Shown: positions 1 to 64,000 of the stretch, piece after piece | How positions within the stretch are numbered: position 1 is the stretch's first letter | Layout of the letters: each line of letters begins with the position of its first letter | Origin: a candidate division WOR-3 bacterium | GTDB lineage: Bacteria; Hydrothermota; Tepidihabitantia; Tepidihabitantales; Tepidihabitantaceae | Assembly: GCA_039801085.1 (NCBI GenBank) | Contig: JBDRTY010000001.1 | Coordinates: forward strand, 310,852-374,851 | Length of the DNA: 64,000 nucleotides | Direction of reading: 5' to 3' | Notes under the pieces: generated by a model | Seen by the model: the letters and a program-made list of their open reading frames with translations, nothing else | Databases searched by the model: none | Told to the model about the DNA's origin: nothing | Position numbers and translations under genes: made by a program

Positions 1-5
1 CATCC

Positions 6-656
6 GTGGGTTATTTCAGTTTTACTGCCAATAATCACTCGGTAGTCTTTTATACCAACTCTGCTGCCTTCAACGGTCAGAGCGCTACCGCCTCCAACCA
101 GCTCCGCTGCGGCACCCTATCCAAGGCAGGTGGAAGCTTTACCATTGACCATCCGCTTGACCCCTACGGCAAGATCCTCAATCACTACTTTATTGAGGGT
201 CCGGAGATGCGCAATCTCTATGATGGTGAGGTTGTGCTGGATGCATCGGGTCGTGCCACTGTCCATCTGCCAGAATACTTCAGCGCCCTGAACCGCAGAC
301 CGCGAATCCAGCTGACCGGTGTCGGGACTTCCAATGTCTATGTTGCTGTGGACATCAGAGGAAATACCTTTGTAATCGGCGGCAAGCCGGGTACCAAGGT
401 CTACTGGCAGGTGACCGGTGAGCGGCAGGATGTCTCGGCTGAGGTGATCCGGCGGCTGATGCCGGTGGAGCAGAAAAAGGCTGGTGAACTTGCCGGCAGG
501 ATGCTGGATGACGAGTTCCTCTCCGGCTGTATGGAGCAGCTGGAGCGCGAAGGCAAGGCGCAGGGTATTGATTTCCGCACTGCTGCGGGCAGACAGCGCT
601 ATGAGCAGATGAAGAATCCGCCGCAACTGGAAAGGAAGATAATGGAGGAGCGATGA
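6..656 (+). CDS. Hypothetical protein. It may continue upstream of the window. Its stop overlaps the next start (ATGA).
   Basis: 216-aa ORF in frame 3 with coding-like composition. No motif I recognise. Confidence 0.4.
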   Translation: MGYFSFTANNHSVVFYTNSAAFNGQSATASNQLRCGTLSKAGGSFTIDHPLDPYGKILNHYFIEGPEMRNLYDGEVVLDASGRATVHLPEYFSALNRRPRIQLTGVGTSNVYVAVDIRGNTFVIGGKPGTKVYWQVTGERQDVSAEVIRRLMPVEQKKAGELAGRMLDDEFLSGCMEQLEREGKAQGIDFRTAAGRQRYEQMKNPPQLERKIMEER

Positions 657-901
657 AACCGTTTATCTCTCTTCTGGGAGTCATCCTGCTGGCTTTGATA
701 GTTTCTGCCCAGCCCTACCGGTGTGACTGGCAGGTGGTGGCAGCAGGTGGCGGTATACTTGCCGGTGATTACCGCTGTGGTGCCACCATCGGTCAGACTG
801 CAACCGGCAGGATGAGCGGAACCAACCTGCTGGCGCTCATCGGCTTCTGGCAGCCGGAGCCGGCAGTCGGGCTGGAGGAAAGACAGCAGTTTGACCAGTA
901 G
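653..901 (+). CDS. Small secreted protein (signal peptide). It ends at a TAG that is in frame with the downstream T9SS C-terminal-domain ORF.
   Basis: N-terminal hydrophobic signal MKPFISLLGVILLALIVSAQ. Same frame (frame 2) as 905..1192. Confidence 0.4.
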   Translation: MKPFISLLGVILLALIVSAQPYRCDWQVVAAGGGILAGDYRCGATIGQTATGRMSGTNLLALIGFWQPEPAVGLEERQQFDQ

Positions 902-904
902 GCG

Positions 905-1192
905 GTGTCGCCGCTGGTGACCCGGCTTTACCAGCCCGCACCCAACCCGTTTCTCCGCCGGACGGTCGTCTGCTACTCGCTGGCACAGGCGGGTCCGGTC
1001 AGTCTGCAGATCCTTGACCTTTCCGGCAGAGTGGTGCGGACACTGGTGAACGCAATCCAGAAGCCGGGTGTTTACCGTCTGGTCTGGGATGGACAGGACG
1101 GTTCAGGCAGAGCGCTTGCCGGCGGGGTCTACTTCTGCCAGTTCTGTGCCGGTGCTCACCGCCAGACGGTGAAACTGCTCTTCGGACGCTGA
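905..1192 (+). CDS. T9SS (Por secretion) C-terminal sorting domain, probably the C-terminus of the 653..901 gene
   Basis: Sequence PNPF...VSLQILDLSGRVVRTL...GVYRLVWDGQD..GGVYFCQF...KLLF matches the canonical ~80-aa T9SS CTD pattern. It is separated from the upstream ORF only by TAG plus one codon, in the same frame. Confidence 0.5.
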   Translation: MSPLVTRLYQPAPNPFLRRTVVCYSLAQAGPVSLQILDLSGRVVRTLVNAIQKPGVYRLVWDGQDGSGRALAGGVYFCQFCAGAHRQTVKLLFGR

Positions 1193-1202
1193 GACTGAGT
1201 CA

Positions 1203-1244
1203 GAAGCTCAAGCGGGGCGGGGAGAACCCGTCCCGCTTTTTTAT
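1203..1244 (+). terminator. Rho-independent terminator (GC hairpin followed by a T-run)
   Basis: agcggggcgggg-agaa-cccgtcccgct followed by ttttttat. Confidence 0.5.
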
Positions 1245-1296
1245 AAATACTTAAAAGGTGAATTTTAATACTAAGTTGATTTTCTGCAATGACTTA

Positions 1297-1321
1297 GGGG
1301 CTAGCCCCGGGCATGCCCCTC
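1297..1321. repeat. GC-rich palindromic intergenic element (GGGGCTAGCCCC + GGGCATGCCC). A second copy lies at 15022..15050.
   Basis: The 19-nt string agccccgggcatgcccctc is identical at 1303..1321 and 15031..15049. Both sit at gene ends. Confidence 0.5.
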
Positions 1322-1397
1322 AGCGGCTGGGGAGAGGGGATCCGGCTGAAAATCTGGTATGAGGTACTGTCGAGATTGCCGGTCCAAAGCAGGGATA

Positions 1398-1988
1398 TCA
1401 GCGGGCAGAGATGCCGGCACGCTGTGCCGATTTGACGAGGATGTCATATTCAATATTGACCTTTGACCCCGGACGCAGGTGCTTCAGGGTGGTGTTTTCC
1501 CAGGTGTGGGTGATGATGCTCGCGGTGAATTCGTTCTGCCGGCAGTGCTGGATCGTCAGGCTGACCCCGTCAACCGCAATTGAGCCCTTTTCCACCAGAT
1601 ACCGGCGGTTTTCGGGCCGGACCGCAATCACCAGCCGGATGGCACCGGTGCCACGCTGAACGGACTTTACCCTTGCGACTTCGTCAATATGGCCAAGCAG
1701 GATATGACCGCCGAGCCGGTCGCCAGCCTTAAGCGCCCGCTCCAGGTTGACCTGCGCTCCAGTCCGCAGACTGCCCAGTGTGGTCTGGCTGAGTGTCGGA
1801 GCGGTCGCCTCGGTTTCAAAACCGGTTGCCGTTACTCTGGTTACGGTGAGGCAGCAGCCGTTGACCGCAACACTTTCACCCGGTTTGAGTTCGGCGGCAA
1901 AGGGTGCAGTGATCTCAAGATAACGGCGGGCACCGGCAGCGGTAATCCGGCGGACCTTACCCTGCGCCTCAACTAAACCGGTAAACAT
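1398..1988 (-). CDS. ribE: Riboflavin synthase alpha subunit
   Basis: MFTGLVE start and NGCCLTV motif, with the two-repeat lumazine-binding architecture. The canonical start is the internal M. It overlaps ribD by ~20 nt. Confidence 0.8.
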   Translation of the reverse strand: MFTGLVEAQGKVRRITAAGARRYLEITAPFAAELKPGESVAVNGCCLTVTRVTATGFETEATAPTLSQTTLGSLRTGAQVNLERALKAGDRLGGHILLGHIDEVARVKSVQRGTGAIRLVIAVRPENRRYLVEKGSIAVDGVSLTIQHCRQNEFTASIITHTWENTTLKHLRPGSKVNIEYDILVKSAQRAGISAR

Positions 1989-3069
1989 AACCCTCGGTAA
2001 GGATGTCATCACCCAGTTCAACATGGCGGACATCGCGCAGGGTGATGGCAGTATTCAGGCTGCGCGGTCTGAGCCCGGCGCTGAACAGTTTTCCCGGTCC
2101 AAGTATCCTCGGTGCCTGAAAGATATACGCCTTGTCCACAACCCCGGCCTCCAGGGCAGAGGAGGCGACGGTCGCTCCCCCTTCAATCAGGACCGAGGCG
2201 ATCTGCCGGTGGTAAAGCTCATTTAATATGTCCTGCCAGTTCAGCCGGTTCCGGCGGTCGAGCCGGACCCGGACAACCTCCGCACCTTTGCCTTCGAGCA
2301 TCCGGATCCGGTTCTGCTGCCGGCAGGCAGTGAAGACCAGCACCGGTCCGGGTTCGGCAAAGAGCCGACTGTCAGGCGGAATCCGGAGGCTGGAGTCCAG
2401 AACGATCCGGTGGAGCCGTTTTTCGCCGTTCAGCCGGCAGGTGAGGCGCGGATTGTCCTTGATTACCGTATTGACCCCGACCAGGACCGCATCTGCCATC
2501 AGGCGCAGAAACTGCCCCACCGCCCGCGCCCGTTCGCCGGTGATCCACTGCGATTCGCCTTCATCGGTTGCCATCATGCCGTCCAGGGTCGCTGCCACCT
2601 TGAGCATGACGAAGGGGCGGTGTTCGCTCATATAGGTGATATAGGCTTCGTTGAGCCGGCGTGCCGCCTTTGCCAGCAGTCCGACCTCAACCGTAATTCC
2701 CTGACGGCGCAGACAGCGGACACCGGCACCGTTGACCTTCGGGTTCGGGTCAAGCATGGCGGCAATCACTTTTCTGATGCCGGCACGGAGCAGGGCATCG
2801 GTGCAGGCAGGGGTTTTGCCCTCAAAACAGCAGGGTTCCATTGTAACATAGAGAGTTGCGCCTTTTGCCCTTGAGCCGGCAGCCCGCAGCGCTTCCACCT
2901 CCGCATGGGCAGAGCCGAACCGGCGGTGATAACCCCGGCCGACAATTTTACCCTCCTTTACCAGCACCGCACCGACCATCGGGTTGGGGGAGACCAGACC
3001 GCAGCCCTGAAACGCCAGCTCCAGCGCCTCAAGCATGAAACGGCGGTCGGCTTCAGTCCAGCGGGGCAT
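1969..3069 (-). CDS. ribD: Bifunctional riboflavin biosynthesis protein RibD (pyrimidine deaminase/reductase)
   Basis: HAEVEAL and MEPC..C zinc-binding deaminase motifs, followed by a C-terminal reductase domain. Confidence 0.85.
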   Translation of the reverse strand: MPRWTEADRRFMLEALELAFQGCGLVSPNPMVGAVLVKEGKIVGRGYHRRFGSAHAEVEALRAAGSRAKGATLYVTMEPCCFEGKTPACTDALLRAGIRKVIAAMLDPNPKVNGAGVRCLRRQGITVEVGLLAKAARRLNEAYITYMSEHRPFVMLKVAATLDGMMATDEGESQWITGERARAVGQFLRLMADAVLVGVNTVIKDNPRLTCRLNGEKRLHRIVLDSSLRIPPDSRLFAEPGPVLVFTACRQQNRIRMLEGKGAEVVRVRLDRRNRLNWQDILNELYHRQIASVLIEGGATVASSALEAGVVDKAYIFQAPRILGPGKLFSAGLRPRSLNTAITLRDVRHVELGDDILTEGYVYRFS

Positions 3070-3074
3070 AAACT

Positions 3075-3368
3075 TTACCGATAGTCAATCTGGAAGTCGT
3101 CGTATTCGTGCAGGTATTCGCCCCACTCCAACTTGACATTTTCCACAATCGCCCCCGGCGGTCCCTGATGCAGTTTTGCCACCAGTTTTTCCAGCTTTTC
3201 CCGTTCGCCTTCGGCATTGACCTCAACCCTGCCGTCAGGCAGGTTGCGCACCCGTCCGGTCAGACCGAGCGTCCGCGCCTCCTTCAGGACAAACATCCGG
3301 AAGAAGACCCCCTGAACCCTGCCGGCGACATAGGCGGAAAGTGAAGCCTTGTTTCCCGTTGCGCTCAT
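3075..3368 (-). CDS. acyP: Acylphosphatase
   Basis: VQGVFFR...GLTGRVRNLPDGRVEV signature. 97 aa. Confidence 0.75.
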   Translation of the reverse strand: MSATGNKASLSAYVAGRVQGVFFRMFVLKEARTLGLTGRVRNLPDGRVEVNAEGEREKLEKLVAKLHQGPPGAIVENVKLEWGEYLHEYDDFQIDYR

Positions 3369-3452
3369 GATTCAAGCATAGGTAAAAACTGCCGGTTGTC
3401 AATAAAGGGCAGTCCTGTTTTACCCGGAGGATTTTTCTGATAGAATATTCCT

Positions 3453-3872
3453 GTGAGCACGGGTAAGAACCGATGGTGGCGGCTGGTGGCGGTTTTGCTC
3501 CTGGTCATTGCCGGCAGTGTTCTGGTGATCCTGCCGCACTGGCTGCGGTTCGGCAGGAGAGCAGTAACACCGCTTGTGCTCCAGGGCAGGGGCAGACTGC
3601 CCGGCGGTCCGGCACCGGACACCCTGCTTCTGCTTTACCGGCTGTCACTGGTGTCGGATCCGGAGCTGGGTTCTGACATCTTCCGGCTCGGGCTGGTGGA
3701 GAGTCTGGATTTCGATACGCTGGGGAATGTCCGGGTGGTGCTGGGACTGACAACGCCCTACTGCCCGTTTATTGAGCCGCTGGGCAGGGCGGTGCTCGAG
3801 ACGCTGGTGAATACACCCGGAATCAACGGTGTGACGGTCAGGGTTGACCCGCAAATCCGGGTGCGGCGATGA
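3453..3872 (+). CDS. DUF59/MIP18-family Fe-S cluster assembly-like protein with an N-terminal TM segment
   Basis: C-terminal LGLTTPYCPF...V.V.P motif typical of the DUF59 (SufT/PaaD-like) family. Confidence 0.5.
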   Translation: MSTGKNRWWRLVAVLLLVIAGSVLVILPHWLRFGRRAVTPLVLQGRGRLPGGPAPDTLLLLYRLSLVSDPELGSDIFRLGLVESLDFDTLGNVRVVLGLTTPYCPFIEPLGRAVLETLVNTPGINGVTVRVDPQIRVRR

Positions 3873-4507
3873 GTCCCGGGCTTTTCGTCCGGGCGGTAAT
3901 GCTCGGTCTGTCTGCCGGCACATCCTGTCTCGGTTTCTGTCTGCCGGTGGTGCTGCCGGTGCTTGCCGGTTCGGACCGGGCCGGTTTTTATCCGGCAGCG
4001 GTCCGGCTGTTATCATTTCTGGCGGGCAGGCTGGTCGCCTATCTCCTTTTCGGTATTCTTGCCGGTCTTGCCGGCGCCCGGCTGAGCGGACCTGTTTTCC
4101 TGCGGACAGCAGCACTGCCGGTTATCTATCTCCTGCTGGGCGGATTGATGATAATTTACGGCATTACCGTCTTTGATCCGTTCACCCGGCTCAGGTTCTG
4201 CCGGCTGATTCAGCCCCAGCTCAATTCGGGCCGGTTTCCTTTTCTCCTCGGGCTGCTGGCAGGGGCAAGTCCCTGTCCGCCGTTTCTGCTCGCACTGGCA
4301 ACTGTTCTTGATTACGCCGGCGTGCTCAGCGGGGCGCTGTTCTTTCTGGTTTTCTTTCTGGCGACCTCGGTCTACTTTCTACCGCTGTTATTTGCCGGTT
4401 TTCTTGTCCGTTGGGATCCGCCCCGGAGCGCTGCCCGCATCGTGGCGGTGGTTACCGGATTTTACTTCGTGGTGCTCGCATTGCGCACACTGTTGAGCGT
4501 ATTTTGA
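3869..4507 (+). CDS. Polytopic membrane protein, DsbD/CcdA-like (thiol-disulfide transporter family) candidate
   Basis: About six hydrophobic helices, with Cys in SCLGFCLP and GASPCPPF motifs. Start overlaps the upstream gene (ATGA). Confidence 0.4.
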   Translation: MSPGLFVRAVMLGLSAGTSCLGFCLPVVLPVLAGSDRAGFYPAAVRLLSFLAGRLVAYLLFGILAGLAGARLSGPVFLRTAALPVIYLLLGGLMIIYGITVFDPFTRLRFCRLIQPQLNSGRFPFLLGLLAGASPCPPFLLALATVLDYAGVLSGALFFLVFFLATSVYFLPLLFAGFLVRWDPPRSAARIVAVVTGFYFVVLALRTLLSVF

Positions 4508-4610
4508 GTCCATTTCTCAGTTGCGTGAATTTATTTGACAAGAGAGAGAGAGAGTATAATTAAAATTAAGACGCAGCCGGATGCCAGCCCCGGCTGTGAA
4601 AGGAGATGCG

Positions 4611-4772
4611 ATGTTTGCAAGCTGGAAGGCGCTGATTGTCGCAACGGCATTCAGCGTGACTGTCATCGGGATTGCGTTTGCTGATGACAATCCCGACTCC
4701 GAAGGGTTGTGGCTATTTACCATGCAAAATGGTATGTGTGCTAACCGATGCTCAGTTTTGTCGCCTATGTAA
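4611..4772 (+). CDS. Small secreted/TM peptide (hypothetical)
   Basis: AAAGGAG lies 6 nt upstream of the ATG. Hydrophobic N-terminus. Sits in the AT-rich segment. Confidence 0.25.
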   Translation: MFASWKALIVATAFSVTVIGIAFADDNPDSEGLWLFTMQNGMCANRCSVLSPM

Positions 4773-5095
4773 GCATCATTACGACCAATGAACCGGCAGC
4801 CCGCTATGCTGCGGGTTATACCGGACCCGGGGGATTGTGCGACTTTCCGCCTTATTACTGGAGATGCAAATTCAGCCGTTTTGGACCGAATGGCAGTTAT
4901 TACATTCCGCGCGATTCCCGGTATCGCTGGCGGTTTTATGCCAAGCGGCAGGACCAGCTTACACAGCGATGGTATTACAGTGACTGGAGCAAAGAGATGG
5001 AATATTCTGAAGTCCGGCTGTTTGATGCTGATACTTTGAATATCTACCGCGACCGGCCGCCCGAGCCCATTCCGCCCTTCAGCTCTGAAGAGTAG
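4748..5095 (+). CDS. Hypothetical W/Y/R-rich small protein
   Basis: 115-aa ORF directly upstream of the 5107 gene. The competing 208-aa minus-strand ORF looks non-coding. Confidence 0.25.
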   Translation: MLSFVAYVSIITTNEPAARYAAGYTGPGGLCDFPPYYWRCKFSRFGPNGSYYIPRDSRYRWRFYAKRQDQLTQRWYYSDWSKEMEYSEVRLFDADTLNIYRDRPPEPIPPFSSEE

Positions 5096-5106
5096 ACTAA
5101 GGGAAG

Positions 5107-6675
5107 ATGCAGAGCAGGAAGTGGTGCGGACTGCTGATTGCAATCGGTTCTGCCGTGCTGCAACCTGCTCTGCATCCGGGTTATTATGTGTTTGCTCAGG
5201 TTTGGGTCCGAACCTATGACGGTCCTGCTAACGGGATGGATAACTGTTATTCCTTAGCTCTCGATTCCTCAGGCTGTCTATTGTTAACCGGTTATGTGAC
5301 ACTAGTTGATCAGGGAGAAACTGTTCCGGCTTACTGCACGATGAAATACACCGGTAGCGGTGAAAGGCAATGGGTGAAGTTTTTCCCCCGCGGGTTCGGA
5401 TTGACGATTACAGCCGATTCTGAGGGTAATGCGATTGTTGCCGGCGACAGTTTCGTGCTCAAATATTCATCTGAAGGAGAACAGTTATGGGTTCGACATT
5501 GCGGTCCGGCTTTCTGGGGTAGTGACGTTGCCGTGGATACACGAAGAAACGTATATGTGACTGGTTATTATCTGGACACAAGGTATGCAATTACAATAAA
5601 ATATGATGCCAATGGTAATGAGGAGTGGATACGGGTTGATTCTGCCGGAAACTGGTTTGTCAGCATGGCGGTTGATTCACTAAATAATGTTTACTGCGGA
5701 GGATACAGTTACGCCGATGGCAGATGGGCATATCGCATTGTAAAATATAAATCCAGTGGCGAGCGGGAATGGGGGATCAGCGAGGAGTTGTTGAACGGAG
5801 TAATAAATAAAGTAAGACTGAGTGACTGCAGTGATTTATATGTAGTCGGCAGTCTGCTGAATGAATCCGGTCCCTATGCAGCAGCCACGGTCAAGTATGA
5901 CAGTAATGGTGTGAGACAATGGGTAAGATTTTTTGAGGGTCCGGGTTATGATGTGGGGCAGACACTGGCGGTTGACCGGAATGGCAACTGTTATGTCGCG
6001 ATTGGGACTGCCGAAAGGCCGGGGATGGTCACCAATTTTGACATTGTGCTGGTGAAATATGCTGCCGATGGTACTGAAATATGGCAGCGGAGATATACTG
6101 GCTATGGGGGAGATGATTATCCGTTTGCGATCGGTGTCGATGCTCAGAAGAATATCTATGTCTGCGGATACAGCGATAGCCGCCGGAGCGACACGGTTCT
6201 GAGGAGCGACTATCTGTTGCTGAAATATGATTCTCTGGGGAATCTGCAGTGGGAGGCTCGTTATTACGAAGGTGAGAACTGGGGATGGGCATATGACCTT
6301 GAGATTGATCCGACTGAAAGTTGTGTATACACTGCCGGCTATGTAACCAAGAAGAAAAATGGCTGTTTTGATTATGACTGGTGCACAATTAAATATCTGG
6401 CTTCCGGACCCGGCATCACCGAAAACGAGCCGGTGGTAAACAGCACTCCGATCATGGTGGTTTCCAATCCAGCCCGTTCTTGCTTCCGGATTCGTTCCCG
6501 ACTCGGACTTTCAAGTCTCGGGTTCTATGATATCACCGGCAGGCTGATTATGAGTTATCCGGTCAGAGGGCAGGTTGATCTGACCTGCTATTTAATCGGG
6601 GTTTGTCCGGGTGTTTATCTGATTAAAGGAGTTACCGCCGAAGGTGTATTGACCAGTAAGCTGATCGTCCGTTAA
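5107..6675 (+). CDS. SBBP (beta-propeller repeat) protein with a T9SS C-terminal sorting domain
   Basis: Repeated ~50-aa units (VYVTGYY...KYD.NG...W) typical of PF06739. C-terminal CTD ends ...GVYLIKGVTAEGVLTSKLIVR. Signal peptide present. Lower GC than the flanking DNA. Confidence 0.6.
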   Translation: MQSRKWCGLLIAIGSAVLQPALHPGYYVFAQVWVRTYDGPANGMDNCYSLALDSSGCLLLTGYVTLVDQGETVPAYCTMKYTGSGERQWVKFFPRGFGLTITADSEGNAIVAGDSFVLKYSSEGEQLWVRHCGPAFWGSDVAVDTRRNVYVTGYYLDTRYAITIKYDANGNEEWIRVDSAGNWFVSMAVDSLNNVYCGGYSYADGRWAYRIVKYKSSGEREWGISEELLNGVINKVRLSDCSDLYVVGSLLNESGPYAAATVKYDSNGVRQWVRFFEGPGYDVGQTLAVDRNGNCYVAIGTAERPGMVTNFDIVLVKYAADGTEIWQRRYTGYGGDDYPFAIGVDAQKNIYVCGYSDSRRSDTVLRSDYLLLKYDSLGNLQWEARYYEGENWGWAYDLEIDPTESCVYTAGYVTKKKNGCFDYDWCTIKYLASGPGITENEPVVNSTPIMVVSNPARSCFRIRSRLGLSSLGFYDITGRLIMSYPVRGQVDLTCYLIGVCPGVYLIKGVTAEGVLTSKLIVR

Positions 6676-6722
6676 TCCAGAATATACCTTGTCAATTATT
6701 TTCCTGCGGGTATAATGAACTT

Positions 6723-8021
6723 GTGAGTGTTGAACTGGCACCCTTGGCGGACCGGATGCGGCCCAAGGAGCTGGACAGCATTGTCGGACAGGAGCATCTG
6801 CTGGGCAGAGACAAGCCGTTCCGGCGGATGCTGGAGCGGGGCGAACTGCACTCGATGATCTTCTGGGGTCCGCCCGGTTCCGGGAAGACGACCCTCGCCC
6901 TGGCAATTGCCCAATACACGGCTGCGGACTTCATTCAGATTTCCGCCGTTTCCTCCGGTGTCGCCGATATCCGCAAGGCGGTCAAACGGGCACAGGACAA
7001 CCGGCAGCTGTTCCGGCGCCGGACAATTCTCTTCATCGACGAGATTCACCGGTTCAACAAGGCACAGCAGGATGCGCTGTTGCCTTATGTCGAGTCCGGT
7101 GTGATTACGCTGATCGGTGCCACAACCGAGAACCCCTCATTTGAAGTGATTGCCCCGCTGCTTTCCCGGTGCCGGGTTTATGTGCTGAATCAGCTGCGCC
7201 CTGAGGAGCTGAAGGTGCTGATGCGCCGGGCGCTGGAGTCAGAGCAGGGGCTGGCAGGGCTCAAGCCCGAGGTCGGAGATGATGTCCTTGACTATTTTAC
7301 CGTCATCGCTCAGGGTGATGCGCGGGTGGCGCTGACCGCACTGGAGCTGGCGGTGATCTCCACCGAGCCGGATGAAACCGGAAAGCGCAGGGTGACGTGG
7401 GAGCTGGCACAGGAGATCGTCCAGCGGAAGTTTCTGCTTTATGACAAGGGGGGAGAGGAGCATTACAACCTGATTTCCGCCCTGCACAAGTCGCTCCGGG
7501 ATTCGGACCCGGACGGAGCGCTCTACTGGCTGGCACGGATGCTCGAGGCCGGCGAGGACCCGCTCTATATCGCCCGCCGACTGGTCAGGTTTGCCTCGGA
7601 AGACATCGGGCTGGCAGATCCGGATGCCCTGCTCGTTGCCAATGCCGCCAAGGAGGCGGTGGATTTTATCGGGATGCCGGAGGGTAATACCGCACTGGCG
7701 CAGGCGGTGATCTATCTGGCGCTGGCGCCGAAGTCCAATGCGGTCTATCAGGCATACCTGCGGGCAAAACAGGATGCACTCAACAGCCTCACCGAACCGG
7801 TTCCCCTGCATCTGCGCAATCCGGTGACCCCGCTGATGGAGAATCTGGGTTACGGCAAAGGATATAAGTATGCCCATGATTTTCCCGATGCCCGGGTGGA
7901 GCAGGAGCACCTGCCGGATTCACTCCGGGGCAGAAGATACTATTTTCCCACCGGCCGGGGATTTGAGGCGGAACTGAAAAAACGGCAGCGGCGGCCGGAC
8001 CGGGAAGAAGGTACTGATTGA
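6723..8021 (+). CDS. rarA: Replication-associated recombination protein A (AAA ATPase)
   Basis: Walker A GPPGSGKTT, and the LxxxIVGQEHLLG N-terminal motif of MgsA/RarA. 432 aa. Confidence 0.9.
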   Translation: MSVELAPLADRMRPKELDSIVGQEHLLGRDKPFRRMLERGELHSMIFWGPPGSGKTTLALAIAQYTAADFIQISAVSSGVADIRKAVKRAQDNRQLFRRRTILFIDEIHRFNKAQQDALLPYVESGVITLIGATTENPSFEVIAPLLSRCRVYVLNQLRPEELKVLMRRALESEQGLAGLKPEVGDDVLDYFTVIAQGDARVALTALELAVISTEPDETGKRRVTWELAQEIVQRKFLLYDKGGEEHYNLISALHKSLRDSDPDGALYWLARMLEAGEDPLYIARRLVRFASEDIGLADPDALLVANAAKEAVDFIGMPEGNTALAQAVIYLALAPKSNAVYQAYLRAKQDALNSLTEPVPLHLRNPVTPLMENLGYGKGYKYAHDFPDARVEQEHLPDSLRGRRYYFPTGRGFEAELKKRQRRPDREEGTD

Positions 8022-8170
8022 CAGCTGGCAAAATATCCCGATAATTAGCTATCGGCACCAGAGAGGACTTTTATCTTACCAAGCTGGAATGGCTCGGACC
8101 GCTGCTTGTCCGGGGGCTGAAGCTGCTGACCTCAGTTGAGGCACTGGGACAGGAGTTTTCCTTTTCCCAG

Positions 8171-8494
8171 ATGATGATCCTCCTGACCCTTTTGCGGCTG
8201 AACCGGACGAGTATGAACCAGCTTGTCCAGACACTGGGGCTCTCGCGGGCAAATGCGAGCGGTCTGGTGGACCGGCTGGTGAGAAAGGGGCTGATCGAGC
8301 GCCGGCGTTCCGAGCAGGACCGGCGGCTGGTGCTGATTCAGCTGACTTCAGAGGGACAGCGGTTGGCACACCACCTTGCCCGGCAGAACCGGCAGGGGCT
8401 GCGCCGGATGATGAAGCGGATTCCCGAAGCCGATCTCAAGGTGTTCATTCAGACCCTGGAGCAGCTGGCGCTCGGCCTGGCGGACGGCGACTGA
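8171..8494 (+). CDS. MarR-family transcriptional regulator. The real start is probably upstream via a non-ATG codon (frame open from 8045).
   Basis: Winged-helix core LSRANASGLVDRLVRKGLIERRRSEQDRR. The upstream in-frame stretch LEWLGPLLVRGLKLL...EALGQEFSFSQ looks like a MarR N-terminus. Confidence 0.7.
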   Translation: MMILLTLLRLNRTSMNQLVQTLGLSRANASGLVDRLVRKGLIERRRSEQDRRLVLIQLTSEGQRLAHHLARQNRQGLRRMMKRIPEADLKVFIQTLEQLALGLADGD

Positions 8495-8504
8495 TCTTTT
8501 TTTC

Positions 8505-8539
8505 TTGACTGATAGTTAACATTATTTACAATTAACTAT
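8505..8539 (+). promoter_or_regulatory. Sigma70-like promoter (TTGACT-N16-TACAAT) overlapped by the inverted repeat ATAGTTAA-N12-TTAACTAT. Candidate MarR operator for the exporter operon.
   Basis: -35 at 8505..8510, -10 at 8527..8532. Palindrome arms at 8512..8519 and 8532..8539. It lies between marR and the MMPL gene. Confidence 0.5.
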
Positions 8540-8584
8540 GTTTACATTTTATATTATTAACGGTAAACCGGGGGTAAACTGCTG

Positions 8585-10837
8585 ATGCGGTGGCTGCCGA
8601 GGCTGGTATACCGGTATTCGGTCTGGATTACAGCCGGAGTCGGGCTACTGACGCTGGTGCTGGGCTATTTCCTCAAGGAGCTGAAGATTGATGCGGAAGT
8701 CACCAGGATGATGCCTGCCGGTGAGGCGGGAGTTGAGGTGCTGCGGGTGGTGGACCGGGAGTTTGGCGGTTCGGAGCAGGCAATTGTGGTTATTGAGTCC
8801 GAAAGTCTCTTCAGTCCGACGGTGCTTTCCGGTATCGAAAGACTGGTAGAACAACTGTCAGCCATTAGTACGGTCAATCAGGTGACCGCGCTGAATAATC
8901 TGCAGGATGTCCGCGGAAGCGGTGATGAGGTGGTGATATCCCGGCTGATTGATTCCATTCCGTCAACCCGGGCGGGTCTGGAGTCACTGCGTGCCCGGGT
9001 ACTTGCTGACCGGCGTTACCGGGGCAGGCTGGTAGCAGAGGATGGGAAGGCAGCGCTGATTCTGGTCCGGCTCAGACCTGATGTGGACAAGGCGCAGGCG
9101 ATCCGGCAGATTGAGACGGCAGTTAAACAGGCACACTTTCCGGGCCGGGTTTCCCTTGCGGGGTCACCGGCGCTGATGGAGTTTGTCCGGCGCTGGATGG
9201 TTGCTGATCTCTTGAAGCTGATTCCGCTGGTAGTGCTGGTGCTGCTCATGGTTCTGGGGGTGGCGAGCCGGACCTGGGGCGGAACACTGCTGCCACTGCT
9301 GGTCGTGCTGGTGGCGGTTGTCTGGACGATGGGGCTGGTCGGGCTGTTCCGCCAGCCGGTGACGATTGTAATGGTTGTGCTGCCACCGATTCTGCTTGCT
9401 GTCGGCAGCGCCTACGGGATTCACATTTTGGAACGCTGGCAGCAGGAGAGTCGCAATGGTCTGGACCGGCGGGAAGTGGTGGAGCGGGCGGTCGGCAGAA
9501 CCGGGGTGCCGGTCTTCCTGGCGATGGTTACCACTGCTGCGGGATTTGCTGCCAACCTGGTGATGAAGGTAGTAGCAATCAGGGTCTTTGCTCTGTTTGC
9601 TGTTGTCGGGATTGCGGTTTCCTTTGTGCTGGCGGTCGTCTTTCTGCCGGCACTGCTGATGCTGCTGCCGGTGAAGCCGGCAAGAGTCCGGTCAGAAACT
9701 CCTTCCCGGTCAGCCCGATGGCTGGGTCAGTTTGCTCAACGGATTATCCGGTTCAGAACCACGGTGCTGATAATCGCAGTGTTTGTATTCGTGATCGCTC
9801 TGCTGTCCGGGAGCCGGGTCAGACCGGAGACCGATTTTGTCCGCTATTTCAAATCCGGTTCCGAACCTGCCCGGGCAGCAGAGATTGTCAACCGGCAGTT
9901 CGGTGGTGAACTGCAGTTTGAGATTCTGGTCGAGGGTGATATTCAGGACCCGGCGGTATTAAGCCAGATGGAAAAATTCAGCAGTGACCTGGAGCAGATT
10001 GAGCATATCACTCATATCAGCTCAATCGTTGAGGTGCTGAAATCAACCAACCGGGCATTCAATCAGAACCGGCAGGATGCTGAGGTGCTGCCTCAAAACC
10101 GGGATGAGGTTGCTCAGTATCTTCTCCTGCTTTCCTTTTCCGGTTCCGACTACCTTGCCAGTCTGGTGACCCCCGATTACCGGCTTGCCCGGATCACCGC
10201 CCAGTTCAACGAGCACAGCAGTGCGGAGCTGGGGAGGGCGATTAGAGAGATCCGAGCGCTGATCAGAAGGGATTTCGGTCCGGAGGTCCGGGTCCGGCTG
10301 GGCGGTGTACCGCTGGCGATCTATGCCCTGCATGAAGGGATCGCCACAAGCCAGCTCTGGAGCATCATTGCTGCCCTGCTGGCGGTTGTGGCGCTGGTCG
10401 CAGTGATGTTCCGTTCACTGAGGCTGGGTCTGGCTGCGGTCCTGCCGGTCGGCTTTACCTTGGCAATGGCGTTCGGGCTGATGGGGCTTTTCGGGATCAG
10501 GGTGGATGTGGTGTCCGCAATGCTCGGTTCGATTGCGGTGGGTATCGGGATTGATTATTCCTGCCATCTGATCGCCCGATTCCGTGAAGAGTCAGGAGAA
10601 AAGGATATCAGGTCACGACTGACCCGGACCGTGCAGGCGGTCGGACCACCGATTCTCACCAATGCACTCGCGGTCGGGCTGGGCTTTGCGGTGCTCGGCG
10701 GTTCGTCGCTGATGATTGTGCAGAAATTCGGACTGCTGATTGCCGGGGCGATGCTTTTTTCCGGATTTGCCGCACTGCTGCTCGTGCCGGCAGTGCTGGC
10801 AGGGGTTTTAAAGACAAACCAAGGAGATAAAAAATGA
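8585..10837 (+). CDS. MMPL/RND-superfamily exporter (12 TM, two-domain)
   Basis: 750 aa with two blocks of hydrophobic helices separated by periplasmic domains. HpnN/MmpL-like architecture. Confidence 0.7.
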   Translation: MRWLPRLVYRYSVWITAGVGLLTLVLGYFLKELKIDAEVTRMMPAGEAGVEVLRVVDREFGGSEQAIVVIESESLFSPTVLSGIERLVEQLSAISTVNQVTALNNLQDVRGSGDEVVISRLIDSIPSTRAGLESLRARVLADRRYRGRLVAEDGKAALILVRLRPDVDKAQAIRQIETAVKQAHFPGRVSLAGSPALMEFVRRWMVADLLKLIPLVVLVLLMVLGVASRTWGGTLLPLLVVLVAVVWTMGLVGLFRQPVTIVMVVLPPILLAVGSAYGIHILERWQQESRNGLDRREVVERAVGRTGVPVFLAMVTTAAGFAANLVMKVVAIRVFALFAVVGIAVSFVLAVVFLPALLMLLPVKPARVRSETPSRSARWLGQFAQRIIRFRTTVLIIAVFVFVIALLSGSRVRPETDFVRYFKSGSEPARAAEIVNRQFGGELQFEILVEGDIQDPAVLSQMEKFSSDLEQIEHITHISSIVEVLKSTNRAFNQNRQDAEVLPQNRDEVAQYLLLLSFSGSDYLASLVTPDYRLARITAQFNEHSSAELGRAIREIRALIRRDFGPEVRVRLGGVPLAIYALHEGIATSQLWSIIAALLAVVALVAVMFRSLRLGLAAVLPVGFTLAMAFGLMGLFGIRVDVVSAMLGSIAVGIGIDYSCHLIARFREESGEKDIRSRLTRTVQAVGPPILTNALAVGLGFAVLGGSSLMIVQKFGLLIAGAMLFSGFAALLLVPAVLAGVLKTNQGDKK

Positions 10838-11562
10838 AAAGGATGCAAGCTCTCACTTTAATTCTACTGTGCCTCAGTGCCGTAGTAGCGGCAATGAGCG
10901 GCGATGAGGTGCTGAACCGGATGCGGCAGGCAACGACCGCCGCAGACCGCCGGATTGAGGCGGTAATGAGGATTACCGATAAGAACGGCCGGGTTCAGGA
11001 GCGGGTTCTGCGGATGGTGATGAAGGGTGATAATAAACTGCTGGTGCGGTTTCTTGAGCCGGCAGATTTGCGCGGGGTCAGCTTCATGAGCACATCTCCG
11101 GAAAATATGTGGGTTTATCTGCCATCACAGGGCAGGGTGCGCCGGATTTCCGGCAGTGCGGCTGAAGCCAGTTTCGGCGGTTCGGATTTCTCCTACCGGG
11201 AAATGGCAAACATCTCCTTCGGCTCCAGCCGGGTGCGGGGTGTGCCGGTTGAGACCGAGCTCAACGGTGTCCGGGCGTATCAGCTGCTGATTGATGACGG
11301 CGGGACCCAGAGCCGGCTCTGGGTGGAAAAGGAGCGGTTTCTGCCTCTGCAGGTAGAACAGCTGGACCGGGAGGGCGGGGTGCGCAAGCGCATCATCTTT
11401 GCCGAGTTCCAGCAGGAAAAAGGGGTCTGGATGCCCTGGCTCATCCGGCTGGAAAACAGGGCAAAGGGCAGTGTTACCGAACTGCGGCTGAGAGGTGCGG
11501 AACTGAACATCGGAATCCGGGACAGCTATTTTTCTGAGGAGAATATGAAGAAAGGAGGATGA
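10834..11562 (+). CDS. Outer-membrane lipoprotein-sorting (LolA-like) protein
   Basis: Signal peptide, 242 aa. This protein is a conserved partner of RND/MMPL exporters. Start overlaps the upstream stop. Confidence 0.5.
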   Translation: MKRMQALTLILLCLSAVVAAMSGDEVLNRMRQATTAADRRIEAVMRITDKNGRVQERVLRMVMKGDNKLLVRFLEPADLRGVSFMSTSPENMWVYLPSQGRVRRISGSAAEASFGGSDFSYREMANISFGSSRVRGVPVETELNGVRAYQLLIDDGGTQSRLWVEKERFLPLQVEQLDREGGVRKRIIFAEFQQEKGVWMPWLIRLENRAKGSVTELRLRGAELNIGIRDSYFSEENMKKGG

Positions 11563-11563
11563 G

Positions 11564-12871
11564 ATGGCGGTCTGGGCATTGATTTTCAGTCTGCTGTCTG
11601 CGGGTCAGGTTCCGGTTCAGGGCGAGCTGTCCAGCCGGGCGCTTTTCCGGATCGAGGATCGCGACAGCTCCCGTTTCAGTTTCTTTAATACTGCCGGCAG
11701 TCTGGTTTTTACGCCGCTGGCAAATGAAAGGCTGGAAACAAAGCTCGGGTTCACAATCCGGGCACAGGGGTTTCCGCTGATAAACAGTGCGACCCAGCTC
11801 AGTGAGGCGGACATCGTTGAACCGGTGAGTGTGCTTCTTGATGAGGCATATGTCCGGTTTTACGACCTGGTGCCGGGTTTGAGTTTTACCGCAGGCAGAC
11901 AGCGGGTGCACTGGGGCAGTGCGGATGTGATCAATCCGACCGACAACTTTACCACTCCGGACTATTCCGATCCGCTTGTCTGGGACCGCCGGCGACCGGT
12001 CTGGATGCTGCATCTGGGATATTCACCATTAAACGCACTGGGTATGGAGTTCGGTCTGAAACCGGTTTTCGAGCCTGCACTCAACCCGCCTGGTTCCTGG
12101 TATGATGCCAGGATTCTGCCGACCGCCCAGGAGTTGCGTTCCGCTCTGGTGGCACAGCTGATCGGCATGGGCTATGACCCGGTGCTTGCGGAGCAGATTG
12201 CGGGTCAGTTTGACATCCGCATCCGGGAGCTGATGAACCTGCCGGATCAGACACTGAAGGATCTCACCTGGGGTGGCAGGGTCAGGACCCATCTCGGCAG
12301 GTTTGATTTCTCGCTCAGCGGTCTGCGCGGATATGACTTTCTTCCTGAGGCACAGCCGGTTTTGACGACCGATTTTGCCCAGCAGCGACTGGATTTTGTG
12401 CTTAATGAGTTCTTTCCGCAGAAGACGGTTTTCGGTGCGGATCTGGCAACCGAGCTTGCCGGGATCGGGCTGTGGGCAGAGGCGGCATATGCCTTTTACG
12501 ATGACACCATGCTCAGTGACCGGCTGTCGGTAATCGGTGGCATAGACTACTCATTTGCCGGTTTTTATCTCAACCTCCAGTATCTGCACGGCGATTTTCC
12601 GCTTGCCCGGCTTCAGACTGAGCCGGTGCGGGACTTTCTGCTTGCCGGACTTGAGCACCGGTTCATTTCGGACCGGCTGCTGGTCCGGCTCGGCGGGGTC
12701 CTGGAGCTGGAAAAGCGCTCATTCGGGCTGATACCGCTGGTGCGAATTACACCGGTAAGCGGACTGAACCTGGAGCTGACCGGACTGGTGTTTTCCGGAA
12801 AAACCGGTTCCGCATTTGCACCTCTGGACCGGGTGCGGGAACTGGGTTTTGGAATCAGTTATCAGTTCTGA
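11564..12871 (+). CDS. Outer-membrane beta-barrel protein (DUF1302/alginate-export-like), exporter-associated
   Basis: Alternating amphipathic beta-strands and a C-terminal ...GISYQF ending in Phe. Third gene of the marR-MMPL cluster. Confidence 0.5.
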   Translation: MAVWALIFSLLSAGQVPVQGELSSRALFRIEDRDSSRFSFFNTAGSLVFTPLANERLETKLGFTIRAQGFPLINSATQLSEADIVEPVSVLLDEAYVRFYDLVPGLSFTAGRQRVHWGSADVINPTDNFTTPDYSDPLVWDRRRPVWMLHLGYSPLNALGMEFGLKPVFEPALNPPGSWYDARILPTAQELRSALVAQLIGMGYDPVLAEQIAGQFDIRIRELMNLPDQTLKDLTWGGRVRTHLGRFDFSLSGLRGYDFLPEAQPVLTTDFAQQRLDFVLNEFFPQKTVFGADLATELAGIGLWAEAAYAFYDDTMLSDRLSVIGGIDYSFAGFYLNLQYLHGDFPLARLQTEPVRDFLLAGLEHRFISDRLLVRLGGVLELEKRSFGLIPLVRITPVSGLNLELTGLVFSGKTGSAFAPLDRVRELGFGISYQF

Positions 12872-12889
12872 GTTTGCAGGAAGGGAGAG

Positions 12890-12960
12890 CTGGGGGACAG
12901 GGATTCGAACCCCGACTAGCTGGTCCAGAGCCAGCCGTCCTACCGTTAGACGATCCCCCA
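12890..12960 (-). tRNA. tRNA-Gln (anticodon CTG)
   Basis: Cloverleaf on the reverse complement: acceptor TGGGGGA/TCCCCCA, T-loop GGTTCGAATCC, anticodon loop CTCTGGA. Confidence 0.7.
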
Positions 12961-13029
12961 GTGCGATAAAAGATTAATTCTGGAGAGATCAAAGTCAAGT
13001 CAGTCCGGCATCCTTCTGAGGAGTGGTGA

Positions 13030-13057
13030 TTGACACCTGCTGATGATGCAATATAAT
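13030..13057 (+). promoter_or_regulatory. Sigma70-like promoter TTGACA-N16-TATAAT. It predicts a leaderless GTG start at 13066.
   Basis: -35 at 13030..13035, -10 at 13052..13057. Only 8 nt separate the -10 from the start codon. Confidence 0.45.
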
Positions 13058-13065
13058 GGCTAATC

Positions 13066-14295
13066 GTGCGATTTGCAAGATTATTATCCTTCCTGCTGCC
13101 GGTTTTCATTCTGCTGATACTTTTTTCCGCCTGTGCCCGGCATGAGGTCAAGCCGGCAGAGCGGTTCGTGACCGTCTTTGTTTCCTCTGGACTCACACCC
13201 GAGGGGCGGGCAGGAATGGCAAAACTGGTGGCGGAGATAAGAGGCAGAACACCGGTTATCTGGATTGACGGTGGCATCTCAGCAGACACCCGCGGACCGC
13301 TCCGGTTCAGCGATGGTGAACTGCTTACTGACCTGCCCTCGGCTGCGGGGTGCGATGTGGTCCTGCTGACTTCGGACTGGCTCGGGTTCGGGGTGAACCG
13401 GCTGAAACTGCTGGTGGACCGGGCACGGCTGCGGGTGCTGTGTGCCAATCTTGAGGACAGCCTGGGCATGCCGGTTGCCCATCCCTGGATGACCAGAAAT
13501 GCCGGCGGGATCAGTTTCGGTATCACCGCGCTCTATACCGACACCAGCGACTGGCGCCGGTATCAGCAGGGATTAAGGCTGATTTCCCCTGAATATGCGG
13601 CAAGGAAGATTTCCGGGCTTATTGCCCGCAATACCGATTTCCGGCTACTCATTCTGCCCGCAGGCGCCAGTGGTCAGTTCAGCGGTTATGACCTGACTTT
13701 AACCGCTGAGCCGGGCAGGGTTTTCCGTTATGATCTGGTATTCCTTGGTTCCCGGCTGAACAACCTGACAAAAACCGAGCTTGACCTGAATTCACTTGTG
13801 CCCGAACCCGCGGTTCAGCAGCGGATTGACTCCCTGCTTGCGGAATATGAAACCCGGGCACAGGCACCGGTTATCGAGAGCCGGGTAAAAATTCCGCCCC
13901 GGATTCTGCGCAAGGCGGTCATTGACGGGCTGATGGACCTGAGGCTGGCAGAGGTGATTGTCTATGATACGCTCCGGCTGGTCCGGGATACGATATTTCC
14001 CGGTATGATCACCCAACGCCGGCTGGCTGAGGTCTTTACCGAACCCGGCAGATGGGCGCTGGTCCAGCTGGAGGGGAGCGAAATCCGCCAGCTTGCCAGT
14101 CAGCCGGGATTGAAAATTGAGACCAGAAAAAATCTGCCCGGTGGCAGACTGATGGCACACAAGAGATACCGGGTAATGATGCCTGCGAGTCTGCTTGAGG
14201 CGCATCCGGAAATCTATACCCGCGGGTTTGAATTCACACTCCTGCCCCTTTATCAGTATGCGGCGGACATCCTGCAGGCACAGGGGAAGCGATGA
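13066..14295 (+). CDS. Lipoprotein with a 5'-nucleotidase C-terminal-like domain (hypothetical)
   Basis: Lipobox LFSAC. C-terminal segment GMITQRRLAEVFTEPGRWALVQLEGSEIRQL resembles the UshA C-terminal fold pattern. Confidence 0.45.
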   Translation: MRFARLLSFLLPVFILLILFSACARHEVKPAERFVTVFVSSGLTPEGRAGMAKLVAEIRGRTPVIWIDGGISADTRGPLRFSDGELLTDLPSAAGCDVVLLTSDWLGFGVNRLKLLVDRARLRVLCANLEDSLGMPVAHPWMTRNAGGISFGITALYTDTSDWRRYQQGLRLISPEYAARKISGLIARNTDFRLLILPAGASGQFSGYDLTLTAEPGRVFRYDLVFLGSRLNNLTKTELDLNSLVPEPAVQQRIDSLLAEYETRAQAPVIESRVKIPPRILRKAVIDGLMDLRLAEVIVYDTLRLVRDTIFPGMITQRRLAEVFTEPGRWALVQLEGSEIRQLASQPGLKIETRKNLPGGRLMAHKRYRVMMPASLLEAHPEIYTRGFEFTLLPLYQYAADILQAQGKR

Positions 14296-15014
14296 GCGGG
14301 TTCAACCTCCATTTCCGCTGGGGCAGGTTCATCTGGACCGTGCTGATCACCGTTTACTTTCTGATTTTTTTCACCAATTTCTTTCACGATGCGGCACCGG
14401 AACGGGCGATTCTGCCTACACTCTTTGCCTGGATTTTTGTCCTGTGGCTCGGAGTGGAGTACTACTTCGGTTCCCCATTCTTCCAGTCCGGAGTGGTTGA
14501 GCCCCACGGCTTCTGGCGGGCACTCTTCGCCTTCTATGTCTATCCGCTGCTCGGCTATCTGGGAGCGGACTATATCTGGTGGCGTTTGACCCAGATTCCC
14601 CTGCCACCCGCGGTTTTCGGAGTATTAGGGCTGCTGATTTTCGGTTTCGGAACCTGGCTCCGGCTGGCAACCCTTTTCGGCATTCTCCGCATCATCCAGC
14701 GCAAATCGGGCAGTGGTGAACTGCTCATACCGACAAAGAAGTTTCTGGGGCTGAAATTTCAGCGGCTCTGCCGGCATCCGCGCTATCTTGGCACTCTGAT
14801 TCAGCTGCTGGGTGCAGCGCTGGTGTTCAACTCCTGGGGAGGGGTGGTGCTGGTGCTGGGGCTGGGACTGCCGCTGATCTGGGCACAGGTGCGTTATGAG
14901 GAGCGGGTTCTTAAGGCAAATATGAGACCGGATTATGAGGCATATTCCAGGACCGTGCCGGTGCTCCTGCCGGCATTGAACCGCCATCCCCAGAAAACAG
15001 CACGGCAGGCATGA
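14292..15014 (+). CDS. Isoprenylcysteine carboxyl methyltransferase (ICMT/PEMT) family membrane methyltransferase
   Basis: Multi-TM protein with RHPRYLG and downstream E..L motifs. Start overlaps the upstream stop. Confidence 0.6.
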   Translation: MSGFNLHFRWGRFIWTVLITVYFLIFFTNFFHDAAPERAILPTLFAWIFVLWLGVEYYFGSPFFQSGVVEPHGFWRALFAFYVYPLLGYLGADYIWWRLTQIPLPPAVFGVLGLLIFGFGTWLRLATLFGILRIIQRKSGSGELLIPTKKFLGLKFQRLCRHPRYLGTLIQLLGAALVFNSWGGVVLVLGLGLPLIWAQVRYEERVLKANMRPDYEAYSRTVPVLLPALNRHPQKTARQA

Positions 15015-15021
15015 CCACAGA

Positions 15022-15050
15022 ACCGGGGCCAGCCCCGGGCATGCCCCTCT
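15022..15050. repeat. Second copy of the GC-rich palindromic element (see 1297..1321)
   Basis: ggggccagccccgggcatgcccctc lies immediately after the ICMT stop. Confidence 0.5.
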
Positions 15051-15194
15051 GATTAAAGTTTCGGATTAACTCTTTTATCTAAAATACCAATATACCGAAT
15101 GTTATGCATTAAATAAAACCGGCTGTGAAATCCTGCCCGGTTCCGGACTCTAACTGTATGAAGAAAGGAAAGAGCAAACTGAAAGGAGGAAGTT

Positions 15195-15563
15195 ATGAAC
15201 AGTAACACCCTGAAAAGGGTTCAGAAATGGCAGGTCAAGACCGAGCCGGAGCGGGTTTGTGAACTGCTTCGGGCACTCCGGTCCGGGATGGTGAAAAACA
15301 CCGAGCTGATGCAGGAGCTTTTGGTGGAGATTGAGACCCGGGTCCGGCAGGTGCTGAATGACGCCGGGGTGGTGACCATCCTTTATCCCTTCTATCTCAA
15401 CTTCGGAAGGGAGGTGTTTGCCCGCCGGCTGCGGTTTGCCGGACAGTCACTTTTGATTGAGGTTGATGTGCTGCTGGAGAAATGGGTGCGCCGGGGTCTG
15501 GACCGGCAGGTGCTTGAGCGGATCCGGGATGAGGTGTTCACCCTGACCGAGCCGGAGGATTAG
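15195..15563 (+). CDS. Hypothetical protein
   Basis: AAAGGAGG RBS 5 nt upstream. 122 aa. Ends with TAG. Confidence 0.5.
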   Translation: MNSNTLKRVQKWQVKTEPERVCELLRALRSGMVKNTELMQELLVEIETRVRQVLNDAGVVTILYPFYLNFGREVFARRLRFAGQSLLIEVDVLLEKWVRRGLDRQVLERIRDEVFTLTEPED

Positions 15564-15658
15564 CCGGTTTTGTCGGTGCCGGATTTGCCTGGATGGTGAT
15601 TCTGGATAAAATTCTGAATGTGAAGGCGGTAGATACGCAAATGACGGAGGTGACAGTT

Positions 15659-16645
15659 ATGCGTTTCAGGACCGTTCTGATCCTGACCGTCCTCTGCCTC
15701 GCTGGGTGCCGGCTGTTTCCGAATCGTCCGGAGGTGATTAACTATCAAACCGGCGGTCAGGTTGAGGACCTGTGTATTTATGGCAACCGGCTGTTTATCG
15801 CCAACGGTGATTCCGGGGTGCTGGTGCTGGATGTGACCGAGCCGACCGCACCCGTCAAGGTGGCGGAGCGGAAGTTCCCTTACTATCACTTCCGAGCCAT
15901 TCACGCCTGCGATACGCTTGTTTTTGCCGGCACCGATTCGGGCCATATCTTCCGGTTCATCCTCCGGGACACCGCGCTGATCCTGGTCAGTCTGCAGGAT
16001 TTCACCCTTACGGGTCCGATTGTCGGAATCACCTACACCAAGTACCCGAGCTTTGCCTATGTGCTGACCCCGAAGAAGCTGGCGGTCTTCATGCCCGAAC
16101 CCTGGCATTACAAGGAGAAACTGCTTTATTACAGCGATGCGGTGGACATTGATGGCCGGAATAACGAATATGATGTCAAGGTTGCCCAGCGGAATGACGG
16201 GGTCAGGGTTTTCTTCGCCCAGCTGGTGGCGGATACGCTGGTAATAAACCACACCGATTTTTTTTACGATTACGAGGGTATGGAGGGGATATTCCGCAAT
16301 GACGCCTACATTGGCCAGCGGGGTCTGTTTATCGCCGAGGGCGCAGACGGACTCTGGGGGGTGGGGATCGGACCTCCCAACGGTGGGGATACACTTTACC
16401 GCTTTGACACCCGCGGATTTGCCTATGACGGCTGTGCCAGCGGGGAGTATGTGTATGTGGCGGATGGCGGCGGGGTGAGTGTGCTCAAGATGAGCCTCAG
16501 CGAGAAACTGCGGGAGGTGTGCTATCTGGAACTGCCGGGATTGACGAGAAAACTGGTTGCCTACAATGACATTCCGGGCAACCGGTTCTACATCTTTGCC
16601 GCCTCCGGCGCCGGCGGACTGCACATCTTCAAACAGTGGCGATGA
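15659..16645 (+). CDS. Lipoprotein with LVIVD-type beta-propeller repeats
   Basis: GGAGGT RBS. Lipobox LCLAGC. Repeats GVLVLDVTEPTAPV and YVYVADGGGVSVLKMS. The overlapping 354-aa minus-strand ORF was rejected. Confidence 0.55.
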   Translation: MRFRTVLILTVLCLAGCRLFPNRPEVINYQTGGQVEDLCIYGNRLFIANGDSGVLVLDVTEPTAPVKVAERKFPYYHFRAIHACDTLVFAGTDSGHIFRFILRDTALILVSLQDFTLTGPIVGITYTKYPSFAYVLTPKKLAVFMPEPWHYKEKLLYYSDAVDIDGRNNEYDVKVAQRNDGVRVFFAQLVADTLVINHTDFFYDYEGMEGIFRNDAYIGQRGLFIAEGADGLWGVGIGPPNGGDTLYRFDTRGFAYDGCASGEYVYVADGGGVSVLKMSLSEKLREVCYLELPGLTRKLVAYNDIPGNRFYIFAASGAGGLHIFKQWR

Positions 16646-17571
16646 GCAGGCGGTTGCTTCTGGTGCTGAGCGGACTGATTATTTCCGCCTGCTGCTGCCG
16701 GATTGAAAGCGGACAGCAGAAATTCAACGACTACCTGATCCAGCTTCAGAATGTGGACTTGGAGGCGATCGGAAACACCCGGTTTGATCTGGTGATTATT
16801 GACTATTCCCGGGACGGGAGTGAGGAGGGGCGGTTCAGCCCTGATGCGATCCGGGCGCTGAAGACCAGCCCTGGTGGCAGTAAGCTGGTGATTGCCTATC
16901 TGAGCATTGGTGAGGCGGAATCCTACCGCTGGTACTGGGACAGCCTGTGGGATGCGGATCGGGACGGCCGTCCGGATCCGGGTGCGCCCTCCTGGCTTGG
17001 TGATGCCAATCCGGACTGGCCGGATAATTACAAGGTCCGCTACTGGGAGCAGGGCTGGCAGGAAATTATTTATCTTTACCTCGACAGGATCATTGACGCC
17101 GGTTTTGACGGTGTCCTGCTGGATGTGGTTGACGCCTATGAATACTGGGGTCCGGAGGGAGAGAGCGGGGCAGAGTTTGCACCGGCAGCTTCGGAAATGG
17201 TCCGGTTTGTCAGCGGGATTGCCTCCTATACCCGGCAGGTGCGCGGCCGAAGCGACTTTCTGGTCATTCCCAACGGCGGTGAAGGTCTGGGGGAGTTTGA
17301 TGAGTATCGCACCGTGGTCTCTGCCATTCTGCGCGAGGATGTCTGGTATTACGACAACAGCCCGCAGCCGCCAGAGGCAACTGCCGAGGTCATTGACCGG
17401 TTGAATCGGTTTCACTCTGAAGGGAAGCCGGTTCTCGTGCTTGATTATGTGACCGAACCGGTGCTCATTGACGATTTTTACGCCCGGGCGGAGTCGATGG
17501 GTTTCATTCCCTATGCCACGGTGCGGGCGCTGGACCGGTTGACAATCAATCCGGGACACGAGCCGGACTGA
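16636..17571 (+). CDS. Glycoside hydrolase family 114-like (TM1410/PelA-hydrolase-type endo-alpha-1,4-polygalactosaminidase) lipoprotein
   Basis: TIM-barrel GH114 pattern (DY...VIAY.S.GE, GFDGV.LD.VD.Y). Lipobox ISAC. Confidence 0.5.
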   Translation: MAMSRRLLLVLSGLIISACCCRIESGQQKFNDYLIQLQNVDLEAIGNTRFDLVIIDYSRDGSEEGRFSPDAIRALKTSPGGSKLVIAYLSIGEAESYRWYWDSLWDADRDGRPDPGAPSWLGDANPDWPDNYKVRYWEQGWQEIIYLYLDRIIDAGFDGVLLDVVDAYEYWGPEGESGAEFAPAASEMVRFVSGIASYTRQVRGRSDFLVIPNGGEGLGEFDEYRTVVSAILREDVWYYDNSPQPPEATAEVIDRLNRFHSEGKPVLVLDYVTEPVLIDDFYARAESMGFIPYATVRALDRLTINPGHEPD

Positions 17572-17667
17572 AGGCGGGGAAATACTTGACAAGGGGTATT
17601 TGTTGAAGCATATTTTATTAAGTGCCAAGTAAGCCGACGCCGTTAATCAGTGCTGTTAGGATAAGCT

Positions 17668-19279
17668 ATGGCTAGTTTACAAGATTTTTCATTGATAACA
17701 TCCGAAATCGCTTACTTAAAGAAAAGATACAGAATAAATGAGTTTTCCCGTGCGTTTATATATGCAGTATTAGAAAAACTATACGAAATCGATATAGATG
17801 AAATAGAAAATTATGTCATAGACGGCGCTTATGATTTTGGCATTGATGCTTATTATTGGGAAGATGCAAGAGCCGACGGAAGAAAAACTATAAATATTTT
17901 TCAATTTAAACATACTGAAAAATTCGAAAATGCGCAAAAAGCAGATGCCTTTCGAGAACGGGATGTTAATGATATTATTGTCAAACTTGAGAGAATCTGG
18001 CATAAAGATGGGTCATTACTGAAATCCCCCAACAGGCGGTTCACGCAGTTAGTCCAGGAGATGTGGGATGCTTTTAATAAAGGGGTAATACAAACGAAAG
18101 TTTGGCTGATTTCTAACTATATTAATTCGATTAGCGATAAGAATAAAATTAAGCATTTCGAAGTGACTGTGCGAGAAAAATTTAAAGCAGATCTTGAAGT
18201 ATGGTCGCTTGATGAATTGGTTTCATTGTTTATAAAAAAAGATTTTCGACCTGTGGATTTGAATTTGCAGTTGAGCGGCAGGCGGTATTTTGATACTACT
18301 ACCGGACAGGTTCGAGCTGTTGTTGGCGTAATTAATGCACATGAACTAATAAAAAAAGTTATCAACGAAAATGATGAATTGAGGGAGGAGATATTTAACG
18401 AAAATATAAGAGTATACTTAACCAGAAATACAAAGGTTAACAGCCAAATTTACAGGACAATAGAAGCCGAACGTGAAAATGCTAATTTCTTTTTCTATAA
18501 CAATGGAATAACAGTAATTTGCGATAGTTTGGTACATGCAAATACAGATAGCCCCGTAGTTGCATTAAAAAATTTTCAGATAGTCAATGGAGGACAAACG
18601 ATTCATGCTCTTTATGAGGCTTATAAAAACAATTTATCTGAGAACATTAAAAACATAGACTTGCTTCTAAGAATTTACGAAGTTAAAAATAGAGATATAG
18701 GACAAGCTATTGCGCGATACACTAACACGCAAAATCCCGTTAGAAGCAGAGATATAATGTCGAACGATCCCGTACAAATTAAAAAAAATAGATGCCGAGA
18801 AGGCGGGGCAAGTAATACTAGCTTTTTATCTGGAGAAGCCAGGAAGCGCTAAGAACAAGAAAAGGGAAATCTTTGGCGATTATTATCAAGAAATATTTGA
18901 TGAAAGCAAAATCGATGCTAAATATGTTCTACTGCCTTATCTGCTTTATGAAAAGATAAATCAAGATATAAGACGAATAAGACAGGAGGAGAAGAAATAT
19001 AAAAGTAATCCTAAAAAGTTGAATGCGTTAGCCAAAGATGAGTTTGTAAAACACGCAGGTTATTATTTATTATTGGGGTTAAAATTTTTTGCTAACAAAA
19101 AGGGGTTAGATTTGAATTTAGATAATACAGGCAAGATCTTTAAAAATTACAAAGATGTTAAAAAAGTTTTAAGAGATATTGTCAAACAACGTATAAGTAG
19201 GTTTCAGGAGAATTTAGTTGATTTGTTCAAAAGTGATGATTTAGTCGAAGAATTGAGGTGTAAGATCTACCAAATATAA
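17668..19279 (+). pseudogene. AIPR-family abortive-infection (phage resistance) protein, disrupted by a 1-nt frameshift in an A8 homopolymer (18781..18788)
   Basis: N-terminal DGAYDFGIDAYY, and the core NFQIVNGGQTIHALYEA (NGxQT). The C-terminal AIPR region IDAEKAGQVILAFYLEKPG...EIFGDYYQEIF continues in the -1 frame from the A-run through to 19279. Confidence 0.65.
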
Positions 19280-19297
19280 ATATAAATAATAGATACC

Positions 19298-20494
19298 ATG
19301 ATTCTAATTTCTATACTAGGAGTATTGGTAATTGTGTTATTTGTAATGTGGTTATCTCGAAGTTCTCAAAAAGCTGCACGTTCAAAAATACACCCCAAGG
19401 GCGAACGGCTAGTAGATGACAGTCACGGTATCTGCAAAAGTGCAAATTTACAATGCGCTGATGATAATGCAGTAGTAGCAGCTACCAATAACGGTTATAT
19501 AATAAATCCTCAAAGCACATTTCCGTTGACCATTTATAACGTTGATCGAGAAACTGCAATTATAATAAAAAAGCTACTTGATACAAAATGCTTTATTGGC
19601 AATGCGCAGGAACTGGTTCCTGTAATTCTTAAAACAAATCTTCGCTGTAAAGAGATCGAGGACTACATCAATACATTCAAACCGCAATATTTTCGTAAAA
19701 TTGAGGAATTGAAACAATCTTCGTCTGAATGGCAATCTGCATCTGAAAAAGATAAAGAGGACTTACTTGCATATTTTCGCGAACAGGCAATTGAATCTCT
19801 GGATATTAGACCATACTGTGACTTGGAGGTATTATTTGAATGTGAACCAGAGGATTTTACCATTGACGACGCTTTGCTTGAGCGATACGGCTATGATGTA
19901 CTACAGGTATATTTAAAATATGCAGGTGATATTAACAAAGTGCGAATCCTACCAGCCGGTCACTTTGAACGTAAAAAATTTGACAGGTTAGTAGAGTTGG
20001 GATTAGCAATAAATGGATATGAAATTGATTCGAAAGCACTTTTAAGCTCGCTGACACTTAAACAGCTTAACGAAATTGCAGCCAGTTTGCAGGAGAAGCC
20101 ATTTAGTCGCAAAAGCAAGGCAATAGAATTTCTAGCGTCACTGCCCGACGTGAGGGGAAAAGTTGGTACTGTGATTGCTCTTAGAGAAGTTTTCCAATTG
20201 CGACCGCTACCGCCAGAATTCTCGCACATAGACCTGAAGAAAATATCTGATATATGGTGTTATGTTTCTGAGATTGCCGAGCTGATAACACATACTTATC
20301 ATATGGGGAATTATGCAAAACAGGACATGCAGAATAATCTTAGTTTGTCCGTAAATATTAGCGAGTGGAAGATTTTGACTGCAGGTGATTCATCGTGCCC
20401 ATATTGCAAGCGTGCTGCGCTCAAAGTATATCCGGCAAATCAGTACCCTAGAGTTCCTTTGCACATAGGATGTAGATGTACAGTAATAAATTGA
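19298..20494 (+). CDS. Hypothetical membrane-anchored protein with a C-terminal Cys/His motif (CPYC...PLHIGCRC), in an operon with the AIPR gene
   Basis: Starts 18 nt after the AIPR stop. One N-terminal TM helix. The C-terminus resembles the conserved motif of phage Mu-F/SPP1 gp7 family proteins. AT-rich like the AIPR gene. Confidence 0.5.
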   Translation: MILISILGVLVIVLFVMWLSRSSQKAARSKIHPKGERLVDDSHGICKSANLQCADDNAVVAATNNGYIINPQSTFPLTIYNVDRETAIIIKKLLDTKCFIGNAQELVPVILKTNLRCKEIEDYINTFKPQYFRKIEELKQSSSEWQSASEKDKEDLLAYFREQAIESLDIRPYCDLEVLFECEPEDFTIDDALLERYGYDVLQVYLKYAGDINKVRILPAGHFERKKFDRLVELGLAINGYEIDSKALLSSLTLKQLNEIAASLQEKPFSRKSKAIEFLASLPDVRGKVGTVIALREVFQLRPLPPEFSHIDLKKISDIWCYVSEIAELITHTYHMGNYAKQDMQNNLSLSVNISEWKILTAGDSSCPYCKRAALKVYPANQYPRVPLHIGCRCTVIN

Positions 20495-20625
20495 CATATA
20501 AGTTTTTTAAATAATTTCAGAAAAAGATATATTCAAGATGCTAAAATTATTCGGCATGGTATCTTCATGATGCCTGTGATTGGGATCACTTACTACGGGT
20601 CAAAGATTGATAAGGTTTTGTCAGG

Positions 20626-20988
20626 ATGAGAGCGAATACCCGCCGGGTGGTGGCGTTTATCGCCGGGAAGCTGATTGCCGGCAGCGGGGCGTGGGCAATC
20701 TATGACTGTGAAGAGGCGCGGAGCTGGCGGTTTTCCGGCAGTGTTTCACCGGAGCAGATCCTTGTTTATGACCCGGAGCAGAGGTGTATGATCAGCGGTT
20801 ATGGTGAGGAGGGCTGTTACTCAATTTATCACCACGGTAACCGGCACCATATTGAGCTGAAGATTGAGGGCAGTGGCTTTGAGGGATATGACTACGGTTC
20901 GAGGTCCCGTTTTTCCGGAAGTGTGGAGGGCAGTTCGGTCGTGATCCTTGACGGTCAGGAGCGGAAGTATTATTACTTTACAATTTAA
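20626..20988 (+). CDS. Hypothetical small protein with an internal duplication
   Basis: Two units, WRFSGSVSPEQILVYDPEQR and SRFSGSVEGSSVVILDGQER. High GC. Confidence 0.4.
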   Translation: MRANTRRVVAFIAGKLIAGSGAWAIYDCEEARSWRFSGSVSPEQILVYDPEQRCMISGYGEEGCYSIYHHGNRHHIELKIEGSGFEGYDYGSRSRFSGSVEGSSVVILDGQERKYYYFTI

Positions 20989-20991
20989 TTT

Positions 20992-23613
20992 TCAGGGTTC
21001 GGTGACAACAATCAGCCGGTCGGGTTTGATGTCTTTGAGGGTCACGGTCTTGCCCGGGGCAAACCGGACCTGAACCGTGACCGGCCGGTCCGAGCTGCCC
21101 AGGCCGAAGTGGGCTAAAAGGGAGTTCTGGCTGGTGGTGCCTTTCCCACCCTCAATCTCGCGGATATAACGCTTTCTGCCCTGAATCACCGTGACCCGGG
21201 CGCCAATACCGCAGGCGTTGTGTTTTGTGCCGACTACCCGGACCTTGAGCCAGTGGTTGCCGTTTTTCGTGTCGTTGCGGAAGAGGCGCAGGCCGGAGCC
21301 GGAGCCAACCACCAGATCGAGATCGCCGTCGTTGTCAAAATCAGCCAGGGCACAGCCCCAGCCGTTGAAGACCCGGGTGCCGGAAAGATAGGTGGCTTCC
21401 GCAAAGGGGTAGTTGCCGAAGAGGTTCTGCCAGCCGGCAGTCGCCTGGCGCGGTGCGGGGTTGAGCTGGTTGAGGTAGAGGAAGGAGCGCCGGTTTTCAT
21501 AAACGGAGGTGATGTAGAGGTCGAGATCGCCGTCGTTGTCTAGGTCGCCAAATGCCGGATCAGAGTGGGTCTCTTCGTAGCGGATGCCAAGCCGGGCGCG
21601 GCGGTCAAGGAAGCGGGGCTTCGCCTTCGGTCCGCGGTTTTCGTAGAGCAGGGAGCGGTCGGAGAATTCTATGTAGCGGGGATGGGCAAGGTTGGCACAG
21701 AAGAGGTCGAGGTCGCCGTCGTTGTCAAAATCTGCCCAGACCGAGCCGATGGTATGGCCAAACCAGCCGGAAATCTCATTGCCGGCAATCCCCAGTTTCG
21801 GGGCAAGGTTGGTGAAGGTGGAGTCGCCGTTGTTGTGCCAGAGGAGGTTCTGGCAGAGGCGGTAGTTGGCAACATGGCAGTCCGGATCACCGTCGTCATC
21901 GTAATCACCCCAGTTGACACCTCTGCCCGCAAGGTCCTCACCATAGGGCGGAGTGATGCCGGCACGGGTGGTGATGTCCTGAAATCTGCCCTGCTGGTTT
22001 TGATAGAGCCGGTCCGGATACCAGGTGTGTTTTTCCCAGTTTTCGTAGTTGGCACAGTAGAGGTCGAGCCAGCCGTCAAGGTCAAAGTCGGCAGCAGCAC
22101 AGCCTTCGGTCGGATAGGGGTCCGAGGGGTTGCCGAGCGATTCGGTGGCGTTGCGGAATCTGCCGCAGTGGTTGAGGAGGAGCCAGTCCTGAGTGTCCGC
22201 ACCGCAGATGTAGAGATCGAGCCAGCCATCGTTGTTAAAGTCGGCAAAGATGCCACCCCTGCCCCGGATGCCCGTAAGTCCCGCTGAATCGGTGAGTTCG
22301 GTGAAGTGTCTGCCGGAGTCGTTGCGGAAGAGGCGGGAGCCGTTGAGCAGGAGGTCTTCAAAGCCGTCATTGTTAAAATCGCCCCAGGCAACCCGGGATT
22401 CCCGGCAGCCGGCAAGTCCGGCCGAGTCGGTGATGTCGGTGAAGACCGGTCCGGTGTAGGAGAGTTGCTGGCGGGCAAGCATAAGCTGCCGGGCAGGGGG
22501 GATGCCGAGCCGCTGGAGCGCGGTGTCTGCCCGGGCAGACCAGTAGTTGCGAGAGTCGCCGAGTACGAGCGCGGTCAGGTAGCAGAGCCGGGCGCTGTCG
22601 GGCCTGCCCAGCCGGGAGTAGGCATCGCCGAGCAGGGACCAGAAGGGTGCAGGGGTGAATTCGTTTTCGGTGTCCCAGGAGAATTGTTGCAGGGCTTCGT
22701 AAAGCACGGGCAGTGCCTCCCGGGGGCGGTCCTGAAGGATGAGCGCCTCAGCGAGCGCGGCACGGGCAAGTCCGGCAAGGGGCGGGTATTCGAGCTGCCA
22801 CTGGGCAGGGGGTTTGTTTTTCGGCTTTTTCGCTCTGGGCGCCAGCTGGAGCGCACGGCGGGCATACTGTTCCGCAAGCCGGGGCCGGAATCGGAGCCGG
22901 TTGTAGAGGGCAGCGGCATAGCGGTAGCGGAAGGGGTCCAGGGAGTCGTCTTTGAGCATCTCCCCGGTGAAGTGGGCAAGACCGAGGGTGTCGTTCAGGG
23001 CGTAGAGTGAGCTCAGGAGATAGATGTAGAAGGTCTGGCGCCATTCGGTCCTGGGATAGCGGGCAAGGAAGCGGGAGATGACCAGGACTTTGGCGGTGTC
23101 GTTGGTCCAGACCGGATAGAGGGAGTCGTAGAAGGCAGAGCCGATGAGTTCATAAACCGGGGCTGAGTCCGGATATTTGAATGCCAGGACGCTGAAGGCG
23201 CGCCGGGCACGGAGGGAGTCTTCGCCGAGGACAAAGCCGGCGTGGGCAAGGAGGAGGTTGCGGTAGGTGGTGTCAATGAAGTAGCCGCCGGCTTCAGCGC
23301 GGATGAGCTGGCGGACCGAGTCGAGCCGGGCGGAGTCCGGGCGGTGAAGGTTGCAGAGCGCCTGCCATCTGCCAATGACCGCCGAGTCGTCGTCGGGCCT
23401 TGCTTTCAGCACCTTTTCCCAGAAGTAGAGGCTGGAGTCGTACCGGCGCCAGTGATCATAGACCCGGGCAAGGTCTTTGAGCAGTGCCGGGTTTTGCGGC
23501 TGGCGCTGGAGCCGGGCGTAGTAATAATCGGTGGCAGCCGGATAGTCCTGCCGGGCAAGAAAGTCCTGCAGTGCCGGCCGGGCGGTGAGGATGAGGAGTG
23601 AAATCAGGAGCAT
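20992..23613 (-). CDS. TPR + FG-GAP/VCBS-repeat + ASPIC/UnbV-domain protein (CRTAC1-like)
   Basis: N-terminal TPR-like helices. Seven repeats of ADFNNDGWLDLY / DFDNDGDLDL type. C-terminal UnbV/ASPIC-like segment. Confidence 0.6.
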   Translation of the reverse strand: MLLISLLILTARPALQDFLARQDYPAATDYYYARLQRQPQNPALLKDLARVYDHWRRYDSSLYFWEKVLKARPDDDSAVIGRWQALCNLHRPDSARLDSVRQLIRAEAGGYFIDTTYRNLLLAHAGFVLGEDSLRARRAFSVLAFKYPDSAPVYELIGSAFYDSLYPVWTNDTAKVLVISRFLARYPRTEWRQTFYIYLLSSLYALNDTLGLAHFTGEMLKDDSLDPFRYRYAAALYNRLRFRPRLAEQYARRALQLAPRAKKPKNKPPAQWQLEYPPLAGLARAALAEALILQDRPREALPVLYEALQQFSWDTENEFTPAPFWSLLGDAYSRLGRPDSARLCYLTALVLGDSRNYWSARADTALQRLGIPPARQLMLARQQLSYTGPVFTDITDSAGLAGCRESRVAWGDFNNDGFEDLLLNGSRLFRNDSGRHFTELTDSAGLTGIRGRGGIFADFNNDGWLDLYICGADTQDWLLLNHCGRFRNATESLGNPSDPYPTEGCAAADFDLDGWLDLYCANYENWEKHTWYPDRLYQNQQGRFQDITTRAGITPPYGEDLAGRGVNWGDYDDDGDPDCHVANYRLCQNLLWHNNGDSTFTNLAPKLGIAGNEISGWFGHTIGSVWADFDNDGDLDLFCANLAHPRYIEFSDRSLLYENRGPKAKPRFLDRRARLGIRYEETHSDPAFGDLDNDGDLDLYITSVYENRRSFLYLNQLNPAPRQATAGWQNLFGNYPFAEATYLSGTRVFNGWGCALADFDNDGDLDLVVGSGSGLRLFRNDTKNGNHWLKVRVVGTKHNACGIGARVTVIQGRKRYIREIEGGKGTTSQNSLLAHFGLGSSDRPVTVQVRFAPGKTVTLKDIKPDRLIVVTEP

Positions 23614-23654
23614 CAGAGGATAAATTTAGGGGTAAAATTTCAGGAAGTCAATAG

Positions 23655-24773
23655 TTAAAGCAGGGGCAGTTCGTAGAGCCGGTAGCGCTTGTAGATCCTG
23701 CCACCGATCGCCAGGTCAAACTGGTTGATCGGGTCGTTGTCCTCGAGGTTCCAGCCGAGTTCGCACCATTTGTAACCTTTGCGTGCGGCATTGCGCTCAG
23801 TCTCGTAATAAAGCACCGCAATGATGCCGGTGTTGCGGAACTCCTTTTTGACCCCGCCAATCAACGCCCGAACACCATCAATCCTTTTGCGGTAATAGAG
23901 CAGTTTGACCAGCTCCAGCGGTCCGAGCCTGCCATTGAGGTGTCTGAGCACCTGATTCCAGTCCGGAATGGTGACCGTGACTCCGACCGGCTGACCGTCA
24001 ATTTCCGCAAAGAGCACCAGGTCCGGATCAGCAAGCTGTTTCAGCTTGCGGGCGGTCAGGTCCATCTCCTTGTCGGTCATGGGCACAAAGCCCCAGTTTT
24101 TCTCCCAGGCGGAGTTGTAGATGTCCTTGAGAAACTGGATGTCCCGCTCAAACCGCTTCATATCAAAGGGACGGACCCTGACGCCGGTGCGGCGCTTGAT
24201 CGCATTGATCATCCGCTCAATCCGCTCCGGAATGCCGTCGGCTGCCAGTTTCAGGAGGGCATAAAGGTCCTTTGCCTTGTGGAAGCCGTAGCGCTCGGCG
24301 AACTCCAGGTAGTATTTATGCGTGTAAGGCATCATGATCGTCGGCGGTTGAGCAAAACCTTCCAGCAGGAAGGCACATTCGTCGTTGAGGCTGGGGTTGA
24401 CCGGTCCGCGCAGCCGTTCCATTCCCTGATTTTTCACCCATTCGCGGGCGGTATCCCACAGTTTTTCGGCAACCAGGTAGTCTTCAATACATTCAAAGAA
24501 GCCGAAGAAGCCGGTCTTTTCCTGATGAAAGCGGTTGTGGTTGTCGTCAATAATCGCCGCAATTCTGCCGACCGGCGTTGCATTCTGCCGGGCAAGGAAC
24601 AGTTCGCGCCGGGCATGCTCCCAGAACGGGTTTTTTGCGGTGTCAAGGGTCTCATGGACCTCGGAAATCAGGGGCGGCACCCAGTAGGGGTTGCCCTGAT
24701 AGACTTTCCAGGGGAGGCGGATGAAGTCAGTCAGGTCTTTTTTGCTCCGGACCGGTTCAATTGAAATTCCCAT
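23655..24773 (-). CDS. Hypothetical protein, possibly a GNAT-fold N-acyltransferase family member
   Basis: 372 aa with good coding composition. Only a weak resemblance to two-domain GNAT/FemAB-like proteins. Confidence 0.35.
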   Translation of the reverse strand: MGISIEPVRSKKDLTDFIRLPWKVYQGNPYWVPPLISEVHETLDTAKNPFWEHARRELFLARQNATPVGRIAAIIDDNHNRFHQEKTGFFGFFECIEDYLVAEKLWDTAREWVKNQGMERLRGPVNPSLNDECAFLLEGFAQPPTIMMPYTHKYYLEFAERYGFHKAKDLYALLKLAADGIPERIERMINAIKRRTGVRVRPFDMKRFERDIQFLKDIYNSAWEKNWGFVPMTDKEMDLTARKLKQLADPDLVLFAEIDGQPVGVTVTIPDWNQVLRHLNGRLGPLELVKLLYYRKRIDGVRALIGGVKKEFRNTGIIAVLYYETERNAARKGYKWCELGWNLEDNDPINQFDLAIGGRIYKRYRLYELPLL

Positions 24774-24901
24774 TGATCATCCTTGGTTTCCTGAATGCCC
24801 TACCAAAAAATGATAATATGAAAAATTGTGAAAGTCAAATTGCTGAGTGCATATTTTGATTTGGTCAGCGGTTTGATTATTGTTAAGAAAAGGAGTGATA
24901 A

Positions 24902-26488
24902 ATGGTCAGAATATTACCACTGGCTTTGATGCTCGCAGCCGGGCTGGCAATGCCACCCGCACCGGGTTTTCAGGGACCGATGCCGGTCTTTCCGCCCGGG
25001 GTCGAGGTTCCCGGTCCGAATAAACTGAAGGGTTATGATTTCTGCGAGACGGTGACGATCCTGATGCAGTTTCCGGACAACCGGGCAGACACGGTTGAGC
25101 ATTCACCTGCCAGGTTTGATTCCATGCTGTATTCGACCGGGGTCTACAATAATGCGCCCTACCGGGCAGGGAGTCTGAACGATTTCTTTCTGGAGAACTC
25201 TTATGGTCGGTATTCGGTGCGGGGCGGGGTTGCCGGCAATCGGTGGTTTCTGTCCCGGTACAATTATTCCCGGTATTATGACGGTAATTACATGCTTTCC
25301 ACCGGCGGTCAGCTTGCCCGGGAGAATCTCGAGCAGGTGGATTCGTTTGTTGATTTCCGGGAGTATGACATTGATGGGGACGGGCATGTTGATGCGCTGT
25401 TTATGGTTCATGCCGGGGCGGACGGCGCGGATAATGGGGATGTGAATTGTTGCTGGTCGCATGCGATTCCCGGTTTTAATTACCGGACGAATGATGGGGT
25501 GGTCATTGACGGGGTGACGAATGTGCCGGAGTTTGCCATGGTGACCGAAACCCGGGATACAACGCTGTGTTGTATTGCGGTGATGTGTCATGAGCTGGGG
25601 CATCTGGTCGGGCTGCCGGATCTGTATGACTATTCCCGTTACAGCTGGGGTGTGGGCTATTGGGGGCTGATGGGCTATGGTGCCTGGGGTGCGGGCGGTA
25701 ATACGCCGTGGAGTCCGGCGCATATGGAGGCGTGGAGTAAGGTTGAGGCCGGTTTTGTGCAGCCGGTGGTGATTGCCCGCGATACTTTCGGGCTGCGGAT
25801 TGTGGATGTGGAGACCCATCCGGTGGTCTATAAGGTCTGGCGTCAGGGGAGGAGTTGTGATACCTGTTTTCTGCTGGAGAATCGGCAGAGGAAGGGGTTT
25901 GATGCGCTGCTGCCCGGGTCCGGGCTTTTGATCTGGCACATTGACCCGTATTACAGCGCCTATCATAATCGGGTGGATCTGGAGGAGGATTCGACTAATC
26001 ATCTGGACCGGGGTAACGGGGTGAGGCCGGATCCGCATGTCTATCATGAGGCGCTGGGCGATACCTCAGATCCGCTGCCCGGGATCTGGAACCGCACGAG
26101 TTTTGATAACTGGTCCAATCCTTCGAGCCGGGCAAGGAACGGTCAGCCGACCTGGGTGAGTGTGAGGAATATCCGGGAGGTGGGGGATACGATTGTGTGC
26201 GATGTGAGTTTTGACTCAAGTCAGGTTGGAGTTGAGGAGCCGGAGCGCCGGGTGCCGGGGTTGAGGGTTGAGCCGGGGATATCCCGGTCCGGATTCAGAG
26301 TTGAGGTTGAGGGGGGAGGACCGGTTGCGGTGGCAGTTTTCAGTAGTGATGGCAGGAGGGTTTGGAGCGGAGTGGTGCCGGAGCGGGGCTGGTGGAAGGG
26401 GGTTGACAGTCAGGGGCGGAGGGTTGGGAGCGGTGTTTATCTGGTGCGCGCCGGGAGTTTGACCCGGAGGGTGGTGTTGGAGCGATAG
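24902..26488 (+). CDS. M6-family (immune inhibitor A-like) zinc metallopeptidase with a T9SS C-terminal domain
   Basis: HExxH as CHELGH, with TIGR03296-like flanking motifs (MVHAGADGA, WSHA). Signal peptide. C-terminal CTD ...GVYLVRAGSLTRRVVLER. Confidence 0.65.
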   Translation: MVRILPLALMLAAGLAMPPAPGFQGPMPVFPPGVEVPGPNKLKGYDFCETVTILMQFPDNRADTVEHSPARFDSMLYSTGVYNNAPYRAGSLNDFFLENSYGRYSVRGGVAGNRWFLSRYNYSRYYDGNYMLSTGGQLARENLEQVDSFVDFREYDIDGDGHVDALFMVHAGADGADNGDVNCCWSHAIPGFNYRTNDGVVIDGVTNVPEFAMVTETRDTTLCCIAVMCHELGHLVGLPDLYDYSRYSWGVGYWGLMGYGAWGAGGNTPWSPAHMEAWSKVEAGFVQPVVIARDTFGLRIVDVETHPVVYKVWRQGRSCDTCFLLENRQRKGFDALLPGSGLLIWHIDPYYSAYHNRVDLEEDSTNHLDRGNGVRPDPHVYHEALGDTSDPLPGIWNRTSFDNWSNPSSRARNGQPTWVSVRNIREVGDTIVCDVSFDSSQVGVEEPERRVPGLRVEPGISRSGFRVEVEGGGPVAVAVFSSDGRRVWSGVVPERGWWKGVDSQGRRVGSGVYLVRAGSLTRRVVLER

Positions 26489-26496
26489 GAGGAGGA

Positions 26497-29367
26497 ATGG
26501 TCAGGATTAGCGGGTTGCTGTTGATATTCAGTGTTTTGGGGTTTGCGGTTGAGCCGCCGGAATACGGGCTGGATTCGGTTGCGCGGAGGGCGCTGGAGGA
26601 GGCGCTGGAGGTTCAGGGGATGCGGGAGGAGGAGCTGGGGTTTTTTAAGTTGTGGGCGGTTGACAGTTTTTTCCGGCTGCGGGTGGTGGAGCGGCTGCTT
26701 TCCGGTCCGCTGGAGGTTTTGCCTTATGTTGAGGGGCAGGCCGAGGTTGTGCGGGCGCGGTGTCGGAATCGGGCAGGGCTGGTGCGGCATCTTTATAATG
26801 AGGTCGATGTCGGGCTGGAGCGCCGGGATTCGCTGCGGGTGGCAGGGGAGGTTGCCAGGGAGCTGGAGCGGAGGGGCGGTTGTGTCGGGGTTGAGGGTGC
26901 GGTGAATGTCATTGCCGCCGGGTTTGCGGTGGGGAGGCGGTATCTGGAGCGGGCGGTGGCAGGGATTTCCCAGGAGGAGCTGGATGTTCTGGTTGGCGAG
27001 GCGCCCGGTTTTTGGCGGGATGAGGATGATACGCTGGAGCGGGGTTTTGCCGGACGGCTGCATGAGGAGTTCGGCCGGGTTTATGATACGAGCCGGGAGG
27101 TTAAGTCCGAGACGCTTTTGGCATATGCCCGTAAGATCGATCGCCGGGCGCTGGCACTTGCCGGGCTGGCGGTGGTGGGCGCGGTGGAGCGGGCGGTGGC
27201 GGTTTTGAGGGCTGTGCCCAGGGATTCAGGGGGGAGTTTTACGGTTGAGGGGGTGAGAGGAGGGGTGGTTTTTTGTCAGGAGAGTGAGTGGGGGAGGGTT
27301 GTTGTCGGCGGTGTGGGTGATAATGTTTATGAGGCGCCGGCAGCGGTAGTTATTGATCTCGGGGGTAATGATATCTATTATAACCGGGCAGGCGGGGCGG
27401 TCGGCATTCTGGATCACCCGTTCGGGGTGGTGATTGACCTTGAGGGTGATGACCATTATCTTTCCGAGAGGCTTTTTTCCCAGGGGGCGGCGCTTTTCGG
27501 GTGCGGGGTGCTTTTTGATCTTGCCGGGGATGATGTGTATCGCGGTGGTCACTATAGTCAGGGGGCAGGTGTGTTCGGGACCGGTGTGGTTTATGATGGG
27601 GGAGGAAGTGATATTTATGATGCGGGTTTTTTTGCCCAGGGAGCGGGTCATTACGGGGTCGGAGTGGTGGTTGATGAGGCAGGGAATGACAGTTACCGTT
27701 CTTTCTGTTATTGTCAGGGGTTTGCCGGGACCTGGGGGTACGGGCTGCTCGCAGAGCTGGGGGGGAATGATCTTTATTATGCGGGCGGAAAATATAAGCA
27801 TGAGCCGCTTTTGCCCAGGGAGTACCGGTCGTTTGCCCAGGGTTATGCGATCGGGGTGAGGCCGGATGCCGGCGGGGGGATCGGTTTTCTGTGTGATTTT
27901 CAGGGGAATGATTTTTATAATGCCGAGGTCTATGCCCAGGGGACGAGTTACTGGTATTCACTCGGGATGCTTTATGACCAGGAGGGTTTTGACCATTATA
28001 CCGCTGCCCAGTATTCGCAGGGCGCAGGGATTCACCTGTCAGTGGGCGCACTGGTGGATGAGGAGGGGAATGATTCGTATTTTTCCCGGCTTGGTCCGAG
28101 TCAGGGGGAGGGGCATGATCTTTCAGTCGGGGTGCTGGTGGACCGTAAGGGGGATGACGGTTATTATGCGTCTGGCGGGCAGGGGATCGGGCTGACGAAT
28201 TCGGTTGGGCTGTTTGTTGACCAGGATGGTAATGACTGGTATATGGCATCAGAGTCGCTGATCAGTCAGGGCTCGGCGAACTGGGCACGGGGGTTCGGCG
28301 GGATCGGGCTGTTTCTGGATTTGGCAGGGAGGGACTGGTATCCGGGGAGGAATGTGGCAGGAGATCAGAACCGGTGGACCAAGGGGACCTACGGGTCAGG
28401 AGTTGATCTGCCCCGGCCGGCAACGGTGGTTGACTGGGAGCCGGATGTTGACACTTCCGAGGCGAGCATTGATTCGGTGATCACCGCACCGGTGGAGAGT
28501 GTGTTTAAGACCGCATCGATCTGGGCGGTGGGGAATGCCCGGAAGAGGGTGCTGCGGGCAAGAAAGGAGCTGATCCGGCTGGGGAGAAAAGCAGTGGAGT
28601 ATGTCGTTGAGCATAAGCTGGATACCAAGGACGGGCTGGAGTCGGAGGCGATTGCCGCATTGATGAGGGCGCTGCCCGATACCGCCAAGCCTTATCTTTT
28701 CCGGGGGCTGCGGGATGAGCGGTTTCTCGCCCGGCAGAATTCGGCTTACTGGCTGGGGGAGATGGGCAGTAATGCCCGGGATGCGGTGGATTCAATTCTG
28801 CTGGCACTCAAAGAGAAGCGGATTACACCCAGACGGGCGGTTTATGCGCTGGGGTCAATCGGTGATTCGCTGGTGGTGCCGGAGATTCTTTATCTCCTGA
28901 GGGATACAATGGAGGTTTCCCGGATCGTGACCGCAGAGGCGTGCGGTAAGCTGAAGAATCCGGTGGCGATTGAGCCGCTGATCGCAACTCTGAATGATCC
29001 GCTGTTTACCGTGCGGAGTGCCGCCGAGGCGGGGCTGGTCGCCATCGGGGAGCCGAGCGTTGACCCGCTGCTCCGGAGTCTGGCGGAACAGAAGGTGCCG
29101 GCATTGGGGCACAGTATCCGGGCGCTGGGGCAGATCGCGGTAAAACTTGACAGCGTTCAGGCAGAACCGGTAAGGCAGAAGTGCCGGAACCGGCTTGTCT
29201 CCTGTCTCCGGCATCCGGCACCGTTTGTCCGGCTGTGTACCGTGGAGGCGCTGGGCCGGATGCTGGACAGTGAAACCCGGGCGCGGCTGCGGGCAGAAAT
29301 GGAGAGGGAAACCGACCTGTTTGTGCTTAATGCCTACCGGCAGGTGCTGAGTGCTCCCGGAAAGTAA
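26497..29367 (+). CDS. Large secreted repeat protein: about 12 tandem 22-aa G(N/D)D-x-Y...QG-x-G repeats (beta-helix-like), plus C-terminal HEAT/PBS-lyase repeats
   Basis: Repeats GNDIYY, GDDHYL, GDDVYRG, GSDIYDA, GNDSYRS, GNDLYYAG, GNDFYNA, GFDHYTA, GNDSYFS, GDDGYYAS, GNDWYMA, GRDWYPG. HEAT-like AVYALGSIGD..., ACGKLKNPVAIEPLIATLND. Confidence 0.55.
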   Translation: MVRISGLLLIFSVLGFAVEPPEYGLDSVARRALEEALEVQGMREEELGFFKLWAVDSFFRLRVVERLLSGPLEVLPYVEGQAEVVRARCRNRAGLVRHLYNEVDVGLERRDSLRVAGEVARELERRGGCVGVEGAVNVIAAGFAVGRRYLERAVAGISQEELDVLVGEAPGFWRDEDDTLERGFAGRLHEEFGRVYDTSREVKSETLLAYARKIDRRALALAGLAVVGAVERAVAVLRAVPRDSGGSFTVEGVRGGVVFCQESEWGRVVVGGVGDNVYEAPAAVVIDLGGNDIYYNRAGGAVGILDHPFGVVIDLEGDDHYLSERLFSQGAALFGCGVLFDLAGDDVYRGGHYSQGAGVFGTGVVYDGGGSDIYDAGFFAQGAGHYGVGVVVDEAGNDSYRSFCYCQGFAGTWGYGLLAELGGNDLYYAGGKYKHEPLLPREYRSFAQGYAIGVRPDAGGGIGFLCDFQGNDFYNAEVYAQGTSYWYSLGMLYDQEGFDHYTAAQYSQGAGIHLSVGALVDEEGNDSYFSRLGPSQGEGHDLSVGVLVDRKGDDGYYASGGQGIGLTNSVGLFVDQDGNDWYMASESLISQGSANWARGFGGIGLFLDLAGRDWYPGRNVAGDQNRWTKGTYGSGVDLPRPATVVDWEPDVDTSEASIDSVITAPVESVFKTASIWAVGNARKRVLRARKELIRLGRKAVEYVVEHKLDTKDGLESEAIAALMRALPDTAKPYLFRGLRDERFLARQNSAYWLGEMGSNARDAVDSILLALKEKRITPRRAVYALGSIGDSLVVPEILYLLRDTMEVSRIVTAEACGKLKNPVAIEPLIATLNDPLFTVRSAAEAGLVAIGEPSVDPLLRSLAEQKVPALGHSIRALGQIAVKLDSVQAEPVRQKCRNRLVSCLRHPAPFVRLCTVEALGRMLDSETRARLRAEMERETDLFVLNAYRQVLSAPGK

Positions 29368-29405
29368 AGTTTGCATCACCACGGTCTTCGGAGTAAAATT
29401 CAGCG

Positions 29406-30080
29406 ATGCGCATGCTGACATTAACTTTAATGGTGTTCAGTCTGGCGGCGGCGGTTAACATTCTGCCCAACCCCTCATTTGAGGTCTGGCTGGATACGCT
29501 GGGCGTGAACATGCCGCTGGGCTGGTTGACCTCAGAGCTTACCCATCCGGGTTCGGCACAGAAGGATACCATCAGTCATTCCGGTTTCTACGCGCTGAAG
29601 CTGACTGGCGGGGATACGGTGGCGTTTGCCACTTCGGTTACGGTTGTCCGGAGTGGACTGAGTTATGAGTTCAGCGGTTATGCCAATGTGCCCGGAATCG
29701 TCAGCGGCGGGTTTGTGCTTCAGTTTCTGACCCTGAGTGGCGGTCTGATCGGTACACCGCAGTTGATCCCGGTCTATTATTCCAGTGGTTACCGGCGCTA
29801 TTCCCGCTGGATCACCGCACCCGATTCGGCATTTTTTCTTACGGTGTCGTGCATCGCTCTGCCCGGCGGTTTGGTTTATTTCGATGATGTTACGGTCGAT
29901 GACACCTCACTTCTCGGCATTAGGCAGCCGGCACCAAACAGACCATCTCGCCTCCGGATAAGCAAGCTGGTGGCACCGGTTCCCTTCGGCAGTGCACCGG
30001 AAGTCCGGCTTTATGATGTCCTGGGCCGCCGGGTTTACGGGCGGAAACGGACCGGAGTCTATTTTCTCATCTCCGAGTGA
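29406..30080 (+). CDS. Small secreted protein with a CBM4/9-like N-terminal region (NILPNPSFE) and a short T9SS-like C-terminus
   Basis: Signal peptide. Ends ...EVRLYDVLGRRVYGRKRTGVYFLISE. Confidence 0.4.
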   Translation: MRMLTLTLMVFSLAAAVNILPNPSFEVWLDTLGVNMPLGWLTSELTHPGSAQKDTISHSGFYALKLTGGDTVAFATSVTVVRSGLSYEFSGYANVPGIVSGGFVLQFLTLSGGLIGTPQLIPVYYSSGYRRYSRWITAPDSAFFLTVSCIALPGGLVYFDDVTVDDTSLLGIRQPAPNRPSRLRISKLVAPVPFGSAPEVRLYDVLGRRVYGRKRTGVYFLISE

Positions 30081-30127
30081 GCGCATACGGGGATTGACAT
30101 CGGTAATTTGGTGATTATCATTGACCC

Positions 30128-32029
30128 GTGATTAAGGTTGTTGTCCAAGGAGAGGAACGGCAGGTTGAACCGGGTTTGACTGCCGGTGCCCTGCTTGCTG
30201 ATGAGCGGGCGCTGGCGGCGCGGGTGAACGGCCGGCTGGTGGATCTTTCCTTCCGGATTGAGGAGGATGCCACAATCGAGCCGGTGTATTTTGAGTCCCG
30301 GGAGGGCAGGGAGATCTTCTGGCATTCGGCTTCGCATCTGATGGCGCAGGCGGTGAAGCAGCTTTATCCCGAGGCAAAGGTGACGATCGGTCCGGCGGTG
30401 CCCGAGGGGTTTTATTATGATTTTGATGTTCCTGAGCCGTTTACCGAGAAGGATCTGGAGAGAATTGAGGCAAGGATGCGCGAGCTGGCGACACAAAAGA
30501 TTCCGATTGTCCACAGGTATCTGCCCCGGAAGGAGGCGCTGAAGCTTTTCTCCGGGCGGAATGAGACTTATAAGCTGGAGATTATTAACGAGATCCCGGA
30601 TGAGCAGATATCGGTCTATGAGCAGGGGGATTTTGTTGATCTGTGCCGGGGACCGCATGTTCCAGATACCGGCAGGATTAAGGCGGTTAAGCTTCTGAGT
30701 GTTGCCGGTGCCTACTGGCGCGGTGATGAGCGGAACCGGATGCTTTCCCGGATTTACGGGGTCGCCTTTCCGGATGAGGCGCTGCTTAAGGAGCATCTGG
30801 AGCGGCTGGAGGAGGCAAAACGGCGCGATCACCGGAGGCTGGGACCGGCGCTGGGGCTGTTCAGTTTTCATGAGGAGGCGGGTGCCGGGCTGGTGTTCTG
30901 GCATCCAAAAGGGGCAACAGTTCGCCGGCTGATTCAGGAGTACTGGGAGAGGGAGCATTTAGCTGCCGGCTATCAGCTGGTGGTGACACCGCATATCGCC
31001 CGGAGTCAGCTGTGGCATCAGTCCGGACATTATGATTATTACCGGGAGAATATGTATATTCTGCCAGTGGAGAATGAGGAGTATGTGCTGAAGCCGATGA
31101 ATTGTCCCGGGCATATTCTGATTTACCGGACCAGGGTCCATTCCTATCGGGAGCTGCCGTTGCGGATGGCTGAATGGGGCACAGTTTACCGCTATGAGCG
31201 TTCCGGTGTGCTGCACGGGATGATGCGGGTAAGGGGGTTTACTCAGGATGATGCCCATATCTTCTGCACCCGGGAGCAGGTGGAGGAGGAGATTTACGGT
31301 GTGGTGGCGCTGGCACTGAAGATGCTGCGGCAGTTCGGGTTTGAGCGGTTCTCGGTATCCCTGTCGGTCCGGGACCCGAAGCATCCGGAGAGGTATCTGG
31401 GTACGGATGAGCAGTGGCAGGTGGCAGAGGGTTCGCTCGTTAAGGCGCTGGAGCGGGTGGGGCTGGATTTCGTCCGGGCTGAGGGGGAGGCGGTGTTTTA
31501 CGGTCCGAAGATCGATATCCATCTCGCCGATTCGCTGGGCCGGGAGTTTCAGTGTTCTACCTGTCAGTTTGATTTCAATCTGGGTGGCAAGTTTGATGTG
31601 TATTATATGGATCAGTATGGTCAGCATCTGCCGGTCTATCTGGTGCACCGGACCGTCCTGGGTTCAATCGAGCGGTTTATGGGGATCCTGGTTGAGCATT
31701 ACGGCGGGGCGTTTCCGGTCTGGCTGGCACCGGTGCAGGCGCGGGTGATGACCGTGACCGAGAAGGAGAACGGCTATGCGCAGGAGGTTTACGAGGCACT
31801 GCGAAAGGCTGATGTCAGAGTTGAAATTGATCTGAATAATGATAAAATTAACTACAAAATTGGTGAGGCAGAGCGGGAGAAGATTCCCTTTATGCTGGTG
31901 GTCGGGGCACGCGAAGCCGAGGCAAGGACCGTCGCACTCCGCCGCCGGGGTAAGGGGAATCTGGGCGCAATGCCGCTGGAGAAGGTAATAGCACTAATCA
32001 AGGAGGAAGAATCTGGAAGGACACGGTGA
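30128..32029 (+). CDS. thrS: Threonine--tRNA ligase
   Basis: TGS N-terminal domain, class II aaRS motifs, HxxxH, C-terminal anticodon-binding domain. 633 aa. Confidence 0.9.
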   Translation: MIKVVVQGEERQVEPGLTAGALLADERALAARVNGRLVDLSFRIEEDATIEPVYFESREGREIFWHSASHLMAQAVKQLYPEAKVTIGPAVPEGFYYDFDVPEPFTEKDLERIEARMRELATQKIPIVHRYLPRKEALKLFSGRNETYKLEIINEIPDEQISVYEQGDFVDLCRGPHVPDTGRIKAVKLLSVAGAYWRGDERNRMLSRIYGVAFPDEALLKEHLERLEEAKRRDHRRLGPALGLFSFHEEAGAGLVFWHPKGATVRRLIQEYWEREHLAAGYQLVVTPHIARSQLWHQSGHYDYYRENMYILPVENEEYVLKPMNCPGHILIYRTRVHSYRELPLRMAEWGTVYRYERSGVLHGMMRVRGFTQDDAHIFCTREQVEEEIYGVVALALKMLRQFGFERFSVSLSVRDPKHPERYLGTDEQWQVAEGSLVKALERVGLDFVRAEGEAVFYGPKIDIHLADSLGREFQCSTCQFDFNLGGKFDVYYMDQYGQHLPVYLVHRTVLGSIERFMGILVEHYGGAFPVWLAPVQARVMTVTEKENGYAQEVYEALRKADVRVEIDLNNDKINYKIGEAEREKIPFMLVVGAREAEARTVALRRRGKGNLGAMPLEKVIALIKEEESGRTR

Positions 32030-32033
32030 GCAG

Positions 32034-32564
32034 GTGGTGAGGGAGGGACTTAAGGACCGGCCCAGGGCAAATGAGCAGATCAGAGTGCCGTATGTCCGGG
32101 TGATCGGGGTGGATAAGCGGCCGATCGGTATCCTGCCGACACGGGAGGCGATTGCCTTAGCCCGGCGGCAGAATCTGGATCTGGTGATGCTGGCGCCGAA
32201 TGAGGAGCCACCGGTCTGCGGGATCATGGACCTGGGACGGTACCTGTATGAGCAGAAGGCTCGACAGCGGGAGTCGAAGAAGAAGCAGCATCAGACCCAG
32301 GTGCGGCAGATACGGATGAAGATGAAGATTGACAAGCACGACTATGAGGTGAAGCTGAAGAAGATGCGCGAGTTTCTGGCAGATAAGGACCGGATCAAGC
32401 TCGTGCTCTGGCTGAGAGGACGGGAGGTGCTGCATACTGATCTGGCGATGCAGCTGATTGAACGGATCAAGCAGGACCTGGCAGATGTTGCCAAGGTGGA
32501 AGGACAGGTAAGACTTTTTGATGAAGGAAAGAAATCTATTCAGTTAATGCTGGTGCCAAAATGA
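32034..32564 (+). CDS. infC: Translation initiation factor IF-3 (GTG start)
   Basis: IRVPYVRVIGVDKRPIGIL...ALARRQNLDLV. Conserved position downstream of thrS. Confidence 0.85.
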   Translation: MVREGLKDRPRANEQIRVPYVRVIGVDKRPIGILPTREAIALARRQNLDLVMLAPNEEPPVCGIMDLGRYLYEQKARQRESKKKQHQTQVRQIRMKMKIDKHDYEVKLKKMREFLADKDRIKLVLWLRGREVLHTDLAMQLIERIKQDLADVAKVEGQVRLFDEGKKSIQLMLVPK

Positions 32565-32758
32565 AGATGAAATTGAAAACACTGAGTTCGTTGAAGAAGC
32601 GGGTGAAAAAGACCGCAACCGGGAAGTTTGTCCATGCCCACAGCGGGACCAGTCATAATAACAGCGCCAAGACCAGCCGGCAGAAGCGGTTGCTCCATCG
32701 TCCGGCAGTGGCAGATGAGACGAAGGTTAAGGCGTTAAAACGGCTTATGCCCTACTGA
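32561..32758 (+). CDS. rpmI: 50S ribosomal protein L35
   Basis: MKMKLKTLSSLKKRVKKTATGKF. 65 aa. Confidence 0.85.
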   Translation: MKMKLKTLSSLKKRVKKTATGKFVHAHSGTSHNNSAKTSRQKRLLHRPAVADETKVKALKRLMPY

Positions 32759-32771
32759 AAAGGAGTGTCGA

Positions 32772-33131
32772 ATGGCACGAGTCAAGACCGGACCGGCAAC
32801 AAGGAAACGGCGGAAGAAGTGGCTTAAGCAGGCAAAGGGTTACTGGGGTGGGAAGTCCCGGCTTTACAAGAGCGCCCGGCTGCAGGTGATGCACGGGCTG
32901 ATCAGCGCCTACCGGGACCGCAAGCAGAAGAAGCGGGTTTTCCGTTCGCTGATGATTACCCGGATTAATGCGGCGCTGGAGCCGTATGAGCTGAGTTACA
33001 GCCGGTTTATCAACGGATTGAAGAAAGCCGGCGTCACGCTGGATCGCAGTGTCCTTTCAGAGGTTGCGATTCAGGCGCCGGAGGATTTTGCCCGGCTGGT
33101 AGAGCTGGCAAAGCAGAACCTCGCCAGTTAA
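32772..33131 (+). CDS. rplT: 50S ribosomal protein L20
   Basis: MARVKTGPATRKRRKKWLKQAKGYWGGKSRLYK. Confidence 0.9.
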   Translation: MARVKTGPATRKRRKKWLKQAKGYWGGKSRLYKSARLQVMHGLISAYRDRKQKKRVFRSLMITRINAALEPYELSYSRFINGLKKAGVTLDRSVLSEVAIQAPEDFARLVELAKQNLAS

Positions 33132-33162
33132 TACCCGGATTCAGTCGCCGTAAAATAAAAAG

Positions 33163-33237
33163 TCGGGGCGACCCGATTTGAACGGGCGACCCCCAGCACC
33201 CCAAGCTGGTGCGCTAAACCAACTGCGCCACGCCCCG
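33163..33237 (-). tRNA. tRNA-Pro (anticodon GGG)
   Basis: Reverse complement gives acceptor CGGGGCG/CGCCCCG, anticodon loop TTGGGGT, T-loop TTCAAAT. Confidence 0.75.
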
Positions 33238-33305
33238 TGTCATCATTTTAGAAAAGAACCGGGTCCAAGTCAAGTTTTGGTCGCTGTGCCCGGTATTTCC
33301 TGAGT

Positions 33306-33740
33306 CTACTCCAGCGGTACTGCCCAGACATAAATTGAATCCAGCGTGAGTTTGGGCAGGCGGCAGATAAACTGAACCTGCCAGCCGGCGAGCTCATGCG
33401 GCTGGGCATCAGGAGCAAAATAGCGGATGATCAGCCGGCGGTTAGCCGAGTCCAGTCCCGCATAGGAGAAGCGGAATTCAAGCGGCGATTTGACATCATA
33501 GCGCTGGCGCACGAGCTGGCGCAGGAGATTTTCATTTGCTTCAATGTCGTGACGCAGTACCGAGATCTGGGGCTGGAGCGGATGGTCCGGGGGCAGGGGC
33601 TGATGGTAATGAGGGTAATAGCCGGTAATGACCGGTGGCGGGTTTGATGAGGAAAGTCTGATAATCCGGGACTGGCGGGGACAGTAAACCGTTAATGCGG
33701 GTATGAGCATTAGCAGGATTTTGCAGGTGCGCATATTCAA
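33306..33740 (-). CDS. Hypothetical small secreted protein
   Basis: Signal peptide MNMRTCKILLMLIPALTVYC. 144 aa. Confidence 0.4.
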   Translation of the reverse strand: MNMRTCKILLMLIPALTVYCPRQSRIIRLSSSNPPPVITGYYPHYHQPLPPDHPLQPQISVLRHDIEANENLLRQLVRQRYDVKSPLEFRFSYAGLDSANRRLIIRYFAPDAQPHELAGWQVQFICRLPKLTLDSIYVWAVPLE

Positions 33741-33774
33741 AGTTTAGGGTTGAGTTGGGGTCTGTCAACCCGAT

Positions 33775-33802
33775 TTGACCGGCAGATAGCCGGTTTTATA
33801 AT
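33775..33802 (+). promoter_or_regulatory. Sigma70-like promoter TTGACC-N16-TATAAT, with a small palindrome ACCGGC-AGATA-GCCGGT in the spacer
   Basis: -35 at 33775..33780, -10 at 33797..33802. Upstream of the DUF2229 gene pair. Confidence 0.4.
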
Positions 33803-33808
33803 CAGGGT

Positions 33809-34759
33809 GTGCCCAGTGTCGGGATTGCCCGGAGTCTGCACAGTTATCACCATTTTACTTTCTGGCGGGCGTTTTTTGAGGCGCTGGGATGGGAGGTGAT
33901 GCTCAGCGGCAGGACCGACCGGCAGACGGTGGAGCAGGGGGTGAAGCTGGCGCCAGCCGAGCTGTGTCTGCCGGTGAAGGTTTTTCTGGGGCAGGTTGCC
34001 CGGCTGCTCGAGCAGGCGGAGTATGTGTTTGTGCCGCGGCTGGTCTGCCGGCAGTTGAGGGGAGATTTTTATTTCGGCTGTCCGAAGGCGATTGCCCTGC
34101 CGGATCTGGTGCGGGCGATTTTTCCACAGCAAAAGGGACGCATTCTGGAGCTGGTGATTGATCAGCAGACTCAGCGCGATGAGGATGGTTTTGTCCGGTG
34201 TGCAAAGGCACTCGGTATGGACCGGCAGCGTGCTCACCGCGCCTTCCAGCAGGCAAAAATGGCTGAGGCAGGAAAATTGCGGGGACAGGGTGCCAGCCCG
34301 GCAGATTGCTTTCCGCCGGAGCGGTTGAGTTTAATGCGGGAGGCGGGCAGGGGAAAAATTGGCGTTATCGGTCATCCGTATCTGGTTTATGATGAGCATA
34401 TCAGTCTTGGGCTGCTCAGGATGATTGCGGAACTGGAGGCTGTGCCGGTGATTCCTGAAGTCGGGGAGGAGGAGCTGATTCAGGAGGCGGGCAGGGGAAG
34501 GGCGTTGAACTGGTATTATGAACTGGAGCTGATCGCGGGGGCACGGAAGATTGTCCGGGATGAGCAGGTTGACGGGTTGCTGCTGGTTTCCAGTTTTGCC
34601 TGCGGTACCGCACCGGTGGTGAATGAGCTGATCCGGCGCGAGGTGGCGGTCCGAGCCGGTCTGCCGATGCTGACGCTGCTTTTTGATGAGCACAGTGGTG
34701 AAACCGGTCTGCGCACCAGGCTGGAGGCGTTTGGGGAGCTGATTAAGGCGCGAAGATGA
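33809..34759 (+). CDS. DUF2229 / 2-hydroxyacyl-CoA dehydratase D-component-like protein (activase-associated family), first of two paralogs
   Basis: N-terminal pattern G.ARSL..Y..FTFWRAFFEALGWEV.LS..T......EQG.KLAP.ELCLPVKV. Confidence 0.45.
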   Translation: MPSVGIARSLHSYHHFTFWRAFFEALGWEVMLSGRTDRQTVEQGVKLAPAELCLPVKVFLGQVARLLEQAEYVFVPRLVCRQLRGDFYFGCPKAIALPDLVRAIFPQQKGRILELVIDQQTQRDEDGFVRCAKALGMDRQRAHRAFQQAKMAEAGKLRGQGASPADCFPPERLSLMREAGRGKIGVIGHPYLVYDEHISLGLLRMIAELEAVPVIPEVGEEELIQEAGRGRALNWYYELELIAGARKIVRDEQVDGLLLVSSFACGTAPVVNELIRREVAVRAGLPMLTLLFDEHSGETGLRTRLEAFGELIKARR

Positions 34760-35871
34760 GGGTTGCCTTTCCGTATATGGGTGATATCCGGCTGGTGCTG
34801 GAGCCGATTTTGCGCAAGCTGGGGGCAGAGGTGGTGGTGCCACCGGAGCCGAACCGGGAAACAGTTGCCCGGGGTGCCCAGCTGGCACCGGAGACGATCT
34901 GTCTGCCATTTAAGGTGACGCTGGGTAATATCCTGCAGGCACTGGAGCTGGGGGCAGATACGCTGGCATATGTCAGCGGTTCCTGGTCCTGCCGGTTTGG
35001 TTATTACGGCAGACTGCAGGCGGATATCTGCCGGGAGCTGGGCTACCGGTTCCGGCTGCTGGAGCTGCGTCGGGACCGGATGAAAGAGATTGTGCAGGAG
35101 ATACTCCAGTTGAGTGACAACAGTCTGCTCCGGGCAACAGGACGGGCATGGCAGGCGTTCCGGCTGGGCTGGTTCAAGGCGACAACGCTGGAGAGGGCTT
35201 ATGAATTGAGCCGGCAGGTGCTGCCCCAGGCGGAAAACAGGCAGGAGTGCCGCCGGCTGCTGAAAACGGTTATTGCCGAGATTGCGACGGCAGATAAGGT
35301 CCGGGAGCTTAAGCAGATTCGGGACCGGCTGGCAACCCGTTTTGCCCGGGTCAGAAGAAATGGGAGGGGTTCGGTTCTGCGGGTGAAACTGATTGGCGAA
35401 AGTTACTGCACGATTGAGCCGTTTGTCAATTTTGACTTAATCAACCGGCTCGGGGAGATGGGGGTCTGGGTTGAGCCGTTTCTCACCGGTCCGCGCTGGC
35501 TCGGTTTTCACGGGTTCCGGCTGCGGAAAGGGGAGGTGCGCAGGGCACAGCGGCTGGCAAAGAGTTACTGGCGATACTGTGTCGGTGGTGAGGATGCCAA
35601 TTCGGTCGGGCATCTGATTATGGCTGCCCGCGCCGGTTATGACGGGGTGATTCATGTCCATCCGTTTGCCTGCATGCCGAGCACGGTGGTTCAGCCGGCA
35701 CTGACAGCAGCCAGCCGGGATTATGATATTCCGTTTCTGTCCATTTCGGTGGATGAGCATACCGCCGAGGCCGGATTCCTTACCCGGGTTGAGGCGTTCA
35801 TTTCGCTCCTGGAGCGCCGTAAAATTTCAGGGAAAGGAGGTGCCGGATATGTATCTGGTGCGGGTCAGTAA
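34756..35871 (+). CDS. DUF2229 / 2-hydroxyacyl-CoA dehydratase D-component-like protein, second paralog
   Basis: Same N-terminal pattern (MRVAFPYMGDIRLVLEPILRKLGAEVVV...APETICLPFKV). Start overlaps the upstream stop. Confidence 0.45.
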   Translation: MRVAFPYMGDIRLVLEPILRKLGAEVVVPPEPNRETVARGAQLAPETICLPFKVTLGNILQALELGADTLAYVSGSWSCRFGYYGRLQADICRELGYRFRLLELRRDRMKEIVQEILQLSDNSLLRATGRAWQAFRLGWFKATTLERAYELSRQVLPQAENRQECRRLLKTVIAEIATADKVRELKQIRDRLATRFARVRRNGRGSVLRVKLIGESYCTIEPFVNFDLINRLGEMGVWVEPFLTGPRWLGFHGFRLRKGEVRRAQRLAKSYWRYCVGGEDANSVGHLIMAARAGYDGVIHVHPFACMPSTVVQPALTAASRDYDIPFLSISVDEHTAEAGFLTRVEAFISLLERRKISGKGGAGYVSGAGQ

Positions 35872-36190
35872 ATCGTTCAGCGCCGCCCATCGGATTGTTG
35901 ACCAGGGTGGCAAGTGTGAGCAGCTTCATGGTCATAATTACCGTGTGGAGGTAGTAGTCGGTTCTGAAAGGTTGAATCCGCCCGGGATGGTGGTGGATTT
36001 TAATGAACTGAAAGAAGCGGTGGCGCTTATTCTGCCGGACCATAAACTGCTGAATGAAGTTTTCGACTTCAATCCGACCGCGGAAAACCTTGCCCGCTAT
36101 TTTTATGAACAGTTGCAGAGCCGGTTTCCGGTGGTGCGGGTACGGGTCTGGGAAAATGATGAATGCTGGGCTGAGTACGAGCCGGATTAG
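35849..36190 (+). CDS. queD: 6-carboxy-5,6,7,8-tetrahydropterin synthase (6-pyruvoyl-tetrahydropterin synthase family)
   Basis: GGAAAGGAGG RBS. ...SFSAAHRI....KCEQLHGHNYRVEV (Cys-x-x-x-His-Gly-His motif). About 114 aa. Start overlaps the upstream gene's end. Confidence 0.75.
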   Translation: MYLVRVSKSFSAAHRIVDQGGKCEQLHGHNYRVEVVVGSERLNPPGMVVDFNELKEAVALILPDHKLLNEVFDFNPTAENLARYFYEQLQSRFPVVRVRVWENDECWAEYEPD

Positions 36191-37668
36191 TCGAGGATGA
36201 GCAGTTTTTGGCGCTGGTGGCGGTTGAGTTCAACTATGTAAGTTCCGGCTCTGGTGAATATGATTTCACTTACCGGGGCAGCGGTGGTGAATATGAGCAT
36301 GCCGGCAGAATTGTAAACCCGCACTGAAGCGGGGGGGGTGAGCGGAAAGCGATGACCGGTAAGCAGCCAAGCAGGTTTTTCAGGATAAACCGATTTTGTC
36401 CGGGCTGTCTGCCGAATCAATGTCTGTGTCAGTTGAACCGCCCGCCAGGCATTCACCAGTCCGTAGCCGAAACGGCTGTCTCTGCCGGCACTGCCCATGT
36501 CAATGGCACTGGCGGCAAGGATTGACCGGACATCGTTTGCACTTAATCCCGGGTCAAGGGCAAGGAGCAGAGCGGCAACGCCACTGACTTCGGGCGCTGC
36601 CATTGAGGTGCCACTGGCTTCGGCGTAGGAGCCTCCCAAGGTTGTTGAGAAGATACTGGTGCCAGGTGCCACCAGTTCCTGTTCCGGACCGTAATTGGAG
36701 AACCAGGCAAGTTCGGAGTTCTCGTTGGTAGCGCCGACGGCAACGCATTCACTGAGCCGGGCAGGATAGGTGATGGTTGATCTGCCGTCATTTCCTGATG
36801 CGGCAATCAGGAGGACGCCCCGGCTTGCCGCATACTGGCAGGCTTCGATGAGCACGGTTGAGGCAGCATCACCCCCGAGACTCATATTTATGATCCGGGC
36901 ACCATTATCAACCGCCCAGCGGATGCCCCGGGCAACATCACTCAGATTGCCACTGCCCGAGTCGTTTAGTACCCGGACCGCCAGGAGCTGAATCTGCGCC
37001 CAGCCAGCAACACCGATGAGATTGTCCCGGACGGCAGCAATGATGCCAGCAACATGGGTGCCGTGAAAGGCGTTTTCGATGCCCGGATTGTCCGGTTTCG
37101 GATCGTTATCATTATTGAGAAAATCGTAACCCAGCTCACCGGTGCGGAAGTTGGCGGCAAGGTCGGGATGGGTATAATCTACGCCATTGTCAACAACCGC
37201 TACCTTAAGTGTTCCACCGGTGACCACATCCCAGGCAAGGTCGGCATACATGATCCATTTGTCCCACTGGCGCAGCAGAAACTGGGGATCATTGGGTATA
37301 TTCAGGATGCGGGCAGGATAATCAGGTTCCACATACCGGATGCCGCGGAACTGGCTAAGTGCCGGCTGCACAAGTCGGCCTTGAGAGGAATCAATGGTAA
37401 TCACCAGAAAACGGGCGTTCGTGTCAATCAGCAGCATCCGGGCGCCAAGTTCCTGAATCTGCCTGATGATGGAAGTTAAGGCTTCGGGATAAAAGCCGAT
37501 GACGAGCCGGTCCCGGATTTCGGTGCCGGCCGGGAGATCGGGGGTAATGGTAGCAGTGGCAGTGAGTTGTTCCCGGATTATCGAGAGTCGGAGGATGTCA
37601 TCGGTGGTAATCGGCGGACAATCGGGACGGGGGATTAAGGTAAACAGCAGTAACAGCAGGTTGATCAT
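36187..37668 (-). CDS. S8 subtilisin-family serine peptidase with a T9SS C-terminal domain
   Basis: Catalytic triad contexts VAVVDNG, HGTHVAG, GTSMAAP. CTD ...GTYIVELNRHQRQKLLILD. Signal peptide. Confidence 0.7.
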   Translation of the reverse strand: MINLLLLLFTLIPRPDCPPITTDDILRLSIIREQLTATATITPDLPAGTEIRDRLVIGFYPEALTSIIRQIQELGARMLLIDTNARFLVITIDSSQGRLVQPALSQFRGIRYVEPDYPARILNIPNDPQFLLRQWDKWIMYADLAWDVVTGGTLKVAVVDNGVDYTHPDLAANFRTGELGYDFLNNDNDPKPDNPGIENAFHGTHVAGIIAAVRDNLIGVAGWAQIQLLAVRVLNDSGSGNLSDVARGIRWAVDNGARIINMSLGGDAASTVLIEACQYAASRGVLLIAASGNDGRSTITYPARLSECVAVGATNENSELAWFSNYGPEQELVAPGTSIFSTTLGGSYAEASGTSMAAPEVSGVAALLLALDPGLSANDVRSILAASAIDMGSAGRDSRFGYGLVNAWRAVQLTQTLIRQTARTKSVYPEKPAWLLTGHRFPLTPPASVRVYNSAGMLIFTTAAPVSEIIFTRAGTYIVELNRHQRQKLLILD

Positions 37669-38342
37669 CTTTCCAGCGTAAAGCGTGCCCAGTAGGTCCG
37701 AACCGTGCCGGAGGTATTGAGGAATACCAGATACCAGGTGCCACTGCTGGCAAACTGATAATTGAGGTTCACTTCAGGAGCATTCTGCTGCTCGTAAAGC
37801 GGGACATAGGAGCGTCCCTGACGGAACAGCTCAAAGTTCACCGGATCAAGCAGGGAGAAGCGGCTGATCGTGCCCGAAACTGCCCGGGCGTCCCCCAGAA
37901 CCTTTCTGCCGGAATCGGCACTGAACTCAATCCAGCGATAGTAGTTGTGGTTGAGGGTGATTTTGCCGTGGAAGATGCTCTGCTGGCCAATGGCGGCGAT
38001 CTGAAGATTTACCGTATCGCTTGTGCCCCGGTTGCCAGCGAGGTCGGCAGCAATGCAGTAAATTTTATGCCAGGAGCCGGGTTCGAGCGCACTGGTATTC
38101 CATTCAAAAGTTGCGGCAGCCGAACTTTCACTGGCGATCATAATGCCGTCAGCATAAAAATCGATGGCGGTAACACCGTTAGAGTCATATGCCTCGACCT
38201 GCACCGGTACCGTTCCGCTGACTATGGCGGAATCAGGAGGGGATAGGATGTGACAGCTGGGCGGAGTTGTGTCCAGCAGTTTAAACAGCAGATCACAGCC
38301 GGTGAGCAGCAGTATCAGCAGTATCCAGGGTTTAAATTTCAT
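37665..38342 (-). CDS. Lipoprotein with an Ig-like (Big-type) domain, hypothetical
   Basis: Lipobox LLTGC. VSGTVPVQVEAYDSNGVTAIDFYADG pattern. Overlaps the downstream gene's start. Confidence 0.4.
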   Translation of the reverse strand: MKFKPWILLILLLTGCDLLFKLLDTTPPSCHILSPPDSAIVSGTVPVQVEAYDSNGVTAIDFYADGIMIASESSAAATFEWNTSALEPGSWHKIYCIAADLAGNRGTSDTVNLQIAAIGQQSIFHGKITLNHNYYRWIEFSADSGRKVLGDARAVSGTISRFSLLDPVNFELFRQGRSYVPLYEQQNAPEVNLNYQFASSGTWYLVFLNTSGTVRTYWARFTLER

Positions 38343-39714
38343 ATTCAGCGCCCTTTTCCGGGATGGTGATTTCCGGAATACCGAGCTGATGCAGCGGTTC
38401 TATAATTGCCTGCGCTGCCTGAGGTTCGGCATGGACGATAAATATCCGGCGGAGGCGCCGGAGGTTCATATTTTTAACATATTCAAGCAGGGCGTTGCGG
38501 TCGGCATGGGCGCTGAATTCGTTCATGACTTCAATTTCTGCCCGCACCGGAAATTCCTCGCCGAAGATCTTTACCACCGGCTGATGCTCCACGAGGCGCC
38601 GGCCCAGGGTGTGCTGCGCCTGAAAGGAGACGATGAGAATCAGATTTTTCGGATCGGTGATAGAGTGTTTTAAATGATGCAGTACCCGGCCGGCTTCACA
38701 CATACCCGAAGGGGAGATAATGATACAGGGTTCATGGAGCTGATTCAGTTTTTTTGATTCATTGACATCTTCTATATAACGCAACCCCGGGAAATCAAAA
38801 GGTCCGTCATATTCGCCATTAACAAGAGTCTGGGTTTCAGTGTCAAAATAGGCAGTACTGTTGCGGTAGACTTCCGTCACCTGACTGGCAAGCGGTGAGT
38901 CAACAAAAACCGGAAGGTCCGGAATTGCGGACTCCTGACGGAGCAGTTTCAGATTGTAGACAATTTCCTGTGCCCGTTCAACCGCAAACGCGGGGATGAT
39001 AATTCTTCCCCCGCGTTCTACCGTCCGGTTGATGATGGCGGCAAGCCGGTTGCGGACATCACGATAGTCGCCATGGAGCCGGTCACCATAGGTTGCCTCC
39101 ATGATCAGAATATCCGCTTCAGTTACCTGGACCGGGTCACGGATGATGGGCATCTTTTTGCGGCCCAGGTCGCCGGTAAAGAGTATCCGCTGGTTTTCTA
39201 CCTCAATGTCAATAAGTGATGAGCCGAGAATATGACCGGCATCGTGGAAATGAACGGTAAATGGTCCGAGTTTCTCCCTGCGGGCATAGCTGATTCCCTG
39301 GAGGCGGGTCAGGGCATGTTCAGCATCGGCGGTGGTATAGATCGGTTCCTTGGGCGGTTCGCCGCGTTCCCGGCGTTTTTTGTTCAGATATTTGATGTCA
39401 CCTTCCTGGATTTTGGCGGCATCCAGCAGCAGAAGCCGGCTGAGTGCCACCGAGGGTTTGGTCATCAGTACCTTTCCCCGGTAGCCGTTTTTGATCAGGT
39501 TGGGCAGGTTGCCGATATGGTCGATATGGGCATGACTGATGCAACAGTAGTCAATCTGACGGGCGTCAAAAGGCAGATGGCGGTTAATTTCTTCCGCCTC
39601 CTGCCGGTGTCCCTGAAACAGCCCGCATTCCAGAAGCAGTGATTTGCCGCCGGATTTCAGAATGTGCTGTGACCCGGTGACCGTGCCGACTCCGCCCCAG
39701 AACTGAATTTTCAT
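38332..39714 (-). CDS. MBL-fold metallo-hydrolase with beta-CASP/RNA-specificity domain (RNase J/CPSF-like ribonuclease)
   Basis: HxHxDH as ISHAHIDHIG, plus downstream beta-CASP motifs. 460 aa. Confidence 0.7.
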   Translation of the reverse strand: MKIQFWGGVGTVTGSQHILKSGGKSLLLECGLFQGHRQEAEEINRHLPFDARQIDYCCISHAHIDHIGNLPNLIKNGYRGKVLMTKPSVALSRLLLLDAAKIQEGDIKYLNKKRRERGEPPKEPIYTTADAEHALTRLQGISYARREKLGPFTVHFHDAGHILGSSLIDIEVENQRILFTGDLGRKKMPIIRDPVQVTEADILIMEATYGDRLHGDYRDVRNRLAAIINRTVERGGRIIIPAFAVERAQEIVYNLKLLRQESAIPDLPVFVDSPLASQVTEVYRNSTAYFDTETQTLVNGEYDGPFDFPGLRYIEDVNESKKLNQLHEPCIIISPSGMCEAGRVLHHLKHSITDPKNLILIVSFQAQHTLGRRLVEHQPVVKIFGEEFPVRAEIEVMNEFSAHADRNALLEYVKNMNLRRLRRIFIVHAEPQAAQAIIEPLHQLGIPEITIPEKGAEYEI

Positions 39715-40550
39715 CTGACGAGGCTCCGCACGGTGCGCATGTTTTCCAGATCGTCCTTGATGCTGGTACGGGGGGTTTCCATGATGCCGGGCAGTTTTCT
39801 GAGCAGCGGATGGTTAACGATTTCGCTGAATCCGGCAAGACCGATTTCACCTTTGCCGATGTGCCAGTGGCGGTCAACTCGAGAACCGAATGGTGTTTTG
39901 GAATCATTGAGGTGAATCAGGTAAAGCCGGCTGAAGCCGATTGCCCGGTCAAACTGCCGCAGAGTTTCGTCAATTGCCGGGCGGGTACGCCAGTCATAAC
40001 CCGCTTCAAACGAATGGGCGGTGTCAAGGGTAACCCCGAGCCGGTCCCGGTCTTCAACCTGCTCGATGATCTCAGCAATCTGTTCAAACCGGTAACCGAT
40101 TTCCGAGCCCATGCCGGCGGTGTTTTCCAGCAGGAGCTTTACCCGGTTCGGGACAAGTCGGAAAATCCGGTTGATGTTTTCAGCCACCCGCTGCAGTGCG
40201 GATTTTTCCTCCGTTCCCATTGCCTTGCCGACATGAACGACCAGAAAATCAATACCAAGGGTTTCGCACCTTTTCAGGTCATCAGCAATTGTCGTGATTG
40301 ATCGTTTTTTCAACTCCGGATCAGTAGCAGCAAGATTGGGGAGATATGGGGCATGGGCGAAGACAGGGCTTATTTCCGATTTCCTGATTTCCTCGCGGAA
40401 TCTTGCGACATCTTCTTCTTTCAGGGGTGAGGCACTCCAGCCCCGGGGAGAACGGGTAAAGAGCTGGACGGTATCACAATTCAACTCCTCAGCCCGTGCC
40501 CTGACATTGGCGAAACCGCCGGCGATCGAGATGTGAAACCCGAAGCGCAT
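39711..40550 (-). CDS. nfo: Endonuclease IV (AP endonuclease, deoxyribonuclease IV)
   Basis: MRFGFHISIAGG start, TIM-barrel Nfo motifs (HAPYLPNLA, LLENTAG). I prefer the internal M as start. The ORF is open to 40595. Confidence 0.8.
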   Translation of the reverse strand: MRFGFHISIAGGFANVRARAEELNCDTVQLFTRSPRGWSASPLKEEDVARFREEIRKSEISPVFAHAPYLPNLAATDPELKKRSITTIADDLKRCETLGIDFLVVHVGKAMGTEEKSALQRVAENINRIFRLVPNRVKLLLENTAGMGSEIGYRFEQIAEIIEQVEDRDRLGVTLDTAHSFEAGYDWRTRPAIDETLRQFDRAIGFSRLYLIHLNDSKTPFGSRVDRHWHIGKGEIGLAGFSEIVNHPLLRKLPGIMETPRTSIKDDLENMRTVRSLVR

Positions 40551-40608
40551 TTTTATGATGCTACCCTGCTGACGGTTTAAGTCAATGATATTCACGGGTT
40601 AGGTTTGC

Positions 40609-40636
40609 TTGACACTTGTGAAATGCGGTCTATAAT
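40609..40636 (+). promoter_or_regulatory. Near-consensus sigma70 promoter TTGACA-N16-TATAAT driving tRNA-Arg
   Basis: -35 at 40609..40614, -10 at 40631..40636. The tRNA starts 10 nt downstream. Confidence 0.6.
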
Positions 40637-40645
40637 CCACTATGC

Positions 40646-40719
40646 ACCCCTGTAGCTCAGCAGGATAGAGCAGCGGTTTCCTAAACCGCAGGTCGCCCGT
40701 TCGAGTCGGGCCAGGGGTA
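40646..40719 (+). tRNA. tRNA-Arg (anticodon CCT)
   Basis: Acceptor ACCCCTG/CAGGGGT, D-arm GCTC..GAGC, anticodon loop TTCCTAA, T-loop TTCGAGT. Confidence 0.75.
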
Positions 40720-40771
40720 GAGGTGTATGATGAAACAGAAGTTTTACAGAAAATAAAAACCGGGAGAAAAG

Positions 40772-41473
40772 GTGAGAATCAAGCATCGGGTCAGCAAGGA
40801 TGAGTTGAAAGAGGATAAATTCCAGGAGTTCGTCGAAAAGGCGGCGGAGTTTTATTATGAGAATCCGCGCCGGTTCTGGATCGGAGTTGCGGTCGGAATT
40901 CTGGTGATTGCTGGTGTCATTCTCCTGATTCAAAACCGGCCGAAACCGGTTCGGAGTGCCGAAGCAGAGCTGAGGCTGATGGATGCCCTTTCCAATCTCT
41001 ATCAGGGCAAGTATGATTACGCGGAGATGGCACTCAAGGAGCTGACAGCAAAATTTCCCCGTGATTATGCCGGCATCAAAGCCCATTTCTATCTGGGCAC
41101 ACTCTATTTCGGGTCTCAGGAGCCGCGACTGGCGGAGGCAAAGCGGGAGTTCGGAATTTTTTTGAAAAAGGCAAAAAATGATCTGCTGTTGACCCCGGCC
41201 GCCCAGTACGGAATTGCCGCCTGTGAGGAGCAGGCAGGAAATTATCTGCAGGCAGCCAGGCTTTATGAGTCAGTCTACCGTAAATATAAGGAGCTGCCGC
41301 TGGCACATGAGGCGGTGCTGGCAGCCGGGCGCTGTTTCCGGCTTGCTAATAAGCTTGATGAGGCGGAAAAGCTGTACAGTGACTATCTGGAAAAAGACAA
41401 GCCGGCAGCAATGAAGGCAGAGGATGTCAGGGTTCAGCTCGGTTACATCCGGGCACTCAAGAACCGGTTATAA
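40772..41473 (+). CDS. TPR-repeat membrane protein (YfgM-like ancillary translocon/chaperone family candidate). GTG start.
   Basis: One TM helix followed by TPR-like helical repeats. 233 aa. Confidence 0.45.
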   Translation: MRIKHRVSKDELKEDKFQEFVEKAAEFYYENPRRFWIGVAVGILVIAGVILLIQNRPKPVRSAEAELRLMDALSNLYQGKYDYAEMALKELTAKFPRDYAGIKAHFYLGTLYFGSQEPRLAEAKREFGIFLKKAKNDLLLTPAAQYGIAACEEQAGNYLQAARLYESVYRKYKELPLAHEAVLAAGRCFRLANKLDEAEKLYSDYLEKDKPAAMKAEDVRVQLGYIRALKNRL

Positions 41474-42934
<1,461 letters not shown>

Positions 42935-42964
42935 TTCAGCCTGCGCAGGTTGGGACTGATTATT

Positions 42965-44317
42965 TTATGTCACCGGTGCCTTTGGTATAAACCCTTCCTT
43001 CATCATCCACTGGGTAAGTTCCCGCGCCTGCTTTATCTTTGCGGTGGCGGTTTTCATCAGTTCCTCGCGGGTCATCGTGACCCGGGCAACTCCCTGCTCG
43101 ATCGCCTTCATACCGACCGCCACCGCCTCGCGTGGAAATACCTCCCAGTCATCCATCGTCGGGATGAGATAATCTTCTCTTAAACCGCGGTCTTCGGCGA
43201 CCTTTGCCAGTTCGAGTGCTGCTGCAATGCACATCTCGTCGGTAATTGTTCGGGCGTTGACATCGAGCGCACCGCGGAAGATCCCAGGGAAGCCCAGCGA
43301 ATTATTCACCTGATTGGGGAAGTCGCTTCTGCCCGTGGCAACGACCCGGGCACCAGCTTCAATCGCCTCCCAGGGCCAGATTTCGGGAATCGGATTGGCG
43401 CAGACAAAGACGATTGCGTCCTTTGCCATTGCTTTGATCCACTCCGGTTTGACCACACCCGGTCCTGGTGTGGAAAGGGCAATCAGGACATCGGCGCCTT
43501 TCATCGCATCAGCAATTGTACCACGGACATTTTCATCATTGGTAATCTGACACATATGCCACTTTTCCTTGAATTCTTCCTGCAGTTCGGTTCTTCCTTT
43601 ATGCAGGGTGCCCTTGGAGTCGCACATGATGATATTACCCGGAGTAACTCCGCCTTTGATGATAACCCGGGCGATTGCGATATTGGATGCGCCGGCACCG
43701 AGCATCGCCACCTTGACTTTTTTGATGTCCTTGCCGACGATCTTTAAGGCATTAACCAGACCGGCATAGGTTACCGCTGCCGTCCCCTGCTGGTCATCGT
43801 GCCAGACTGGAACATCAAGTTCGGCGCGCAGGGTGTCAAGGATCCGGAAGCATTTCGGCTGGGCGATATCCTCGAGGTTGAATCCGCCAAAGGATGGTTC
43901 CAGCAGTTTGGCAGTCCGGATGAACTCATCCGGGTCCTTGGTACGGAGGGCAATTGGAACCGCATCAACTCCACCGAGGTACTTGAAGAGCAGTGCCTTG
44001 CCTTCCATTACCGGCATGGAGGCTTCGGGACCGATGTCCCCCAGTCCAAGTACGCGGGTGCCGTCGGTGAGCACGCAGATGGTGTTTGCCCGGTTGGTAT
44101 GGACAAAGGAAAGGTTTACATCTCTCTGGATTTCCTTGCAGGGTGCAGCAACACCCGGTGTATACCAGATTGCAAAGTCATTAAAGTCCCGAATACAGCA
44201 CTTGGGAGCAATCTGGTATTTTCCCCGATAAAAGGGATGAAGTTTCAAGGCATCTTCTGCCGGCTTTTTTGCCTTGGTAATCAGCTGTTCAATTTCAGCC
44301 GGGGTAAGTTTTTTCAT
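42965..44317 (-). CDS. NAD(P)-dependent malic enzyme (short form, no PTA domain)
   Basis: FYRGKYQIAPKC...WYTPGVAAPC...GTRVLGLGDIGP...GAGASNIAIA motifs. Confidence 0.85.
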   Translation of the reverse strand: MKKLTPAEIEQLITKAKKPAEDALKLHPFYRGKYQIAPKCCIRDFNDFAIWYTPGVAAPCKEIQRDVNLSFVHTNRANTICVLTDGTRVLGLGDIGPEASMPVMEGKALLFKYLGGVDAVPIALRTKDPDEFIRTAKLLEPSFGGFNLEDIAQPKCFRILDTLRAELDVPVWHDDQQGTAAVTYAGLVNALKIVGKDIKKVKVAMLGAGASNIAIARVIIKGGVTPGNIIMCDSKGTLHKGRTELQEEFKEKWHMCQITNDENVRGTIADAMKGADVLIALSTPGPGVVKPEWIKAMAKDAIVFVCANPIPEIWPWEAIEAGARVVATGRSDFPNQVNNSLGFPGIFRGALDVNARTITDEMCIAAALELAKVAEDRGLREDYLIPTMDDWEVFPREAVAVGMKAIEQGVARVTMTREELMKTATAKIKQARELTQWMMKEGFIPKAPVT

Positions 44318-44337
44318 TTTTGACTCCTTTTTTAAAA

Positions 44338-45564
44338 CTAAACCGTTTTTGCCTTTGCGGTTGGTGATTTAACCGTAATTATTACAATACCGGCAGCAAT
44401 ACAGAGCAGGGCGGTAATGAGGAAGGCGACATTGTAGTTGCCGGTAATTTCCTTGATCCGGGGTGCAAAAATGTTGGATAACAGTCCACCAACACCATAG
44501 GCGGTGAACACCAGCCCGTAGTTAATCCCCGAATTCTTTGTTCCATAAAAATCGGCGGTCACCGCCGGGTAAATTGCCAGATAGCCGCCGAAGCTGGAAC
44601 CGACCAGGGCAATGCCGATCCAGAAAATGAAGGGCAGGGAGGGGATCAGAAAATAACCGAGAATGGCAATGGCGTTGATGAGAAACATCAGGAAGAGTGC
44701 CCGGGTCCTGCCCAGACTGTCGGAGATTCTGCCCCAGAAGATTCTGCCCAGGGCGTTAAAGATTGCCAGCACGCTGACACCGAGCGCCGCGGTCTCCTTG
44801 CTGAATCCGCCCAGTTCCTGTGCGATGGGGGAGGTCTGGCCGATAATCATCAGACCGGCAGCACAGCCGGCAAAATAAGTGAGCCAGATGAGCCAGAACT
44901 GAATGGTAGCAAGCATCTGCCCGGCAGTATAATCGGTGCGCACGGGGGTACCGGCAGCCGGCTGGGGTGGATTCCAGCCCGTAGGCTTGTAACCGGCAGG
45001 CGGGTTGCGCAGGATAAGGGCACCGATGAGGATCAGGATCAAATACACCACACCGAGATACCGGAAGGTGGCAAACGGGCCGATTGCGTCAATCATCGCC
45101 CGGGCGAGCGGTCCGACGATCAGTGCTCCTGCGCCAAAACCGGCTACCGCCAGTCCGGTAATCAGTCCCCGCTTGTCCGGAAACCATTTGACACCGGCAG
45201 AGATCGGACAGACATAGGCAAAGCCGATGCCGATTCCGGAAATGATGCCATAGGCGATAACGAGCATGACGATGCTCGAAGCGAAACTGGCAAGAATCAT
45301 ACCCAGAGCAAGCAGGATACCCCCAATGATGGCAACGATGCGAGGACCAAACCGATCCTGCAGTCTGCCTCCGACAACGGTTGCCAGTGCAAAGAAAATC
45401 AGAACAAAGGAGAAGGGCAGCGATGCCTGAGTTGAGCCGATGTTCAGTGCGGACTCAAGAGGTTTGCGGAATACGCTCCAGGCATAAATTGCACCCAAGC
45501 ACAGCTGAATCAGCAGTGCTCCAACAACAATCAGCCAGCGGTTGAAGGTTCTTTTATCAGTCAT
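44338..45564 (-). CDS. MFS transporter, oxalate/formate antiporter (OFA) family
   Basis: 12 TM. N-terminal RWLIVVGALLIQLCLGAIYAWSVF typical of the OFA family. Confidence 0.7.
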   Translation of the reverse strand: MTDKRTFNRWLIVVGALLIQLCLGAIYAWSVFRKPLESALNIGSTQASLPFSFVLIFFALATVVGGRLQDRFGPRIVAIIGGILLALGMILASFASSIVMLVIAYGIISGIGIGFAYVCPISAGVKWFPDKRGLITGLAVAGFGAGALIVGPLARAMIDAIGPFATFRYLGVVYLILILIGALILRNPPAGYKPTGWNPPQPAAGTPVRTDYTAGQMLATIQFWLIWLTYFAGCAAGLMIIGQTSPIAQELGGFSKETAALGVSVLAIFNALGRIFWGRISDSLGRTRALFLMFLINAIAILGYFLIPSLPFIFWIGIALVGSSFGGYLAIYPAVTADFYGTKNSGINYGLVFTAYGVGGLLSNIFAPRIKEITGNYNVAFLITALLCIAAGIVIITVKSPTAKAKTV

Positions 45565-45638
45565 TGCGCAACCTCCCTTGATATTTGCGGACCCGGGCAG
45601 GAGCGCCGGACAAGCAAGACGCTCCTGCCCGTGGTATT

Positions 45639-47540
45639 TTACTCATCTAAGGTCGAGATGTCGCCGACCGGTTTGCCCAGAGCTTCAGCTTTCAGCAGCC
45701 GGCGCATGATTTTGCCCGAGCGGGTCTTGGGCAGTTTGTCCCGGAATTCAATTGATTCGGGCCGGGCGATCGGTCCGATTTCCTGAGCGACCCATTTCTT
45801 GAGTTCATCAGCCAGCGCGTCTGACGGCTGATAGCCGACTTTGAGAGTAACATAGGCTTTGGGTACATCACCCTTTACCTCATCCGGAATGCCGATGACC
45901 GCAGCCTCGGCAACCGCTGGATGGGCAACCAGTGCGGATTCGATTTCTGCAGTTCCCAGCCGGTGTCCGGCAACATTGAGCACCTCATCAGCGCGCCCGC
46001 GGAACCAGAAGTAACCGTCCTCGTCCCGGGTGCAGGAATCACCGGTGAGATACTTGCCCGGATACCGGGACCAGTATGCCTGAATATAACGGTCCGGATC
46101 CTTGTAGAGAGTCCGCAGCATCGAGGGCCAGGGGCGGGTGATTACCGCAAATCCGTTTTCGCCGGGTTTGATCGGGTTGCCTTCCTGAGATACAACATCA
46201 GCGGAGAAGCCGGGGAGCGGTTTCGTGGCGGACCCGGGTTTTAGTGGCGTGATCGGCAGGGGCGAGATTACAAACGAGCCGGTCTCGGTTTGCCACCAGG
46301 TATCCATGATTTGAAGCCGGTCGCCGCCGATGTGCTTACGGTACCAGCGCCAGGCTTCGGGGTTGATCGGTTCACCGACCGAACCGAGCAGACGCAGGGA
46401 TGACAGGTTGTGCTTCGCTGGATACTCTTCACCAAAACGCATGAACATCCGGATGGCGGTAGGAGAGGTATAGAGAATGGTTACCTTTTCCTGTTCGATG
46501 ATTGACCACCACCGGTCCGGGGCAGGGTAGTCCGGTGCACCTTCATAGAGGATGGAGGTTGCGCCCAGCATCAGTGGAGCATAGACGATATAGGAATGAC
46601 CCGTGACCCAGCCGATATCAGCAGCGCACCAGTAGATGTCCTGGGGTTTGATGTCAAAGACAAATTTCAGCGTAGTATAGGTACCGACCGCATAACCACC
46701 GTGGACATGGACAACGCCCTTGGGCTTGCCGGTTGTGCCCGAAGTGTAGAGGATGTAAAGCATATCTTCGGAATCTAACTGCTCAGTGGGACATTCTTCA
46801 GGTTCGTCAGCGGTCAGTTCGTGCCACCAGAGGTCGCGCCCCGGTTTCATTTCTACCGGATTGCCCGCGCGCTTGAATACGATACAGTGTTCAATTGACG
46901 GGCATTCTGCCAGCGCTGGATCGGCATTGGCTTTCAGGGTAACCAGTTTGCCCCGGCGATAGGCACCATCAGCGGTAATGAGAATTTTTGCTTCAGCATC
47001 CTGAATCCGGTCCCGGAGTGAGGCGGCAGAAAAGCCGGAGAAGACCACCGAATGGATTGCGCCGATCTTGGCACAGGCGAGCATCGCCACCGGCAGTTGC
47101 GGTATCATTGGTAGAAAGATTGTTACGCGGTCGCCCTTCTTAATCCCCAGTTTTTTAAGCGCATTGGCGAGTTTGTTAACTTCCTTATAAAGTTTTTCAT
47201 AGGTCCAGAGTTCCCGCTCGCCCGGCTCAGAATGATAGATGTAGGCAATTTTATTTTTTACATCAGTTTTCATATGCCGGTCGACGCAGTTGTGGGCGAT
47301 GTTGAATTTTCCGTCGACAAACCATTTGTAAAACGGGGCTTTTGATTCATCCAGCACTCTGGTCCATGGTTTGAACCATTCCAGCTCCTTCGCCATTTCT
47401 CCCCAGTACCACTCGAGATCCTGGGCACGTTTCAGCAGTTCGTCCAGTGTCTTGATACCGTGTTTCTTCATAAACGCCATAATATTGGAGTTTGCCACCA
47501 ACTCCTGCGGCGGTTCGTAGAATTTCGGCTCTTCTGCCAT
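45639..47540 (-). CDS. acs: Acetyl-CoA synthetase (AMP-forming acetate--CoA ligase)
   Basis: [13 protein letters not shown]-binding motif [12 protein letters not shown]-terminal [16 protein letters not shown]. 633 aa. Confidence 0.85.
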
Positions 47541-47611
47541 GTTGTTTCCTCCTTTTTATAAAATTGTCCGGAGTTTTCAGTATATTGGCAGCCGGATTGA
47601 TGTCAAGAATT

Positions 47612-48517
47612 TCAAAATTGAACTGTAACCGGTGCCCAGTTGTAGCCGGAGTCCCGGCTGAGCAGGAGAGTCAGTTCGTCGCCACCGATGATTCCAACCA
47701 GACCATCGGTAAAGAAGCGGATGGTAAACAGGTCCCTGGTGGTCCCGCTGTTAATCCTCTCCCAGGTTTCGCCACCATCAAGGGTATGAATTACTGTGCC
47801 CTGGGCACCGACACAGAAGCCCGCCATGGTGTCATGACGCATGTCCAGCGAATAAAGTGGTGGTAGCACGAAATCAATTGGCAGTGGACGCCAGATTTCA
47901 CCACCGTTAGGGGTGAAAAACACTCTGCCGGAATTGGTAGTGGCAAATCCGACTACATCGTCTGCCGGAAAGTGAACTGCGGTAAAGTGCGTATTGGTAA
48001 CCAGTCCATTTACATTGCCGGTCTGGGAAAACCAGACTGAACCGCCGGTGGTGGTTTTCAGGATTGTGCCGTTAAGCCCCACCGCATAGCCGGTCAGCTC
48101 GTCTGCCGGAAAGTGGATGTCCATGATTTTTTCCTCAGTGGCAGTCGGCAGTTTTTCCCAGGTTCTCCCATAATCTGCGGTTCGAAGCACAGTCCCGCGG
48201 TCGCCGGCTACGAATCCGACTTCCGGCGAGACGGGAAATTTGATGGAACGCAGGTCAACCGTTACAGGGGCAGGAAGCTGTTTCCAGTTTCTACCTTCAT
48301 CTTCGGTTTTCAGGAGCGTTCCTCTATCACCACAGGCATAGCCAATCATCGCCTGCCCCGGGAAGCAGACACTGTAGAGATTGACCGTAGTCGGGACAGT
48401 GAGCCGGACCCAGGTGGCGCCACCGTCAACCGTTTTCAGCAGCAGACCGTTATCGCCGGCGGCAAAGGCAATCATCGTATCCTCCAGCGTAAAGACCGAA
48501 TTAATCCGGTTCGGCAT
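47612..48517 (-). CDS. BNR/Ycf48-like beta-propeller protein
   Basis: Repeated T.DGG.TW / T.D.G.TW and GT.L.T motifs across ~300 aa. Confidence 0.5.
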   Translation of the reverse strand: MPNRINSVFTLEDTMIAFAAGDNGLLLKTVDGGATWVRLTVPTTVNLYSVCFPGQAMIGYACGDRGTLLKTEDEGRNWKQLPAPVTVDLRSIKFPVSPEVGFVAGDRGTVLRTADYGRTWEKLPTATEEKIMDIHFPADELTGYAVGLNGTILKTTTGGSVWFSQTGNVNGLVTNTHFTAVHFPADDVVGFATTNSGRVFFTPNGGEIWRPLPIDFVLPPLYSLDMRHDTMAGFCVGAQGTVIHTLDGGETWERINSGTTRDLFTIRFFTDGLVGIIGGDELTLLLSRDSGYNWAPVTVQF

Positions 48518-48704
48518 GGATATACAATATAAAAACCTGATTTTTTGTCAATAACTTGTAATTGGCATGCTGAAGATATAACTTGACTTTGGGCAGGGCA
48601 GGGTTAAGTTTTAACTGCGACAGCATAAGGACCGTCCCGCAATGCGGTCGGCGGGAAAGTCCCAAGTAGTTAGGAAAGAGCTAATAAAGACCGAGGAGGA
48701 GTTA

Positions 48705-51323
48705 ATGAAACACAAGGTCGCGATACTGGCTCTGGTCAGCGTGCTGGCACTGGCACTGGCTGCCGGTCCGGAGGTGACCACGAGCGATGTGAGTCAAGGT
48801 GAACCGCAGAAGGTAAAACTGTATTACGGCACTTATGGGTCAAATGATTATGTCTGGGGAACGGTGAAGACCCAGCTTCCAACCGATGCCTGGCTTTACC
48901 ACAGCGAGATGCCGGGCAGAATGATGGACAATACCTGTGCAACTGACGGCAACTATGTGTATGTGCTTGCTGGATACGGCACAAGCAACGCACTCTACCG
49001 CCATCAGGTCGGGTCAACCACCTGGCAGACGCTGGCACCCTGTCCAATGGATATCTGTAATGGTGGGGCTGCCATCATCGGTGATACACTTTATTACTGC
49101 AGCGGGTATTCTTACACTGTTGGTGCTACCGTTGATACGATGTTCAAATACTGCATCAGCACCAATACCTGGACGAGCGGACCCGGACCATTTACAGGCA
49201 CAACCTATAACTGGCAGCCGCTGGTGCTTGCCTGTGGGGGCAAGCTGTATTACATCAGCGGTTGCAATCAGCCCGGAGCTACCAGTCCGACCCGTGAGGT
49301 CTACTGTTATACACCGGGCAGTGGCTGGTCCCGGGTTGCGGATATGAATCAGGGACGGGTGTTTGCCATGGGCTGTGTCTATCATGATACCATCTGGGTT
49401 ACCGGCGGAAACGTTGACAATGTGGCAATTACCCATTCTGAATTTTATGACCCGGTTTCCAATACTTGGACAGTAAACAATTCCATATTCCCGCAACTCC
49501 CGATTGCCACCTGGGCAGCCGCAAGCGGTGTCGTTGGGCAGACGATGTTTGTCGCCTCAGGTGTGCGGGAGATGGTTGCGCTGATGGACACCTGCCAGTA
49601 TTTTGATTTCGGAACCCGGACTTGGACGGTCACACCTGATGTCCTCCTGCCGGTTTACCGCGGCACGGGTGTTGGCAATGCTGACGGCAAGGCGGTGGTT
49701 TATGGCGGTTCGATCGGCGGGTTTACACCGACGGATACCTGTCAGTATGAGGTGCTGGCAACCGGTAATGCAAATGATGTGGGTGTGATTCAGATTGTGG
49801 CGCCCGGGAGTGTGATTGTGCCGGGTAATGTGACACCGAGAGCGAAAATCAAGAACTTCGGCACCAATGCCCAGTCCAACATTCCAGTTTACTGCTGGAT
49901 TGATTCGGCCGGAACAAGAGTCTACGAGCAGAGTGCTACCTATGCCGGACCGCTGGCACCTGGTGCGACCGCGGATGTGGACTTTTCACCTCAGTGGCGG
50001 GCGGTAGGTGGAACCTACAATGTTACCATGTTTACCGACCTCCCCGGCGATGAATCGCGGGCTAACGATACCCTGCGCGGGACAACTCAGGTGATGCAGT
50101 ATTCAATCGACTGGTATCAGAGCGATACCATCCAGCCTGACCGGGTAAGCCGGACCGCCTGTGTTAATGATGCTCAGGGCAGGCTGCATGTCATCTGCGG
50201 TAACTGCTTTGTTCATACATCACATCCTTCGGATATGATTTATGATACCGTAACTCATACCTGGTCAACCGGACTGACTCATCCCGCTGGCGGTGGTGTG
50301 GGTGTTCACAATCACGATGCAGTGCGGATCAATGATGTAATCTGGGTTGGTGGCGGCAGTTCCGGCTCGGGTTTCTACAACAACCTTACGAAACTGGATC
50401 TTGGTGCCAATACCTGGACTTCTGCAACCGCGATGCCGCAGTCCAATCTGCTTTACTACGCGTTTGGCGAGTATGCGGACTCCGGCTGGGTTTACTGCTT
50501 CGGCGGTTCACCGGATGGTACCGGCGGACCGATCAACAACTGTTACCGGTATGACCCGAACACTAATGCCTGGACCGCAATGGCGAATATGCCTGAAGCG
50601 CGGCGCAATCCCATGGTTGCCCGGGTTGGTGATACCATCTATGTGATTGGCGGTATGTCAACCAATGATTACACATCAACCCGCGGGACGGTGTGGAAGT
50701 ACTCGGTACTCGGCAATACCTGGACCGTGGCAACTGATTCCATGCCGGACCGGCTGGGCTGGGGCAGGGCGGTTACCTACTCCTATTCTGGCGGAACCTT
50801 TATCTATGTGTTCGGCGGCTATCGGGCGGGCACGATTGTTAATACCTGCTGGCGGTATGATGTCAACAGCCACACCTGGACTCAGGACCGGGCGCTGTTG
50901 ACCGCAACCCGTTCGCACGGCGGTTCAATCTCAGGTAACTTCATCTGGGTGGCAGGCGGTTATAACACATCTCCTGGAATTCTGCCCAATGTCCAGAAGG
51001 GTGTTATTGCCCTGACCGGCGTTGAGGAAGGCAAGCCGACTGTCAACTGGGAAGGGATTGAGAGCGTCAGGCCGACGCTGGTCCGTGATTTCTGCCGGAT
51101 CAGTTACAGCTTGCCGGCGCGCAGCAATGTCAATCTGAGTGTATATGATGCGACCGGCTCACTGGTGCGCACGCTGGTTGACGGCACGGTAGCTGCAGGA
51201 AATCAGACGGTGACCTGGGACCGCCGGGATGCGGCGGGCAGGCGGGTTGCTGCCGGGACCTACTTCTACCGGCTGACCATCAACGGCAACTCGGTTTCCG
51301 CCAAGGCGTTGCTTCTGCAGTAA
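48705..51323 (+). CDS. Kelch-repeat protein with a CARDB-like domain and a T9SS C-terminal domain
   Basis: GAGGAGG RBS. Signal peptide. Kelch-like units (GGKLYYISG, DTIYVIGG, WVGGG). CARDB-like VGVIQIVAPGSVIVPGNVTPRAKIKNFG. CTD ...GTYFYRLTINGNSVSAKALLLQ. Confidence 0.6.
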   Translation: MKHKVAILALVSVLALALAAGPEVTTSDVSQGEPQKVKLYYGTYGSNDYVWGTVKTQLPTDAWLYHSEMPGRMMDNTCATDGNYVYVLAGYGTSNALYRHQVGSTTWQTLAPCPMDICNGGAAIIGDTLYYCSGYSYTVGATVDTMFKYCISTNTWTSGPGPFTGTTYNWQPLVLACGGKLYYISGCNQPGATSPTREVYCYTPGSGWSRVADMNQGRVFAMGCVYHDTIWVTGGNVDNVAITHSEFYDPVSNTWTVNNSIFPQLPIATWAAASGVVGQTMFVASGVREMVALMDTCQYFDFGTRTWTVTPDVLLPVYRGTGVGNADGKAVVYGGSIGGFTPTDTCQYEVLATGNANDVGVIQIVAPGSVIVPGNVTPRAKIKNFGTNAQSNIPVYCWIDSAGTRVYEQSATYAGPLAPGATADVDFSPQWRAVGGTYNVTMFTDLPGDESRANDTLRGTTQVMQYSIDWYQSDTIQPDRVSRTACVNDAQGRLHVICGNCFVHTSHPSDMIYDTVTHTWSTGLTHPAGGGVGVHNHDAVRINDVIWVGGGSSGSGFYNNLTKLDLGANTWTSATAMPQSNLLYYAFGEYADSGWVYCFGGSPDGTGGPINNCYRYDPNTNAWTAMANMPEARRNPMVARVGDTIYVIGGMSTNDYTSTRGTVWKYSVLGNTWTVATDSMPDRLGWGRAVTYSYSGGTFIYVFGGYRAGTIVNTCWRYDVNSHTWTQDRALLTATRSHGGSISGNFIWVAGGYNTSPGILPNVQKGVIALTGVEEGKPTVNWEGIESVRPTLVRDFCRISYSLPARSNVNLSVYDATGSLVRTLVDGTVAAGNQTVTWDRRDAAGRRVAAGTYFYRLTINGNSVSAKALLLQ

Positions 51324-51342
51324 CCGCTTCCCCGGATAAGAG

Positions 51343-51378
51343 CGAAGGGGCTGCCTTTCGGCAGCCCCTTCTGTTTTT
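51343..51378 (+). terminator. Rho-independent terminator
   Basis: aaggggctgcc-tttc-ggcagcccctt followed by ctgttttt. Abuts tRNA-Asn on the opposite strand. Confidence 0.6.
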
Positions 51379-51379
51379 A

Positions 51380-51452
51380 CTCCAGCGGCAGGGCTCGAAC
51401 CTGCGACCCTCCGGTTAACAGCCGGATGCTCTACCCATTGAGCTACGCTGGA
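51380..51452 (-). tRNA. tRNA-Asn (anticodon GTT)
   Basis: Reverse complement gives acceptor TCCAGCG/CGCTGGA, anticodon loop CTGTTAA, T-loop TTCGAGC. Confidence 0.75.
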
Positions 51453-51492
51453 ATCTGATAAAATATATCAAAGAGAAAAATACAAATCAAGT

Positions 51493-54333
51493 TCAGCGCA
51501 CAAGAGCAAATCTGGCGATTGACCGTCCAAATGTGGTTTCCAGCACCGCCAGATAGATTCCGGAGCCGGCAGGTTTCCCGGACTCATTCAACCCGTCCCA
51601 GCAGGCATTAATTCCTTCCAGTTCTTCAGAAGCAAAGTATCGTCCCGGAGTCGGCATTCTGGCGGTGTTGAGCTGAACCGTTTTTACCCTGACACCGCTG
51701 GTAGTGTAGATGGTGATCCGGGCGTCCGGAGTGACCCGGCTGAGATTAAGGGCAAAGTAAACCTTCAGGTTTTCCCCGGTAACAAACGGGTTGGGGTAAA
51801 TGAGTGCGATCCGGTCCTGCGGGCTGGGCTGTGTCCTGGGTGATGGCGGGAATCTGCTGAACGCGGAGTCAACACGGGGCACCCCATAACCGAAGGTGCA
51901 GCTTTTCACTGCCCGGCTGGCGGTTGTGTAAAGCGCCACCCGGATTGATTCCGCATTCCATTCGGGGTGTGCCTCCTTGAGCAGGGCACAGCAGCCGGCG
52001 ATCAGGGCGGTGGCACAGGAGGTACCGACGCTGCCTTCAAGGAAGTTTTCCGAATCCGGTGCCGCAACCGCAACGGTATCTGCCAGCGCTACCAGATCGG
52101 GTTTGATTCTGCCGTCAGCGGTCGGTCCGGTACCGGTTCCGCGCCAGGGGGTAAGGTTCTTCTCAACCCCACCGCAGGTGATGACGCCTTCGGCATCGCC
52201 AGGTGCGGTGATATACGGCCGGGGCCAGGGATATTCGGTTGTGTCACGGTTGCCCATCGCGGTGACGATTACCAGCCCGCGGCGTGCTGCCAGCTCGCAG
52301 GCAATTGAGATCGGTGCGGTTCTGCCGTCAAAATGCTCGTCCCGGTACCAGCCCCGATAGCCGAGCGATGTGGAAACAATATCCGCACCGCACTTTTCCG
52401 CCCACTCCAGCGCCTGAATATAGGTATCCTCCTCCATGTTATATTCATATCCCCGGTTGCCGGAAGTCTTGTAATATTCGGTTTTGGCGACAATCAGGTC
52501 GACTCCGGGTGCGATGCCCATCATGGAATAGGGCTGATAACCGGCGATCAGTGAAGCCATTCTGGTGCCGTGATTGGGCTGGTCATAGGAGAACTTCAGT
52601 GTGTCCGAATCTTCCCAGACCGCGATTTCATCACCCCGGCGGAACCAGAGGATGGAACTGTTGTCCGGGGCAGCCACTGGGGAATAGCAGAAACCGAGCG
52701 TATCAACCGGTTCTGTATCACGCCAGCTCATTCCCAAGTCCGGAGTTGTCCGCTGATAGAGCATACCGCCGGATTCGTAAACAAGGGTCAGACCATTGCT
52801 GGTGTGGCTCAGGGTATAATCCCCGAAGGAGCTGGCGGAGTCAATGGTCAGCGGAGAGGACCAGGTGGCGCCGAAGTCCGTTGAGCGGAGCAGATTCAAT
52901 TTTGTCCGGACCGGGTTGCTTTGATCCTGATAAACAAGGAGGCGCAGAGAATCGTGATTTTTTATGGTAAACAGTCTGATGTGTCCGGCACTGCCGGCAA
53001 TCAGTTCTCCATCGGGATTGAAGCTGACACCGCCATCAGTGGAATAAAACTGCCGGACCCGGCCGGTATTTTTCTCCCGGACAAGGAGGTTGATTCTGCC
53101 CTCAGGTCCGGCGCTGAGCTGGGGCTCGGTGAGCGGCTGGTCATGGGTGATTTCGGTATAGAGCAGCCAGTTTGGGGCAGGAGTGGTAATGAGCGCCTTG
53201 CGAAGGGAGATTACGGAATCGCTTTTCAGCCAGGCGGCATAAAGGGTGTCGGCGTAAATTGCCAAACTTGGATGCCTGCCTGTGCCGAGTGTCTGCCGGT
53301 TCTGCCAGCGGTCATTAATGAAATAACCGAGATAACAGGTGGGCGCAGCACCGGGATGCAGATCAACCTCATTAAACGCCAGATAAAATACCGAATCCCG
53401 GCAGTCCAGCTGCAGATTTTCATAAGTGTAGTAATAAGGCCGGGAAACTGCCACCGGCTGCGGCTGGCTCCAGTTTTCTCCCCGGTCAGCAGAAAATGTG
53501 AAGAAGACCGCCCGTGCGGGCAGACCGTAGGTGTAATTGAAACTGTCAGCAACAAAGGCAAGCAGGGTGAGACTGCCGTTGTCGCCCAGTGCCGGGTCCT
53601 TGACCAGACCAAGGTAGCGCAGTCGGGGTATAACTTCAGCTTCTGCTCCTGCATGCCGGATATAAAAATTGTCACCGGACAGAAAGTCATACTGCCGCCA
53701 GATCCGCAGCCGCCGGACCGCCTGGTTCTTGAGCTTCAGCCCGGTGTCAAAGAGCGCCAGTTTCACACCGGTGCCGAACCATCCCTGATAAAAAAGTTTC
53801 GGCACTCCCAGCATCTGCGCCTGATCCCAGGCAGCACCGTAGAACCGGTGGGCATCAGCGGTGTCAAGGGACCGGTAGTTGCGATGTGATTCCGGCTGGG
53901 TAAGCGGGACGGTCAGGTCAAAGGCGGTTTCAGTTTTCCGGGCAACAGGACGGATATCATAAACATAGGGAAGCTGGTAAATTCTCGATACCAGCTCCGG
54001 TGGCATTTCAAAGCTGGCAGCATTCAGCCAGCGGGACACGGTGCGCAGCCGGGCGCCCAGCGCCTCAATTTCCCGAATGTAATCCTGCCGGACCGGCAGG
54101 TCATCAAAGTCAAAGCCGGCAACCGGTTCCCGTGCCCGGCGCTGGAGCTGGGACAGGGATGCGGTCCGGTAGAGGTCAGCAAGCGCCTGCTGATACTGGG
54201 ACTGATTGAATATTCCCTTGTCCGTGAAAAAAACCCAGACCCGGCTGGGGGAGATTTCCGGCGGTGCGGATTTCACCGGAATGCGCACCAGTTCAACTGT
54301 CGCCGGAAGGAAAAGCAGCAGGAAAAGATGCAT
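51493..54333 (-). CDS. S8 subtilisin-family peptidase with a ~400-aa BNR/sialidase-like beta-propeller insertion inside the catalytic domain, and a T9SS C-terminal domain
   Basis: Asp context GVKLALFDTG near residue 190. His (HGTRMASLIAG) and Ser (GTSCATALIAG) only after residue ~600. BNR motifs STDGGVSF and STDFGATWS lie in between. CTD ...GIYLAVLETTFGRSIARFALVR. Confidence 0.6.
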   Translation of the reverse strand: MHLFLLLFLPATVELVRIPVKSAPPEISPSRVWVFFTDKGIFNQSQYQQALADLYRTASLSQLQRRAREPVAGFDFDDLPVRQDYIREIEALGARLRTVSRWLNAASFEMPPELVSRIYQLPYVYDIRPVARKTETAFDLTVPLTQPESHRNYRSLDTADAHRFYGAAWDQAQMLGVPKLFYQGWFGTGVKLALFDTGLKLKNQAVRRLRIWRQYDFLSGDNFYIRHAGAEAEVIPRLRYLGLVKDPALGDNGSLTLLAFVADSFNYTYGLPARAVFFTFSADRGENWSQPQPVAVSRPYYYTYENLQLDCRDSVFYLAFNEVDLHPGAAPTCYLGYFINDRWQNRQTLGTGRHPSLAIYADTLYAAWLKSDSVISLRKALITTPAPNWLLYTEITHDQPLTEPQLSAGPEGRINLLVREKNTGRVRQFYSTDGGVSFNPDGELIAGSAGHIRLFTIKNHDSLRLLVYQDQSNPVRTKLNLLRSTDFGATWSSPLTIDSASSFGDYTLSHTSNGLTLVYESGGMLYQRTTPDLGMSWRDTEPVDTLGFCYSPVAAPDNSSILWFRRGDEIAVWEDSDTLKFSYDQPNHGTRMASLIAGYQPYSMMGIAPGVDLIVAKTEYYKTSGNRGYEYNMEEDTYIQALEWAEKCGADIVSTSLGYRGWYRDEHFDGRTAPISIACELAARRGLVIVTAMGNRDTTEYPWPRPYITAPGDAEGVITCGGVEKNLTPWRGTGTGPTADGRIKPDLVALADTVAVAAPDSENFLEGSVGTSCATALIAGCCALLKEAHPEWNAESIRVALYTTASRAVKSCTFGYGVPRVDSAFSRFPPSPRTQPSPQDRIALIYPNPFVTGENLKVYFALNLSRVTPDARITIYTTSGVRVKTVQLNTARMPTPGRYFASEELEGINACWDGLNESGKPAGSGIYLAVLETTFGRSIARFALVR

Positions 54334-54341
54334 TAATTATA

Positions 54342-54415
54342 TACCCCGCGCAGGAATTGAACCTGCAACCCACGGATTAAGAATCCGTTGCTCTGCCAGG
54401 TTGAGCTAGCGGGGC
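54342..54415 (-). tRNA. tRNA-Lys (anticodon CTT)
   Basis: Acceptor GCCCCGC/GCGGGGT, anticodon loop TTCTTAA, T-loop TTCAATT. Confidence 0.75.
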
Positions 54416-54435
54416 ACAAATTACCATTTTTCATC

Positions 54436-54509
54436 TGCGCCCGGCGCGACTCGAACGCGCAGCCTACGGGTTCGAAGCCCGGCGCTCTATCCAGTTGAGC
54501 TACGGACGC
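54436..54509 (-). tRNA. tRNA-Arg (anticodon TCG). Identity is less certain because of one anticodon-stem mismatch.
   Basis: Acceptor GCGTCCG/CGGGCGC (one G-U pair), anticodon loop CTTCGAA, T-loop TTCGAGT. Confidence 0.6.
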
Positions 54510-54519
54510 ATGCATTCAG

Positions 54520-54595
54520 GGTGAGTGAGGGGACTCGAACCCCCAACATCCTGAGCCACAGTCAGGTGCTCTAACCGAATTGAGCTACACTCACC
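54520..54595 (-). tRNA. tRNA-His (anticodon GTG) with a genomically encoded G-1
   Basis: Extra 5' G paired to C73. Acceptor GTGAGTG/CACTCAC, anticodon loop CTGTGGC. Confidence 0.75.
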
Positions 54596-54709
54596 GTGCG
54601 ACTCAATTTTTCTTCAGTATAGCAATTTCCCGACCGTTTGTCCACTCTTGCATTGCGGGAATTCGATGGTAATATCTTCGGCGGGAAAATCAAAGAAAGG
54701 AGTAAGTTG

Positions 54710-55711
54710 ATGAGTCAGACCAGGCCAATGAGGAAGATACTGGTGACCGGCGCAGTCGGTCAGATCGGCTCCGAGCTGACGCTGGCGCTCCGTCAGCGCT
54801 ACGGAGCGGAGAATGTGATCGCCACCGGCAGAAAGACCCAGCCGAGCAGGGAGCTCCTGGAGTCCGGGCCATTCTACTTTATCGATGTAGCAAAGCGGGA
54901 GACGATTGAGGAGGTGGTGAGAAAGCACAACATTGACACCATCTTTCACCTGGCGGCGATTCTGTCCGCTGCCGGCGAAAAGAACCCCCAGCTCGCCTGG
55001 GATGTGAATATCAACGGGCTCTACAATGTGCTCGAGGTGGCACGCGAACACAATATGGCGCGGGTGATTGTGCCCAGCTCAATTGCGGTCTTCGGACCTG
55101 AGACCCCGCGCCAGAATACCCCGAACGAGACGATTCTCAAGCCGAGAACAATGTATGGAATCACCAAGGTAGCGGGTGAACTGCTGGGTGATTACTACTT
55201 CCGGCGTTTCGGTCTGGATGTGCGCGGACTGCGCTATCCGGGCATCATCTCCAATGTCACCCTGCCGGGTGGCGGTACCACCGATTATGCAGTTGAGATC
55301 TTCTACGCCGCAATCAAATTCCGGCGCTACAAGTGTTTCCTCCGGGAAGATACCCGGTTGCCGATGATGTACATGCCTGACTGCATCAAGTCAACAATCA
55401 TGCTTGCTGAGGCACCGCTGGAAAAGCTCAAGCACCACTGCGACTTCAATGTCACCGCCATGAGCTTCTCGGCGGGTGAGCTTGCTGCCGAGATCAGAAA
55501 GCACATCCCGGATTTTGAAGTCACCTACGAACCCGATTTCCGTCAGCAGATCGCCGACTCCTGGCCCGAGTCGATTGACGATTCGGCTGCCCGGGAGGAG
55601 TGGGGCTGGAAACCGGATTATGACCTGCCGGCAATGGTTAAGGACATGCTTGAGGTGCTGGGCAGAAGGCATAAGGAGGGGAAACTGGGCTGGCCCCCGG
55701 AAGGGGCATAG
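54710..55711 (+). CDS. NAD-dependent epimerase/dehydratase-family protein, L-threonine 3-dehydrogenase-like (extended SDR)
   Basis: AAGGAG RBS. GAVGQIGSEL Rossmann motif and YGITK catalytic motif. Confidence 0.55.
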   Translation: MSQTRPMRKILVTGAVGQIGSELTLALRQRYGAENVIATGRKTQPSRELLESGPFYFIDVAKRETIEEVVRKHNIDTIFHLAAILSAAGEKNPQLAWDVNINGLYNVLEVAREHNMARVIVPSSIAVFGPETPRQNTPNETILKPRTMYGITKVAGELLGDYYFRRFGLDVRGLRYPGIISNVTLPGGGTTDYAVEIFYAAIKFRRYKCFLREDTRLPMMYMPDCIKSTIMLAEAPLEKLKHHCDFNVTAMSFSAGELAAEIRKHIPDFEVTYEPDFRQQIADSWPESIDDSAAREEWGWKPDYDLPAMVKDMLEVLGRRHKEGKLGWPPEGA

Positions 55712-55720
55712 CTCTGACTG

Positions 55721-56494
55721 ATGGAGGACATCCGCAAACAGCGGCCTGAGGGTTCGATTCCGATTGACAAGGTCGGGGTCAAGAACCTGCGCTATCCGAT
55801 CGTCCTTCTGGACAGGGCGCACAAGCGTCAGCACACGATCGCCACGATCAGCATGTTTGTTGACCTGCCCAAGGAGCAGCGCGGTACCTTCATGGGCAGG
55901 TTTGTTGAGATCCTCAACCGCTATCACCGGGAGATTGATGTCCACAGGCTGGGCACAATTCTCAGGGAGATGCGGGAACGGCTCGGCGCCAACTCCGCCC
56001 ATCTGGAGATGGAGTTTCCCTACTTTGTGGAGAAGTGTGCACCGGTATCCGGGGTCCGTTCCCAGATGGACTACCGGTGCTGGATCAGCGCCAGCCTGAG
56101 CGACCGGTTTATGCTCCGGCTCGGGGTGGCGGTGCCGGTAACGACCCTGTGTCCCTGTTCAAGGGAGATGTCCGGCAGAGGCGGGCACAACCAGCGGGCA
56201 GAGATCCGGGCGGTCGTGGAGTTCAAGGGGTTTGTCTGGATTGAGGACCTGATTGATCTTCTCGAGGAGTGCGGCTCAAGCGAGGTGTATTCACTGCTGG
56301 AGCGGGAGGATGAGAAGCACCTCACCGCTCAGGCGCTGGACAACCCGGCGTTTGTTGAGGATGTGGTGCGCAAGGTGGCACAGCGGCTTGATGCCCATCC
56401 CCAGATCACCGGTTATGAGGTGGAGGTGGAGAGTTTTGAATCCATCCACCACCACGAAGCCTATGCCTATATCAACCGCTTCCGCTCGGGATGA
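55721..56494 (+). CDS. folE2: GTP cyclohydrolase FolE2/MptA (type IB)
   Basis: IPIDKVGVKNLRYPI...TIATISMFVDLP...CPCS motifs characteristic of FolE2 (DUF198). Confidence 0.7.
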   Translation: MEDIRKQRPEGSIPIDKVGVKNLRYPIVLLDRAHKRQHTIATISMFVDLPKEQRGTFMGRFVEILNRYHREIDVHRLGTILREMRERLGANSAHLEMEFPYFVEKCAPVSGVRSQMDYRCWISASLSDRFMLRLGVAVPVTTLCPCSREMSGRGGHNQRAEIRAVVEFKGFVWIEDLIDLLEECGSSEVYSLLEREDEKHLTAQALDNPAFVEDVVRKVAQRLDAHPQITGYEVEVESFESIHHHEAYAYINRFRSG

Positions 56495-57090
56495 AGACCC
56501 TGCTCGTTGACTGCTACCTCAAGGATGCCGAGTCCCGGCTCGTTTATTACCGGCAGATGATTCAGCCCTGGTCCGAGATTTCTGAGATAAAGCTCGCGGA
56601 GCTGAAACCGGGGCTTGACTTTACTCAATACGATGCGGTGGTGCTCACCGGTTCCCAGTGGATGCTTTCGGAAAGGGATGTGCCCGAACCGGTTAAGGCG
56701 GTGCTCCGCCAGCTGCTCCTGCCGGTGCTCGGCATCTGCTTCGGTCACCAGCTCCTTGCCCGCTCCTTCGGTGCGGAGGTCAAAAGCGGGCCGGAATTCA
56801 TCGACCGGATGGAGCGGATCCGGTTTCAGCCCTGGCGCCTGTTTGCCGGGCTGGCGCCGGAGGCGGAGATGCGGGAGAGCCACCGGGAATATGTCACCCC
56901 GGAATCGCTCGAACGGATGGGCTGGGAGATCGGTGCGGTTTCTTCTTCCTGTCCGGTTGAGGCGATAAGGCATCCCCGGCTCCCGCTCTACGGTGTTCAG
57001 TTCCATCCGGAGCGGTCAGAAATAAATGGCGAAATACTGTTCCGCAACTTCTACGAGATCGTCAAATCAGTCCGCACCGGCCAGGGCTGA
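56491..57090 (+). CDS. Class I glutamine amidotransferase-like protein
   Basis: GICFGHQLL (catalytic Cys) and VQFHPE (His/Glu). Start overlaps the folE2 stop. Confidence 0.6.
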   Translation: MKTLLVDCYLKDAESRLVYYRQMIQPWSEISEIKLAELKPGLDFTQYDAVVLTGSQWMLSERDVPEPVKAVLRQLLLPVLGICFGHQLLARSFGAEVKSGPEFIDRMERIRFQPWRLFAGLAPEAEMRESHREYVTPESLERMGWEIGAVSSSCPVEAIRHPRLPLYGVQFHPERSEINGEILFRNFYEIVKSVRTGQG

Positions 57091-57094
57091 CGCA

Positions 57095-57803
57095 GACACA
57101 GCAAAGAGATTTCTCCGCTCCGGTTGAGATGATCCTTTCTGTCATTCCGAGTGGAGCGAAGCGGAATCGAGGAATCCCTTTTTTCTTCTTCCGTCATTCC
57201 GAGCCTGTTGAGGAATCTCCTTCAAGAGATTTCTCGACTCCGCCCTTCGGGCTCCGCTCGAAATGACCGAAAGGGAAGTCATTCCGCGCCTGTCGAGGAA
57301 TCGCTTTTAAGGGATTTCTCCACTGCGGTCGAAATGACGAAAAGGGAAGTCATTCCGGGCTTGTCGAGGAATCTCTTTTAAGCGATTTCTCCACTCCGCC
57401 TCGCTCTGCTCGGCTCCGGTCGAAATGACCGAAAAAAAATGTGCCTGCGGCTTCGCTCCGGTCGAAATGACCCTTACTTGTCATTCCGGGTGGAGCGAAG
57501 TGGAAGCGGTGAATCTCCTTTTTCTCAGACTGAGAGGGATTTCTCGACTGCGCTCGAAATGACCCAAACAGGTTACTGCGGTCGGATAGACCTCTGCGGG
57601 TCGTTCCATGCCTTTCTTTTATTGTCATTCCGAGTGAAGCGAAGCGGAATCGAGGAATCTCTCTTTTCTTCTTCCGTCATTCCGCGCCTGTCGAGGAATC
57701 TTCTTCAAGAGATTTCTCGACTCCGCCCTTCGGGCTCCGCTCGAAATGACCGTTTTATTATTGTGTCATTCCGGGCGAGGCGTCAGCCGAGTCGAGGAAT
57801 CGG
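57095..57803. repeat. Tandem array (about 9 units) of degenerate imperfect-palindromic repeats (gtcattccg...cgaggaatc...gatttctc...cgaaatgac), 40-80 nt each, separated by ~10-nt a/g-rich linkers
   Basis: Unit starts at 57141, 57193, 57278, 57349, 57480, 57624, 57676, 57765. Each unit's two arms are near-reverse-complements (gtcattYcg / cgRaatgac, cgaggaatc / gatttctcg). Confidence 0.7.
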
Positions 57804-57823
57804 TAAATCAGTGCAAAATGCAA

Positions 57824-57864
57824 AATCTGTCAAGCTGTTGACAGATTCAAATGCTGCTTATAAT
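57824..57864 (+). promoter_or_regulatory. Sigma70-like promoter (TTGACA-N15-TATAAT), with a perfect 10-bp inverted repeat AATCTGTCAA-gctg-TTGACAGATT over the -35. Candidate operator.
   Basis: IR arms at 57824..57833 and 57838..57847. -35 at 57838..57843, -10 at 57859..57864. Confidence 0.5.
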
Positions 57865-57884
57865 TACTGTGAGCCGATGAGTTT

Positions 57885-57909
57885 CTACTCTACTCTACTC
57901 TACTCTACT
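57885..57909 (+). repeat. (CTACT)5 pentanucleotide microsatellite in the 5' leader
   Basis: ctactctactctactctactctact lies ~20 nt downstream of the -10. The paralogous locus has 10 copies. Confidence 0.8.
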
Positions 57910-58056
57910 CTACTCCTTATTACTCCAATATCTTAACCCCTCGGGTGAGGTGCGGGCAGGCAGGCGGTGCTGCTGGCGGCAGTCTGCTGCCAGCGGTTGG
58001 AAGTCAGCAGGCAACCTGATAGATTTAAATCATTAAAAGCGGAAAGGAGGTTGAGG

Positions 58057-59658
58057 ATGAAAAAGGCAAGTTTGTTCAGGTTGCTGATTTTAAGCACCGC
58101 AGTGCTCGCGGGGGCGATGTTAGCACAGGAGTGGGAAAGGCTGGAAGATGTGCCGGTTCCGGTTCAGCGCTGGGCATGTCTGACATATTCCTACAGCGAG
58201 TATGGTTCAAGGTCCTATGACACGGTCTGGGGTGTCTTTCCGGCACCTGCCTACGGCAAAACCTGGTTCCTTTATTACGACTGTGTTGACGGCCACTGGC
58301 ATTATCCCGCTGATTCGGTGATCAACCGGGATATGAAACAGACCGCTTTGACCTTTCAATGGCTGGAAGAGGGAGTTGTTTATCTTGTGGGGCAGACATT
58401 GGACGGAGACAACCTCTTCTGGTATCCGTTGAATGAAGGGCGCTGGCATTCAGAGCCGATAACTGCCTTTGCTCTTGGTCCCCGTCCCGGGCTGGCATAT
58501 AAAGCAAATCCCGGCTACAACCAGCAGCTTGAGCCGATACCGGGCTGGCTTTACTGTCTTGCCGGTGGTGGTCAGCAGTTCTGGCGCTACTGGCTGCCGA
58601 GCAGTTATCCGCCGGTGACGGTGGATGGCATCTACCCGGCTCAGGGTGCCCTGATTGCAGATCAGACACCGGTGTTCATCTGGCAGGAGGAAGGGGCAGC
58701 GATTGAATACCGGCTGGTGGTGGCGACCGATCCACAGTTTAGTAACACGGTGATCAATGTCATCACCACGGTGCCGCAGTATTAGGTGGAGACCAGACTG
58801 GCAAATGGCGACTATTACTGGCAGACCGCATCCCGGAGTGCAGGCAGTGGCTGGAAGACCGGACCGGTGCACAGCTTCCGGCTTCAGGGTGGCTGGGAGC
58901 GGCTGGCAGATATCCCGACGCGGGTTGGTGATGGCGGGGCGCTTGCCTACTGCGGGAAGTTCTTCGGCACATCTTCAGACATCTTCATTGCCTTTGTCGG
59001 GGGCGGCGACACCGTCTGCTACGCCTATGTGGACGAGTATAATCGCTGGGTGCGGCTGTATAGTGAAGAGTATGTGCCTCCGCAGAACATCGGCGCAGCT
59101 CTGAGTGCGCATCGGGGGCTTTATATGGACCGAGGGACTCCTTATGCTATTTGGGGGATTGGTGATAACTATTTTCGATTTTATGAGTGGGGGAGATGGA
59201 CTCAAGGAGCTCCAGCGCTCCCAGAAGATATCGGGCCGGGTGCATCTTTAGCTGTGGGGCGGTACCATTTACAACCTTATGGCGCTTATCTTTACTTCAT
59301 TCCCGGGTCCGATCCAAGAAATGGAACACCAAGAGTCTCCTTCTGGCGAAAGCTGGTCTTTGCTTATGACGGGCAGACAAAGGTACAGAAGTCGGGTGGA
59401 ATGGGTGATGAGGGGTTGTATAGCAATCAGATGATTCTGGCTGGTGGTAAAGGGGTGATAGCTTATGTGCTGGACCGACCGGCGAATGTGCGGATAGCGG
59501 TTTTTGATGCTGCGGGCAGAAGGGTTGCTCTGCCATATGCTGGCAGGCAGGATGGAGGTCACCATCTGGTCCGCTGGCATTTCAAGGGTGCCGGAGCGTA
59601 TTTTGTCCTTGTTGACATTGACGATGAAAGGCATAAATTCAAGGTGGTTGTGCGGTAG
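58057..59658 (+). pseudogene. T9SS-secreted surface protein (paralog of 61698..63545) with an in-frame TAG at 58783..58785 inside a conserved Fn3-like segment
   Basis: GAAAGGAGG RBS. Signal peptide MKKASLFRLLILSTAVLAG is identical to the paralog. ORFs 57967..58785 and 58786..59658 share frame 1. CTD ...GAYFVLVDIDDERHKFKVVVR. Confidence 0.55.
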
Positions 59659-59716
59659 AACAAAGGTAAAGGCGGCGGGGCGGAATTGCCCCGCCGCACA
59701 AAGGGGCAGAGGGTTG

Positions 59717-61060
59717 ATGGCTTATTTCCTTTTAATTTTCCTTTGTCCTGCGACTGTCTTCGGACAGGTGGTGGAGCTGGACACAGTATTGACTTTCCCT
59801 CAGCGGATTCTGAATGGTTTTTATGTCTCCGAGTTGAATAAATTATACATTTCCAGCCGTAACAAGATTTATGTGGTTGACTGTTCAACCTGTCAGATGG
59901 GTGAGATTCCGATCAGCTGGGGAGGTGATAATCATTTTGCTTATAATCAGCAGGGCAGGAAATTGTATGTGAAGGACCAGGGATACAGTGACAGTGTGGC
60001 GGTGATTGATGTGCTGGGCGATACGGTTATTAAATGGATTTCAATCAGCGGTATTCAGGCAAGGAACTTGGCTTATGCCAGGAATACTAACCGGCTGTAT
60101 TTCGGTGGTGTGCGGCTTTGTGTAGTGAACTGTGATAATGACAGCATTATCAGGGAGATTGCTCCTCCTCTTTCCGGTTACTATTTCGCGGCGGCGGACT
60201 GGGATGCTGAGCAAATGAAGCTTTATGTGTCATTAGCGAGATGGGGGTATCCGCCGATGATGGCGGTCTATGATACGAGTGAGTCGCTGGTGGCGCTGTT
60301 GCGGGTTCCGATTGTTGAGCCGTTTGCCCTGCAGTTTCATCATCAGCTGGGCAAGGCATATTTTGCCGGCTATGCCATGGATTGTGCGGGTGTGATTGAC
60401 ACGAAAAACGACACCTTTGTTCGCTGGTTTCCGATTCTGGTTGTGTATTCCGGCCTGGTTCCCTATGCGCTGGATACGATTGACGACAAGTTCTACTGTG
60501 CAGCTGCGCGTCAGCATTGGCCCGACACGCTGTATGTGATTGACTGTGTGACCGACTCCATCGTCAAAAAGCTCCTGGAGGCGGGCTGGGGACCTTTGTC
60601 GGTGCGCTGGGCGGCCTGGAGCAACCGGCTGTATTTCACCGGTGGTCCGCGTGGTGAGACGCTGAAGGTCCTGGACTGCCGGACCGATTCGGTGATTGAC
60701 CGGGTGTATCTGGAGGAGTATAGCCTCTTCGGGCCGCCGGACATTGAGCTGGACCCGGTCCGGCACCGCATCTTTGCGATTGGCTGTGACAGCGCGCTGT
60801 ATGTTCTGCGCGAGCTGGAGCAGGGGGTTGAGGAGGAGCGGAGCAACAATCCGGGGCGGTCAGCGCCCACAGTGGTGCGGGGTGTGCTGTATCTGCCGGA
60901 GCGGGCAGGAGCGGCAGGTAAGCCGGTGCTGGTGGACATCACCGGCAGGCGGGTGCGGGAGCTTGTGCCCGGTGCCAATGATGTGCGGGGTCTGGTACCA
61001 GGGGTGTATTTTGTCCGCAGCAATGCCGGCGTGGAACGCAAAGTAGTGATTGCACGGTAG
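59717..61060 (+). CDS. YVTN-family beta-propeller repeat protein with a T9SS C-terminal domain
   Basis: Signal peptide MAYFLLIFLCPATVFGQ. Repeated KLYVS/NRLYF(T)G units. CTD ...GVYFVRSNAGVERKVVIAR. Confidence 0.55.
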   Translation: MAYFLLIFLCPATVFGQVVELDTVLTFPQRILNGFYVSELNKLYISSRNKIYVVDCSTCQMGEIPISWGGDNHFAYNQQGRKLYVKDQGYSDSVAVIDVLGDTVIKWISISGIQARNLAYARNTNRLYFGGVRLCVVNCDNDSIIREIAPPLSGYYFAAADWDAEQMKLYVSLARWGYPPMMAVYDTSESLVALLRVPIVEPFALQFHHQLGKAYFAGYAMDCAGVIDTKNDTFVRWFPILVVYSGLVPYALDTIDDKFYCAAARQHWPDTLYVIDCVTDSIVKKLLEAGWGPLSVRWAAWSNRLYFTGGPRGETLKVLDCRTDSVIDRVYLEEYSLFGPPDIELDPVRHRIFAIGCDSALYVLRELEQGVEEERSNNPGRSAPTVVRGVLYLPERAGAAGKPVLVDITGRRVRELVPGANDVRGLVPGVYFVRSNAGVERKVVIAR

Positions 61061-61423
61061 GAAAGGGATTTCTCCACTGCGCTCGAAATGACATAAACAG
61101 GTTACTGCGGTCGGATAGACCTCTGCGGGTCGTTCCATGGCTTTGCTTTCTTGTCATTCCGAGTGAAGCGAAGCGGAATTGAGGAATCCCTTTTTTCTTC
61201 TTCCGTCATTCCGCGCCTGTCGAGGAATCTCCTTCAAGAGATTTCTCGACTCCGCCCTTCGGGCTCTGCTCGAAATGACCGAAAGAGAAGTCATTCCGCG
61301 CCTGTCGAGGAATCTCTTTTAAGCGATTTCTCCACTCCGCCTCGCTCTGCTCGGCTCCGGTCGAAATGACCGTTTTATTATTGTGTCATTCCGCGCGAGG
61401 CGTCAGCCGAGTCGAGGAATCGG
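61061..61423. repeat. Second, shorter copy of the tandem palindromic-repeat array (4-5 units), homologous to 57525..57803
   Basis: Unit starts at 61153, 61205, 61290, 61385. Also shares the unique ~60-nt segment caaacaggttactgcggtcggatagacctctgcgggtcgttccatg. Confidence 0.7.
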
Positions 61424-61443
61424 TAAATCAGTGCAAATTGCAA

Positions 61444-61485
61444 AATCTGTCAAGCTGTTGACAGAATTCAAATTCTGCTTATAAT
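61444..61485 (+). promoter_or_regulatory. Paralogous promoter/operator: AATCTGTCAA-gctg-TTGACAGAAT, then TTGACA-N16-TATAAT
   Basis: -35 at 61458..61463, -10 at 61480..61485. One-base insertion in the right IR arm and spacer relative to copy 1. Confidence 0.5.
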
Positions 61486-61505
61486 TACTGTGAGCCGATG
61501 AGTTT

Positions 61506-61555
61506 CTACTCTACTCTACTCTACTCTACTCTACTCTACTCTACTCTACTCTACT
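61506..61555 (+). repeat. (CTACT)10 pentanucleotide microsatellite in the 5' leader
   Basis: Ten perfect tandem CTACT copies. The flanks are identical to the (CTACT)5 locus. Confidence 0.8.
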
Positions 61556-61697
61556 CCTTATTACTCCAATATCTTAACCCCTCGGGTGAGGTGCGGGCAG
61601 GCAGGCGGTGCTGCTGGTGGCAATCTGCTGCCAGTGGTTGGAAGTCAGCAGGCAACCTGATAGATTTAAATCATTAAAAGCGGAAAGGAGGTTGAGG

Positions 61698-63545
61698 ATG
61701 AAAAAGGCAAGTTTGTTCAGGTTGCTGATTTTAAGCACCGCAGTGCTCGCGGGTATTGCGTTTGGAAGATGGGAGCCGCTTGATCCGGTTGGCGATGGTG
61801 AAGTGGTTGGTCCTGGCGGCTGTGCGGCACGGGGTAGGGGCTACACCTTCGTTGCAATAGGGGATGGGAGGAGGAAGGTATATGCATTTGATCATGAGGG
61901 TGAAATGTGGGATGAAATAGAAGTACCGATGCCCGAGGCAATTGATTATGCCGGCGCGATGGCATATGAACTTGGATATGGACGTCATTTGTATGTTGTG
62001 ACTGATGAAAGCGGAGGAAAACTTCAGGTGTATCGTTTTTATGAAAATGAAGACTTGGAAGGCGAGTGGTTGCCACCGATTCCATTACCGGAATCAATCG
62101 GTCCTGGTGTGGCACTGGCCTTTGTTCCCTGTGTGAGGGCAGACACAACCCATATTGGTGACCTTTACCTTCTGGTGGGAAAATGCACCCGACATTTTTA
62201 CCGGCGTTCATTTGACTGGATCGCCGAGCTTGATGCCCTCGGTCCGGGCAATGATGCGGAAATAACGGTGCAGGATATCTGTCTTGACTGGCTCCCTGAT
62301 CCCTGGTGGGATTCATACCGGTTACAGGTGTCATCCAATGCAGATTTTACCAGCCTGGTGCTGGATACGGTGATATCGGTTGGTGAATTCAAACCAGCAG
62401 GTGCGGTATTCCCCTCTGCAACCGGCACTTATTACTGGCGGGTCCGGGGTATTAAAGACGGGCATCACTCGGACTGGTCCGAAGCTCAAAGTTTCACTTT
62501 AGCCCAGCAGAATACCTCTCTCAATTACGAGATTATTCCTGCCGATGGGTTGCTGATAAGCGGTGATGAGCTGGTATTTGACTGGCAGCCTCAGAGTGAT
62601 GCGGAATCCTACCGGCTGCAGGTGGCGCTATCCCCGGATTTTTCCGAGCCGGTGATTGATGTTATTACCGATGTGAGTGAATGGGTGGCAGAGCAACCGC
62701 TTGAGACTGGCACATACTACTGGCGGGTGTGCTGCCGGAGAGCAAATGGCTGGGACAGCTGGACTCAACCGATTGAGTTTCAGGTTGAATACGGCTGGCA
62801 GCGACTGCCGGACATTCCATCTGACACCCCGGTTGGAGCCGGTGGTGCGATGTGCTATGTTAAGGCCAGGGATGGTGATACTATGGCACTCTATGTGCTG
62901 GTGGGGAATGGCAGCAGTCAGTTCTGGCGGTTCAATCTCAGTGAGGGTGGAGTCTGGCAGGAGCGGGCTGAAACCCCTTATCCGCAGACCGGCGGCGCAG
63001 CAATTACATCATATCAGAGGTGGCAGCAATCAAGCGACCTGTGGGCGATTTTTGGCGATTTGGTGGAATTCAGGCGTACTTTCAAAATAAATCATAACGG
63101 TTGGGCGAGAATTGATCATCCTCTTCCCCGGGTTTGCGAATACGGTTCATCGATTGTTCGCAACGAGCCTGATTACCATCTTGTTTTAGTCGTTGCCGGT
63201 GAATATCCTGAGGACAGCACCAACTTTTATGCCTGGGTGCCGGATACGGCTAAGGACGGAGAGGAGGGTGCGCAGGCGCGGTCGGCGGGCTTTGGTCCAG
63301 CCGATGTCCGGTTTGGGCGCACCGGCTCTGATCTGTGGCTGAATTACACGCTCTCGGAGCCGGCAGCAGTGGATATCGGTCTGTTTAACCCTGCGGGTCA
63401 GAAGGTGGCAAGTTTATATTCAGGGTGGCAAAGCGCCGGTTGTCATCAGCACCGATACAGACCCGGTTCGCTGATAAAGGGGGTTTGCTTTATCAGGGTT
63501 GACATTGCGGGCAGAAGCACTACTATCAAGCTAACCGCATGGTAG
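61698..63545 (+). CDS. T9SS-secreted surface protein with two Fn3-like modules (intact paralog of 58057..59658)
   Basis: GAAAGGAGG RBS and the same signal peptide. Repeated YRLQVS..DF......TGTYYWRV modules. CTD ...GVCFIRVDIAGRSTTIKLTAW. A GC hairpin follows at 63560..63584. Confidence 0.6.
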   Translation: MKKASLFRLLILSTAVLAGIAFGRWEPLDPVGDGEVVGPGGCAARGRGYTFVAIGDGRRKVYAFDHEGEMWDEIEVPMPEAIDYAGAMAYELGYGRHLYVVTDESGGKLQVYRFYENEDLEGEWLPPIPLPESIGPGVALAFVPCVRADTTHIGDLYLLVGKCTRHFYRRSFDWIAELDALGPGNDAEITVQDICLDWLPDPWWDSYRLQVSSNADFTSLVLDTVISVGEFKPAGAVFPSATGTYYWRVRGIKDGHHSDWSEAQSFTLAQQNTSLNYEIIPADGLLISGDELVFDWQPQSDAESYRLQVALSPDFSEPVIDVITDVSEWVAEQPLETGTYYWRVCCRRANGWDSWTQPIEFQVEYGWQRLPDIPSDTPVGAGGAMCYVKARDGDTMALYVLVGNGSSQFWRFNLSEGGVWQERAETPYPQTGGAAITSYQRWQQSSDLWAIFGDLVEFRRTFKINHNGWARIDHPLPRVCEYGSSIVRNEPDYHLVLVVAGEYPEDSTNFYAWVPDTAKDGEEGAQARSAGFGPADVRFGRTGSDLWLNYTLSEPAAVDIGLFNPAGQKVASLYSGWQSAGCHQHRYRPGSLIKGVCFIRVDIAGRSTTIKLTAW

Positions 63546-63604
63546 CGGAGATAAAACCGGGAGGGGCGGATCCGTCCCCTCCCGACATTCAGGAAGACTG
63601 GGCA

Positions 63605-64000
63605 ATGAGGATTGTATTGTTGCTCTCTTTATTAACCGCTTCAGCAGATGCCGGTCTGGTGCTGGATACGATTCTGCCGGTTCCGGACCCGGTAGAATTT
63701 ATGTATCTGGTTCCGGCCTTCAACAAGCTGTATGCAGGTGGGCGGAGTGCCCGTATCTATGTGTTTAACTGTGAAGATGAGGAGCTTACTGGTATTATTT
63801 CGCCTTCGGGATTTGGCGAGGTTTATCCCTATCCGGCATGGGCAGCGCAACACAACAAGTTATACTTTCCAGTCTCTCACAACCCCATTTCTGATGAGAG
63901 CTGTGCCTTGGCCGTAGTGGATGTTACTACCGACTCCCTTCTAAAGGTGATTGAATTAAATACACGTTATTGGGGTAGCTCTTACTTTCCGATTGCCTGG
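63605..64000 (+). CDS. Secreted beta-propeller-like protein, YVTN-type (5' part; continues past the window end)
   Basis: AGGAAG RBS-like 8 nt upstream. Signal peptide MRIVLLLSLLTASADA. Open frame to the window end with KLYAGG / KLYFPV repeat signatures. No in-frame stop, so it is absent from the ORF track. Confidence 0.45.
   Translation, partial: MRIVLLLSLLTASADAGLVLDTILPVPDPVEFMYLVPAFNKLYAGGRSARIYVFNCEDEELTGIISPSGFGEVYPYPAWAAQHNKLYFPVSHNPISDESCALAVVDVTTDSLLKVIELNTRYWGSSYFPIAW

Follow-up and report, generated by a model that had tools for sequence, protein, structure and literature searches.

A BIME/NIME-like array of small oriented DNA hairpin repeats beside surface-protein genes of a WOR-3 bacterium

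Short extragenic hairpin repeats of the REP-BIME and REPIN-RAYT systems of E. coli and Pseudomonas carry a 5' GTAG (GTRG) tag beside the palindrome and have an HUH/Y1 transposase, whose single-copy RAYT gene lies between copies of the repeat, and such REPs are usually lineage-specific. The CGTC-tagged REP superfamily is defined by a terminal CGTC, often TGTC or CCTC, an 8-9-bp stem beginning with A-T and T-A pairs, a 4-5-nt loop, and an unpaired CCA tail (Di Nocera, De Gregorio and Rocco 2013, PMC3733652). These repeats, which include Neisseria dRS3, occur mostly as head-to-head dimers, among which heterodimers are frequent, while tail-to-tail and tandem arrangements are rare, and no tyrosine transposase is linked to them (PMC3733652). 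In Neisseria, NIMEs consist of dRS3 repeats (ATTCCC-N8-GGGAAT) flanking RS elements of 50-150 bp, and NIME arrays were stated to be unseen outside that genus (Bentley et al. 2007, PMC1797815). A partner enzyme has been described for the NTS (CGTCATTCCCGCGMAVGCGGGAATCYRG) and related SRM hairpins: Ssn, a single-domain GIY-YIG nuclease of ~95 aa, binds the hairpin only as single-stranded DNA and only in the forward orientation, does not bind RNA, and cuts a few nucleotides 5' of GTC (Chenal 2025, PMC11893778). The critical bases are GTC, which sets the orientation and is required for cleavage, and the C past the palindrome, this C being the most critical for binding; the genes are arranged as SRM-ssn-SRM, and the discussion of that work raises the likeness of hairpin-gene-hairpin to an insertion sequence (PMC11893778). 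The published SRM search string was built by hand from 29 genomes of 4 phyla (PMC11893778).

The window analyzed here, a 64-kb stretch from a WOR-3 bacterium, contains two arrays of a comparable repeat. Array 1 comprises 15 hairpin half-units (57108-57801) and lies, as a preliminary description had placed it, between a metabolic operon (folE2-GATase) and a surface-protein gene, ahead of that gene's promoter; array 2, which that description had also located (61061-61423), comprises 7 half-units (61067-61421). The repeat is real and far above chance: the window holds 23 occurrences of GTCATTYCG, all but two of them within the two arrays, where 1.2 would be expected, and 14 of CGAGRAATC where 1.5 would be. 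No hairpin copies were found in the rest of the 64 kb. The linkers (cgaaagggaa and gaaaagggaa) and unit ends (gtcattccg and cgaaatgac) were also read correctly at first sight. Array 1 groups copies of a small oriented DNA hairpin repeat in one place, in analogy to the BIMEs of E. coli and the NIMEs of Neisseria, and the REP/BIME-like character proposed for it is supported. The array is probably a BIME/NIME-like cluster of hairpins of the Ssn type, grown and shrunk by recombination, whose function in the organism we infer.

The basic unit is a hairpin half-unit of 25-46 nt, (T/C)GTC + ATTCC...GGAAT + C, in which (T/C)GTC stands before a stem whose first arm starts with AT (ATTCC or ATTTC); a variable inner stem-loop separates this arm from its complement, and a C closes the half-unit. 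All plus-strand copies are of variant A (stem ATTCC/GGAAT) and all minus-strand copies of variant B (ATTTC/GAAAT), the two stems differing by a compensated C>T / G>A change, and A and B half-units alternate in inverted pairs whose loops are 10 nt and whose linkers are 10-14 nt long. Of the two sub-types first recognized, the long type of 61-81 nt is an inverted pair of two half-units and not the basic unit, and the short type is one half-unit of 36 nt. In array 1, GTCAT is carried by every A unit (8 of 8) and by every B unit except the degenerate first copy (6 of 7); in array 2 it is carried by 7 of 7 units. The GTC is invariant in the window units, preceded by T, C, A or G, and every intact unit keeps the trailing C (GGAATC or GAAATC). 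This unpaired C is constant in the repeat; the bases next to it are TC, TG, CC or TT, CA being rare. AT starts the stem in all units, and the window units have 5 perfect pairs followed by variable inner parts. The canonical form has 9 stacked positions only if two G.A mismatches are counted, and a 3-nt loop; GNA triloops and sheared G.A pairs are presumably stable. As had been proposed, the units form hairpins: the inverted pairs fold as DNA at -11.8 to -16.4 kcal/mol (z -2.6 to -3.7). Under nearest-neighbour parameters for DNA, single half-units showed no significant folding advantage over shuffled sequences.

Array 1 opens with a degenerate B-type half-unit (57108-57133, minus strand; GATTTCTCC...TGAGATGAT on the plus strand), which starts 18 nt past the TGA of the GATase gene (57088-57090) and not 5 nt past it, as had been thought; in the relatives L123 and L127 the equivalent site also holds a B-type half-unit. 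It is followed by a single 36-nt A-type copy (57141-57176, plus strand; GTCATTCCGAGTGGAGCGAAGCGGAATCGAGGAATC) with the mini-hairpin motif GCGAAGC inside, and then by a tag-outward (HH) heterodimer at 57193-57267, in which A (57193-57217, plus) and B (57228-57267, minus), separated by a 10-nt loop, form a long hairpin of -16.4 kcal/mol as DNA (z -3.7). The next HH heterodimer, at 57278-57338 (A 57278-57302, plus; 10-nt loop; B 57313-57338, minus; -11.8 kcal/mol, z -2.6), has a tandem 71-nt duplicate with 89% identity at 57349-57429 (A 57349-57373, plus; 10-nt loop; B 57384-57429, minus, with the inner stem extended), and both TRF and a repeat finder detected the 71-nt tandem period at 57258-57395. 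A truncated B-type half-unit (57443-57471, minus strand) has kept ...GCTTCGCTCCGGTCGAAATGAC and lost its GATTTCTC arm, and with the next A unit it makes a tag-inward palindrome. A diverged HH dimer occupies 57480-57563, with a variant A (57480-57515, plus, ending in GGTGAATC), a 22-nt loop, and B (57538-57563, minus). From 57532 on, the sequence is homologous (94%) to the stretch that, at array 2, comes after the stop codon of the surface-protein gene lying upstream (61061 onward), and the following 60-nt spacer (57564-57623), which contains a decayed unit (..GGTCGTTCC..), is repeated at 61093-61152. The array continues with a single 36-nt A-type half-unit (57624-57659, plus) and an HH heterodimer at 57676-57750 (A 57676-57700, plus; 10-nt loop; B 57711-57750, minus; -15.0 kcal/mol, z -2.9), and closes with a last A-type half-unit (57765-57801, plus), orthologous to the lone A unit ahead of the promoter in L123 (8655-8690 and 13188-13223). 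The copy at 57624-57659 belongs to an internal 130-nt duplication, found by the same two programs, in which 57140-57269 and 57623-57752 are 95% identical, and the units inside array 1 are mutually 89-95% identical.

Array 2 starts 6 nt past the TAG of the upstream T9SS-type gene and is a mosaic of array 1 blocks (84-95% identity): B 61067-61092, the 60-nt spacer, A 61153-61188, the pairs A 61205-61229 / B 61240-61279 and A 61290-61314 / B 61325-61370, and A 61385-61421. Array 1 had been thought to run straight into a promoter; ~37 nt of TGCAAAA repeats separate the two. The promoter module (57812-57864, plus strand) consists of (TGCAAAA)n, a palindrome AATCTGTCAAgcTGTTGACAGATT over the -35, TTGACA (57838-57843), a 15-nt spacer, and TATAAT (57859-57864). 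A second copy, duplicated along with the array, lies at 61436-61485 and has a 16-nt spacer. The downstream genes encode a signal peptide, Ig-like domains, and T9SS-type C-termini; a search for an independent contig with the exact protein of the first downstream gene (58057-58785) found no record.

Judged from its sequence, the repeat fits the CGTC/TGTC-tagged REP superfamily, also named dRS3/NTS and SRM. It shares with the text description of the CGTC-tagged REPs the (C/T)GTC tag, the A-T/T-A stem start, an unpaired C after the stem, the predominance of HH pairs, and common heterodimers, and those repeats were described (PMC3733652) in Chlorobi and Bacteroidetes, of the same superphylum as WOR-3. 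In contrast to the 8-9-bp stems and CCA tail of that family, the window stems have 5 perfect base pairs, then mismatches and a variable inner hairpin, and the tail is C plus T or C; grouped elements are rare in that family (PMC3733652), whereas the window holds arrays. Because the units fall within a known REP family, with Neisseria dRS3 included, and match the SRM determinants, the element family, which had been suggested to be novel, is not.

The same hairpin (canonical GTCATTCCGAGCGNAGCGAGGAATC) was found in at least 120 genomes of ~17 phyla among the matches listed, including Chloroflexota, Acidobacteriota, Planctomycetota, Bacteroidota, Verrucomicrobiota, Nitrospirota, Patescibacteria, Bacillota, and Pseudomonadota, with isolates such as Hymenobacter, Flavobacterium, and Methylophaga. 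Where complementarity was not required in the search, the stems covaried (230 of 257 complementary, with compensatory changes across genomes), the stem variants being TTC/GAA (15), CCC/GGG (11), CCT/AGG (11), TCT/AGA (9), GTT/AAC (5), and GTC/GAC (4). The internal sequence is non-random, the commonest inserts being AGCG[A/G/T/C]AG and 7-9-nt inserts making up 87 of 155, and GTC is preceded by T in 198 and by C in 30 of 251 units. Pairs were arranged tag-outward (HH) in 58 cases, tag-inward (TT) in 6, and in tandem (HT) in 8, and the HH dimers comprised 32 heterodimers and 26 homodimers. The hairpins are enriched outside coding sequence (43% in ORFs versus 88% of random positions), and across phyla no bias of strand or position relative to genes was seen with crude gene calls. 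Viral contigs of IMG/VR also carry the hairpin, though these contigs may include host DNA; the plasmid and cultured-phage collections were essentially without matches. A literature search with the raw repeat strings returned unrelated primer matches only, and GCGAAGC plus hairpin was likewise irrelevant. In Rfam, the window reached the gathering threshold for tRNAs only; the array region gave chance-level matches up to E 10, the best of these sub-threshold matches having E values of at least 0.09 and a quarter to two-fifths of the gathering score.

The features of an SRM found in the window units are the semi-palindromic 25-46-nt hairpin (5-bp outer stem), the 5' GTC, and the 3' C. SRM/NTS are likewise oriented 20-50-nt hairpins with GTC directly 5' of an AT(T)CC palindrome and C directly 3', which cluster around surface- and membrane-protein genes and are rarely intragenic (PMC11893778). 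Unlike these, the window units have G.A mismatches (GAG...CGA) or other inserts in the inner stem, and for this reason the published string, HGTCWYN(0-2)YYVSBRHN(0-5)WNVSBRGN(0-2)RNCYNB, misses them: it gave 0 matches in the window, and the canonical GTCATTCCGAGCGAAGCGAGGAATC of the GAG...CGA subtype fails it too, while the NTS control matches.

An all-against-all BLAST of 3,823 ORFs from 120 cross-phylum loci yielded generic families only as common neighbors of the hairpin, and a GIY-YIG regex matched a single neighbor (L024), which led us to a reverse test starting from GIY-YIG loci, for which the query protein is confirmed at the level of Pfam GIY-YIG. The association of gene and hairpin was reproduced in 80 such metagenomic loci, 54 of which carried any hairpin compared with 3 of 80 in the shuffled control. 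A plus-oriented hairpin lay within 150 nt upstream of the gene at 37 of 74 loci and a minus-oriented one within 200 nt downstream at 35 of 67, with both sides occupied at 28, and the strand bias was 39:6 upstream and 41:13 downstream. The window's hairpin subtype flanks small GIY-YIG genes with its tags outward, as SRMs do, and units near-identical to the A and B types of the window flank GIY-YIG genes in L172, L143, L146, and L192. Neither the 64-kb window nor the ~70 kb examined from WOR-3 relatives contained an Ssn-like GIY-YIG gene, and therefore a cognate nuclease in the WOR-3 genome is putative; this also sets the locus apart from SRM/NTS, as does its uncultured host, which lies outside the genomes of that study (PMC11893778).

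With NIMEs the window shares intergenic arrays of ATTCC...GGAAT hairpins beside surface-protein genes, array lengths that vary between strains, mosaic or variable flanking genes, and recombination end points inside the arrays. It differs from them in having spacers of 10-16 nt and one of 60 nt in place of RS elements, stems of ATTCC/ATTTC with variable inserts in two variants that alternate on opposite strands, and an unrelated organism as host. The window array works like a NIME and is outside NIMEs by definition. The resemblance to REP-BIME and REPIN-RAYT lies in short extragenic hairpins of two subtypes alternating in orientation, with inverted doublets common, and, at the level of the family, in a cognate enzyme gene flanked by repeats and in single-stranded DNA recognition; in contrast, the window tag is (T/C)GTC and not GTAG, the family enzyme is a GIY-YIG nuclease and not an HUH/Y1 transposase, and the hairpin sequence is conserved across phyla. 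CRISPR was considered as well and rejected, as it had been from the outset, because unit orientation alternates, spacers are repeated, and lengths vary.

Comparison between strains, which had been proposed as a check on unit number, showed that the counts differ: array 1 has 15 half-units in the window and 2 in L123, and array 2 has 7 in the window and 4 in L129, a 98%-identical strain whose contig spans the array-2 locus. Window 54001-57176 is syntenic with L123 5508-8690 and window 57765-59108 with L123 13188-14530, leaving a 4.5-kb, three-gene difference (a deletion in the window or an insertion in L123) with both breakpoints in A-type units, the right-hand one being the unit at 57765-57801. 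The array blocks themselves are tandem and segmental duplicates of one another. From these data, the ancestral state would have been one B and one A unit ahead of the promoter of every surface-protein paralogue, following a stop codon, and unequal homologous recombination or slippage between repeated modules may have stacked the units into an array, the same process adding or removing the intervening genes. If a cognate Ssn is encoded, the units on both strands would, by analogy, be cleavage sites in DNA that becomes single-stranded during replication, repair, or DNA uptake, and cleavage would influence recombination near the surface-protein genes in the way shown for Neisseria. The roles of recombination substrate and protein-binding site suggested earlier are both reasonable by analogy with what the family is known to do. 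A secondary effect, passive in nature, is conceivable: with 700 nt of stable hairpins directly behind its stop codon, the upstream mRNA could be shielded at its 3' end, and read-through could be blocked.

REPs of E. coli have been described as protecting mRNA from 3' exonucleases, and the array might act at the RNA level, with stacked hairpins that, as the last transcribed part of the folE2-GATase operon and of the surface-protein gene upstream of array 2, would end or insulate transcription and shield the mRNA from such exonucleases. We regard this as a possible but less probable explanation, and one that may coexist with action at the DNA level. The first units begin 6-22 nt past stop codons in the window and L123, just as REPs lie near 3' gene ends (PMC3733652), there is no canonical intrinsic terminator on the plus strand between the stop codon and the next promoter, and as RNA the whole array reaches a folding energy of -308.7 kcal/mol, with shuffled sequences at -243 +/- 7.7 (z -8.5). 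However, single units across the 120 cross-phylum loci are unbiased with respect to transcription (17 same, 15 opposite) and are not depleted between divergent genes (21 divergent, 21 convergent), both by crude gene calls, and no U-tract follows the hairpins. Direct reading of the sequence shows one G.U and one A.C in each long hairpin on either strand, so that neither strand's transcript is favored, and Ssn does not bind RNA (PMC11893778).

Independent insertion of each unit at this site as a conventional miniature transposable element, either a MITE or a RAYT-mobilized REPIN, is improbable. Like MITEs, the units have inverted terminal repeats around a short non-coding core and are plausibly deletion derivatives of a gene-carrying element; the inverted pairs have conserved ends, copies are many in many genomes, and the order hairpin-gene-hairpin resembles an insertion sequence. 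The flanks of 54 HH dimers nevertheless carried no target-site duplications (2-nt matches, 3 versus 3.4 expected; 3-nt matches, 1 versus 0.8 expected), single half-units are common, and the tag is not the GTAG of RAYT-associated REPs. CGTC repeats have no linked tyrosine transposase (PMC3733652), and no transposase recurred in the 120 cross-phylum loci. The absence of copies elsewhere in the 64 kb also speaks against separate insertions, and the local array is explained by tandem and segmental duplication; a classical MITE was rejected on these grounds.

That the array is a mis-joined or over-expanded repeat of the assembly is very improbable, although the arrays interrupt three short-read assemblies, from the same strain or a sister one, which stop within them or at their edge (L001, L125, L126, L128). 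Two independent same-species short-read assemblies reproduce the array edges exactly before breaking inside the array (L126, L001, L128), and independent assemblies agree base for base over the opening 150 nt of array 1 and the closing 35 nt of array 2. The contig of L129, another strain, runs through a genuine 4-unit array, L128 has a further 6-unit array beyond the window, and a collapsed or duplicated read pile would not yield units that differ from one another as these do. Because the independent assemblies break inside array 1, its interior copy number is that of the window's assembly alone. An array encoding small RNAs, as once suggested, or protein can be practically dismissed, since the overlapping ORFs of 76-165 aa (57151-57381 and 57439-57936, plus; 57350-57628, minus) are translated repeats, presumably a familiar source of spurious ORFs, as the N-terminal extensions observed illustrate, and since there is no promoter-like site upstream or inside on the plus strand and no Rfam match at the gathering score.

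Returning to the reading of the array as a recombining cluster of Ssn-type hairpins, a broader and more tentative interpretation, which we think rather unlikely to hold as a whole, is that WOR-3 runs a NIME-like system independent of Neisseria and that the GAG...CGA subtype is a large unseen part of the Ssn/SRM world. Under this interpretation, Ssn-type hairpin modules may separate all the genes in a tandem family coding for T9SS-secreted surface proteins, and each module may be fused to a portable promoter, a (TCTAC)n tract, a leader, and a cassette for the signal peptide. The modules may be crossover or cleavage points for the gain, loss, and shuffling of whole surface-protein genes, and the A/B heterodimer arrays may be the scars of such events. 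If true, the GAG...CGA subtype (~17 phyla and viral contigs) would represent a large share of Ssn/SRM that the published string has missed.

With the flag of a novel element removed, the array can be linked to a repeat family whose partner enzyme is known, a nuclease that acts on single-stranded DNA at these hairpins. The family now reaches an uncultured phylum and takes in a hairpin subtype missed by the published SRM pattern. In practical terms, hairpin arrays break short-read WOR-3 assemblies exactly at surface-protein loci and also generate spurious ORFs. Given the three-gene difference that ends in repeats and the change of array length from strain to strain, the arrays bound variable surface-protein genes, which makes WOR-3 a second, unrelated example of this arrangement.

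The array of short, related palindromic units reported at 57095-57803 in the preliminary description is real and dense, as read from the sequence itself, and the recurrence of the same element at 61061-61423 was borne out as a second array. The 64-kb window contains 23 copies of the motif GTCATTYCG where 1.2 are expected, 21 of them inside the two arrays, and 14 copies of CGAGRAATC (1.5 expected); when the 64 kb were compared, no further copies of the element were found beyond the arrays. The basic building block is a 25-46-nt half-unit in which GTC is followed by a 5-nt arm that begins with AT, a stem-loop of variable make-up in the middle, the second, complementary arm, and a C. Type A half-units (GTCATTCCG...CGAGGAATC, stem ATTCC/GGAAT) account for all 12 plus-strand copies and type B half-units (GTCATTTCG...GAGAAATC, stem ATTTC/GAAAT) for all nine minus-strand copies; the C>T change between the stems is offset by a compensating G>A, and the variant is strictly strand-linked. 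Array 1 (57095-57803) contains eight A and seven B half-units, one B being degenerate and another truncated, while array 2 (61061-61423) contains four A and three B. The majority are arranged in tag-outward pairs (A, 10-nt loop, B) separated by purine-rich linkers of 10-14 nt, and three A half-units are solitary. Within array 1, Tandem Repeats Finder reported a 71-nt period at 57258-57395, and a repeat finder detected a 130-nt duplication (57140-57269 and 57623-57752, 95%).

Folded as DNA, the A/B pairs form long imperfect hairpins (-11.8 to -16.4 kcal/mol, z -2.6 to -3.7), whereas folding of lone half-units was not significant with nearest-neighbour parameters; the entire array folded as RNA gave z = -8.5. 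On each strand, the long hairpin has a single G.U (or G.T) and a single A.C position, which leaves neither strand with an advantage. Pairing in the short hairpins is perfect on either strand.

Contrary to what had been supposed, the element family is not novel, since the units fit the Ssn-type, CGTC-tagged hairpins. The superfamily of CGTC-tagged palindromic repeats, in which the tag is often TGTC, was defined by Di Nocera et al. 2013 (PMC3733652): the first pairs of the stem are A-T and T-A, the tail is short and unpaired, head-to-head dimers (often heterodimers) predominate, no tyrosine transposase is associated, and members are known from five phyla, including Chlorobi and Bacteroidetes. 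Peptides in the supplement of that study, when back-translated, give GTCATCCCGGCGAAGGCCGGGATC and GTCATTGCCGGGCTTGACCCGGCAATCCA, which follow the same plan as the half-units described here. CGTC-1 was equated with the Neisseria dRS3 (PMC3733652), the oriented form of which is the NTS, CGTCATTCCCGCGMAVGCGGGAATCYRG (Chenal et al. 2025, PMC11893778). Arrays of dRS3 adjoining surface-protein genes (NIMEs) are strain-variable and have been proposed as recombination substrates (Bentley et al. 2007, PMC1797815). In many bacteria, small GIY-YIG genes (ssn) have Ssn-related motifs (SRMs) on their flanks; the nuclease Ssn binds the hairpin as single-stranded DNA only, with cleavage a few nucleotides upstream, the critical bases being GTC and the C following the palindrome, and in N. 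meningitidis it limits the integration of NTS-bearing transforming DNA (PMC11893778). The units in the window bear all the sequence determinants of this type of hairpin.

One genome per species (596 Gb) was scanned with the pattern GTCATTCCG-N(4-30)-CGAGGAATC, giving at least 120 loci. The matches listed came from Chloroflexota, Acidobacteriota, Planctomycetota, Bacteroidota, Ignavibacteriota, Verrucomicrobiota, Nitrospirota, Gemmatimonadota, Armatimonadota, Patescibacteria, Bacillota, Desulfobacterota, Pseudomonadota, and others, and included isolates of Hymenobacter, Flavobacterium, and Methylophaga. By chance, 596 Gb should contain a few hundred matches with evenly distributed insert lengths, but the inserts among the matches listed were highly non-random, measuring 7-9 nt in 87 of 155. 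The most frequent were AGCGAAG, AGCGGAG, AGCGTAG, and AGCGCAG, and the canonical unit is therefore GTCATTCCGAGCGNAGCGAGGAATC. As a DNA mini-hairpin, d(GCGNAGC) is unusually stable, and tandem G.A pairs stack well. When arm complementarity was left free in a stem-covariation search of the at least 120 loci listed, 230 of 257 stems were complementary, non-complementary combinations being nearly all singletons, and other stems were recovered (TTC/GAA 15, CCC/GGG 11, CCT/AGG 11, TCT/AGA 9, GTT/AAC 5, GTC/GAC 4). The hairpin is under structural constraint across phyla. In these loci, it is rarer in coding sequence (43% versus 88% of random positions), GTC is preceded by T in 79%, and pairs are 58 tag-outward, 6 tag-inward, and 8 tandem, with 32 of the 58 being heterodimers. 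Neither target-site duplications around the pairs nor a recurrent neighbour gene were found among the at least 120 loci listed.

The pattern also turned up in other settings. Uncultivated viral contigs of IMG/VR, which may hold host DNA, contain the exact pattern in at least 120 stretches (L213-L292 and others), some with 4-6 copies per contig, while PLSDB plasmids and deposited phage genomes nearly lack the hairpin. The canonical form is present in two Patescibacteria (candidate-phyla-radiation) loci, L030 and L033, and on a 3.8-kb contig of a Nanoarchaeota MAG (L046), the latter reflecting either spread across domains or mistaken binning. On a Dehalococcoidia chromosome (L016, 6247-7141), seven identical hairpins lie in a ~329-nt tandem repeat, another kind of array with the same hairpin as its building block.

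A GIY-YIG gene abuts the hairpin in one of the at least 120 loci listed (L024; Pfam GIY-YIG, 1.9e-11), and its use as a query retrieved 80 related metagenomic genes. At least one generalised hairpin was located within 600 nt in 54 of these 80 loci, compared with 3 of 80 after shuffling. Forward hairpins occur within 150 nt upstream in 37 of 74 and reverse hairpins within 200 nt downstream in 35 of 67, with both present at 28 loci, and the strand bias is 39:6 upstream and 41:13 downstream. The GAG...CGA subtype makes up ~30% of these flanking hairpins, and near-identical counterparts of the A and B units flank GIY-YIG genes at four loci (L172, L143, L146, and L192), with the two types on opposite strands at L192. 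The subtype is tied to Ssn-like genes in metagenomes. The published degenerate SRM string (PMC11893778) matches neither the window units nor the canonical subtype; this subtype is thus a member of the Ssn world in its architecture and its gene association, yet it is missed by the published pattern. Neither the window nor the WOR-3 loci compared contained a GIY-YIG homologue.

By the source names of its nearest homologues, the host is a candidate division WOR-3 bacterium. Array 1 follows an epimerase gene, folE2, and the gene for a class-I glutamine amidotransferase, whose end is at 57090. Farther upstream, a tight minus-strand cluster of three tRNAs (Lys-CTT, Arg-TCG, and His-GTG; 54341-54594) lies between S8 peptidase and epimerase genes, and a 34% G+C segment (17668-20494; ~56% elsewhere), which holds the gene for a protein of the AIPR (abortive-infection) family and an ORF without a Pfam match, is probably an acquired defence islet. 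On their downstream sides, both arrays share a module (57532-58112 versus 61061-61753, 91-94% identity) that runs from TGCAAAA repeats through a palindrome spanning the -35, the hexamers TTGACA and TATAAT set 15 or 16 nt apart, a (TCTAC)n tract, and a ~190-nt leader into the first 55 nt of the gene, which encode a signal peptide, MKKASLFRLLILSTAVLAG. The downstream genes encode secreted products that contain Ig-like/FN3-like domains or whose homologues bear FlgD-Ig or T9SS sorting domains; the gene at 59504-61060 ends in a T9SS-type tail.

Several features of this module deserve description in their own right. The -35 hexamer sits in the palindrome AATCTGTCAAgcTGTTGACAGATT, read by a terminator scan as an 11-pair stem, with TGCAAAA heptamers upstream. 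This stretch (57812-57848 and 61436-61468), which is conserved in relatives, resembles an operator combined with an A-tract upstream element. The perfect (TCTAC)n tract, in the transcribed leader ~20 nt 3' of the -10, has 6 copies at 57884-57913 and 10 at 61505-61554, 6 and 2 at the site orthologous to the second promoter in two other strains, and 3 at a paralogous site of a more distant relative (L128 116-145; L129 121-130 and 4031-4040; L123 13321-13335). This hypervariable simple repeat may act as a phase-variation switch of the surface-protein genes. The ~190-nt leader (57870-58056 and 61490-61697), containing a GC-rich hairpin (ggtgctgctggcggcagtctgctgccagcgg...), is shared by the two paralogues, is also conserved in L123 and L129, and matched no Rfam family (best Zeta-pan, E 0.28, far under threshold); it is a candidate cis-regulatory RNA. 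The gene at 58057-59658, orthologous to that for a 523-aa protein of the relative L123, is broken by an in-frame TAG (58783-58785); its product is 96% identical over residues 1-242 and 54% thereafter, and DNA similarity stops near 59108. This mosaic gene may be a pseudogene. A WOR-3 relative has a same-plan hairpin with a third stem variant (GTCATTGCGAG...CAAAGCAATC; L130 20-51) upstream of its surface-protein gene, a 54% homologue of the window's downstream gene.

Locally, the arrays are not stable, and gene-content breakpoints coincide with them. The same intergenic site of GCA_026418295.1, whose amidotransferase is 87% identical, holds a single B and a single A half-unit followed by the homologous promoter, and in that genome several tandem surface-protein genes each have this B-A-promoter module in front of them; a third relative has a B unit alone at the corresponding site. 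Synteny with GCA_026418295.1 extends over 54001-57176 (L123 5508-8690) and picks up again at 57765 (L123 13188), so that 4.5 kb with three genes in L123 correspond to ~590 nt of stacked units in the window, and both junctions fall in A units. From 57532 onward, array 1 is homologous to the usual post-stop-codon sequence of a surface-protein gene, as expected if recombination between modules had lost or gained the intervening genes. Unit number differs between strains, a check that the preliminary description had proposed: the array-2 site has four half-units rather than seven in a strain (L129) whose downstream gene is 98% identical, and the L128 assembly has an additional 6-unit array past the window end. 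Short-read contigs of the same species terminate at array edges.

The arrays could also act as passive terminators or insulators, which is plausible for a 700-nt hairpin stack located 6-22 nt after stop codons and is compatible with a role at the DNA level. The cross-phylum data carry no strand-specific signal for this role in the listed loci, where, with crude gene calls, no orientation bias relative to transcription was found. As for a role at the DNA level, the arrays probably grew when repeated modules recombined unequally or through slippage between them, and a putative cognate Ssn in this WOR-3 organism would recognise the units as single-stranded DNA. Such recognition could influence recombination around the surface-protein genes. 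The array represents a notable parallel to the NIMEs of Neisseria in an uncultured phylum.

Follow-up and report, generated by a model that had tools for sequence, protein, structure and literature searches.

Near-identical junctions join diverged gene modules in a candidate division WOR-3 bacterium

The 64,000-nt stretch of candidate division WOR-3 DNA analysed here (the window) closes with a series of co-oriented genes in which a shared upstream block of 0.6-0.9 kb, termed here the head, stands before pairs of genes. The order is GATase-head-A(stop)-Y1-head-B-Y2-head, where A and B are cargo genes, Y1 and Y2 are YVTN beta-propeller genes and the last head lies 3' of Y2, just outside the window. 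This third head was seen after hairpin units in L001, a contig that is identical to the window over 2611 nt but for 20 nt missing from the repeat tract; its head sequence occupies 3588-4014. The features of the locus are these.

56491..57090, + strand: class-I glutamine amidotransferase (GATase) gene (Pfam GATase, E = 5e-25), the conserved left flank of the array
57091..57531, + strand: extra tandem hairpin units GTCATTCCG...CGAAATGAC, at head A only; a much shorter stretch is present in L017 and L018
57532..57764, + strand: head A, part 1: half of one hairpin unit, ~60 nt of unique sequence, then hairpin units, with GTTTTATTATTG 3' of the final hairpin
57812..57826, + strand: (TGCAAAA)2 heptamer tract of head A, directly 5' of the -35 hexamer (TRF)
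57826..57864, + strand: palindrome TCTGTCAA-gctg-TTGACAGA with -35, spacer and -10 of head A (read from the sequence)
57884..57915, + strand: (TCTAC)6.4 tract of head A (TRF, 100% matches)
57916..58056, + strand: leader of head A, with a CUCCUU pyrimidine tract, a 13-bp hairpin and the Shine-Dalgarno sequence GGAAAGGAGG
58057..59658, + strand: cargo gene A, with an in-frame TAG that breaks it; the shared head includes its codons 1-19
59717..61060, + strand: YVTN beta-propeller gene Y1 (TIGR02276, E = 1.6e-8)
61061..61697, + strand: head B (repeat search, alignment, TRF, folding)
61290-61384, + strand: terminator-like hairpin of head B, preceded by hairpin units
61432-61445, + strand: heptamers TGCAAAT TGCAAAA of head B
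61446-61465, + strand: palindrome of head B
TTGACA (61458)-16 nt-TATAAT (61485), + strand: predicted promoter of head B
61505-61556, + strand: (TCTAC)10.4 tract of head B (TRF, 100% matches)
61610-61638, + strand: leader hairpin of head B, followed by the Shine-Dalgarno sequence
61698..63545, + strand: cargo gene B, intact, 615 aa; codons 1-19 belong to the shared head
63605..64000, + strand: YVTN gene Y2, continuing past the window end; 33% identical to Y1

The two heads inside the window (57532-58112 and 61061-61753) are ~97% identical over their length and 98% identical from the T-tract to codon 19 (repeat finder, MAFFT), and on alignment a ~580-nt match at 97% cannot be put down to chance. 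The segment 57532-57752 pairs with 61061-61281 (221 nt, 94%) and the segment 57753-58112 pairs with 61373-61753, with 6 substitutions in ~353 nt (98%). The heads differ further by three indels, namely a further hairpin unit of 91 nt at 61282-61372 in copy B, a single nucleotide in the promoter spacer (15 nt in A versus 16 in B) and 20 nt of (TCTAC)n (6 units in A versus 10 in B). Identity breaks off sharply past codon 19 of the signal peptide (MKKASLFRLLILSTAVLAG). Beyond the head, nucleotide similarity between the two modules is limited to the last 188 nt of Y1 (60873-61060), which match the 3' end of Y2 at 96.3% identity. The cargo proteins A and B share ~31% amino acid identity, and this only over their C-terminal ~340 aa.

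The first-pass annotation had described near-identical heads on two paralogous genes of diverged bodies, with the YVTN gene at 59717..61060 between them, and this arrangement is borne out. It had also considered that the similarity might be confined to the coding N-terminus; this is not so, the match running through hairpins, promoter and leader. Its core duplication stands but was drawn too small, for the repeated block also takes in the 188 nt of YVTN 3' end, and its ~25 shared codons come down to 19. A BLAST search of the whole window with head A does return two copies and no more, but the head past Y2 makes a third. Nor is cargo gene A the plain paralogous gene that it was taken for, being interrupted by a TAG at 58783-58785 (CAG>TAG) where CAG stands in the L018 ortholog and every A-family ortholog encodes Gln.

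From one module to the next the junction is, on these alignments, one conserved block of ~0.9 kb, which runs in order through the last 188 nt of the YVTN gene, hairpin units and T-tract, (TGCAAAA)n, promoter, (YYTAC)n, leader and 19 signal-peptide codons. Its half-unit/hairpin portion lies directly 3' of the YVTN stop codon, both at window position 61061 and at L018 position 13005. The hairpin at 57676-57750 in head A has a folding energy of -33 kcal/mol (z = -4.2). For the hairpin units z lies between -4.2 and -4.4, and UUUUAUUAUU comes after the last of them. By consensus prediction this last hairpin with its T-tract looks like an intrinsic terminator. The units are confined to this locus, and to the + strand, in the ~100 kb surveyed (the 64-kb window and ~35 kb of L018/L019 flanks).

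The promoter and transcription start are predicted from consensus. TTGACA (57838-57843) and TATAAT (57859-57864) of head A are separated by a spacer of 15 nt, one A of an AA pair having been lost, which makes it one base shorter than in all other heads; a scan for spacers of 16-18 nt therefore misses this promoter. That of head B is the sole 12/12 match to the sigma-70 consensus in the 6.8 kb scanned. The palindrome overlaps the -35 hexamer and is not kept in L018, and no homopolymer tract was found in the spacer between -35 and -10. A full promoter, a Shine-Dalgarno sequence and an ATG are present in all eight of the heads examined.

Both short repeats vary in number. The pentamer tract begins 19 nt past the -10 hexamer, ~13 nt into the predicted transcript, and so lies within the predicted 5' UTR; it has 2, 3, 5, 5, 5, 6, 6 and 10 units across eight heads, with the unit variants TTTAC, CCTAC and TGTAC, and ~2 units in L020. 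The heptamer is present in 2 units in window head A, 3 in both L003 heads, ~3 in L019, ~5 in L020 and ~1 in L018. The cleanest allelic contrast is that between window head B (10 pentamer units) and L001 (6 units), the sequence being otherwise identical, although L001 is a k=127 cyclic contig, so that its six units may come from the third head. Two features by which contingency loci are recognised are found here, a perfect short tandem repeat of slippage-prone length near the promoter or 5' UTR of a surface-protein gene and tract-length polymorphism among very close relatives, and phase variation by way of the two short tandem repeats beside the promoter, a route on which the first-pass annotation did not draw, is possible.

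The leader is 170-210 nt long across the heads and its Shine-Dalgarno sequence is strong (58041-58050 in head A); CUCCUU is an anti-Shine-Dalgarno sequence. Folding of whole leaders gave a stability no greater than that of shuffled sequence (z = 0.0 and +1.1); the one segment to stand out, at z = -3.4, is 57969-58039, which takes in the 13-bp hairpin (57969-57997) and a further small stem. The Shine-Dalgarno sequence pairs with the tract directly past the repeat in the folding ensemble of every head. Its predicted accessibility is nearly flat against repeat number (0.39 to 0.29 for n = 0-15), and folding yields no mechanism for repeat-dependent control. A search of the heads against Rfam gave no match at the gathering threshold (best sub-threshold E = 0.23 and 0.37, at scores far short of gathering). 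An upstream ATG 12 nt past the -10 hexamer opens a frame of 18-59 aa that reads through the repeat and whose phase and stop vary between heads. The ATG is too near the predicted transcription start for a normal ribosome-binding site, and the frame enters only the speculative proposal given below.

Cargo A is predicted to be secreted and rich in beta structure; it has a DUF4962/Fn3-like segment and, at the C-terminus, a borderline T9SS (type IX secretion) domain. Against TIGR04183 it scores 22.9 bits (cut-off 23), Y1 scores 16 bits and cargo B has no match; homologs have precomputed matches to PF13860 or PF18962. On these profiles the assignment of the cargo to T9SS is borderline, and a literature search combining WOR-3 with type IX secretion found no paper. 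Cargo B is identical to P0121, named 'candidate division WOR-3 bacterium', for which the AlphaFold model (pLDDT 81) is all-beta, multi-domain and Fn3/propeller-like, with a beta-sandwich at the C-terminal end (residues 538-614). A diversity-generating retroelement was considered as the source of divergent patches in A and Y1 and is disfavoured, since the patches (54-63% identity over >200 nt) look like segment replacement and not adenine-specific mutagenesis.

The locus was compared with six other assemblies of the same candidate division WOR-3 lineage, all of them metagenome bins. Comparable flanks are available in L018 only, which is 96% identical to the window over 9.7 kb, and some module arrangements are known only from short contigs that end inside repeats. 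In L018 the order is GATase-head-A(intact)-Y1-hairpins, followed by unrelated genes, and in L017, where the GATase gene also lies 5' of the array, it is GATase-head-B(frameshifted)-Y2. L003 reads head-g1-g2-head-B, and L019 reads B-Y2 and then a head that is cut off directly past the heptamers. Conspecific strains therefore differ in the modules that stand behind the same head. Three independent pseudogenisations (A in the window, B in L017 and g1 in L020) show that cargo genes have been repeatedly inactivated. The short-read contigs L001, L002, L003 and L016 end inside the head. The idea that the module is better conserved than its flanks was not convincing, as flank windows span 89 to 100% identity.

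Further afield, the promoter, leader hairpin, Shine-Dalgarno sequence and signal peptide are also kept in the more distant strain L020. Other WOR-3 species have orthologs with a conserved leader of their own, for which an Rfam search gave no match, and their A-family orthologs carry unrelated signal peptides, so that the shared head is the derived state in the present lineage. An exact scan of representative-genome contigs for the 20-nt palindrome with the -35 hexamer found no match; the representative genomes are thus without this head or have it in altered form. Protein-guided scans of metagenome and genome contigs recovered six loci from other WOR-3 species, none of which has this head.

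Comparison of heads between strains points to exchange among them. The spacer occurs in two types (a and b) and so does the post-repeat leader (I and II), each pair differing at no fewer than three positions, and all four combinations were found: a,I in window head B, b,I at g1 of L003, a,II at B of L003 and b,II at B of L017. Between strains the body of gene B keeps 99-100% identity, yet the head of B in the window has the type I leader, which elsewhere is found only on module g1. Over the 77 nt past the repeat, heads A and B of the window are the same and orthologous B heads elsewhere differ at ~10 positions. Both L003 heads have (TGCAAAA)3 and two substitutions, shared derived states that are absent from both window heads. 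The tracts are bounded at codon 19 and at 188 nt 5' of the YVTN stop codon. The marks of concerted evolution are accordingly all present, that is, closer similarity within a genome than between orthologs, sharp boundaries and mosaicism. The junctions are shown by this comparison to be mosaics of evidently recombinant origin, near-identical within a genome and attached to bodies at 30-50% amino acid identity.

These observations are probably best explained by self-contained modules of two genes, one for a secreted, beta-rich cargo and one for a YVTN beta-propeller, that lie in a tandem array, with homologous recombination and gene conversion between junctions homogenising the heads and driving module turnover and, we infer, with the repeats tuning expression. 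The same exchange at the junctions would delete, add or swap modules, and slippage in the two repeats beside the core promoter would tune or switch single modules. The outcome would be a set of surface proteins that varies at the level of the population under one common regulatory input. A more elaborate proposal, which we regard as unlikely, is that the junction is a purpose-built 'linker' that shuffles modules without a dedicated recombinase and is coupled to a repeat-dependent switch for single modules, of a kind not described before, composed of (YYTAC)n and the short upstream reading frame that passes through it and over the anti-Shine-Dalgarno sequence. As the junction spans from the sorting domain to the signal peptide, any crossover inside it would give intact proteins, properly exported and each with its own terminator and promoter. 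The pressure behind such a contingency system would perhaps come from phages and not from host immunity.

An old tandem duplication whose regulatory region has been kept by purifying selection, for a shared regulator and export signal and with no ongoing exchange, could account for the retention of promoter, leader hairpin, Shine-Dalgarno sequence and signal peptide in L020. Some constraint on the leader is real, given this retention and the conserved leaders of orthologs elsewhere. Selection alone, however, is already disfavoured and we give it a slim chance: it leaves unexplained the identical synonymous sites in the signal peptide and in the 188 nt of YVTN sequence, the hairpin array, the linkers and the four-combination mosaics, and it fits poorly with B heads that diverge more between strains than B bodies and with the unrelated signal peptides of A-family orthologs in other species. 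Programmed cassette or inversion variation through a recombinase, of the kind represented by Mycoplasma Vsp/Vpma/Vsa or Neisseria pilE/pilS, is very unlikely, even though a conserved 5' UTR and signal peptide on diverged bodies is a vsp/vpma hallmark (PMC2268961) and module content varies by strain. Every copy has a complete promoter and start codon of its own, which argues against a single expression site served by silent cassettes, and the genes are co-oriented. Neither silent cassettes nor an invertible promoter was found at the locus, a repeat search gave no inverted repeats bracketing the promoter and no recombinase domains were found in the genes called within ~10 kb of the array, upstream (L002, L018) or downstream (L018, L019). 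The cassette-type variation suggested by the first-pass annotation thus survives in part, in that shared heads exchange sequence and modules vary by strain, but signs of a programmed cassette or inversion system are absent; its counter-proposal, a common promoter family with further copies and no variation, fails as the extra copies do come with variation.

It is more doubtful still that the head is, or rides on, a small mobile element of the MITE or REP type, with an outward promoter, inserted before several genes. The palindromic hairpin units at the start of the head do resemble REP/BIME, but in the ~100 kb surveyed they are confined to this locus and to one strand, and the head has neither terminal inverted repeats nor target duplications at its ends. 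The block also enters coding sequence on both sides, into the C-terminal domain and into the signal peptide, and is therefore better seen as a homologous tract than as an insertion. An origin of the duplication in faulty assembly of a metagenome bin, through a repeat that was collapsed or chimeric, is scarcely credible: contigs that break off within heads, and the cyclic k=127 contig L001, give some reason for caution, but the window contains both heads in full, substitutions tell the copies apart and their flanks are unique, and the head-gene junctions recur in independent assemblies and in several contexts.

The array of exchanging modules has partial counterparts among known systems. The babA, babB and babC genes of Helicobacter pylori, which encode paralogous outer membrane proteins, are almost the same at their 5' and 3' ends and diverge in between; gene conversion takes place between the loci and short repeats at the 5' end switch expression. 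The bab loci, however, are dispersed and carry a coding dinucleotide repeat in a host-adapted pathogen, whereas the present array is tandem. REP/BIME of enterobacteria are clusters of imperfect palindromes that lie in intergenic regions 3' of genes and can act as terminators or mRNA stabilisers and as recombination substrates. The present units differ in being ~50-90 nt long and in a single orientation, and in being found at this locus only within the ~100 kb surveyed. The hmw1A and hmw2A genes of Haemophilus influenzae are duplicated adhesin loci with upstream 7-bp repeats that number 9-28 per locus and strain, and a higher repeat number goes with a lower transcript level (PMC2424069; PMC8262952). 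In common with these, the present loci are paralogues that arose by duplication and have an upstream short repeat whose number varies by locus and strain. In contrast to hmw, the pentamer lies 3' of the -10 hexamer and a second, heptamer tract lies 5' of the -35, secretion is putatively by T9SS rather than by the two-partner route, and the entire junction from terminator to signal peptide is homogenised; the host is uncultivated and presumably free-living, and any effect of the repeats on expression is putative. The Mycoplasma vsp/vpma/vlp genes form clustered families with a conserved 5' UTR and signal-peptide region and divergent mature parts, and each vlp gene has its own promoter, in which a change in the length of the -35/-10 spacer is an on/off switch (PMC2268961). 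Head A resembles vlp in a spacer that differs by one base from all other heads. Unlike these families, the array has no lipobox and no homopolymer tract in the spacer, no site-specific recombinase in the genes called within ~10 kb and no inverted gene orientations (both in contrast to vsp/vpma), and its modules are of two genes, the conserved block also taking in the 3' end of the preceding gene.

Textbook accounts of host-adapted pathogens feature variable surface loci that combine conserved 5' regions with gene conversion and slippery repeats. The locus described here bears all the structural hallmarks of such loci in an uncultivated, presumably free-living candidate phylum. A block that begins in the 3' part of one gene and extends as far as the signal peptide of the following one, and two different repeats placed around a consensus promoter, appear to be unusual. 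Since short-read contigs of this lineage break at the heads and can form cyclic k-mer contigs, gene content in such bins is under-called exactly where strains differ most. If the junction is indeed a linker coupled to a repeat-dependent switch, the WOR-3 lineage, which is uncultivated, would thereby have its first described contingency system. As the predicted promoter is of the sigma-70 consensus type, reporter tests in E. coli are feasible, and if the repeats do control expression, the locus would show bet-hedging outside pathogens in a form that is compact and open to testing.

The duplicated stretches named in the first-pass annotation are real, with the repeat finder, pairwise alignment and a BLAST search of head A (the block leading into cargo gene A) against the whole window in agreement; this search returned no further head copies in the window. 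Positions 57532-57752 and 61061-61281 align over 221 nt at 94% identity, and 57753-58112 and 61373-61753 differ by six substitutions over approximately 353 nt. There are three length differences between the copies: head B has one more hairpin unit of 91 nt than head A, the promoter spacer of head A is one base short, and the perfect (TCTAC)n tract comprises 6.4 units in A (57884-57915) and 10.4 in B (61505-61556). Identity ends within a few bases past codon 19 of the signal peptide MKKASLFRLLILSTAVLAG. From 5' to 3' the parts of head B are as follows, those of head A being the same except for a spacer of 15 nt.

Start of head B, directly behind the YVTN stop codon: half a hairpin unit and a unique segment of ~60 nt
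Next: two to three long imperfect palindromes, GTCATTCCG...CGAAATGAC
After the terminator-like last palindrome: half a unit and two TGCAAAA-like heptamers
After the heptamers: palindrome TCTGTCAA-gctg-TTGACAGA, which includes the -35 hexamer
Promoter: TTGACA-16 nt-TATAAT, predicted by match to consensus
Pentamer tract: begins nineteen bases past the -10 hexamer
Past the pentamer tract, in order: pyrimidine tract (CUCCUU), G-rich stretch, 13-bp hairpin, strong Shine-Dalgarno GGAAAGGAGG, ATG
Short reading frame, crossing the pentamer tract from an ATG 12 nt past the -10 hexamer: window 57877-57936 and 61498-61677; L017 708-845; L018 9825-9962

The long palindromes have folding z-scores of -4.2 to -4.4, and the last of them, being followed by GTTTTATTATTG, resembles an intrinsic terminator in prediction. 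The head B promoter is the sole 12/12 consensus match within the 6.8 kb scanned. No Rfam family matched in the head, and shuffled sequence folds just as well as the full-length leader. The -35 palindrome (window 57826-57845) shows a paired change, AAGCTGTT to AATCTATT, at 658-677 of the related contig L017, where the palindrome is longer, and its left arm is lost in contig L018 (~9767-9790), so that a role as operator is uncertain.

In order to compare whole modules (a cargo gene plus its YVTN gene) the second was completed with contig L001, which is identical to the window across 2611 nt, a 20-nt repeat gap excepted, and in which hairpin units and another head, the third, lie behind the second YVTN gene, Y2. 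The sole nucleotide similarity between modules 1 and 2 lies in the head and in the 3'-terminal 188 nt of the YVTN genes (96.3%), with none detectable between module bodies within the array. The shared YVTN 3' ends and the third head after Y2 imply that the repeated block, ~0.9 kb long, starts in the C-terminal domain encoded by one gene and ends in the signal peptide of its downstream neighbour. The conserved unit is the junction between modules, more than the head alone.

Cargo genes A (58057-59658) and B (61698-63545) encode paralogues with 31% identity across the C-terminal 340 residues. A DUF4962/Fn3-like segment is found directly in B and, for A, only via its intact ortholog P0127. AlphaFold predicts B (pLDDT 81) as an all-beta protein of several domains that resembles propeller plus Fn3 ectodomains. 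Both proteins had been described as T9SS cargo; the T9SS tail model scores A at 22.9 bits, just under the cut-off of 23, and does not match B, and the assignment is therefore likely but borderline. Behind each cargo gene lies a YVTN beta-propeller gene (Y1, 59717-61060; Y2, from 63605), the two being 33% identical. Each short cargo-YVTN spacer holds a GC-rich hairpin (59672-59697 and ~63559-63583) that could be an attenuator or RNA-stabilising element inside the module. Just upstream, 48642-51323 and 51493-54333 encode two further secreted proteins that end in T9SS-like tails, a Kelch-repeat protein with FlgD_ig/CHU_C matches and an S8 peptidase with BNR repeats, and three tRNA genes cluster at 54342-54594; head sequence is absent from both genes and from the tRNA cluster.

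Exact-protein look-ups led to six further assemblies of the same lineage, the cargo B protein being identical to P0121 (NCBI: candidate division WOR-3 bacterium), which is encoded on a contig of 935 kb. The arrangements, in which GATase is a class-I glutamine amidotransferase gene and g1 and g2 form another module, are:

Window: GATase-head-A(stop)-Y1-head-B-Y2-head, the third head from L001
L018: GATase-head-A(intact)-Y1-hairpins, with unrelated genes beyond
L017: GATase-head-B(frameshifted)-Y2
L003: head-g1-g2-head-B
L019: B-Y2, head cut off just past the heptamers, MFS gene
L020 (more distant): head before an interrupted g1-like gene

Only in L018 are the flanks comparable with those of the window (96% identity across 9.7 kb). 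The A-Y1 module is 99-100% identical to that of L018 outside two sharply bounded patches, at ~59120-59350 in A (54% identity) and ~60030-60250 in Y1 (63%), which look like replaced segments in propeller-like parts. The g1 protein of L003 shows 49% identity to B and 28% to A.

The promoter spacer is either CAAATTCTG (a) or CAGATTTGG (b), and the 30 nt past the repeat are of type I or type II, with approximately ten differing positions. All four combinations are present among the heads, from which it follows that exchange between promoter and leader has occurred; the heads are mosaics. From strain to strain the bodies of gene B are 99-100% identical, yet the leader of the window B head is of type I, which other strains carry on g1 alone. 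Over this segment the B head is identical to the A head of the window, and this points to a conversion event in the lineage. Three heptamers and two substitutions are common to the two L003 heads and missing from both heads of the window. In other species the A-family orthologs begin with unrelated signal peptides, which makes the head that the A and B families have in common a derived state. Purifying selection by itself could yield neither the mosaics nor the type I leader of window B, the states shared within L003 or the derived common head. Conservation of the leader extends to L020, and other species keep a conserved leader of their own; some constraint must therefore exist as well as exchange.

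B-family orthologs in other WOR-3 species have a different leader of ~130 nt (L004 320-450; L005 9870-10000; L010, L011, L012), more strongly conserved than the coding sequence, with hairpins CUGCUG...CAGCAG and GUGCAC...GUGCAC and no Rfam match. Contigs of these species tend to end just upstream of the B-family gene.

Pentamer units number 2, 3, 5, 5, 5, 6, 6 and 10 in eight heads, and the heptamer tract has about 1, 2, 3 or 5. Unit variants inside the pentamer tracts (TTTAC three times, CCTAC twice, TGTAC) can only have spread through slippage. In the most direct length case the window has 10 units and L001 has 6 in sequence otherwise identical across 2.6 kb. The two ends of the NCBI contig L001 (1-127 and 3888-4014) match perfectly for exactly 127 nt, which marks it as a cyclic contig: the repeated heads have closed a path through a k=127 assembly graph into a loop. 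The 6 units counted there may thus be those of the third head, and unit numbers read off contigs of this kind need confirmation at the level of reads. In folding predictions unit number hardly changes exposure of the ribosome-binding site, and the predicted Shine-Dalgarno partner in all heads is the pyrimidine tract directly behind the repeat. The short reading frame, which two public annotations list as a gene of 45 aa, varies in frame and length from head to head with repeat number.

Cargo A contains an in-frame TAG (58783-58785). The corresponding codon in the sister strain L018 is CAG, and every ortholog has Gln at this point, which makes A a fresh pseudogene. The same copy has the off-optimum 15-nt promoter spacer, and the A module looks freshly inactivated. 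In GCA_039801045.1 (L017 883-2734) gene B is split by a frameshift into P0122 and P0123, and L020, a Logan contig of SRR15510189, carries an interrupted g1-like gene at 275-2126; with A, this makes three independent inactivations in the family.

The closest functional analogues are the duplicated adhesin loci hmw1A/hmw2A of H. influenzae, where upstream 7-bp repeats vary in number from locus to locus and from strain to strain and transcript levels fall as repeats increase (PMC2424069), and the mycoplasma vsp/vpma/vlp systems, in which a conserved 5' UTR and signal peptide head divergent surface proteins and vlp genes switch through an altered spacer length (PMC2268961). Architecture and variability are common to all; the WOR-3 locus differs in having no recombinase annotated within ~10 kb in the flanks covered and no spacer homopolymer, in its two-gene modules, in a conserved block that extends into the preceding gene and in its uncultivated, non-pathogen host lineage.

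A cassette system with an expression site was considered and rejected, there being no single expression site and no silent cassette. So was inversion, as all genes run the same way and the promoter lacks flanking inverted repeats. In the loci that cover the flanks, the genes called within ~10 kb up- or downstream of the array include none annotated as a recombinase. Over the roughly 100 kb surveyed the hairpin units do not show the dispersal of a REP family, and the head boundaries are unlike those of a mobile element. Of the cassette-type variation originally proposed, recombination between copies and associated variation hold and a programmed cassette mechanism does not; variation at this locus is better explained by general homologous exchange together with slippery repeats.

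Follow-up and report, generated by a model that had tools for sequence, protein, structure and literature searches.

A putative operator palindrome overlapping the −35 element of duplicated surface-protein promoters in a candidate division WOR-3 bacterium

The window analysed here, that is, the whole stretch of 64,000 nucleotides taken from contig JBDRTY010000001.1 of a candidate division WOR-3 bacterium, carries on its + strand two operons which are each headed by a surface-protein gene. Surface-protein gene 1 (58057-59658) specifies a signal peptide and a T9SS-like C-terminus and contains an in-frame TAG codon at 58783-58785; the reading frame runs on past this codon to 59658, the TAG aligns near a conserved W/V of the Ig-like repeat of the paralog, and it is likely to be a nonsense mutation or the mark of a pseudogene. 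Surface-protein gene 2 (61698-63545) encodes a protein of 615 amino acids that is also present in assembly GCA_039801065.1, and its homologs, the closest of which is annotated as WOR-3, are described as T9SS type A sorting or FlgD-Ig domain proteins of this candidate division. At the end of each of these first genes a promoter-like site, TTGACA-N16-TAAATT or TACTAT, was noted (59612-59697 and 63471-63584) together with a GC-rich perfect hairpin (59672-59697 and 63558-63584), and the second gene of each pair may thus possess its own promoter.

Both genes are preceded by the same arrangement of elements, contained within a segmental duplication of approximately 0.6-0.7 kb (57532-58112 versus 61061-61753). 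The order of this module is a MITE/REP-like repeat array, a (TGCAAAA)n stretch, a palindrome followed by a −10 hexamer, a leader of approximately 190-210 nt with a (TCTAC)n repeat, and the first 19 or so codons, corresponding to the signal peptide. The array upstream of operon 1 consists of GTCATTCCG...CGAGGAATC units (57091-57825) and ends in (TGCAAAA)2 at 57812-57826, directly abutting the palindrome, while the same array occupies 61061-61445 upstream of the second copy. A third copy of the module follows operon 2 just past the end of the window (L001 3590-4014, with its palindrome at 3944-3963), and at this locus at least three operons stand in tandem, every one of them beginning with this combination of repeat array, promoter, leader and signal peptide. 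Palindromic MITE/REP-like units of the types GTCATTCCG...GCGAAGCGGAATCGAGGAATC and GATTTCTCGAC...CTCGAAATGAC exhibit 86-93% identity between two WOR-3 lineages, and such arrays are also present in L083, L084 and L079, with assemblies often being broken there.

The palindrome itself had been described by the first-pass annotation as a perfect 10-bp inverted repeat, and our analysis confirmed this for copy 1, AATCTGTCAA-GCTG-TTGACAGATT, which spans 57824-57847 around a 4-nt centre, as well as the near-copy AATCTGTCAAGCTGTTGACAGAAT at 61444-61467. The claim that the right arm contains a TTGACA −35 element was likewise verified for both copies, each of which matches a consensus sigma-70 promoter of the form TTGACA-N15/16-TATAAT. 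In copy 1 the −35 hexamer (57838-57843, + strand) forms the inner part of the right arm and is separated by a 15-nt spacer from the −10 hexamer TATAAT (57859-57864, + strand), while the + strand promoter of copy 2 (61458-61485; −35 at 61458-61463, −10 at 61480-61485) possesses a spacer of 16 nt, also as previously reported, and a 12/12 match to the consensus. We infer the promoter from this match and from the occurrence of the same architecture elsewhere in the window, where TTGACA-N16-TATAAT is found directly upstream of many genes and of one tRNA, which makes the promoter reading credible. All of the other intergenic TTGACA-N16-TATAAT promoters in the window lack the left arm of the palindrome, indicating that this arm is not a general promoter feature. 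At four positions (6689-6723, 13030-13066, 30094-30128 and 33775-33809) a consensus −10 hexamer ends just 6-8 nt before a predicted GTG start codon, which suggests that leaderless mRNAs are widespread in this genome, in contrast to the approximately 190-nt leaders of the surface-protein genes.

The palindrome is not a chance feature of the window. No match to it was obtained in any of 100 dinucleotide-preserving shuffles, even when up to three mismatches were allowed, and a count of perfect inverted repeats (arms ≥10 bp, loops ≤10 nt) gave four in the window, as compared to a mean of 0.83 in shuffled sequences, the remaining three being GC-rich and terminator-like. What is perfect in both copies are the 8-bp arms TCTGTCAA and TTGACAGA; the core palindrome TCTGTCAA-GCTG-TTGACAGA lies at 57826-57845 in copy 1, where the longer 57824-57847 repeat adds 2 bp on each side, and an identical 20 bp is found at 61446-61465 in copy 2. 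The outer AA of the left arm is part of the (TGCAAAA)n stretch with which the upstream array ends, and another end of such an array is without the palindrome; the functional candidate is therefore the 20-bp core, and the conserved unit is the 8-bp arms only (TCTGTCAA-N4-TTGACAGA). A look-alike at 33761-33782, TCTGTCAA-N6-TTGACC, differs in spacing and was treated as a chance occurrence.

Comparison of the copies of the module indicates that it evolves in concert. The 5′ regions are 90-99% identical, whereas the mature proteins encoded behind them share just 28-49% identity, and in a sister assembly (L091), in which gene 2 is 98% identical, the protein of the upstream operon is only 28% identical to that of gene 1 of the window, so that a different cassette occupies the first position, yet is headed by the same module. 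As a consequence of this concerted evolution, the invariance of the palindrome among module copies represents weak evidence of constraint, and the two copies in the window count as a single observation. When five copies of the module are aligned, all five have an unchanged core, while the spacer between the −35 and −10 hexamers is variable at 4 of 13 columns. GAAT coupled with a 16-nt spacer occurs in four of the five alleles, which come from three assemblies, and the one-base insertion that had been proposed for copy 2 is therefore better explained the other way around: copy 1 has lost one A, GAAT with the 16-nt spacer being the common state. This derived 1-bp deletion yields both the 'perfect 10-bp' arms and the 15-nt spacer of copy 1. 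The related suggestion that the two paralogs might respond differently to the same regulator found no support, as the 1-bp difference falls beyond the conserved 8-bp arms and chiefly alters the −35/−10 spacing, in a copy whose gene carries the in-frame TAG.

Downstream of the −10 hexamer, the predicted 5′ leader of operon 1 (57871-58056, + strand), with a putative transcription start approximately 7 nt past the hexamer, contains (TCTAC)6.4 at 57884-57915, and that of operon 2 (61492-61697, + strand) contains (TCTAC)10.4 at 61505-61556. Further (TCTAC)n tracts are located at L001 116-145, at L091 121-130 and 4031-4040, at L084 10101-10067 on the minus strand, and in L125. At the locus of copy 2, a further assembly of this species has six repeats; a sister strain has two, and near-identical assemblies of the second lineage described below (SKW181) have seven versus eight. 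The tract is hypervariable, which suggests slipped-strand variation. A candidate short upstream ORF passes through the repeat (57877-57936 and 61498-61677), starting 12 nt after the −10 hexamer at an ATG codon, or at GTG in the SKW181 module; the repeat number would shift its frame and stop, giving 19 amino acids that end 120 nt before the main ATG in one case and 59 amino acids that end 20 nt before it in the other. No Shine-Dalgarno sequence was found at this ORF, which is regarded as speculative. In the minimum free energy folds of both leaders the Shine-Dalgarno sequence AAGGAGG is paired with a CUCCUU segment that directly follows the repeat (57913-57925 with 58039-58050 in copy 1, and the equivalent positions in copy 2), and this segment may possibly act as an anti-SD element. 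The folds of the two leaders are no more stable than those of shuffled sequences (z = 0.2 and 1.3), Rfam returned no matches in the promoter or leader at either gathering or relaxed thresholds, and inspection of the leader by eye revealed no sigma-54 promoter of the GG-N10-GC type. A distant ortholog (L088) has a long leader with (GACA)4 at 250-275 and a conserved segment of approximately 130 nt that is also present in L089; it may be that genes of this family repeatedly carry simple repeats in their leaders.

A scan for the motif in one genome per species identified it in a second lineage, that of WOR-3 bacterium SKW181 (L036), at two sites. The first of these, found in L036, L084 and L124-L127, reads TCTGTCAA-CCGG-TTGACAGA-N14-TATAAT, with a ribosome-binding site and a start codon behind it; the genes downstream are one for a BNR-like protein, which sources label as T9SS type A sorting, and then one for an MFS transporter. 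The flanks of this site bear no similarity to the module of the window, the promoter is non-homologous, and no repeat array adjoins it. The second site is located 7.4 kb from the first in the same genomes, on the other strand and upstream of an S8 peptidase gene, and it represents a diverged version of the whole module, comprising an array end, TGCAAA repeats, TTTGTCAA-TCTA-TTGACAGA, TATAAT, GAGCCGGTGAGTT, (TCTAC)7-8 and the next 45 nt or so of the leader, with approximately 83% identity to the module of the window over some 150 nt. Owing to a deletion of 6-7 nt in its spacer, TTGACA at this site is just 9 nt from TATAAT, and an alternative promoter, TTGACA-N15-TAAATT, is possible. The S8 peptidase gene is frameshifted at a T8-9 run (L084 9650-9700, minus strand; L124 16849-17151), with an N-terminal ORF of 95 amino acids set against a body of 966, a split that could reflect a slippery tract, a pseudogene or an assembly error.

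Across the three sites from two lineages, albeit a small sample, the arms agree at 47 of 48 positions, whereas the centres read GCTG, CCGG and TCTA. The alleles of the first SKW181 site in L083 and L084, a single pair, do not differ at any position of the 20-bp core, while about 10 of 35 intergenic positions (approximately 29%) outside the core and the −10 hexamer do, including all three nucleotides directly to the left of the arm. At this level of divergence an unchanged core would be expected by chance with a probability of 0.71^20, or approximately 0.001, and an unchanged left arm plus N4 alone with one of approximately 0.016. Both the recurrence in a second lineage and this comparison of alleles are in keeping with a site bound by a dimeric protein.

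The expectation that such a site should also occur elsewhere was thereby borne out for SKW181-like WOR-3, but not for the orthologous promoters of more distant relatives, since L088 (54% protein identity), L094 (38%) and L095 (a 56% ortholog of the SKW181 protein) retain a TTGACA-type −35 element without the left arm. Orthologs P0002 and P0006 were left out of this promoter comparison because their contigs break just upstream of the gene. The scan of one genome per species yielded 69 loci, mostly in unrelated lineages (Variovorax, the Bacillus cereus group, Acidobacteriaceae and the candidate phyla radiation), many of which are A-run/hairpin/T-run structures or lineage-specific sites, and a universal motif was rejected, these loci having no common origin. 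In metagenomes, the palindrome coupled with TATAAT was found at 17 loci representing approximately seven families, while none of 27 loci from viral contigs were related. One of the metagenome loci (L074) carries the same palindrome at the promoter of a MarR gene whose protein was assigned to Candidatus Aerophobetes; this was rejected as a lead to the regulator, as the left arm is not preserved in orthologs that are 80% and 71% identical, and it illustrates that a strong −35 box can acquire an identical palindrome in the absence of constraint. Our survey of the literature on the motif and on WOR-3 and T9SS promoters returned nothing relevant.

No regulator gene was found near any of the sites, either in the window or beside the SKW181 sites. 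A Pfam scan of the proteins encoded by the window detected only one transcription factor, of the MarR family (8171-8494), and a role for the palindrome as the operator of this local MarR is contradicted by the MarR region itself, which carries a different inverted repeat, ATAGTTAA-N13-TTAACTAT at 8511-8539, without TCTGTCAA. Within 8171-8539 the MarR gene is followed by TTGACT-N16-TACAAT, which overlaps this repeat ahead of a gene for an MMPL/RND-like transporter, and ATAGTTAA-N13-TTAACTAT is probably the MarR operator. Elsewhere in the window, a low-GC island at 18001-20000 (34% as compared to approximately 56%) adjoins a gene (17668-18852) whose product has an AIPR (abortive infection) domain and is probably an acquired defence island.

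We propose that the 20-bp dyad TCTGTCAA-N4-TTGACAGA is a putative repressor operator of a small, lineage-restricted WOR-3 regulon, a plausible reading to which the comparative data lend modest support and to which we assign an even chance of being correct. According to this proposal, a dimeric DNA-binding regulator restricted to a sub-lineage of WOR-3 would bind the dyad, whose right half-site is the −35 hexamer and whose centre would lie at approximately −36 from the predicted transcription start; the bound dimer would cover approximately −46 to −27 and exclude sigma region 4, thereby repressing by occlusion promoters of operons whose products are secreted or surface proteins with C-termini of the T9SS type. 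We infer that a protein binds, in which direction it regulates and where transcription starts, and repression by occlusion represents the economical reading because the core promoter is already consensus and needs no activator. The first-pass annotation had spoken of a classic repressor operator, and of this the dyad symmetry over the −35 element of a consensus promoter stands, as does the recurrence at independent, non-homologous promoters with conserved arms and a variable centre, while the corresponding regulator gene was not encountered at the sites. A mutant form of the left arm in which the −35 box is kept (TCTGTCAA to TCTCAGAA) is proposed as a control.

The main rival to this reading is that the palindrome is incidental, a strong −35 element (TTGACAGA) having been mirrored by luck at the array junction and then kept by duplication or gene conversion. 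The homogenisation of module copies in spite of the differing genes behind them favours such an origin, as do the absence of the motif from distant orthologous promoters (38-56% protein identity), the unconserved left arm of the same palindrome at the Aerophobetes MarR promoter, and counts in genomes, metagenomes and viruses that, with related genomes collapsed, are not far above rough chance. It does not readily account for identical 8-bp arms with identical spacing at a non-homologous promoter of a related lineage that also has the module, nor for the core that is unchanged between L083 and L084 next to a left arm whose three adjoining nucleotides have all changed, and we consider it rather unlikely. 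The dyad could also be bound by an activator or a dual regulator from the CRP/FNR class; read as TGTCA-N6-TGACA, it has both the geometry and the near-sequence of CooA/CRP-class sites: the inner 16 bp reads TGTCA-AGCTGT-TGACA in the window and TGTCA-ACCGGT-TGACA in SKW181, and the 5-N6-5 dyad is the geometry of CRP-family sites. It is only in this geometry that the dyad resembles a class II activator site, as its centre at approximately −36 corresponds neither to −41.5 nor to −61.5, the −35 box and the remainder of the core promoter are consensus and would make activation unnecessary, conservation extends over 8 bp per arm (TCTGTCAA) and thus beyond the 5-bp half-site of the CRP type, and no CRP/FNR gene was seen in the window; this explanation is quite unlikely.

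An alternative at the level of DNA or RNA structure is that the palindrome forms a hairpin, which would insulate against or terminate read-through transcription entering from the gene and array upstream, or would be a target of the repeat elements. The 10-bp stem with its 4-nt loop has a predicted stability of −8.7 kcal/mol as DNA (z = −3.5), a terminator scan lists the palindrome on the minus strand, and the repeat array stops exactly at its left edge, but just 3 of 10 stem pairs are G-C, the + strand is without a T-run, and the genes from 58057 onwards are on the + strand, so that there is no minus-strand gene there to terminate. Together with the first SKW181 site, which has no adjoining array, and the other array end, which has no palindrome, these features make a hairpin function very improbable. 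Even less is to be said for a bidirectional promoter whose arms are back-to-back −35 hexamers: this architecture is suggested by two unrelated metagenome loci, L081 and L087, where TATAAT, a ribosome-binding site and a start codon occur on both sides of the palindrome, but an opposite −10 with a divergent gene is confined to these two loci. On the minus strand of the window only CTGATT or TGATTT is present at 16-17 nt, the promoter scan reported no minus-strand promoter using the left arm, and the upstream region consists of the repeat array only; we regard a bidirectional promoter as highly improbable. An invertible promoter or recombination site does not correspond to what was found either, the copies being direct duplicates of a 0.6-0.7 kb block rather than inverted and no recombinase being seen in the window, and a recombination site was rejected as the 4-nt centre is too short and differs between sites within one genome.

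If the operator reading is correct, the dyad would be one of the earliest concrete proposals of a cis-regulatory element in candidate division WOR-3, linking a small set of secreted T9SS-type proteins as a regulon and providing a bait sequence for its regulator. A repressor site on a −35 box is by itself textbook biology, the setting being what is unusual, as it is repeat-rich, and the surrounding module with its hypervariable (TCTAC)n is of more interest than the palindrome. Taken together, the identical 5′ blocks, the length-varying repeat and a module that has been retained in different WOR-3 lineages point tentatively to programmed variation of the cell surface. Taken one step further, the palindrome, promoter, (TCTAC)n leader and signal peptide might constitute a portable module heading interchangeable WOR-3 T9SS surface-protein cassettes, in which the dyad would provide on/off control by a regulator and the repeat stochastic, phase-variable control; this is a doubtful and, in our estimation, unlikely extension, which if true would reveal a surface-variation system in a phylum without a cultured model. 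Its nearest parallels are the vlp/vsp genes of Mycoplasma, with their homopolymer tracts, and the opa genes of Neisseria, with CTCTT repeats, in which a near-identical block of promoter, leader and signal peptide likewise precedes divergent tandem surface-protein paralogs and contains a hypervariable simple-sequence repeat, here (TCTAC)n with 2 to 10 copies between assemblies. Unlike in those systems, the repeat here lies in the 5′ leader or a possible upstream ORFrather than in the spacer of the promoter or in the principal coding sequence; phase variation is putative in the present case, and the palindrome is without a described counterpart in vlp/vsp or opa.

With respect to the dyad, CRP/FNR-family sites, such as TGTGA-N6-TCACA for CRP and TGTCA-N6-CGACA for CooA, are alike in the inner 16 bp, TGTCA-N6-TGACA here, but are positioned at −41.5 of weak promoters, whereas the present dyad is centred at approximately −36 of a consensus promoter and has more than 5 bp conserved per half-site. 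The closer resemblance is to classical operators that overlap the −35 element, such as those of MarR at marO, of TetR-family regulators and of Rex, which share with it a short dyad flanked by A/T-rich sequence, half-sites spaced by one helical turn, a strong overlapping core promoter and a freely varying centre. The Rex ROP site, TTGTGAA-N4-TTCACAA, has the same arm-N4-arm geometry and is one base per half-site apart, with TGTGAA in place of the TGTCAA found here. The classical operators act on redox, efflux or resistance genes, whereas the element described here is limited to a sub-lineage of WOR-3 and has secreted T9SS-type proteins as its putative targets.

Follow-up and report, generated by a model that had tools for sequence, protein, structure and literature searches.

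In Moraxella catarrhalis uspA2, a single locus, an (AGAT)n repeat is situated 3' of the transcription start and 5' of the start codon, and the number of repeats affects expression; we know of no leader-ORF mechanism described for this gene. The vsp and vlp families of Mycoplasma carry a near-identical 5' non-coding region and signal peptide on divergent tandem paralogues, together with a hypermutable 5' tract, and in translational attenuation of the ermC type, whether a downstream helix masks the initiation region of the main gene depends on where a ribosome stands on a short leader ORF. To our knowledge, repeat-driven phase variation is known almost exclusively from host-adapted pathogens, and only one streptococcal species has been shown to have its leader-peptide version. 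In S. gallolyticus, the pil1 leader peptide contains (GCAGA)22 and is followed by a stem-loop of -18.7 kcal/mol, an arrangement that is experimentally established (Danne et al., 2014; PMC3894217), with one short frame that gives low expression and two long frames that give high expression (PMC3894217). In the hmw1 and hmw2 loci of H. influenzae, the (ATCTTTC)n repeats pair with a G-rich arm to form a 122-nt hairpin that is cleaved by RNase III, and expression drops monotonically with n (PMC12721329).

Here we describe a 5' leader in a 64,000-nt stretch of DNA from an uncultured candidate division WOR-3 bacterium (the window). We judge this leader to belong to the pil1 kind of leader-peptide phase-variation switch, and we infer its mechanism. 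As in pil1 (and pil3), a promoter is followed by a short predicted leader ORF with a pentanucleotide repeat, by a stem-loop with an energy between about -18 and -23 kcal/mol, and by the ribosome-binding site and ATG of an operon for surface structures. The leader ORF has its own start near the promoter and contains the whole repeat, whose unit is not a multiple of three; one frame would yield a short peptide ending a few tens of nucleotides before the stem-loop, the other two end in or beyond it, and the repeat number varies among strains. Unlike pil1, the module occurs in WOR-3 rather than in Firmicutes, its cargo consists of secreted proteins with T9SS-like tails instead of a sortase pilus, it has 2-10 repeat units as opposed to about 22, and it is common to several recombining paralogue cassettes, with orthologues that use other repeat units. 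Its hairpin also lacks the U-tract of an intrinsic terminator, and the readout may instead be the unmasking of initiation.

The WOR-3 locus further resembles hmw1ABC/hmw2ABC in having two paralogous loci with a conserved upstream region and a pyrimidine-rich 5'-UTR repeat followed by a G-rich stretch, and in the recombination between the two upstream regions, which alters repeat number in hmw (PMC12721329). Unlike in hmw, the repeat and the downstream leader are predicted here to pair no better than chance, and the geometry suggests a dependence on n modulo 3. As in uspA2, where the unit is a tetranucleotide, the repeat lies between the presumed transcription start and the start codon of a surface protein. 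In contrast to drug-induced stalling on erm leaders, the signal here would be heritable, a change of frame brought about by slippage of the repeat. A conserved 5' cassette with signal peptide and hypermutable 5' tract is likewise seen in Mycoplasma vsp/vlp; however, those lipoproteins have a lipobox, whereas no Cys follows the WOR-3 signal peptide, and the vlp poly(A) tract lies between the -35 and -10 boxes, whereas the WOR-3 repeat lies 3' of the promoter. A literature search combining WOR-3 and phase variation returned no papers.

Results

Anatomy of the 5' module

A sequence-only reading of the window had reported a long conserved leader at 57865-58056 that is shared by two paralogues. The leader is indeed found there, with its second copy at 61486-61697, and a 33-nt core of it occurs exactly twice in the window (0.00 expected). 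The near-identical block is much larger than the leader, extending over ~0.6 kb (~57532-58112 and 61061-61753), and its anatomy can be read directly from the DNA: in order, a REP-like palindromic-repeat array, an operator-like palindrome, a sigma-70-type promoter (TTGACA/TATAAT), the leader with its candidate leader ORF, (CTACT)n tract and hairpin, a strong Shine-Dalgarno sequence, and the first 19 codons, which encode a signal peptide. The parts are listed below, with copy A preceding gene A and copy C preceding gene C.

57100-57800, + strand: array of REP-like nested palindromic units, 5' of copy A (units GATTTCTCG...CGAAATGAC / GTCATTCCG...CGAGGAATC)
57824-57847, no strand: perfect 10-bp inverted repeat AATCTGTCAA-GCTG-TTGACAGATT, overlapping the -35 box and operator-like in appearance
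57838-57864, + strand: sigma-70-type promoter of copy A (TTGACA, 15 nt, TATAAT)
57877-57936, + strand: candidate leader ORF of copy A, 19 codons, from an ATG 12 nt past the -10 box through (CTACT)6 to TAA 57934-57936; short state
57884-57915, + strand: pentanucleotide repeat (TCTAC)6.4 = (CTACT)6, 100% match
57948-58017, + strand: extended leader hairpin of copy A, -35.3 kcal/mol, with a core 13-bp stem-loop at 57969-57997 (-23.4 kcal/mol) and no U-tract after it
57998-58036, + strand: 3' leader segment in which both long leader-ORF frames end (TGA 58017-58019, TAA 58034-58036)
58041-58059, + strand: Shine-Dalgarno sequence GGAAAGGAGG (58041-58050) and predicted main start ATG (58057-58059)
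58057-58113, + strand: first 19 codons, signal peptide MKKASLFRLLILSTAVLAG, 3' end of the common module
58057-59658, + strand: gene A, predicted secreted protein with a C-terminal tail resembling a T9SS sorting domain
59720-61060, + strand: gene B, YVTN beta-propeller-repeat protein, second in the cassette
61061-61420, + strand: REP-like array 5' of copy C
61443-61485, + strand: operator-like palindrome and promoter of copy C (TTGACA, 16 nt, TATAAT; 12/12 consensus matches)
61498-61677, + strand: candidate leader ORF of copy C, 59 codons, from ATG through (CTACT)10 and the hairpin to TAA 61675-61677; long state
61505-61556, + strand: pentanucleotide repeat (TCTAC)10.4 = (CTACT)10, 100% match
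61589-61658, + strand: extended leader hairpin of copy C, -30.1 kcal/mol, with its core at 61610-61638 (-18.2 kcal/mol)
61698-63545, + strand: gene C, predicted secreted protein of 615 aa, whose first 19 codons (61698-61754) are part of the module

The array of copy A belongs to the duplicated block from ~57532 on. REP-like units are almost confined to this array and to 61060-61420, all on the + strand, the exceptions being three isolated 8-9-mer matches elsewhere in the window. The arms of the -35 palindrome are conserved in L011, where the 4-nt spacer differs, and the promoter spacer of copy A is 1 nt shorter than in all other copies. An inverted-repeat search for flanks of the invertible-promoter type found only the -35 palindrome and the helix between leader and coding sequence described below. 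The leader ORF of copy A terminates 12 nt 5' of the extended hairpin, and the stop of that of copy C sits 21 nt 5' of the main ATG. Gene A is interrupted by an in-frame TAG at 58783-58785, and the last ~170 nt of gene B recur at the end of gene D in L001. We assign the main starts to the ATG at 58057 and 61698, each of which follows GGAAAGGAGG and opens a predicted signal peptide, with orthologues starting at the equivalent Met. The earlier reading had named translation of the upstream ORFs (in-frame, from GTG, at 57967 and 61608) as an observation that would speak against a regulatory leader; with these starts, that test has no bearing here.

The CTACT tract is polymorphic

The pentanucleotide tract, which was passed over in the sequence-only reading together with the ATG just 5' of it, has six CTACT units in copy A and ten in copy C. 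Over the seven module copies the counts are 2, 2 plus a degenerate unit, 5 imperfect, 5 imperfect, 6, 6 and 10. L001, another assembly, matches window positions 61390-64000 with 0 mismatches in 2.6 kb, and the sole difference is one 20-nt indel of four CTACT units, a difference of 6 against the window's 10 at the copy C locus that was read from assemblies and not from single reads, and that changes the frame. Within 195 kb of fetched DNA, a scan for perfect repeats of at least four copies and at least 14 nt found all qualifying repeats in these leaders, with the single exception of an (AG)7 tract that forms the spacer of another consensus promoter (window 4535-4560). The CTACT tract lies between a consensus promoter and a gene with a signal peptide and a T9SS-like tail. 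As in SSR contingency loci, it is a perfect tandem repeat of a short unit, differs in copy number and is placed before a gene for a surface or secreted protein. The key regulatory feature of this leader is probably not a riboswitch; it is probably the hypermutable CTACT repeat within a short leader ORF, which would act as a phase-variation switch.

Leader conservation and recombination of the module

Copies A and C differ by exactly 3 substitutions in the 141 nt from the repeat tract to the ATG, which bears out the small number given in the earlier reading. The further claim that the leader is more conserved than the coding regions holds only between paralogues, where identity collapses at codon 20, and is misleading for orthologues: the coding sequences of gene C in the window and in L002 differ by 1.03%, and the leaders show 10 substitutions and 5 gapped positions in 141 nt, such that leader divergence is 7-10 times that of the coding sequence and outpaces third codon positions. 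Because the orthologous leader diverges so much faster than the coding sequence, the near-identity of the paralogous leaders reflects, on these alignments, recombination or gene conversion of the 5' module and not RNA-level constraint or a selected RNA fold. The conservation argument for a structured RNA is an artefact of this recombining module.

At least three paralogues at 28-50% protein identity (window gene A, window gene C and L002 gene A) bear the same module, and their evolution is mosaic, the leader of window gene A being nearest to that of L002 gene A and not to that of its neighbour in the window. The cassettes vary as well: the A-B cassette is missing from L011, a different cassette is found in L002, and in L001 gene D is followed by a third module. 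The module precedes each cassette in a tandem, strain-variable array of genes for predicted secreted surface proteins.

Structure of the leader RNA

A riboswitch, an RNA thermometer and a binding platform for a regulatory protein had been suggested as possible roles of the leader. What remains of that suggestion is a long leader, transcribed as judged from the promoter, with a probable role in cis; the specific roles find no backing in our searches. The best Rfam scores were 21.7-21.9 bits (Zeta-pan, L31-Actinobacteria leader), and neither the window nor any of six related loci gave a match at the gathering thresholds. Matches below threshold in a permissive search of 57000-62200 were set aside as chance, namely Zeta-pan (21.7 bits against 56.7) and BTnc231 (21 against 80), and the match to the L31-Actinobacteria leader falls within coding sequence and below its gathering score of 35. 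Covariation, assessed by RNAalifold and pair counting on six leader copies whose variation is too small for the purpose, amounted to one compensatory pair, and 107 of 500 shuffles scored as high. No conservation of the leader was found beyond the species group: exact-pattern scans gave 0 matches, both with a 21-nt leader core against GTDB representative genomes and with a 25-nt leader segment against JGI metagenomes, and a covariance model of the leader (R1), run against the orthologous loci with filters off, found generic hairpins elsewhere only (E at least 0.13) and no homologue in other lineages.

Among the stable stems that had been pointed out, the 13-bp hairpin at 57969-57997 stands, at -23.4 kcal/mol in copy A and -18.2 kcal/mol in copy C. 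The two smaller stems fall away, cctc/gagg being disrupted by a C-to-A change in three related copies and ggttg/caacc by a T-to-C change in four, and the leader is not hairpin-rich beyond chance, as its whole-leader minimum free energy is not below that of dinucleotide shuffles (z = -0.45 and +0.74). The 13-bp stem carries 2-5 G-U pairs, and substitutions in the hairpin stems are mostly GC to GU, a change that preserves base pairing in the sense strand alone. The hairpin tail in the window, GGUUGGAAG, has no U-tract; a U-rich tail is found in L021 only, and a terminator scan gave no site in the leader.

Complementarity between the 3' leader segment 57998-58036 and main-gene codons 4-12 (58068-58091) predicts a helix that encloses the Shine-Dalgarno sequence and the ATG. 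This duplex reaches -24.0 kcal/mol against -15.0 +/- 3.0 kcal/mol in shuffles (P = 0.003-0.009, in a test devised after the pattern had been seen) and gives P = 0.06 against synonymous recoding. By folding alone, the effect of n on predicted Shine-Dalgarno accessibility is negligible for n of at least 4. The repeat itself is unpaired in minimum-free-energy folds, and its predicted duplex with the downstream leader is at chance (-22.6 kcal/mol against -22.7 +/- 5.5 kcal/mol in shuffles, with 0.50 of the shuffles at or below the observed value).

Frame geometry and recurrence in other WOR-3 lineages

In three other WOR-3 lineages, orthologues with 31-54% protein identity have a repeat at the equivalent place; the protein-guided scans for other lineages returned 3 and 5 loci, and all statements on recurrence refer to four lineages and seven module copies. 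These repeats lie 3' of a TTGACA-16-TATAAT-like promoter, 43-76 nt past the -10 box, and 5' of hairpins, with the promoter of L003, read by eye, being TTGACA-17-TATGAA. The repeat is (AGAC)3 in L003 and (TA)10 in L021 and L022, and it differs in number between L018, with (ACAG)10, and L019, with (ACAG)7, which encode the same protein. Unit lengths in the four lineages are 5, 4, 4 and 2, none of which is a multiple of 3. Contigs L014, L020 and L023 start immediately 3' of the repeat.

In every lineage an ATG 6-18 nt past the -10 box opens an ORF across the repeat. In the window this ATG (57877 and 61498) lies 12 nt past the -10 box and its frame runs through the repeat, likewise in L018, L021 and L003. 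Its Shine-Dalgarno sequence is weak in the window (GTGAG), and in L011 the ATG is preceded by GAGGTGAG, where the ribosome-binding site is strong. The window stops fall, by frame, at 57934 (12 nt before the hairpin), 58017 (3' base of the hairpin) and 58034. The four lineages (L003, L018, L021 and the window) share this layout: one post-repeat frame closes in 1-11 codons, 5' of the first hairpin, and the other two are open for 33-87 codons and end in or past the hairpins. A combined shuffle test of the frame geometry, chosen post hoc, gave P ~1e-4. A related lineage (L004, L007 and L016) has a homologous leader without the repeat, and the frames of the L004 leader are similarly open; as it shares sequence with L003, it is uninformative as a control. 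Since a lineage without the repeat has similarly open frames, the openness of the leader frames may partly reflect composition or shared ancestry.

Discussion

The best explanation of these observations, to which we give about an even chance, is that the leader is part of a recombining 5' module with a repeat-driven contingency switch that operates through a leader ORF. Slipped-strand changes in the number of CTACT units, each of 5 nt and so not a multiple of 3, would shift, presumably reversibly, the frame in which the leader ORF is translated from ATG 57877 or 61498. Ribosomes would halt 5' of the hairpin, at the TAA at 57934 or 61575, when n is 0 modulo 3; when n is 1 or 2 modulo 3, they would cross the 13-bp hairpin and stop 21 or 38 nt 5' of the main ATG, in or beside the helix that is predicted to enclose the Shine-Dalgarno sequence and the start. 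Their transit would melt the leader structures and, in the direction of effect that we infer, increase expression of the downstream gene. Anti-termination as in pil1 is a possible readout, and the lack of a U-tract after the hairpin makes it likelier that the translation-initiation region is unmasked.

The repeat could also act without a leader ORF, through 5'-UTR length, mRNA stability or processing, with the hairpins serving as stabilisers or processing sites. A polymorphic repeat within a 5' UTR common to two paralogous surface-protein loci, pyrimidine-rich and with a G-rich stretch after it as in hmw (PMC12721329), would suit such a role, yet the repeat pairs with the downstream leader no better than shuffles do and is unpaired in the predicted folds, and the non-triplet units in all four cases, the ATG that precedes them each time and the recurring frame geometry would be left unexplained; we regard this account as unlikely. 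Quite unlikely, in our view, is that an ordinary long 5' UTR was simply copied with the duplicated or converted block and that its repeat slips neutrally. The identity that reaches far past the leader on either side, the lack of both a fold-energy signal and significant covariation, and the faster evolution of the leader than of coding sequence between orthologues would all be expected of such a passenger, but independent repeats with different units occupy one position in four lineages with essentially none elsewhere in 195 kb, stem substitutions mostly turn GC into GU and keep sense-strand pairing, and the leader is complementary to the signal-peptide codons beyond chance.

A switch at the level of DNA, in which the region of the 13-bp hairpin and the -35 palindrome bind a transcription factor and the repeat alters the distance from the promoter to an operator 3' of it, draws on the perfect 10-bp inverted repeat over the -35 box, with its conserved arms and variable spacer, and on the classic promoter-spacer repeat at 4535-4560 of the same genome. 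We consider it very unlikely, as the 2-5 G-U pairs of the 13-bp stem would be A-C mismatches in the symmetry of duplex DNA, which favours an RNA element on the sense strand, and as a repeat 43-76 nt past the -10 box in other lineages is an improbable place for a spacing-sensitive operator. Hardly credible to us is a ligand- or temperature-sensing riboswitch or thermometer, or a protein-binding platform, conserved for its fold. In favour of such a role are the length of the leader, its one strong hairpin and the ability of part of the Shine-Dalgarno sequence to pair with CUCCUU or CUCC motifs; against this stand fold z-scores around zero, covariation no higher than in the control, orthologous leaders that diverge more than third codon positions and lack a homologue under the covariance model, no Rfam match in the window or in related leaders, and the empty exact scans of GTDB representative genomes and JGI metagenomes.

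Taking the repeat-driven leader-ORF switch as our preferred reading, we tentatively suggest a wider one, which we rate as possible rather than probable. A switch spanning the WOR-3 lineages would use a hypermutable non-triplet repeat in a promoter-proximal leader ORF to set how far ribosomes travel, and would thereby gate translation initiation of the downstream surface-protein operon, and not transcription termination, through the opening of the helix between leader and signal-peptide codons. The unit from promoter to signal peptide would double as a portable stretch of homology that shuffles, adds and deletes cassettes, and the repeat unit would have been replaced repeatedly (CTACT, ACAG, TA) with the architecture kept.

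A methodological lesson of this locus is that near-identical 5' regions of paralogues can stem from gene conversion of an expression cassette and not from a structured RNA, and contig breaks at such modules or repeats may conceal these loci in metagenome-assembled genomes. As the repeat unit differs from lineage to lineage, the leader-ORF design may be either of ancient origin or readily invented anew. The same architecture in four WOR-3 lineages raises the prospect that surface contingency switching may be general in uncultured environmental bacteria, for example in defence against phage or grazers, and, if true, a lineage-spanning switch would imply that mutability itself is under selection in a free-living environmental bacterium.

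A duplicated 5' module heads both genes

The interval 57865-58056 runs from a promoter-like -10 box to the ATG (58057) of the secreted-protein gene A, and a second leader copy lies at 61486-61697, before the ATG (61698) of gene C. The sequence-only reading had noticed two near-identical leaders, and this observation is correct: copies A and C differ by three transitions over the 141 nt from the CTACT tract to the ATG, and the 64-kb window contains exactly two occurrences of a 33-nt leader core (0.00 expected). Alignment of both regions showed that the near-identity far exceeds the leader, spanning ~57532-58112 and 61061-61753.

Elements of the shared block
Element 1: array of REP-like nested palindromic units
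Element 2: (TGCAAAA)2 repeat
Element 3: perfect 10-bp inverted repeat overlapping the -35 box
Element 4: TTGACA/TATAAT promoter matching the consensus at 12/12 positions; its spacer measures 16 nt in copy C and 15 nt in copy A
Element 5: CTACT tract (6 units in copy A, 10 in copy C), leader, GGAAAGGAGG, ATG, then exactly 19 signal-peptide codons (MKKASLFRLLILSTAVLAG)

Identity breaks down at codon 20, past which the two proteins are just 26-31% identical. Five extra copies of this module were recovered from other WOR-3 assemblies (loci L001, L010 and L011, and two in L002), giving seven in total.

Several elements are variable. The REP-like arrays (57100-57800 and 61060-61420) consist of ~35-70-nt nested palindromic units (GATTTCTCG…CGAAATGAC / GTCATTCCG…CGAGGAATC) in a single orientation, whose number varies among copies and strains (91-nt indel). 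In the window they occur almost only 5' of the two modules, with three isolated 8-9-mer matches elsewhere, and they could act as terminators, insulators or recombination substrates. The heptamer (TGCAAAA)n, directly 5' of the palindrome, is a second tract of variable length, with two units in the window (57812-57826) and three in both L002 modules (41-61 and 3951-3971). In the palindrome itself, AATCTGTCAA N4 TTGACAGATT (10-11 bp; 57824-57847 and 61443-61468), the right arm is formed by the -35 hexamer; L011 retains both arms but has TCTA in place of GCTG as the 4-nt spacer, a pattern that would be expected of a dimeric repressor operator. The 15-nt promoter spacer of copy A (57838-57864) compares with 16 nt in all six other module copies.

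Length variation in the leader repeat

The informative feature of the leader is the CTACT repeat, which the sequence-only reading had passed over. Over the 2.6 kb of window positions 61390-64000, locus L001 shows no mismatch and departs from the window solely by a 20-nt indel, which corresponds to four CTACT units. Across the seven module copies the unit counts are 2, 2 plus a degenerate unit, 5 (imperfect), 5 (imperfect), 6, 6 and 10.

We also inspected the regions upstream of orthologues in other WOR-3 lineages (31-54% protein identity), each of which carries a TTGACA-16-TATAAT-like promoter (TTGACA-17-TATGAA in L003, by eye) followed by a simple repeat of a differing unit. These are (ACAG)10 in L018 and (ACAG)7 in L019, which encode an identical protein, (AGAC)3 in L003, and (TA)10 in L021 and L022. 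Three more contigs (L014, L020, L023) begin immediately 3' of the repeat, as expected of assemblies when repeat length is heterogeneous within a population.

A survey of all 195 kb of retrieved sequence for perfect repeats (at least 4 units and at least 14 nt) returned only the leader repeats and a single exception, (AG)7 at window positions 4541-4554. This tract forms the whole 14-nt spacer of another TTGACA...TATAAT promoter (4535-4560), preceding a small, signal-peptide-bearing secreted ORF (ATG about 4612), and resembles a classic promoter-spacer phase-variation locus. Spacers of 16 nt separate the boxes of the remaining consensus promoters in the window, so one more unit, (AG)8, would return the spacing to its optimum. 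Taken with the leader repeats, this promoter suggests that the organism uses repeat-based contingency loci more than once.

Repeat number sets the end of a putative leader ORF

None of the four repeat units (5, 4, 4 and 2 nt) has a length divisible by three. In every lineage an ATG 6-18 nt past the -10 box opens an ORF that runs through the repeat; gene callers had already annotated two such ORFs, at L011 708-845 and at L003 206-466, the latter overlapping the main ATG. Every lineage shows the same pattern 3' of the repeat: one frame meets a stop within 1-11 codons, and the other two run on for 33-87 codons. In all cases 9-28 nt separate the short-frame stop from the first strong hairpin, which lies 3' of it, and the long-frame stops fall inside or past the hairpins. 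For the second-longest frame, shuffle tests gave P = 0.055, 0.005, 0.18 and 0.003 (combined ~1e-4); because the test was post hoc, the frame-openness pattern is only suggestive of more than chance.

Leader-ORF termination by CTACT unit count (n)
n mod 3 = 0: TAA 57934 / 61575, 121 nt before the main ATG; window A and L001 C (n = 6); in the same frame, L002 C ends early at TGA 4078, 109 nt before its ATG
n mod 3 = 1: TAA 58034 / 61675, 21 nt before the main ATG; window C (n = 10)
n mod 3 = 2: TGA 58017 / 61658, 38 nt before the main ATG; L002 A, L010, L011

One strain-level sequence thus appears in two different frame states, as window C and L001 C. In the (ACAG)n lineage (L018 628-936), one post-repeat frame is fully open and in frame with the main ORF, so that with some repeat numbers the protein would gain the leader ORF as a ~100-aa N-terminal extension ahead of the signal peptide.

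The main hairpin (13 bp; 57969-57997) has a predicted energy of -23.4 kcal/mol in copy A and -18.2 in copy C, and extends into a 70-nt structure (57948-58017). No U-tract follows it, and a terminator scan of the leader found nothing. In a fold extended by the first 60 coding nucleotides, leader positions 58000-58026 are predicted to pair with codons 4-12 (58068-58091) in a helix that includes a perfect 9-bp GCAACCUGA/UCAGGUUGC match and encloses the SD and ATG in its loop. In post hoc tests this duplex (-24.0 kcal/mol) is stronger than shuffles (-15.0 +/- 3.0, P = 0.003-0.009); against versions of the signal peptide recoded synonymously, P = 0.06. The stop codons of both long frames fall within or beside the 5' arm of this helix.

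Structured RNA or recombining module

The sequence-only reading had proposed a possible cis-regulatory RNA, perhaps a riboswitch, thermometer or protein-binding platform, pointing to stable stems and to a leader more conserved than the coding regions. As a cis-regulatory interpretation this is correct in part, but a riboswitch or thermometer is unsupported. The Rfam scan that it had suggested, applied to the leader region and related loci, returned no match, and the minimum free energy of each full leader did not differ from that of dinucleotide shuffles (z = -0.45 and +0.74). RNAalifold placed 42 pairs on six module copies, and the covariation measures of this alignment were matched by 107/500 shuffles and are not significant; the stem substitutions are almost all C/U opposite G, which is compatible with a sense-strand RNA hairpin, though non-significantly so. 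Exact-pattern scans of GTDB representatives and JGI metagenomes recovered no further leader copy, and a covariance model found no homologue among the leaders of orthologues in other lineages. The evidence therefore argues against conservation of the leader as a structured RNA. Sister lineages carry a leader motif of their own, CCGCGGCACCGAGCGG (L003 371-386, L004 5920-5935) or CGGCGGCACCGAGCC (L018 852-864), in which one pair of a 4-bp stem has apparently undergone a compensatory change (C-G to G-C); it may be a small conserved hairpin in those lineages, and the window's leader lacks it.

The conservation argument proved misleading. Orthologous gene C copies differ by 1.03-1.14% in coding sequence (1.14% at third codon positions), whereas their leaders differ by 10-13 substitutions and 5-7 gapped positions in 141 nt, so that the leader evolves several-fold faster than silent sites. 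The near-identity between paralogues is no evidence of RNA-level selection. The nearest relative of the window gene A leader precedes L002 gene A (2 differences), yet the two proteins share only 28% identity, and the module occurs in front of three distinct paralogues (window A; window C with L002 C; L002 A). Together with the varying cassettes, these relationships show that the module is a recombining cassette head evolving in concert. Just 3' of the repeat, a pyrimidine-rich segment exists as two haplotypes, CTTATTACTCCAATATCTTAACCCCTCGGG and CTTCCTTTTACTTCACAACCTCAACCCATCKGG (L002 4045-4075, L010 97-127 and L011 739-769 versus window 57916-57943); their assortment independently of hairpin variants and downstream gene points to a mosaic of gene-conversion tracts that break near the repeat.

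A variable surface-protein cassette array

NCBI lists proteins identical to that of gene C under the name 'candidate division WOR-3 bacterium', and the C-termini of homologues carry FlgD_ig / Por_Secre_tail (T9SS type A sorting) domains; TIGR04183 scores 30.4 bits in the homologue P0015 and 22.9 bits in gene A (cut-off 23). Gene B, which follows gene A, encodes a YVTN beta-propeller-repeat protein. Orthologous loci elsewhere encode, in order, a ~610-aa and a ~460-aa protein, plus a ~690-aa protein in L004 and L006.

Cassette content at this locus varies between assemblies. In L011 (1-900) a glutamine-amidotransferase gene is followed directly by the module and gene C, without the A-B cassette; L002 (1-4200) carries a different cassette, A'-B', with 28-32% protein identity to window A and B; and L001 (3414-4014) has a third module after gene D, where its contig terminates in the repeat, a module whose promoter L012 (1791-2207) lacks. 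The final ~170 nt of gene B recur at the end of gene D. Gene A contains an in-frame TAG (58783-58785) within a conserved domain (…VPQY*VETRLANGDYYW); copy A, which also has the 15-nt promoter spacer, may be silent or in decay as a cassette, and alternatively the TAG may be read through or be a sequencing error.

Discussion

The best-supported reading of the leader is a phase-variable leader-ORF switch within the recombining 5' module of a surface-protein cassette array; the observation behind the sequence-only reading was real but incomplete, and its conservation argument misled. We infer that the leader ORF is translated and that its translation would affect expression of the downstream gene. 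The closest parallel is the experimentally dissected S. gallolyticus pil1 locus, in which a promoter is followed by a leader peptide with (GCAGA)22, a -18.7 kcal/mol stem-loop and the pilA RBS; expression there is low in the frame that stops 39 nt short of the stem-loop and high in the two that stop within or past it (PMC3894217). The window leader matches this architecture and shares four defining pil1 features, but its sequence lacks the terminator feature. From this comparison we conclude that the element would work like pil1, possibly with a translational read-out of erm type. The H. influenzae hmw1/hmw2 genes are likewise paralogous loci with a common upstream region and a 5'-UTR pyrimidine-rich repeat followed by a G-rich stretch (PMC12721329), three features that the window leaders share; however, the hmw-defining hairpin of the repeat with the G-rich arm is not predicted here. 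The leader-ORF switch would be of a known kind, now in an uncultured phylum, where it recurs across lineages with different repeat units.
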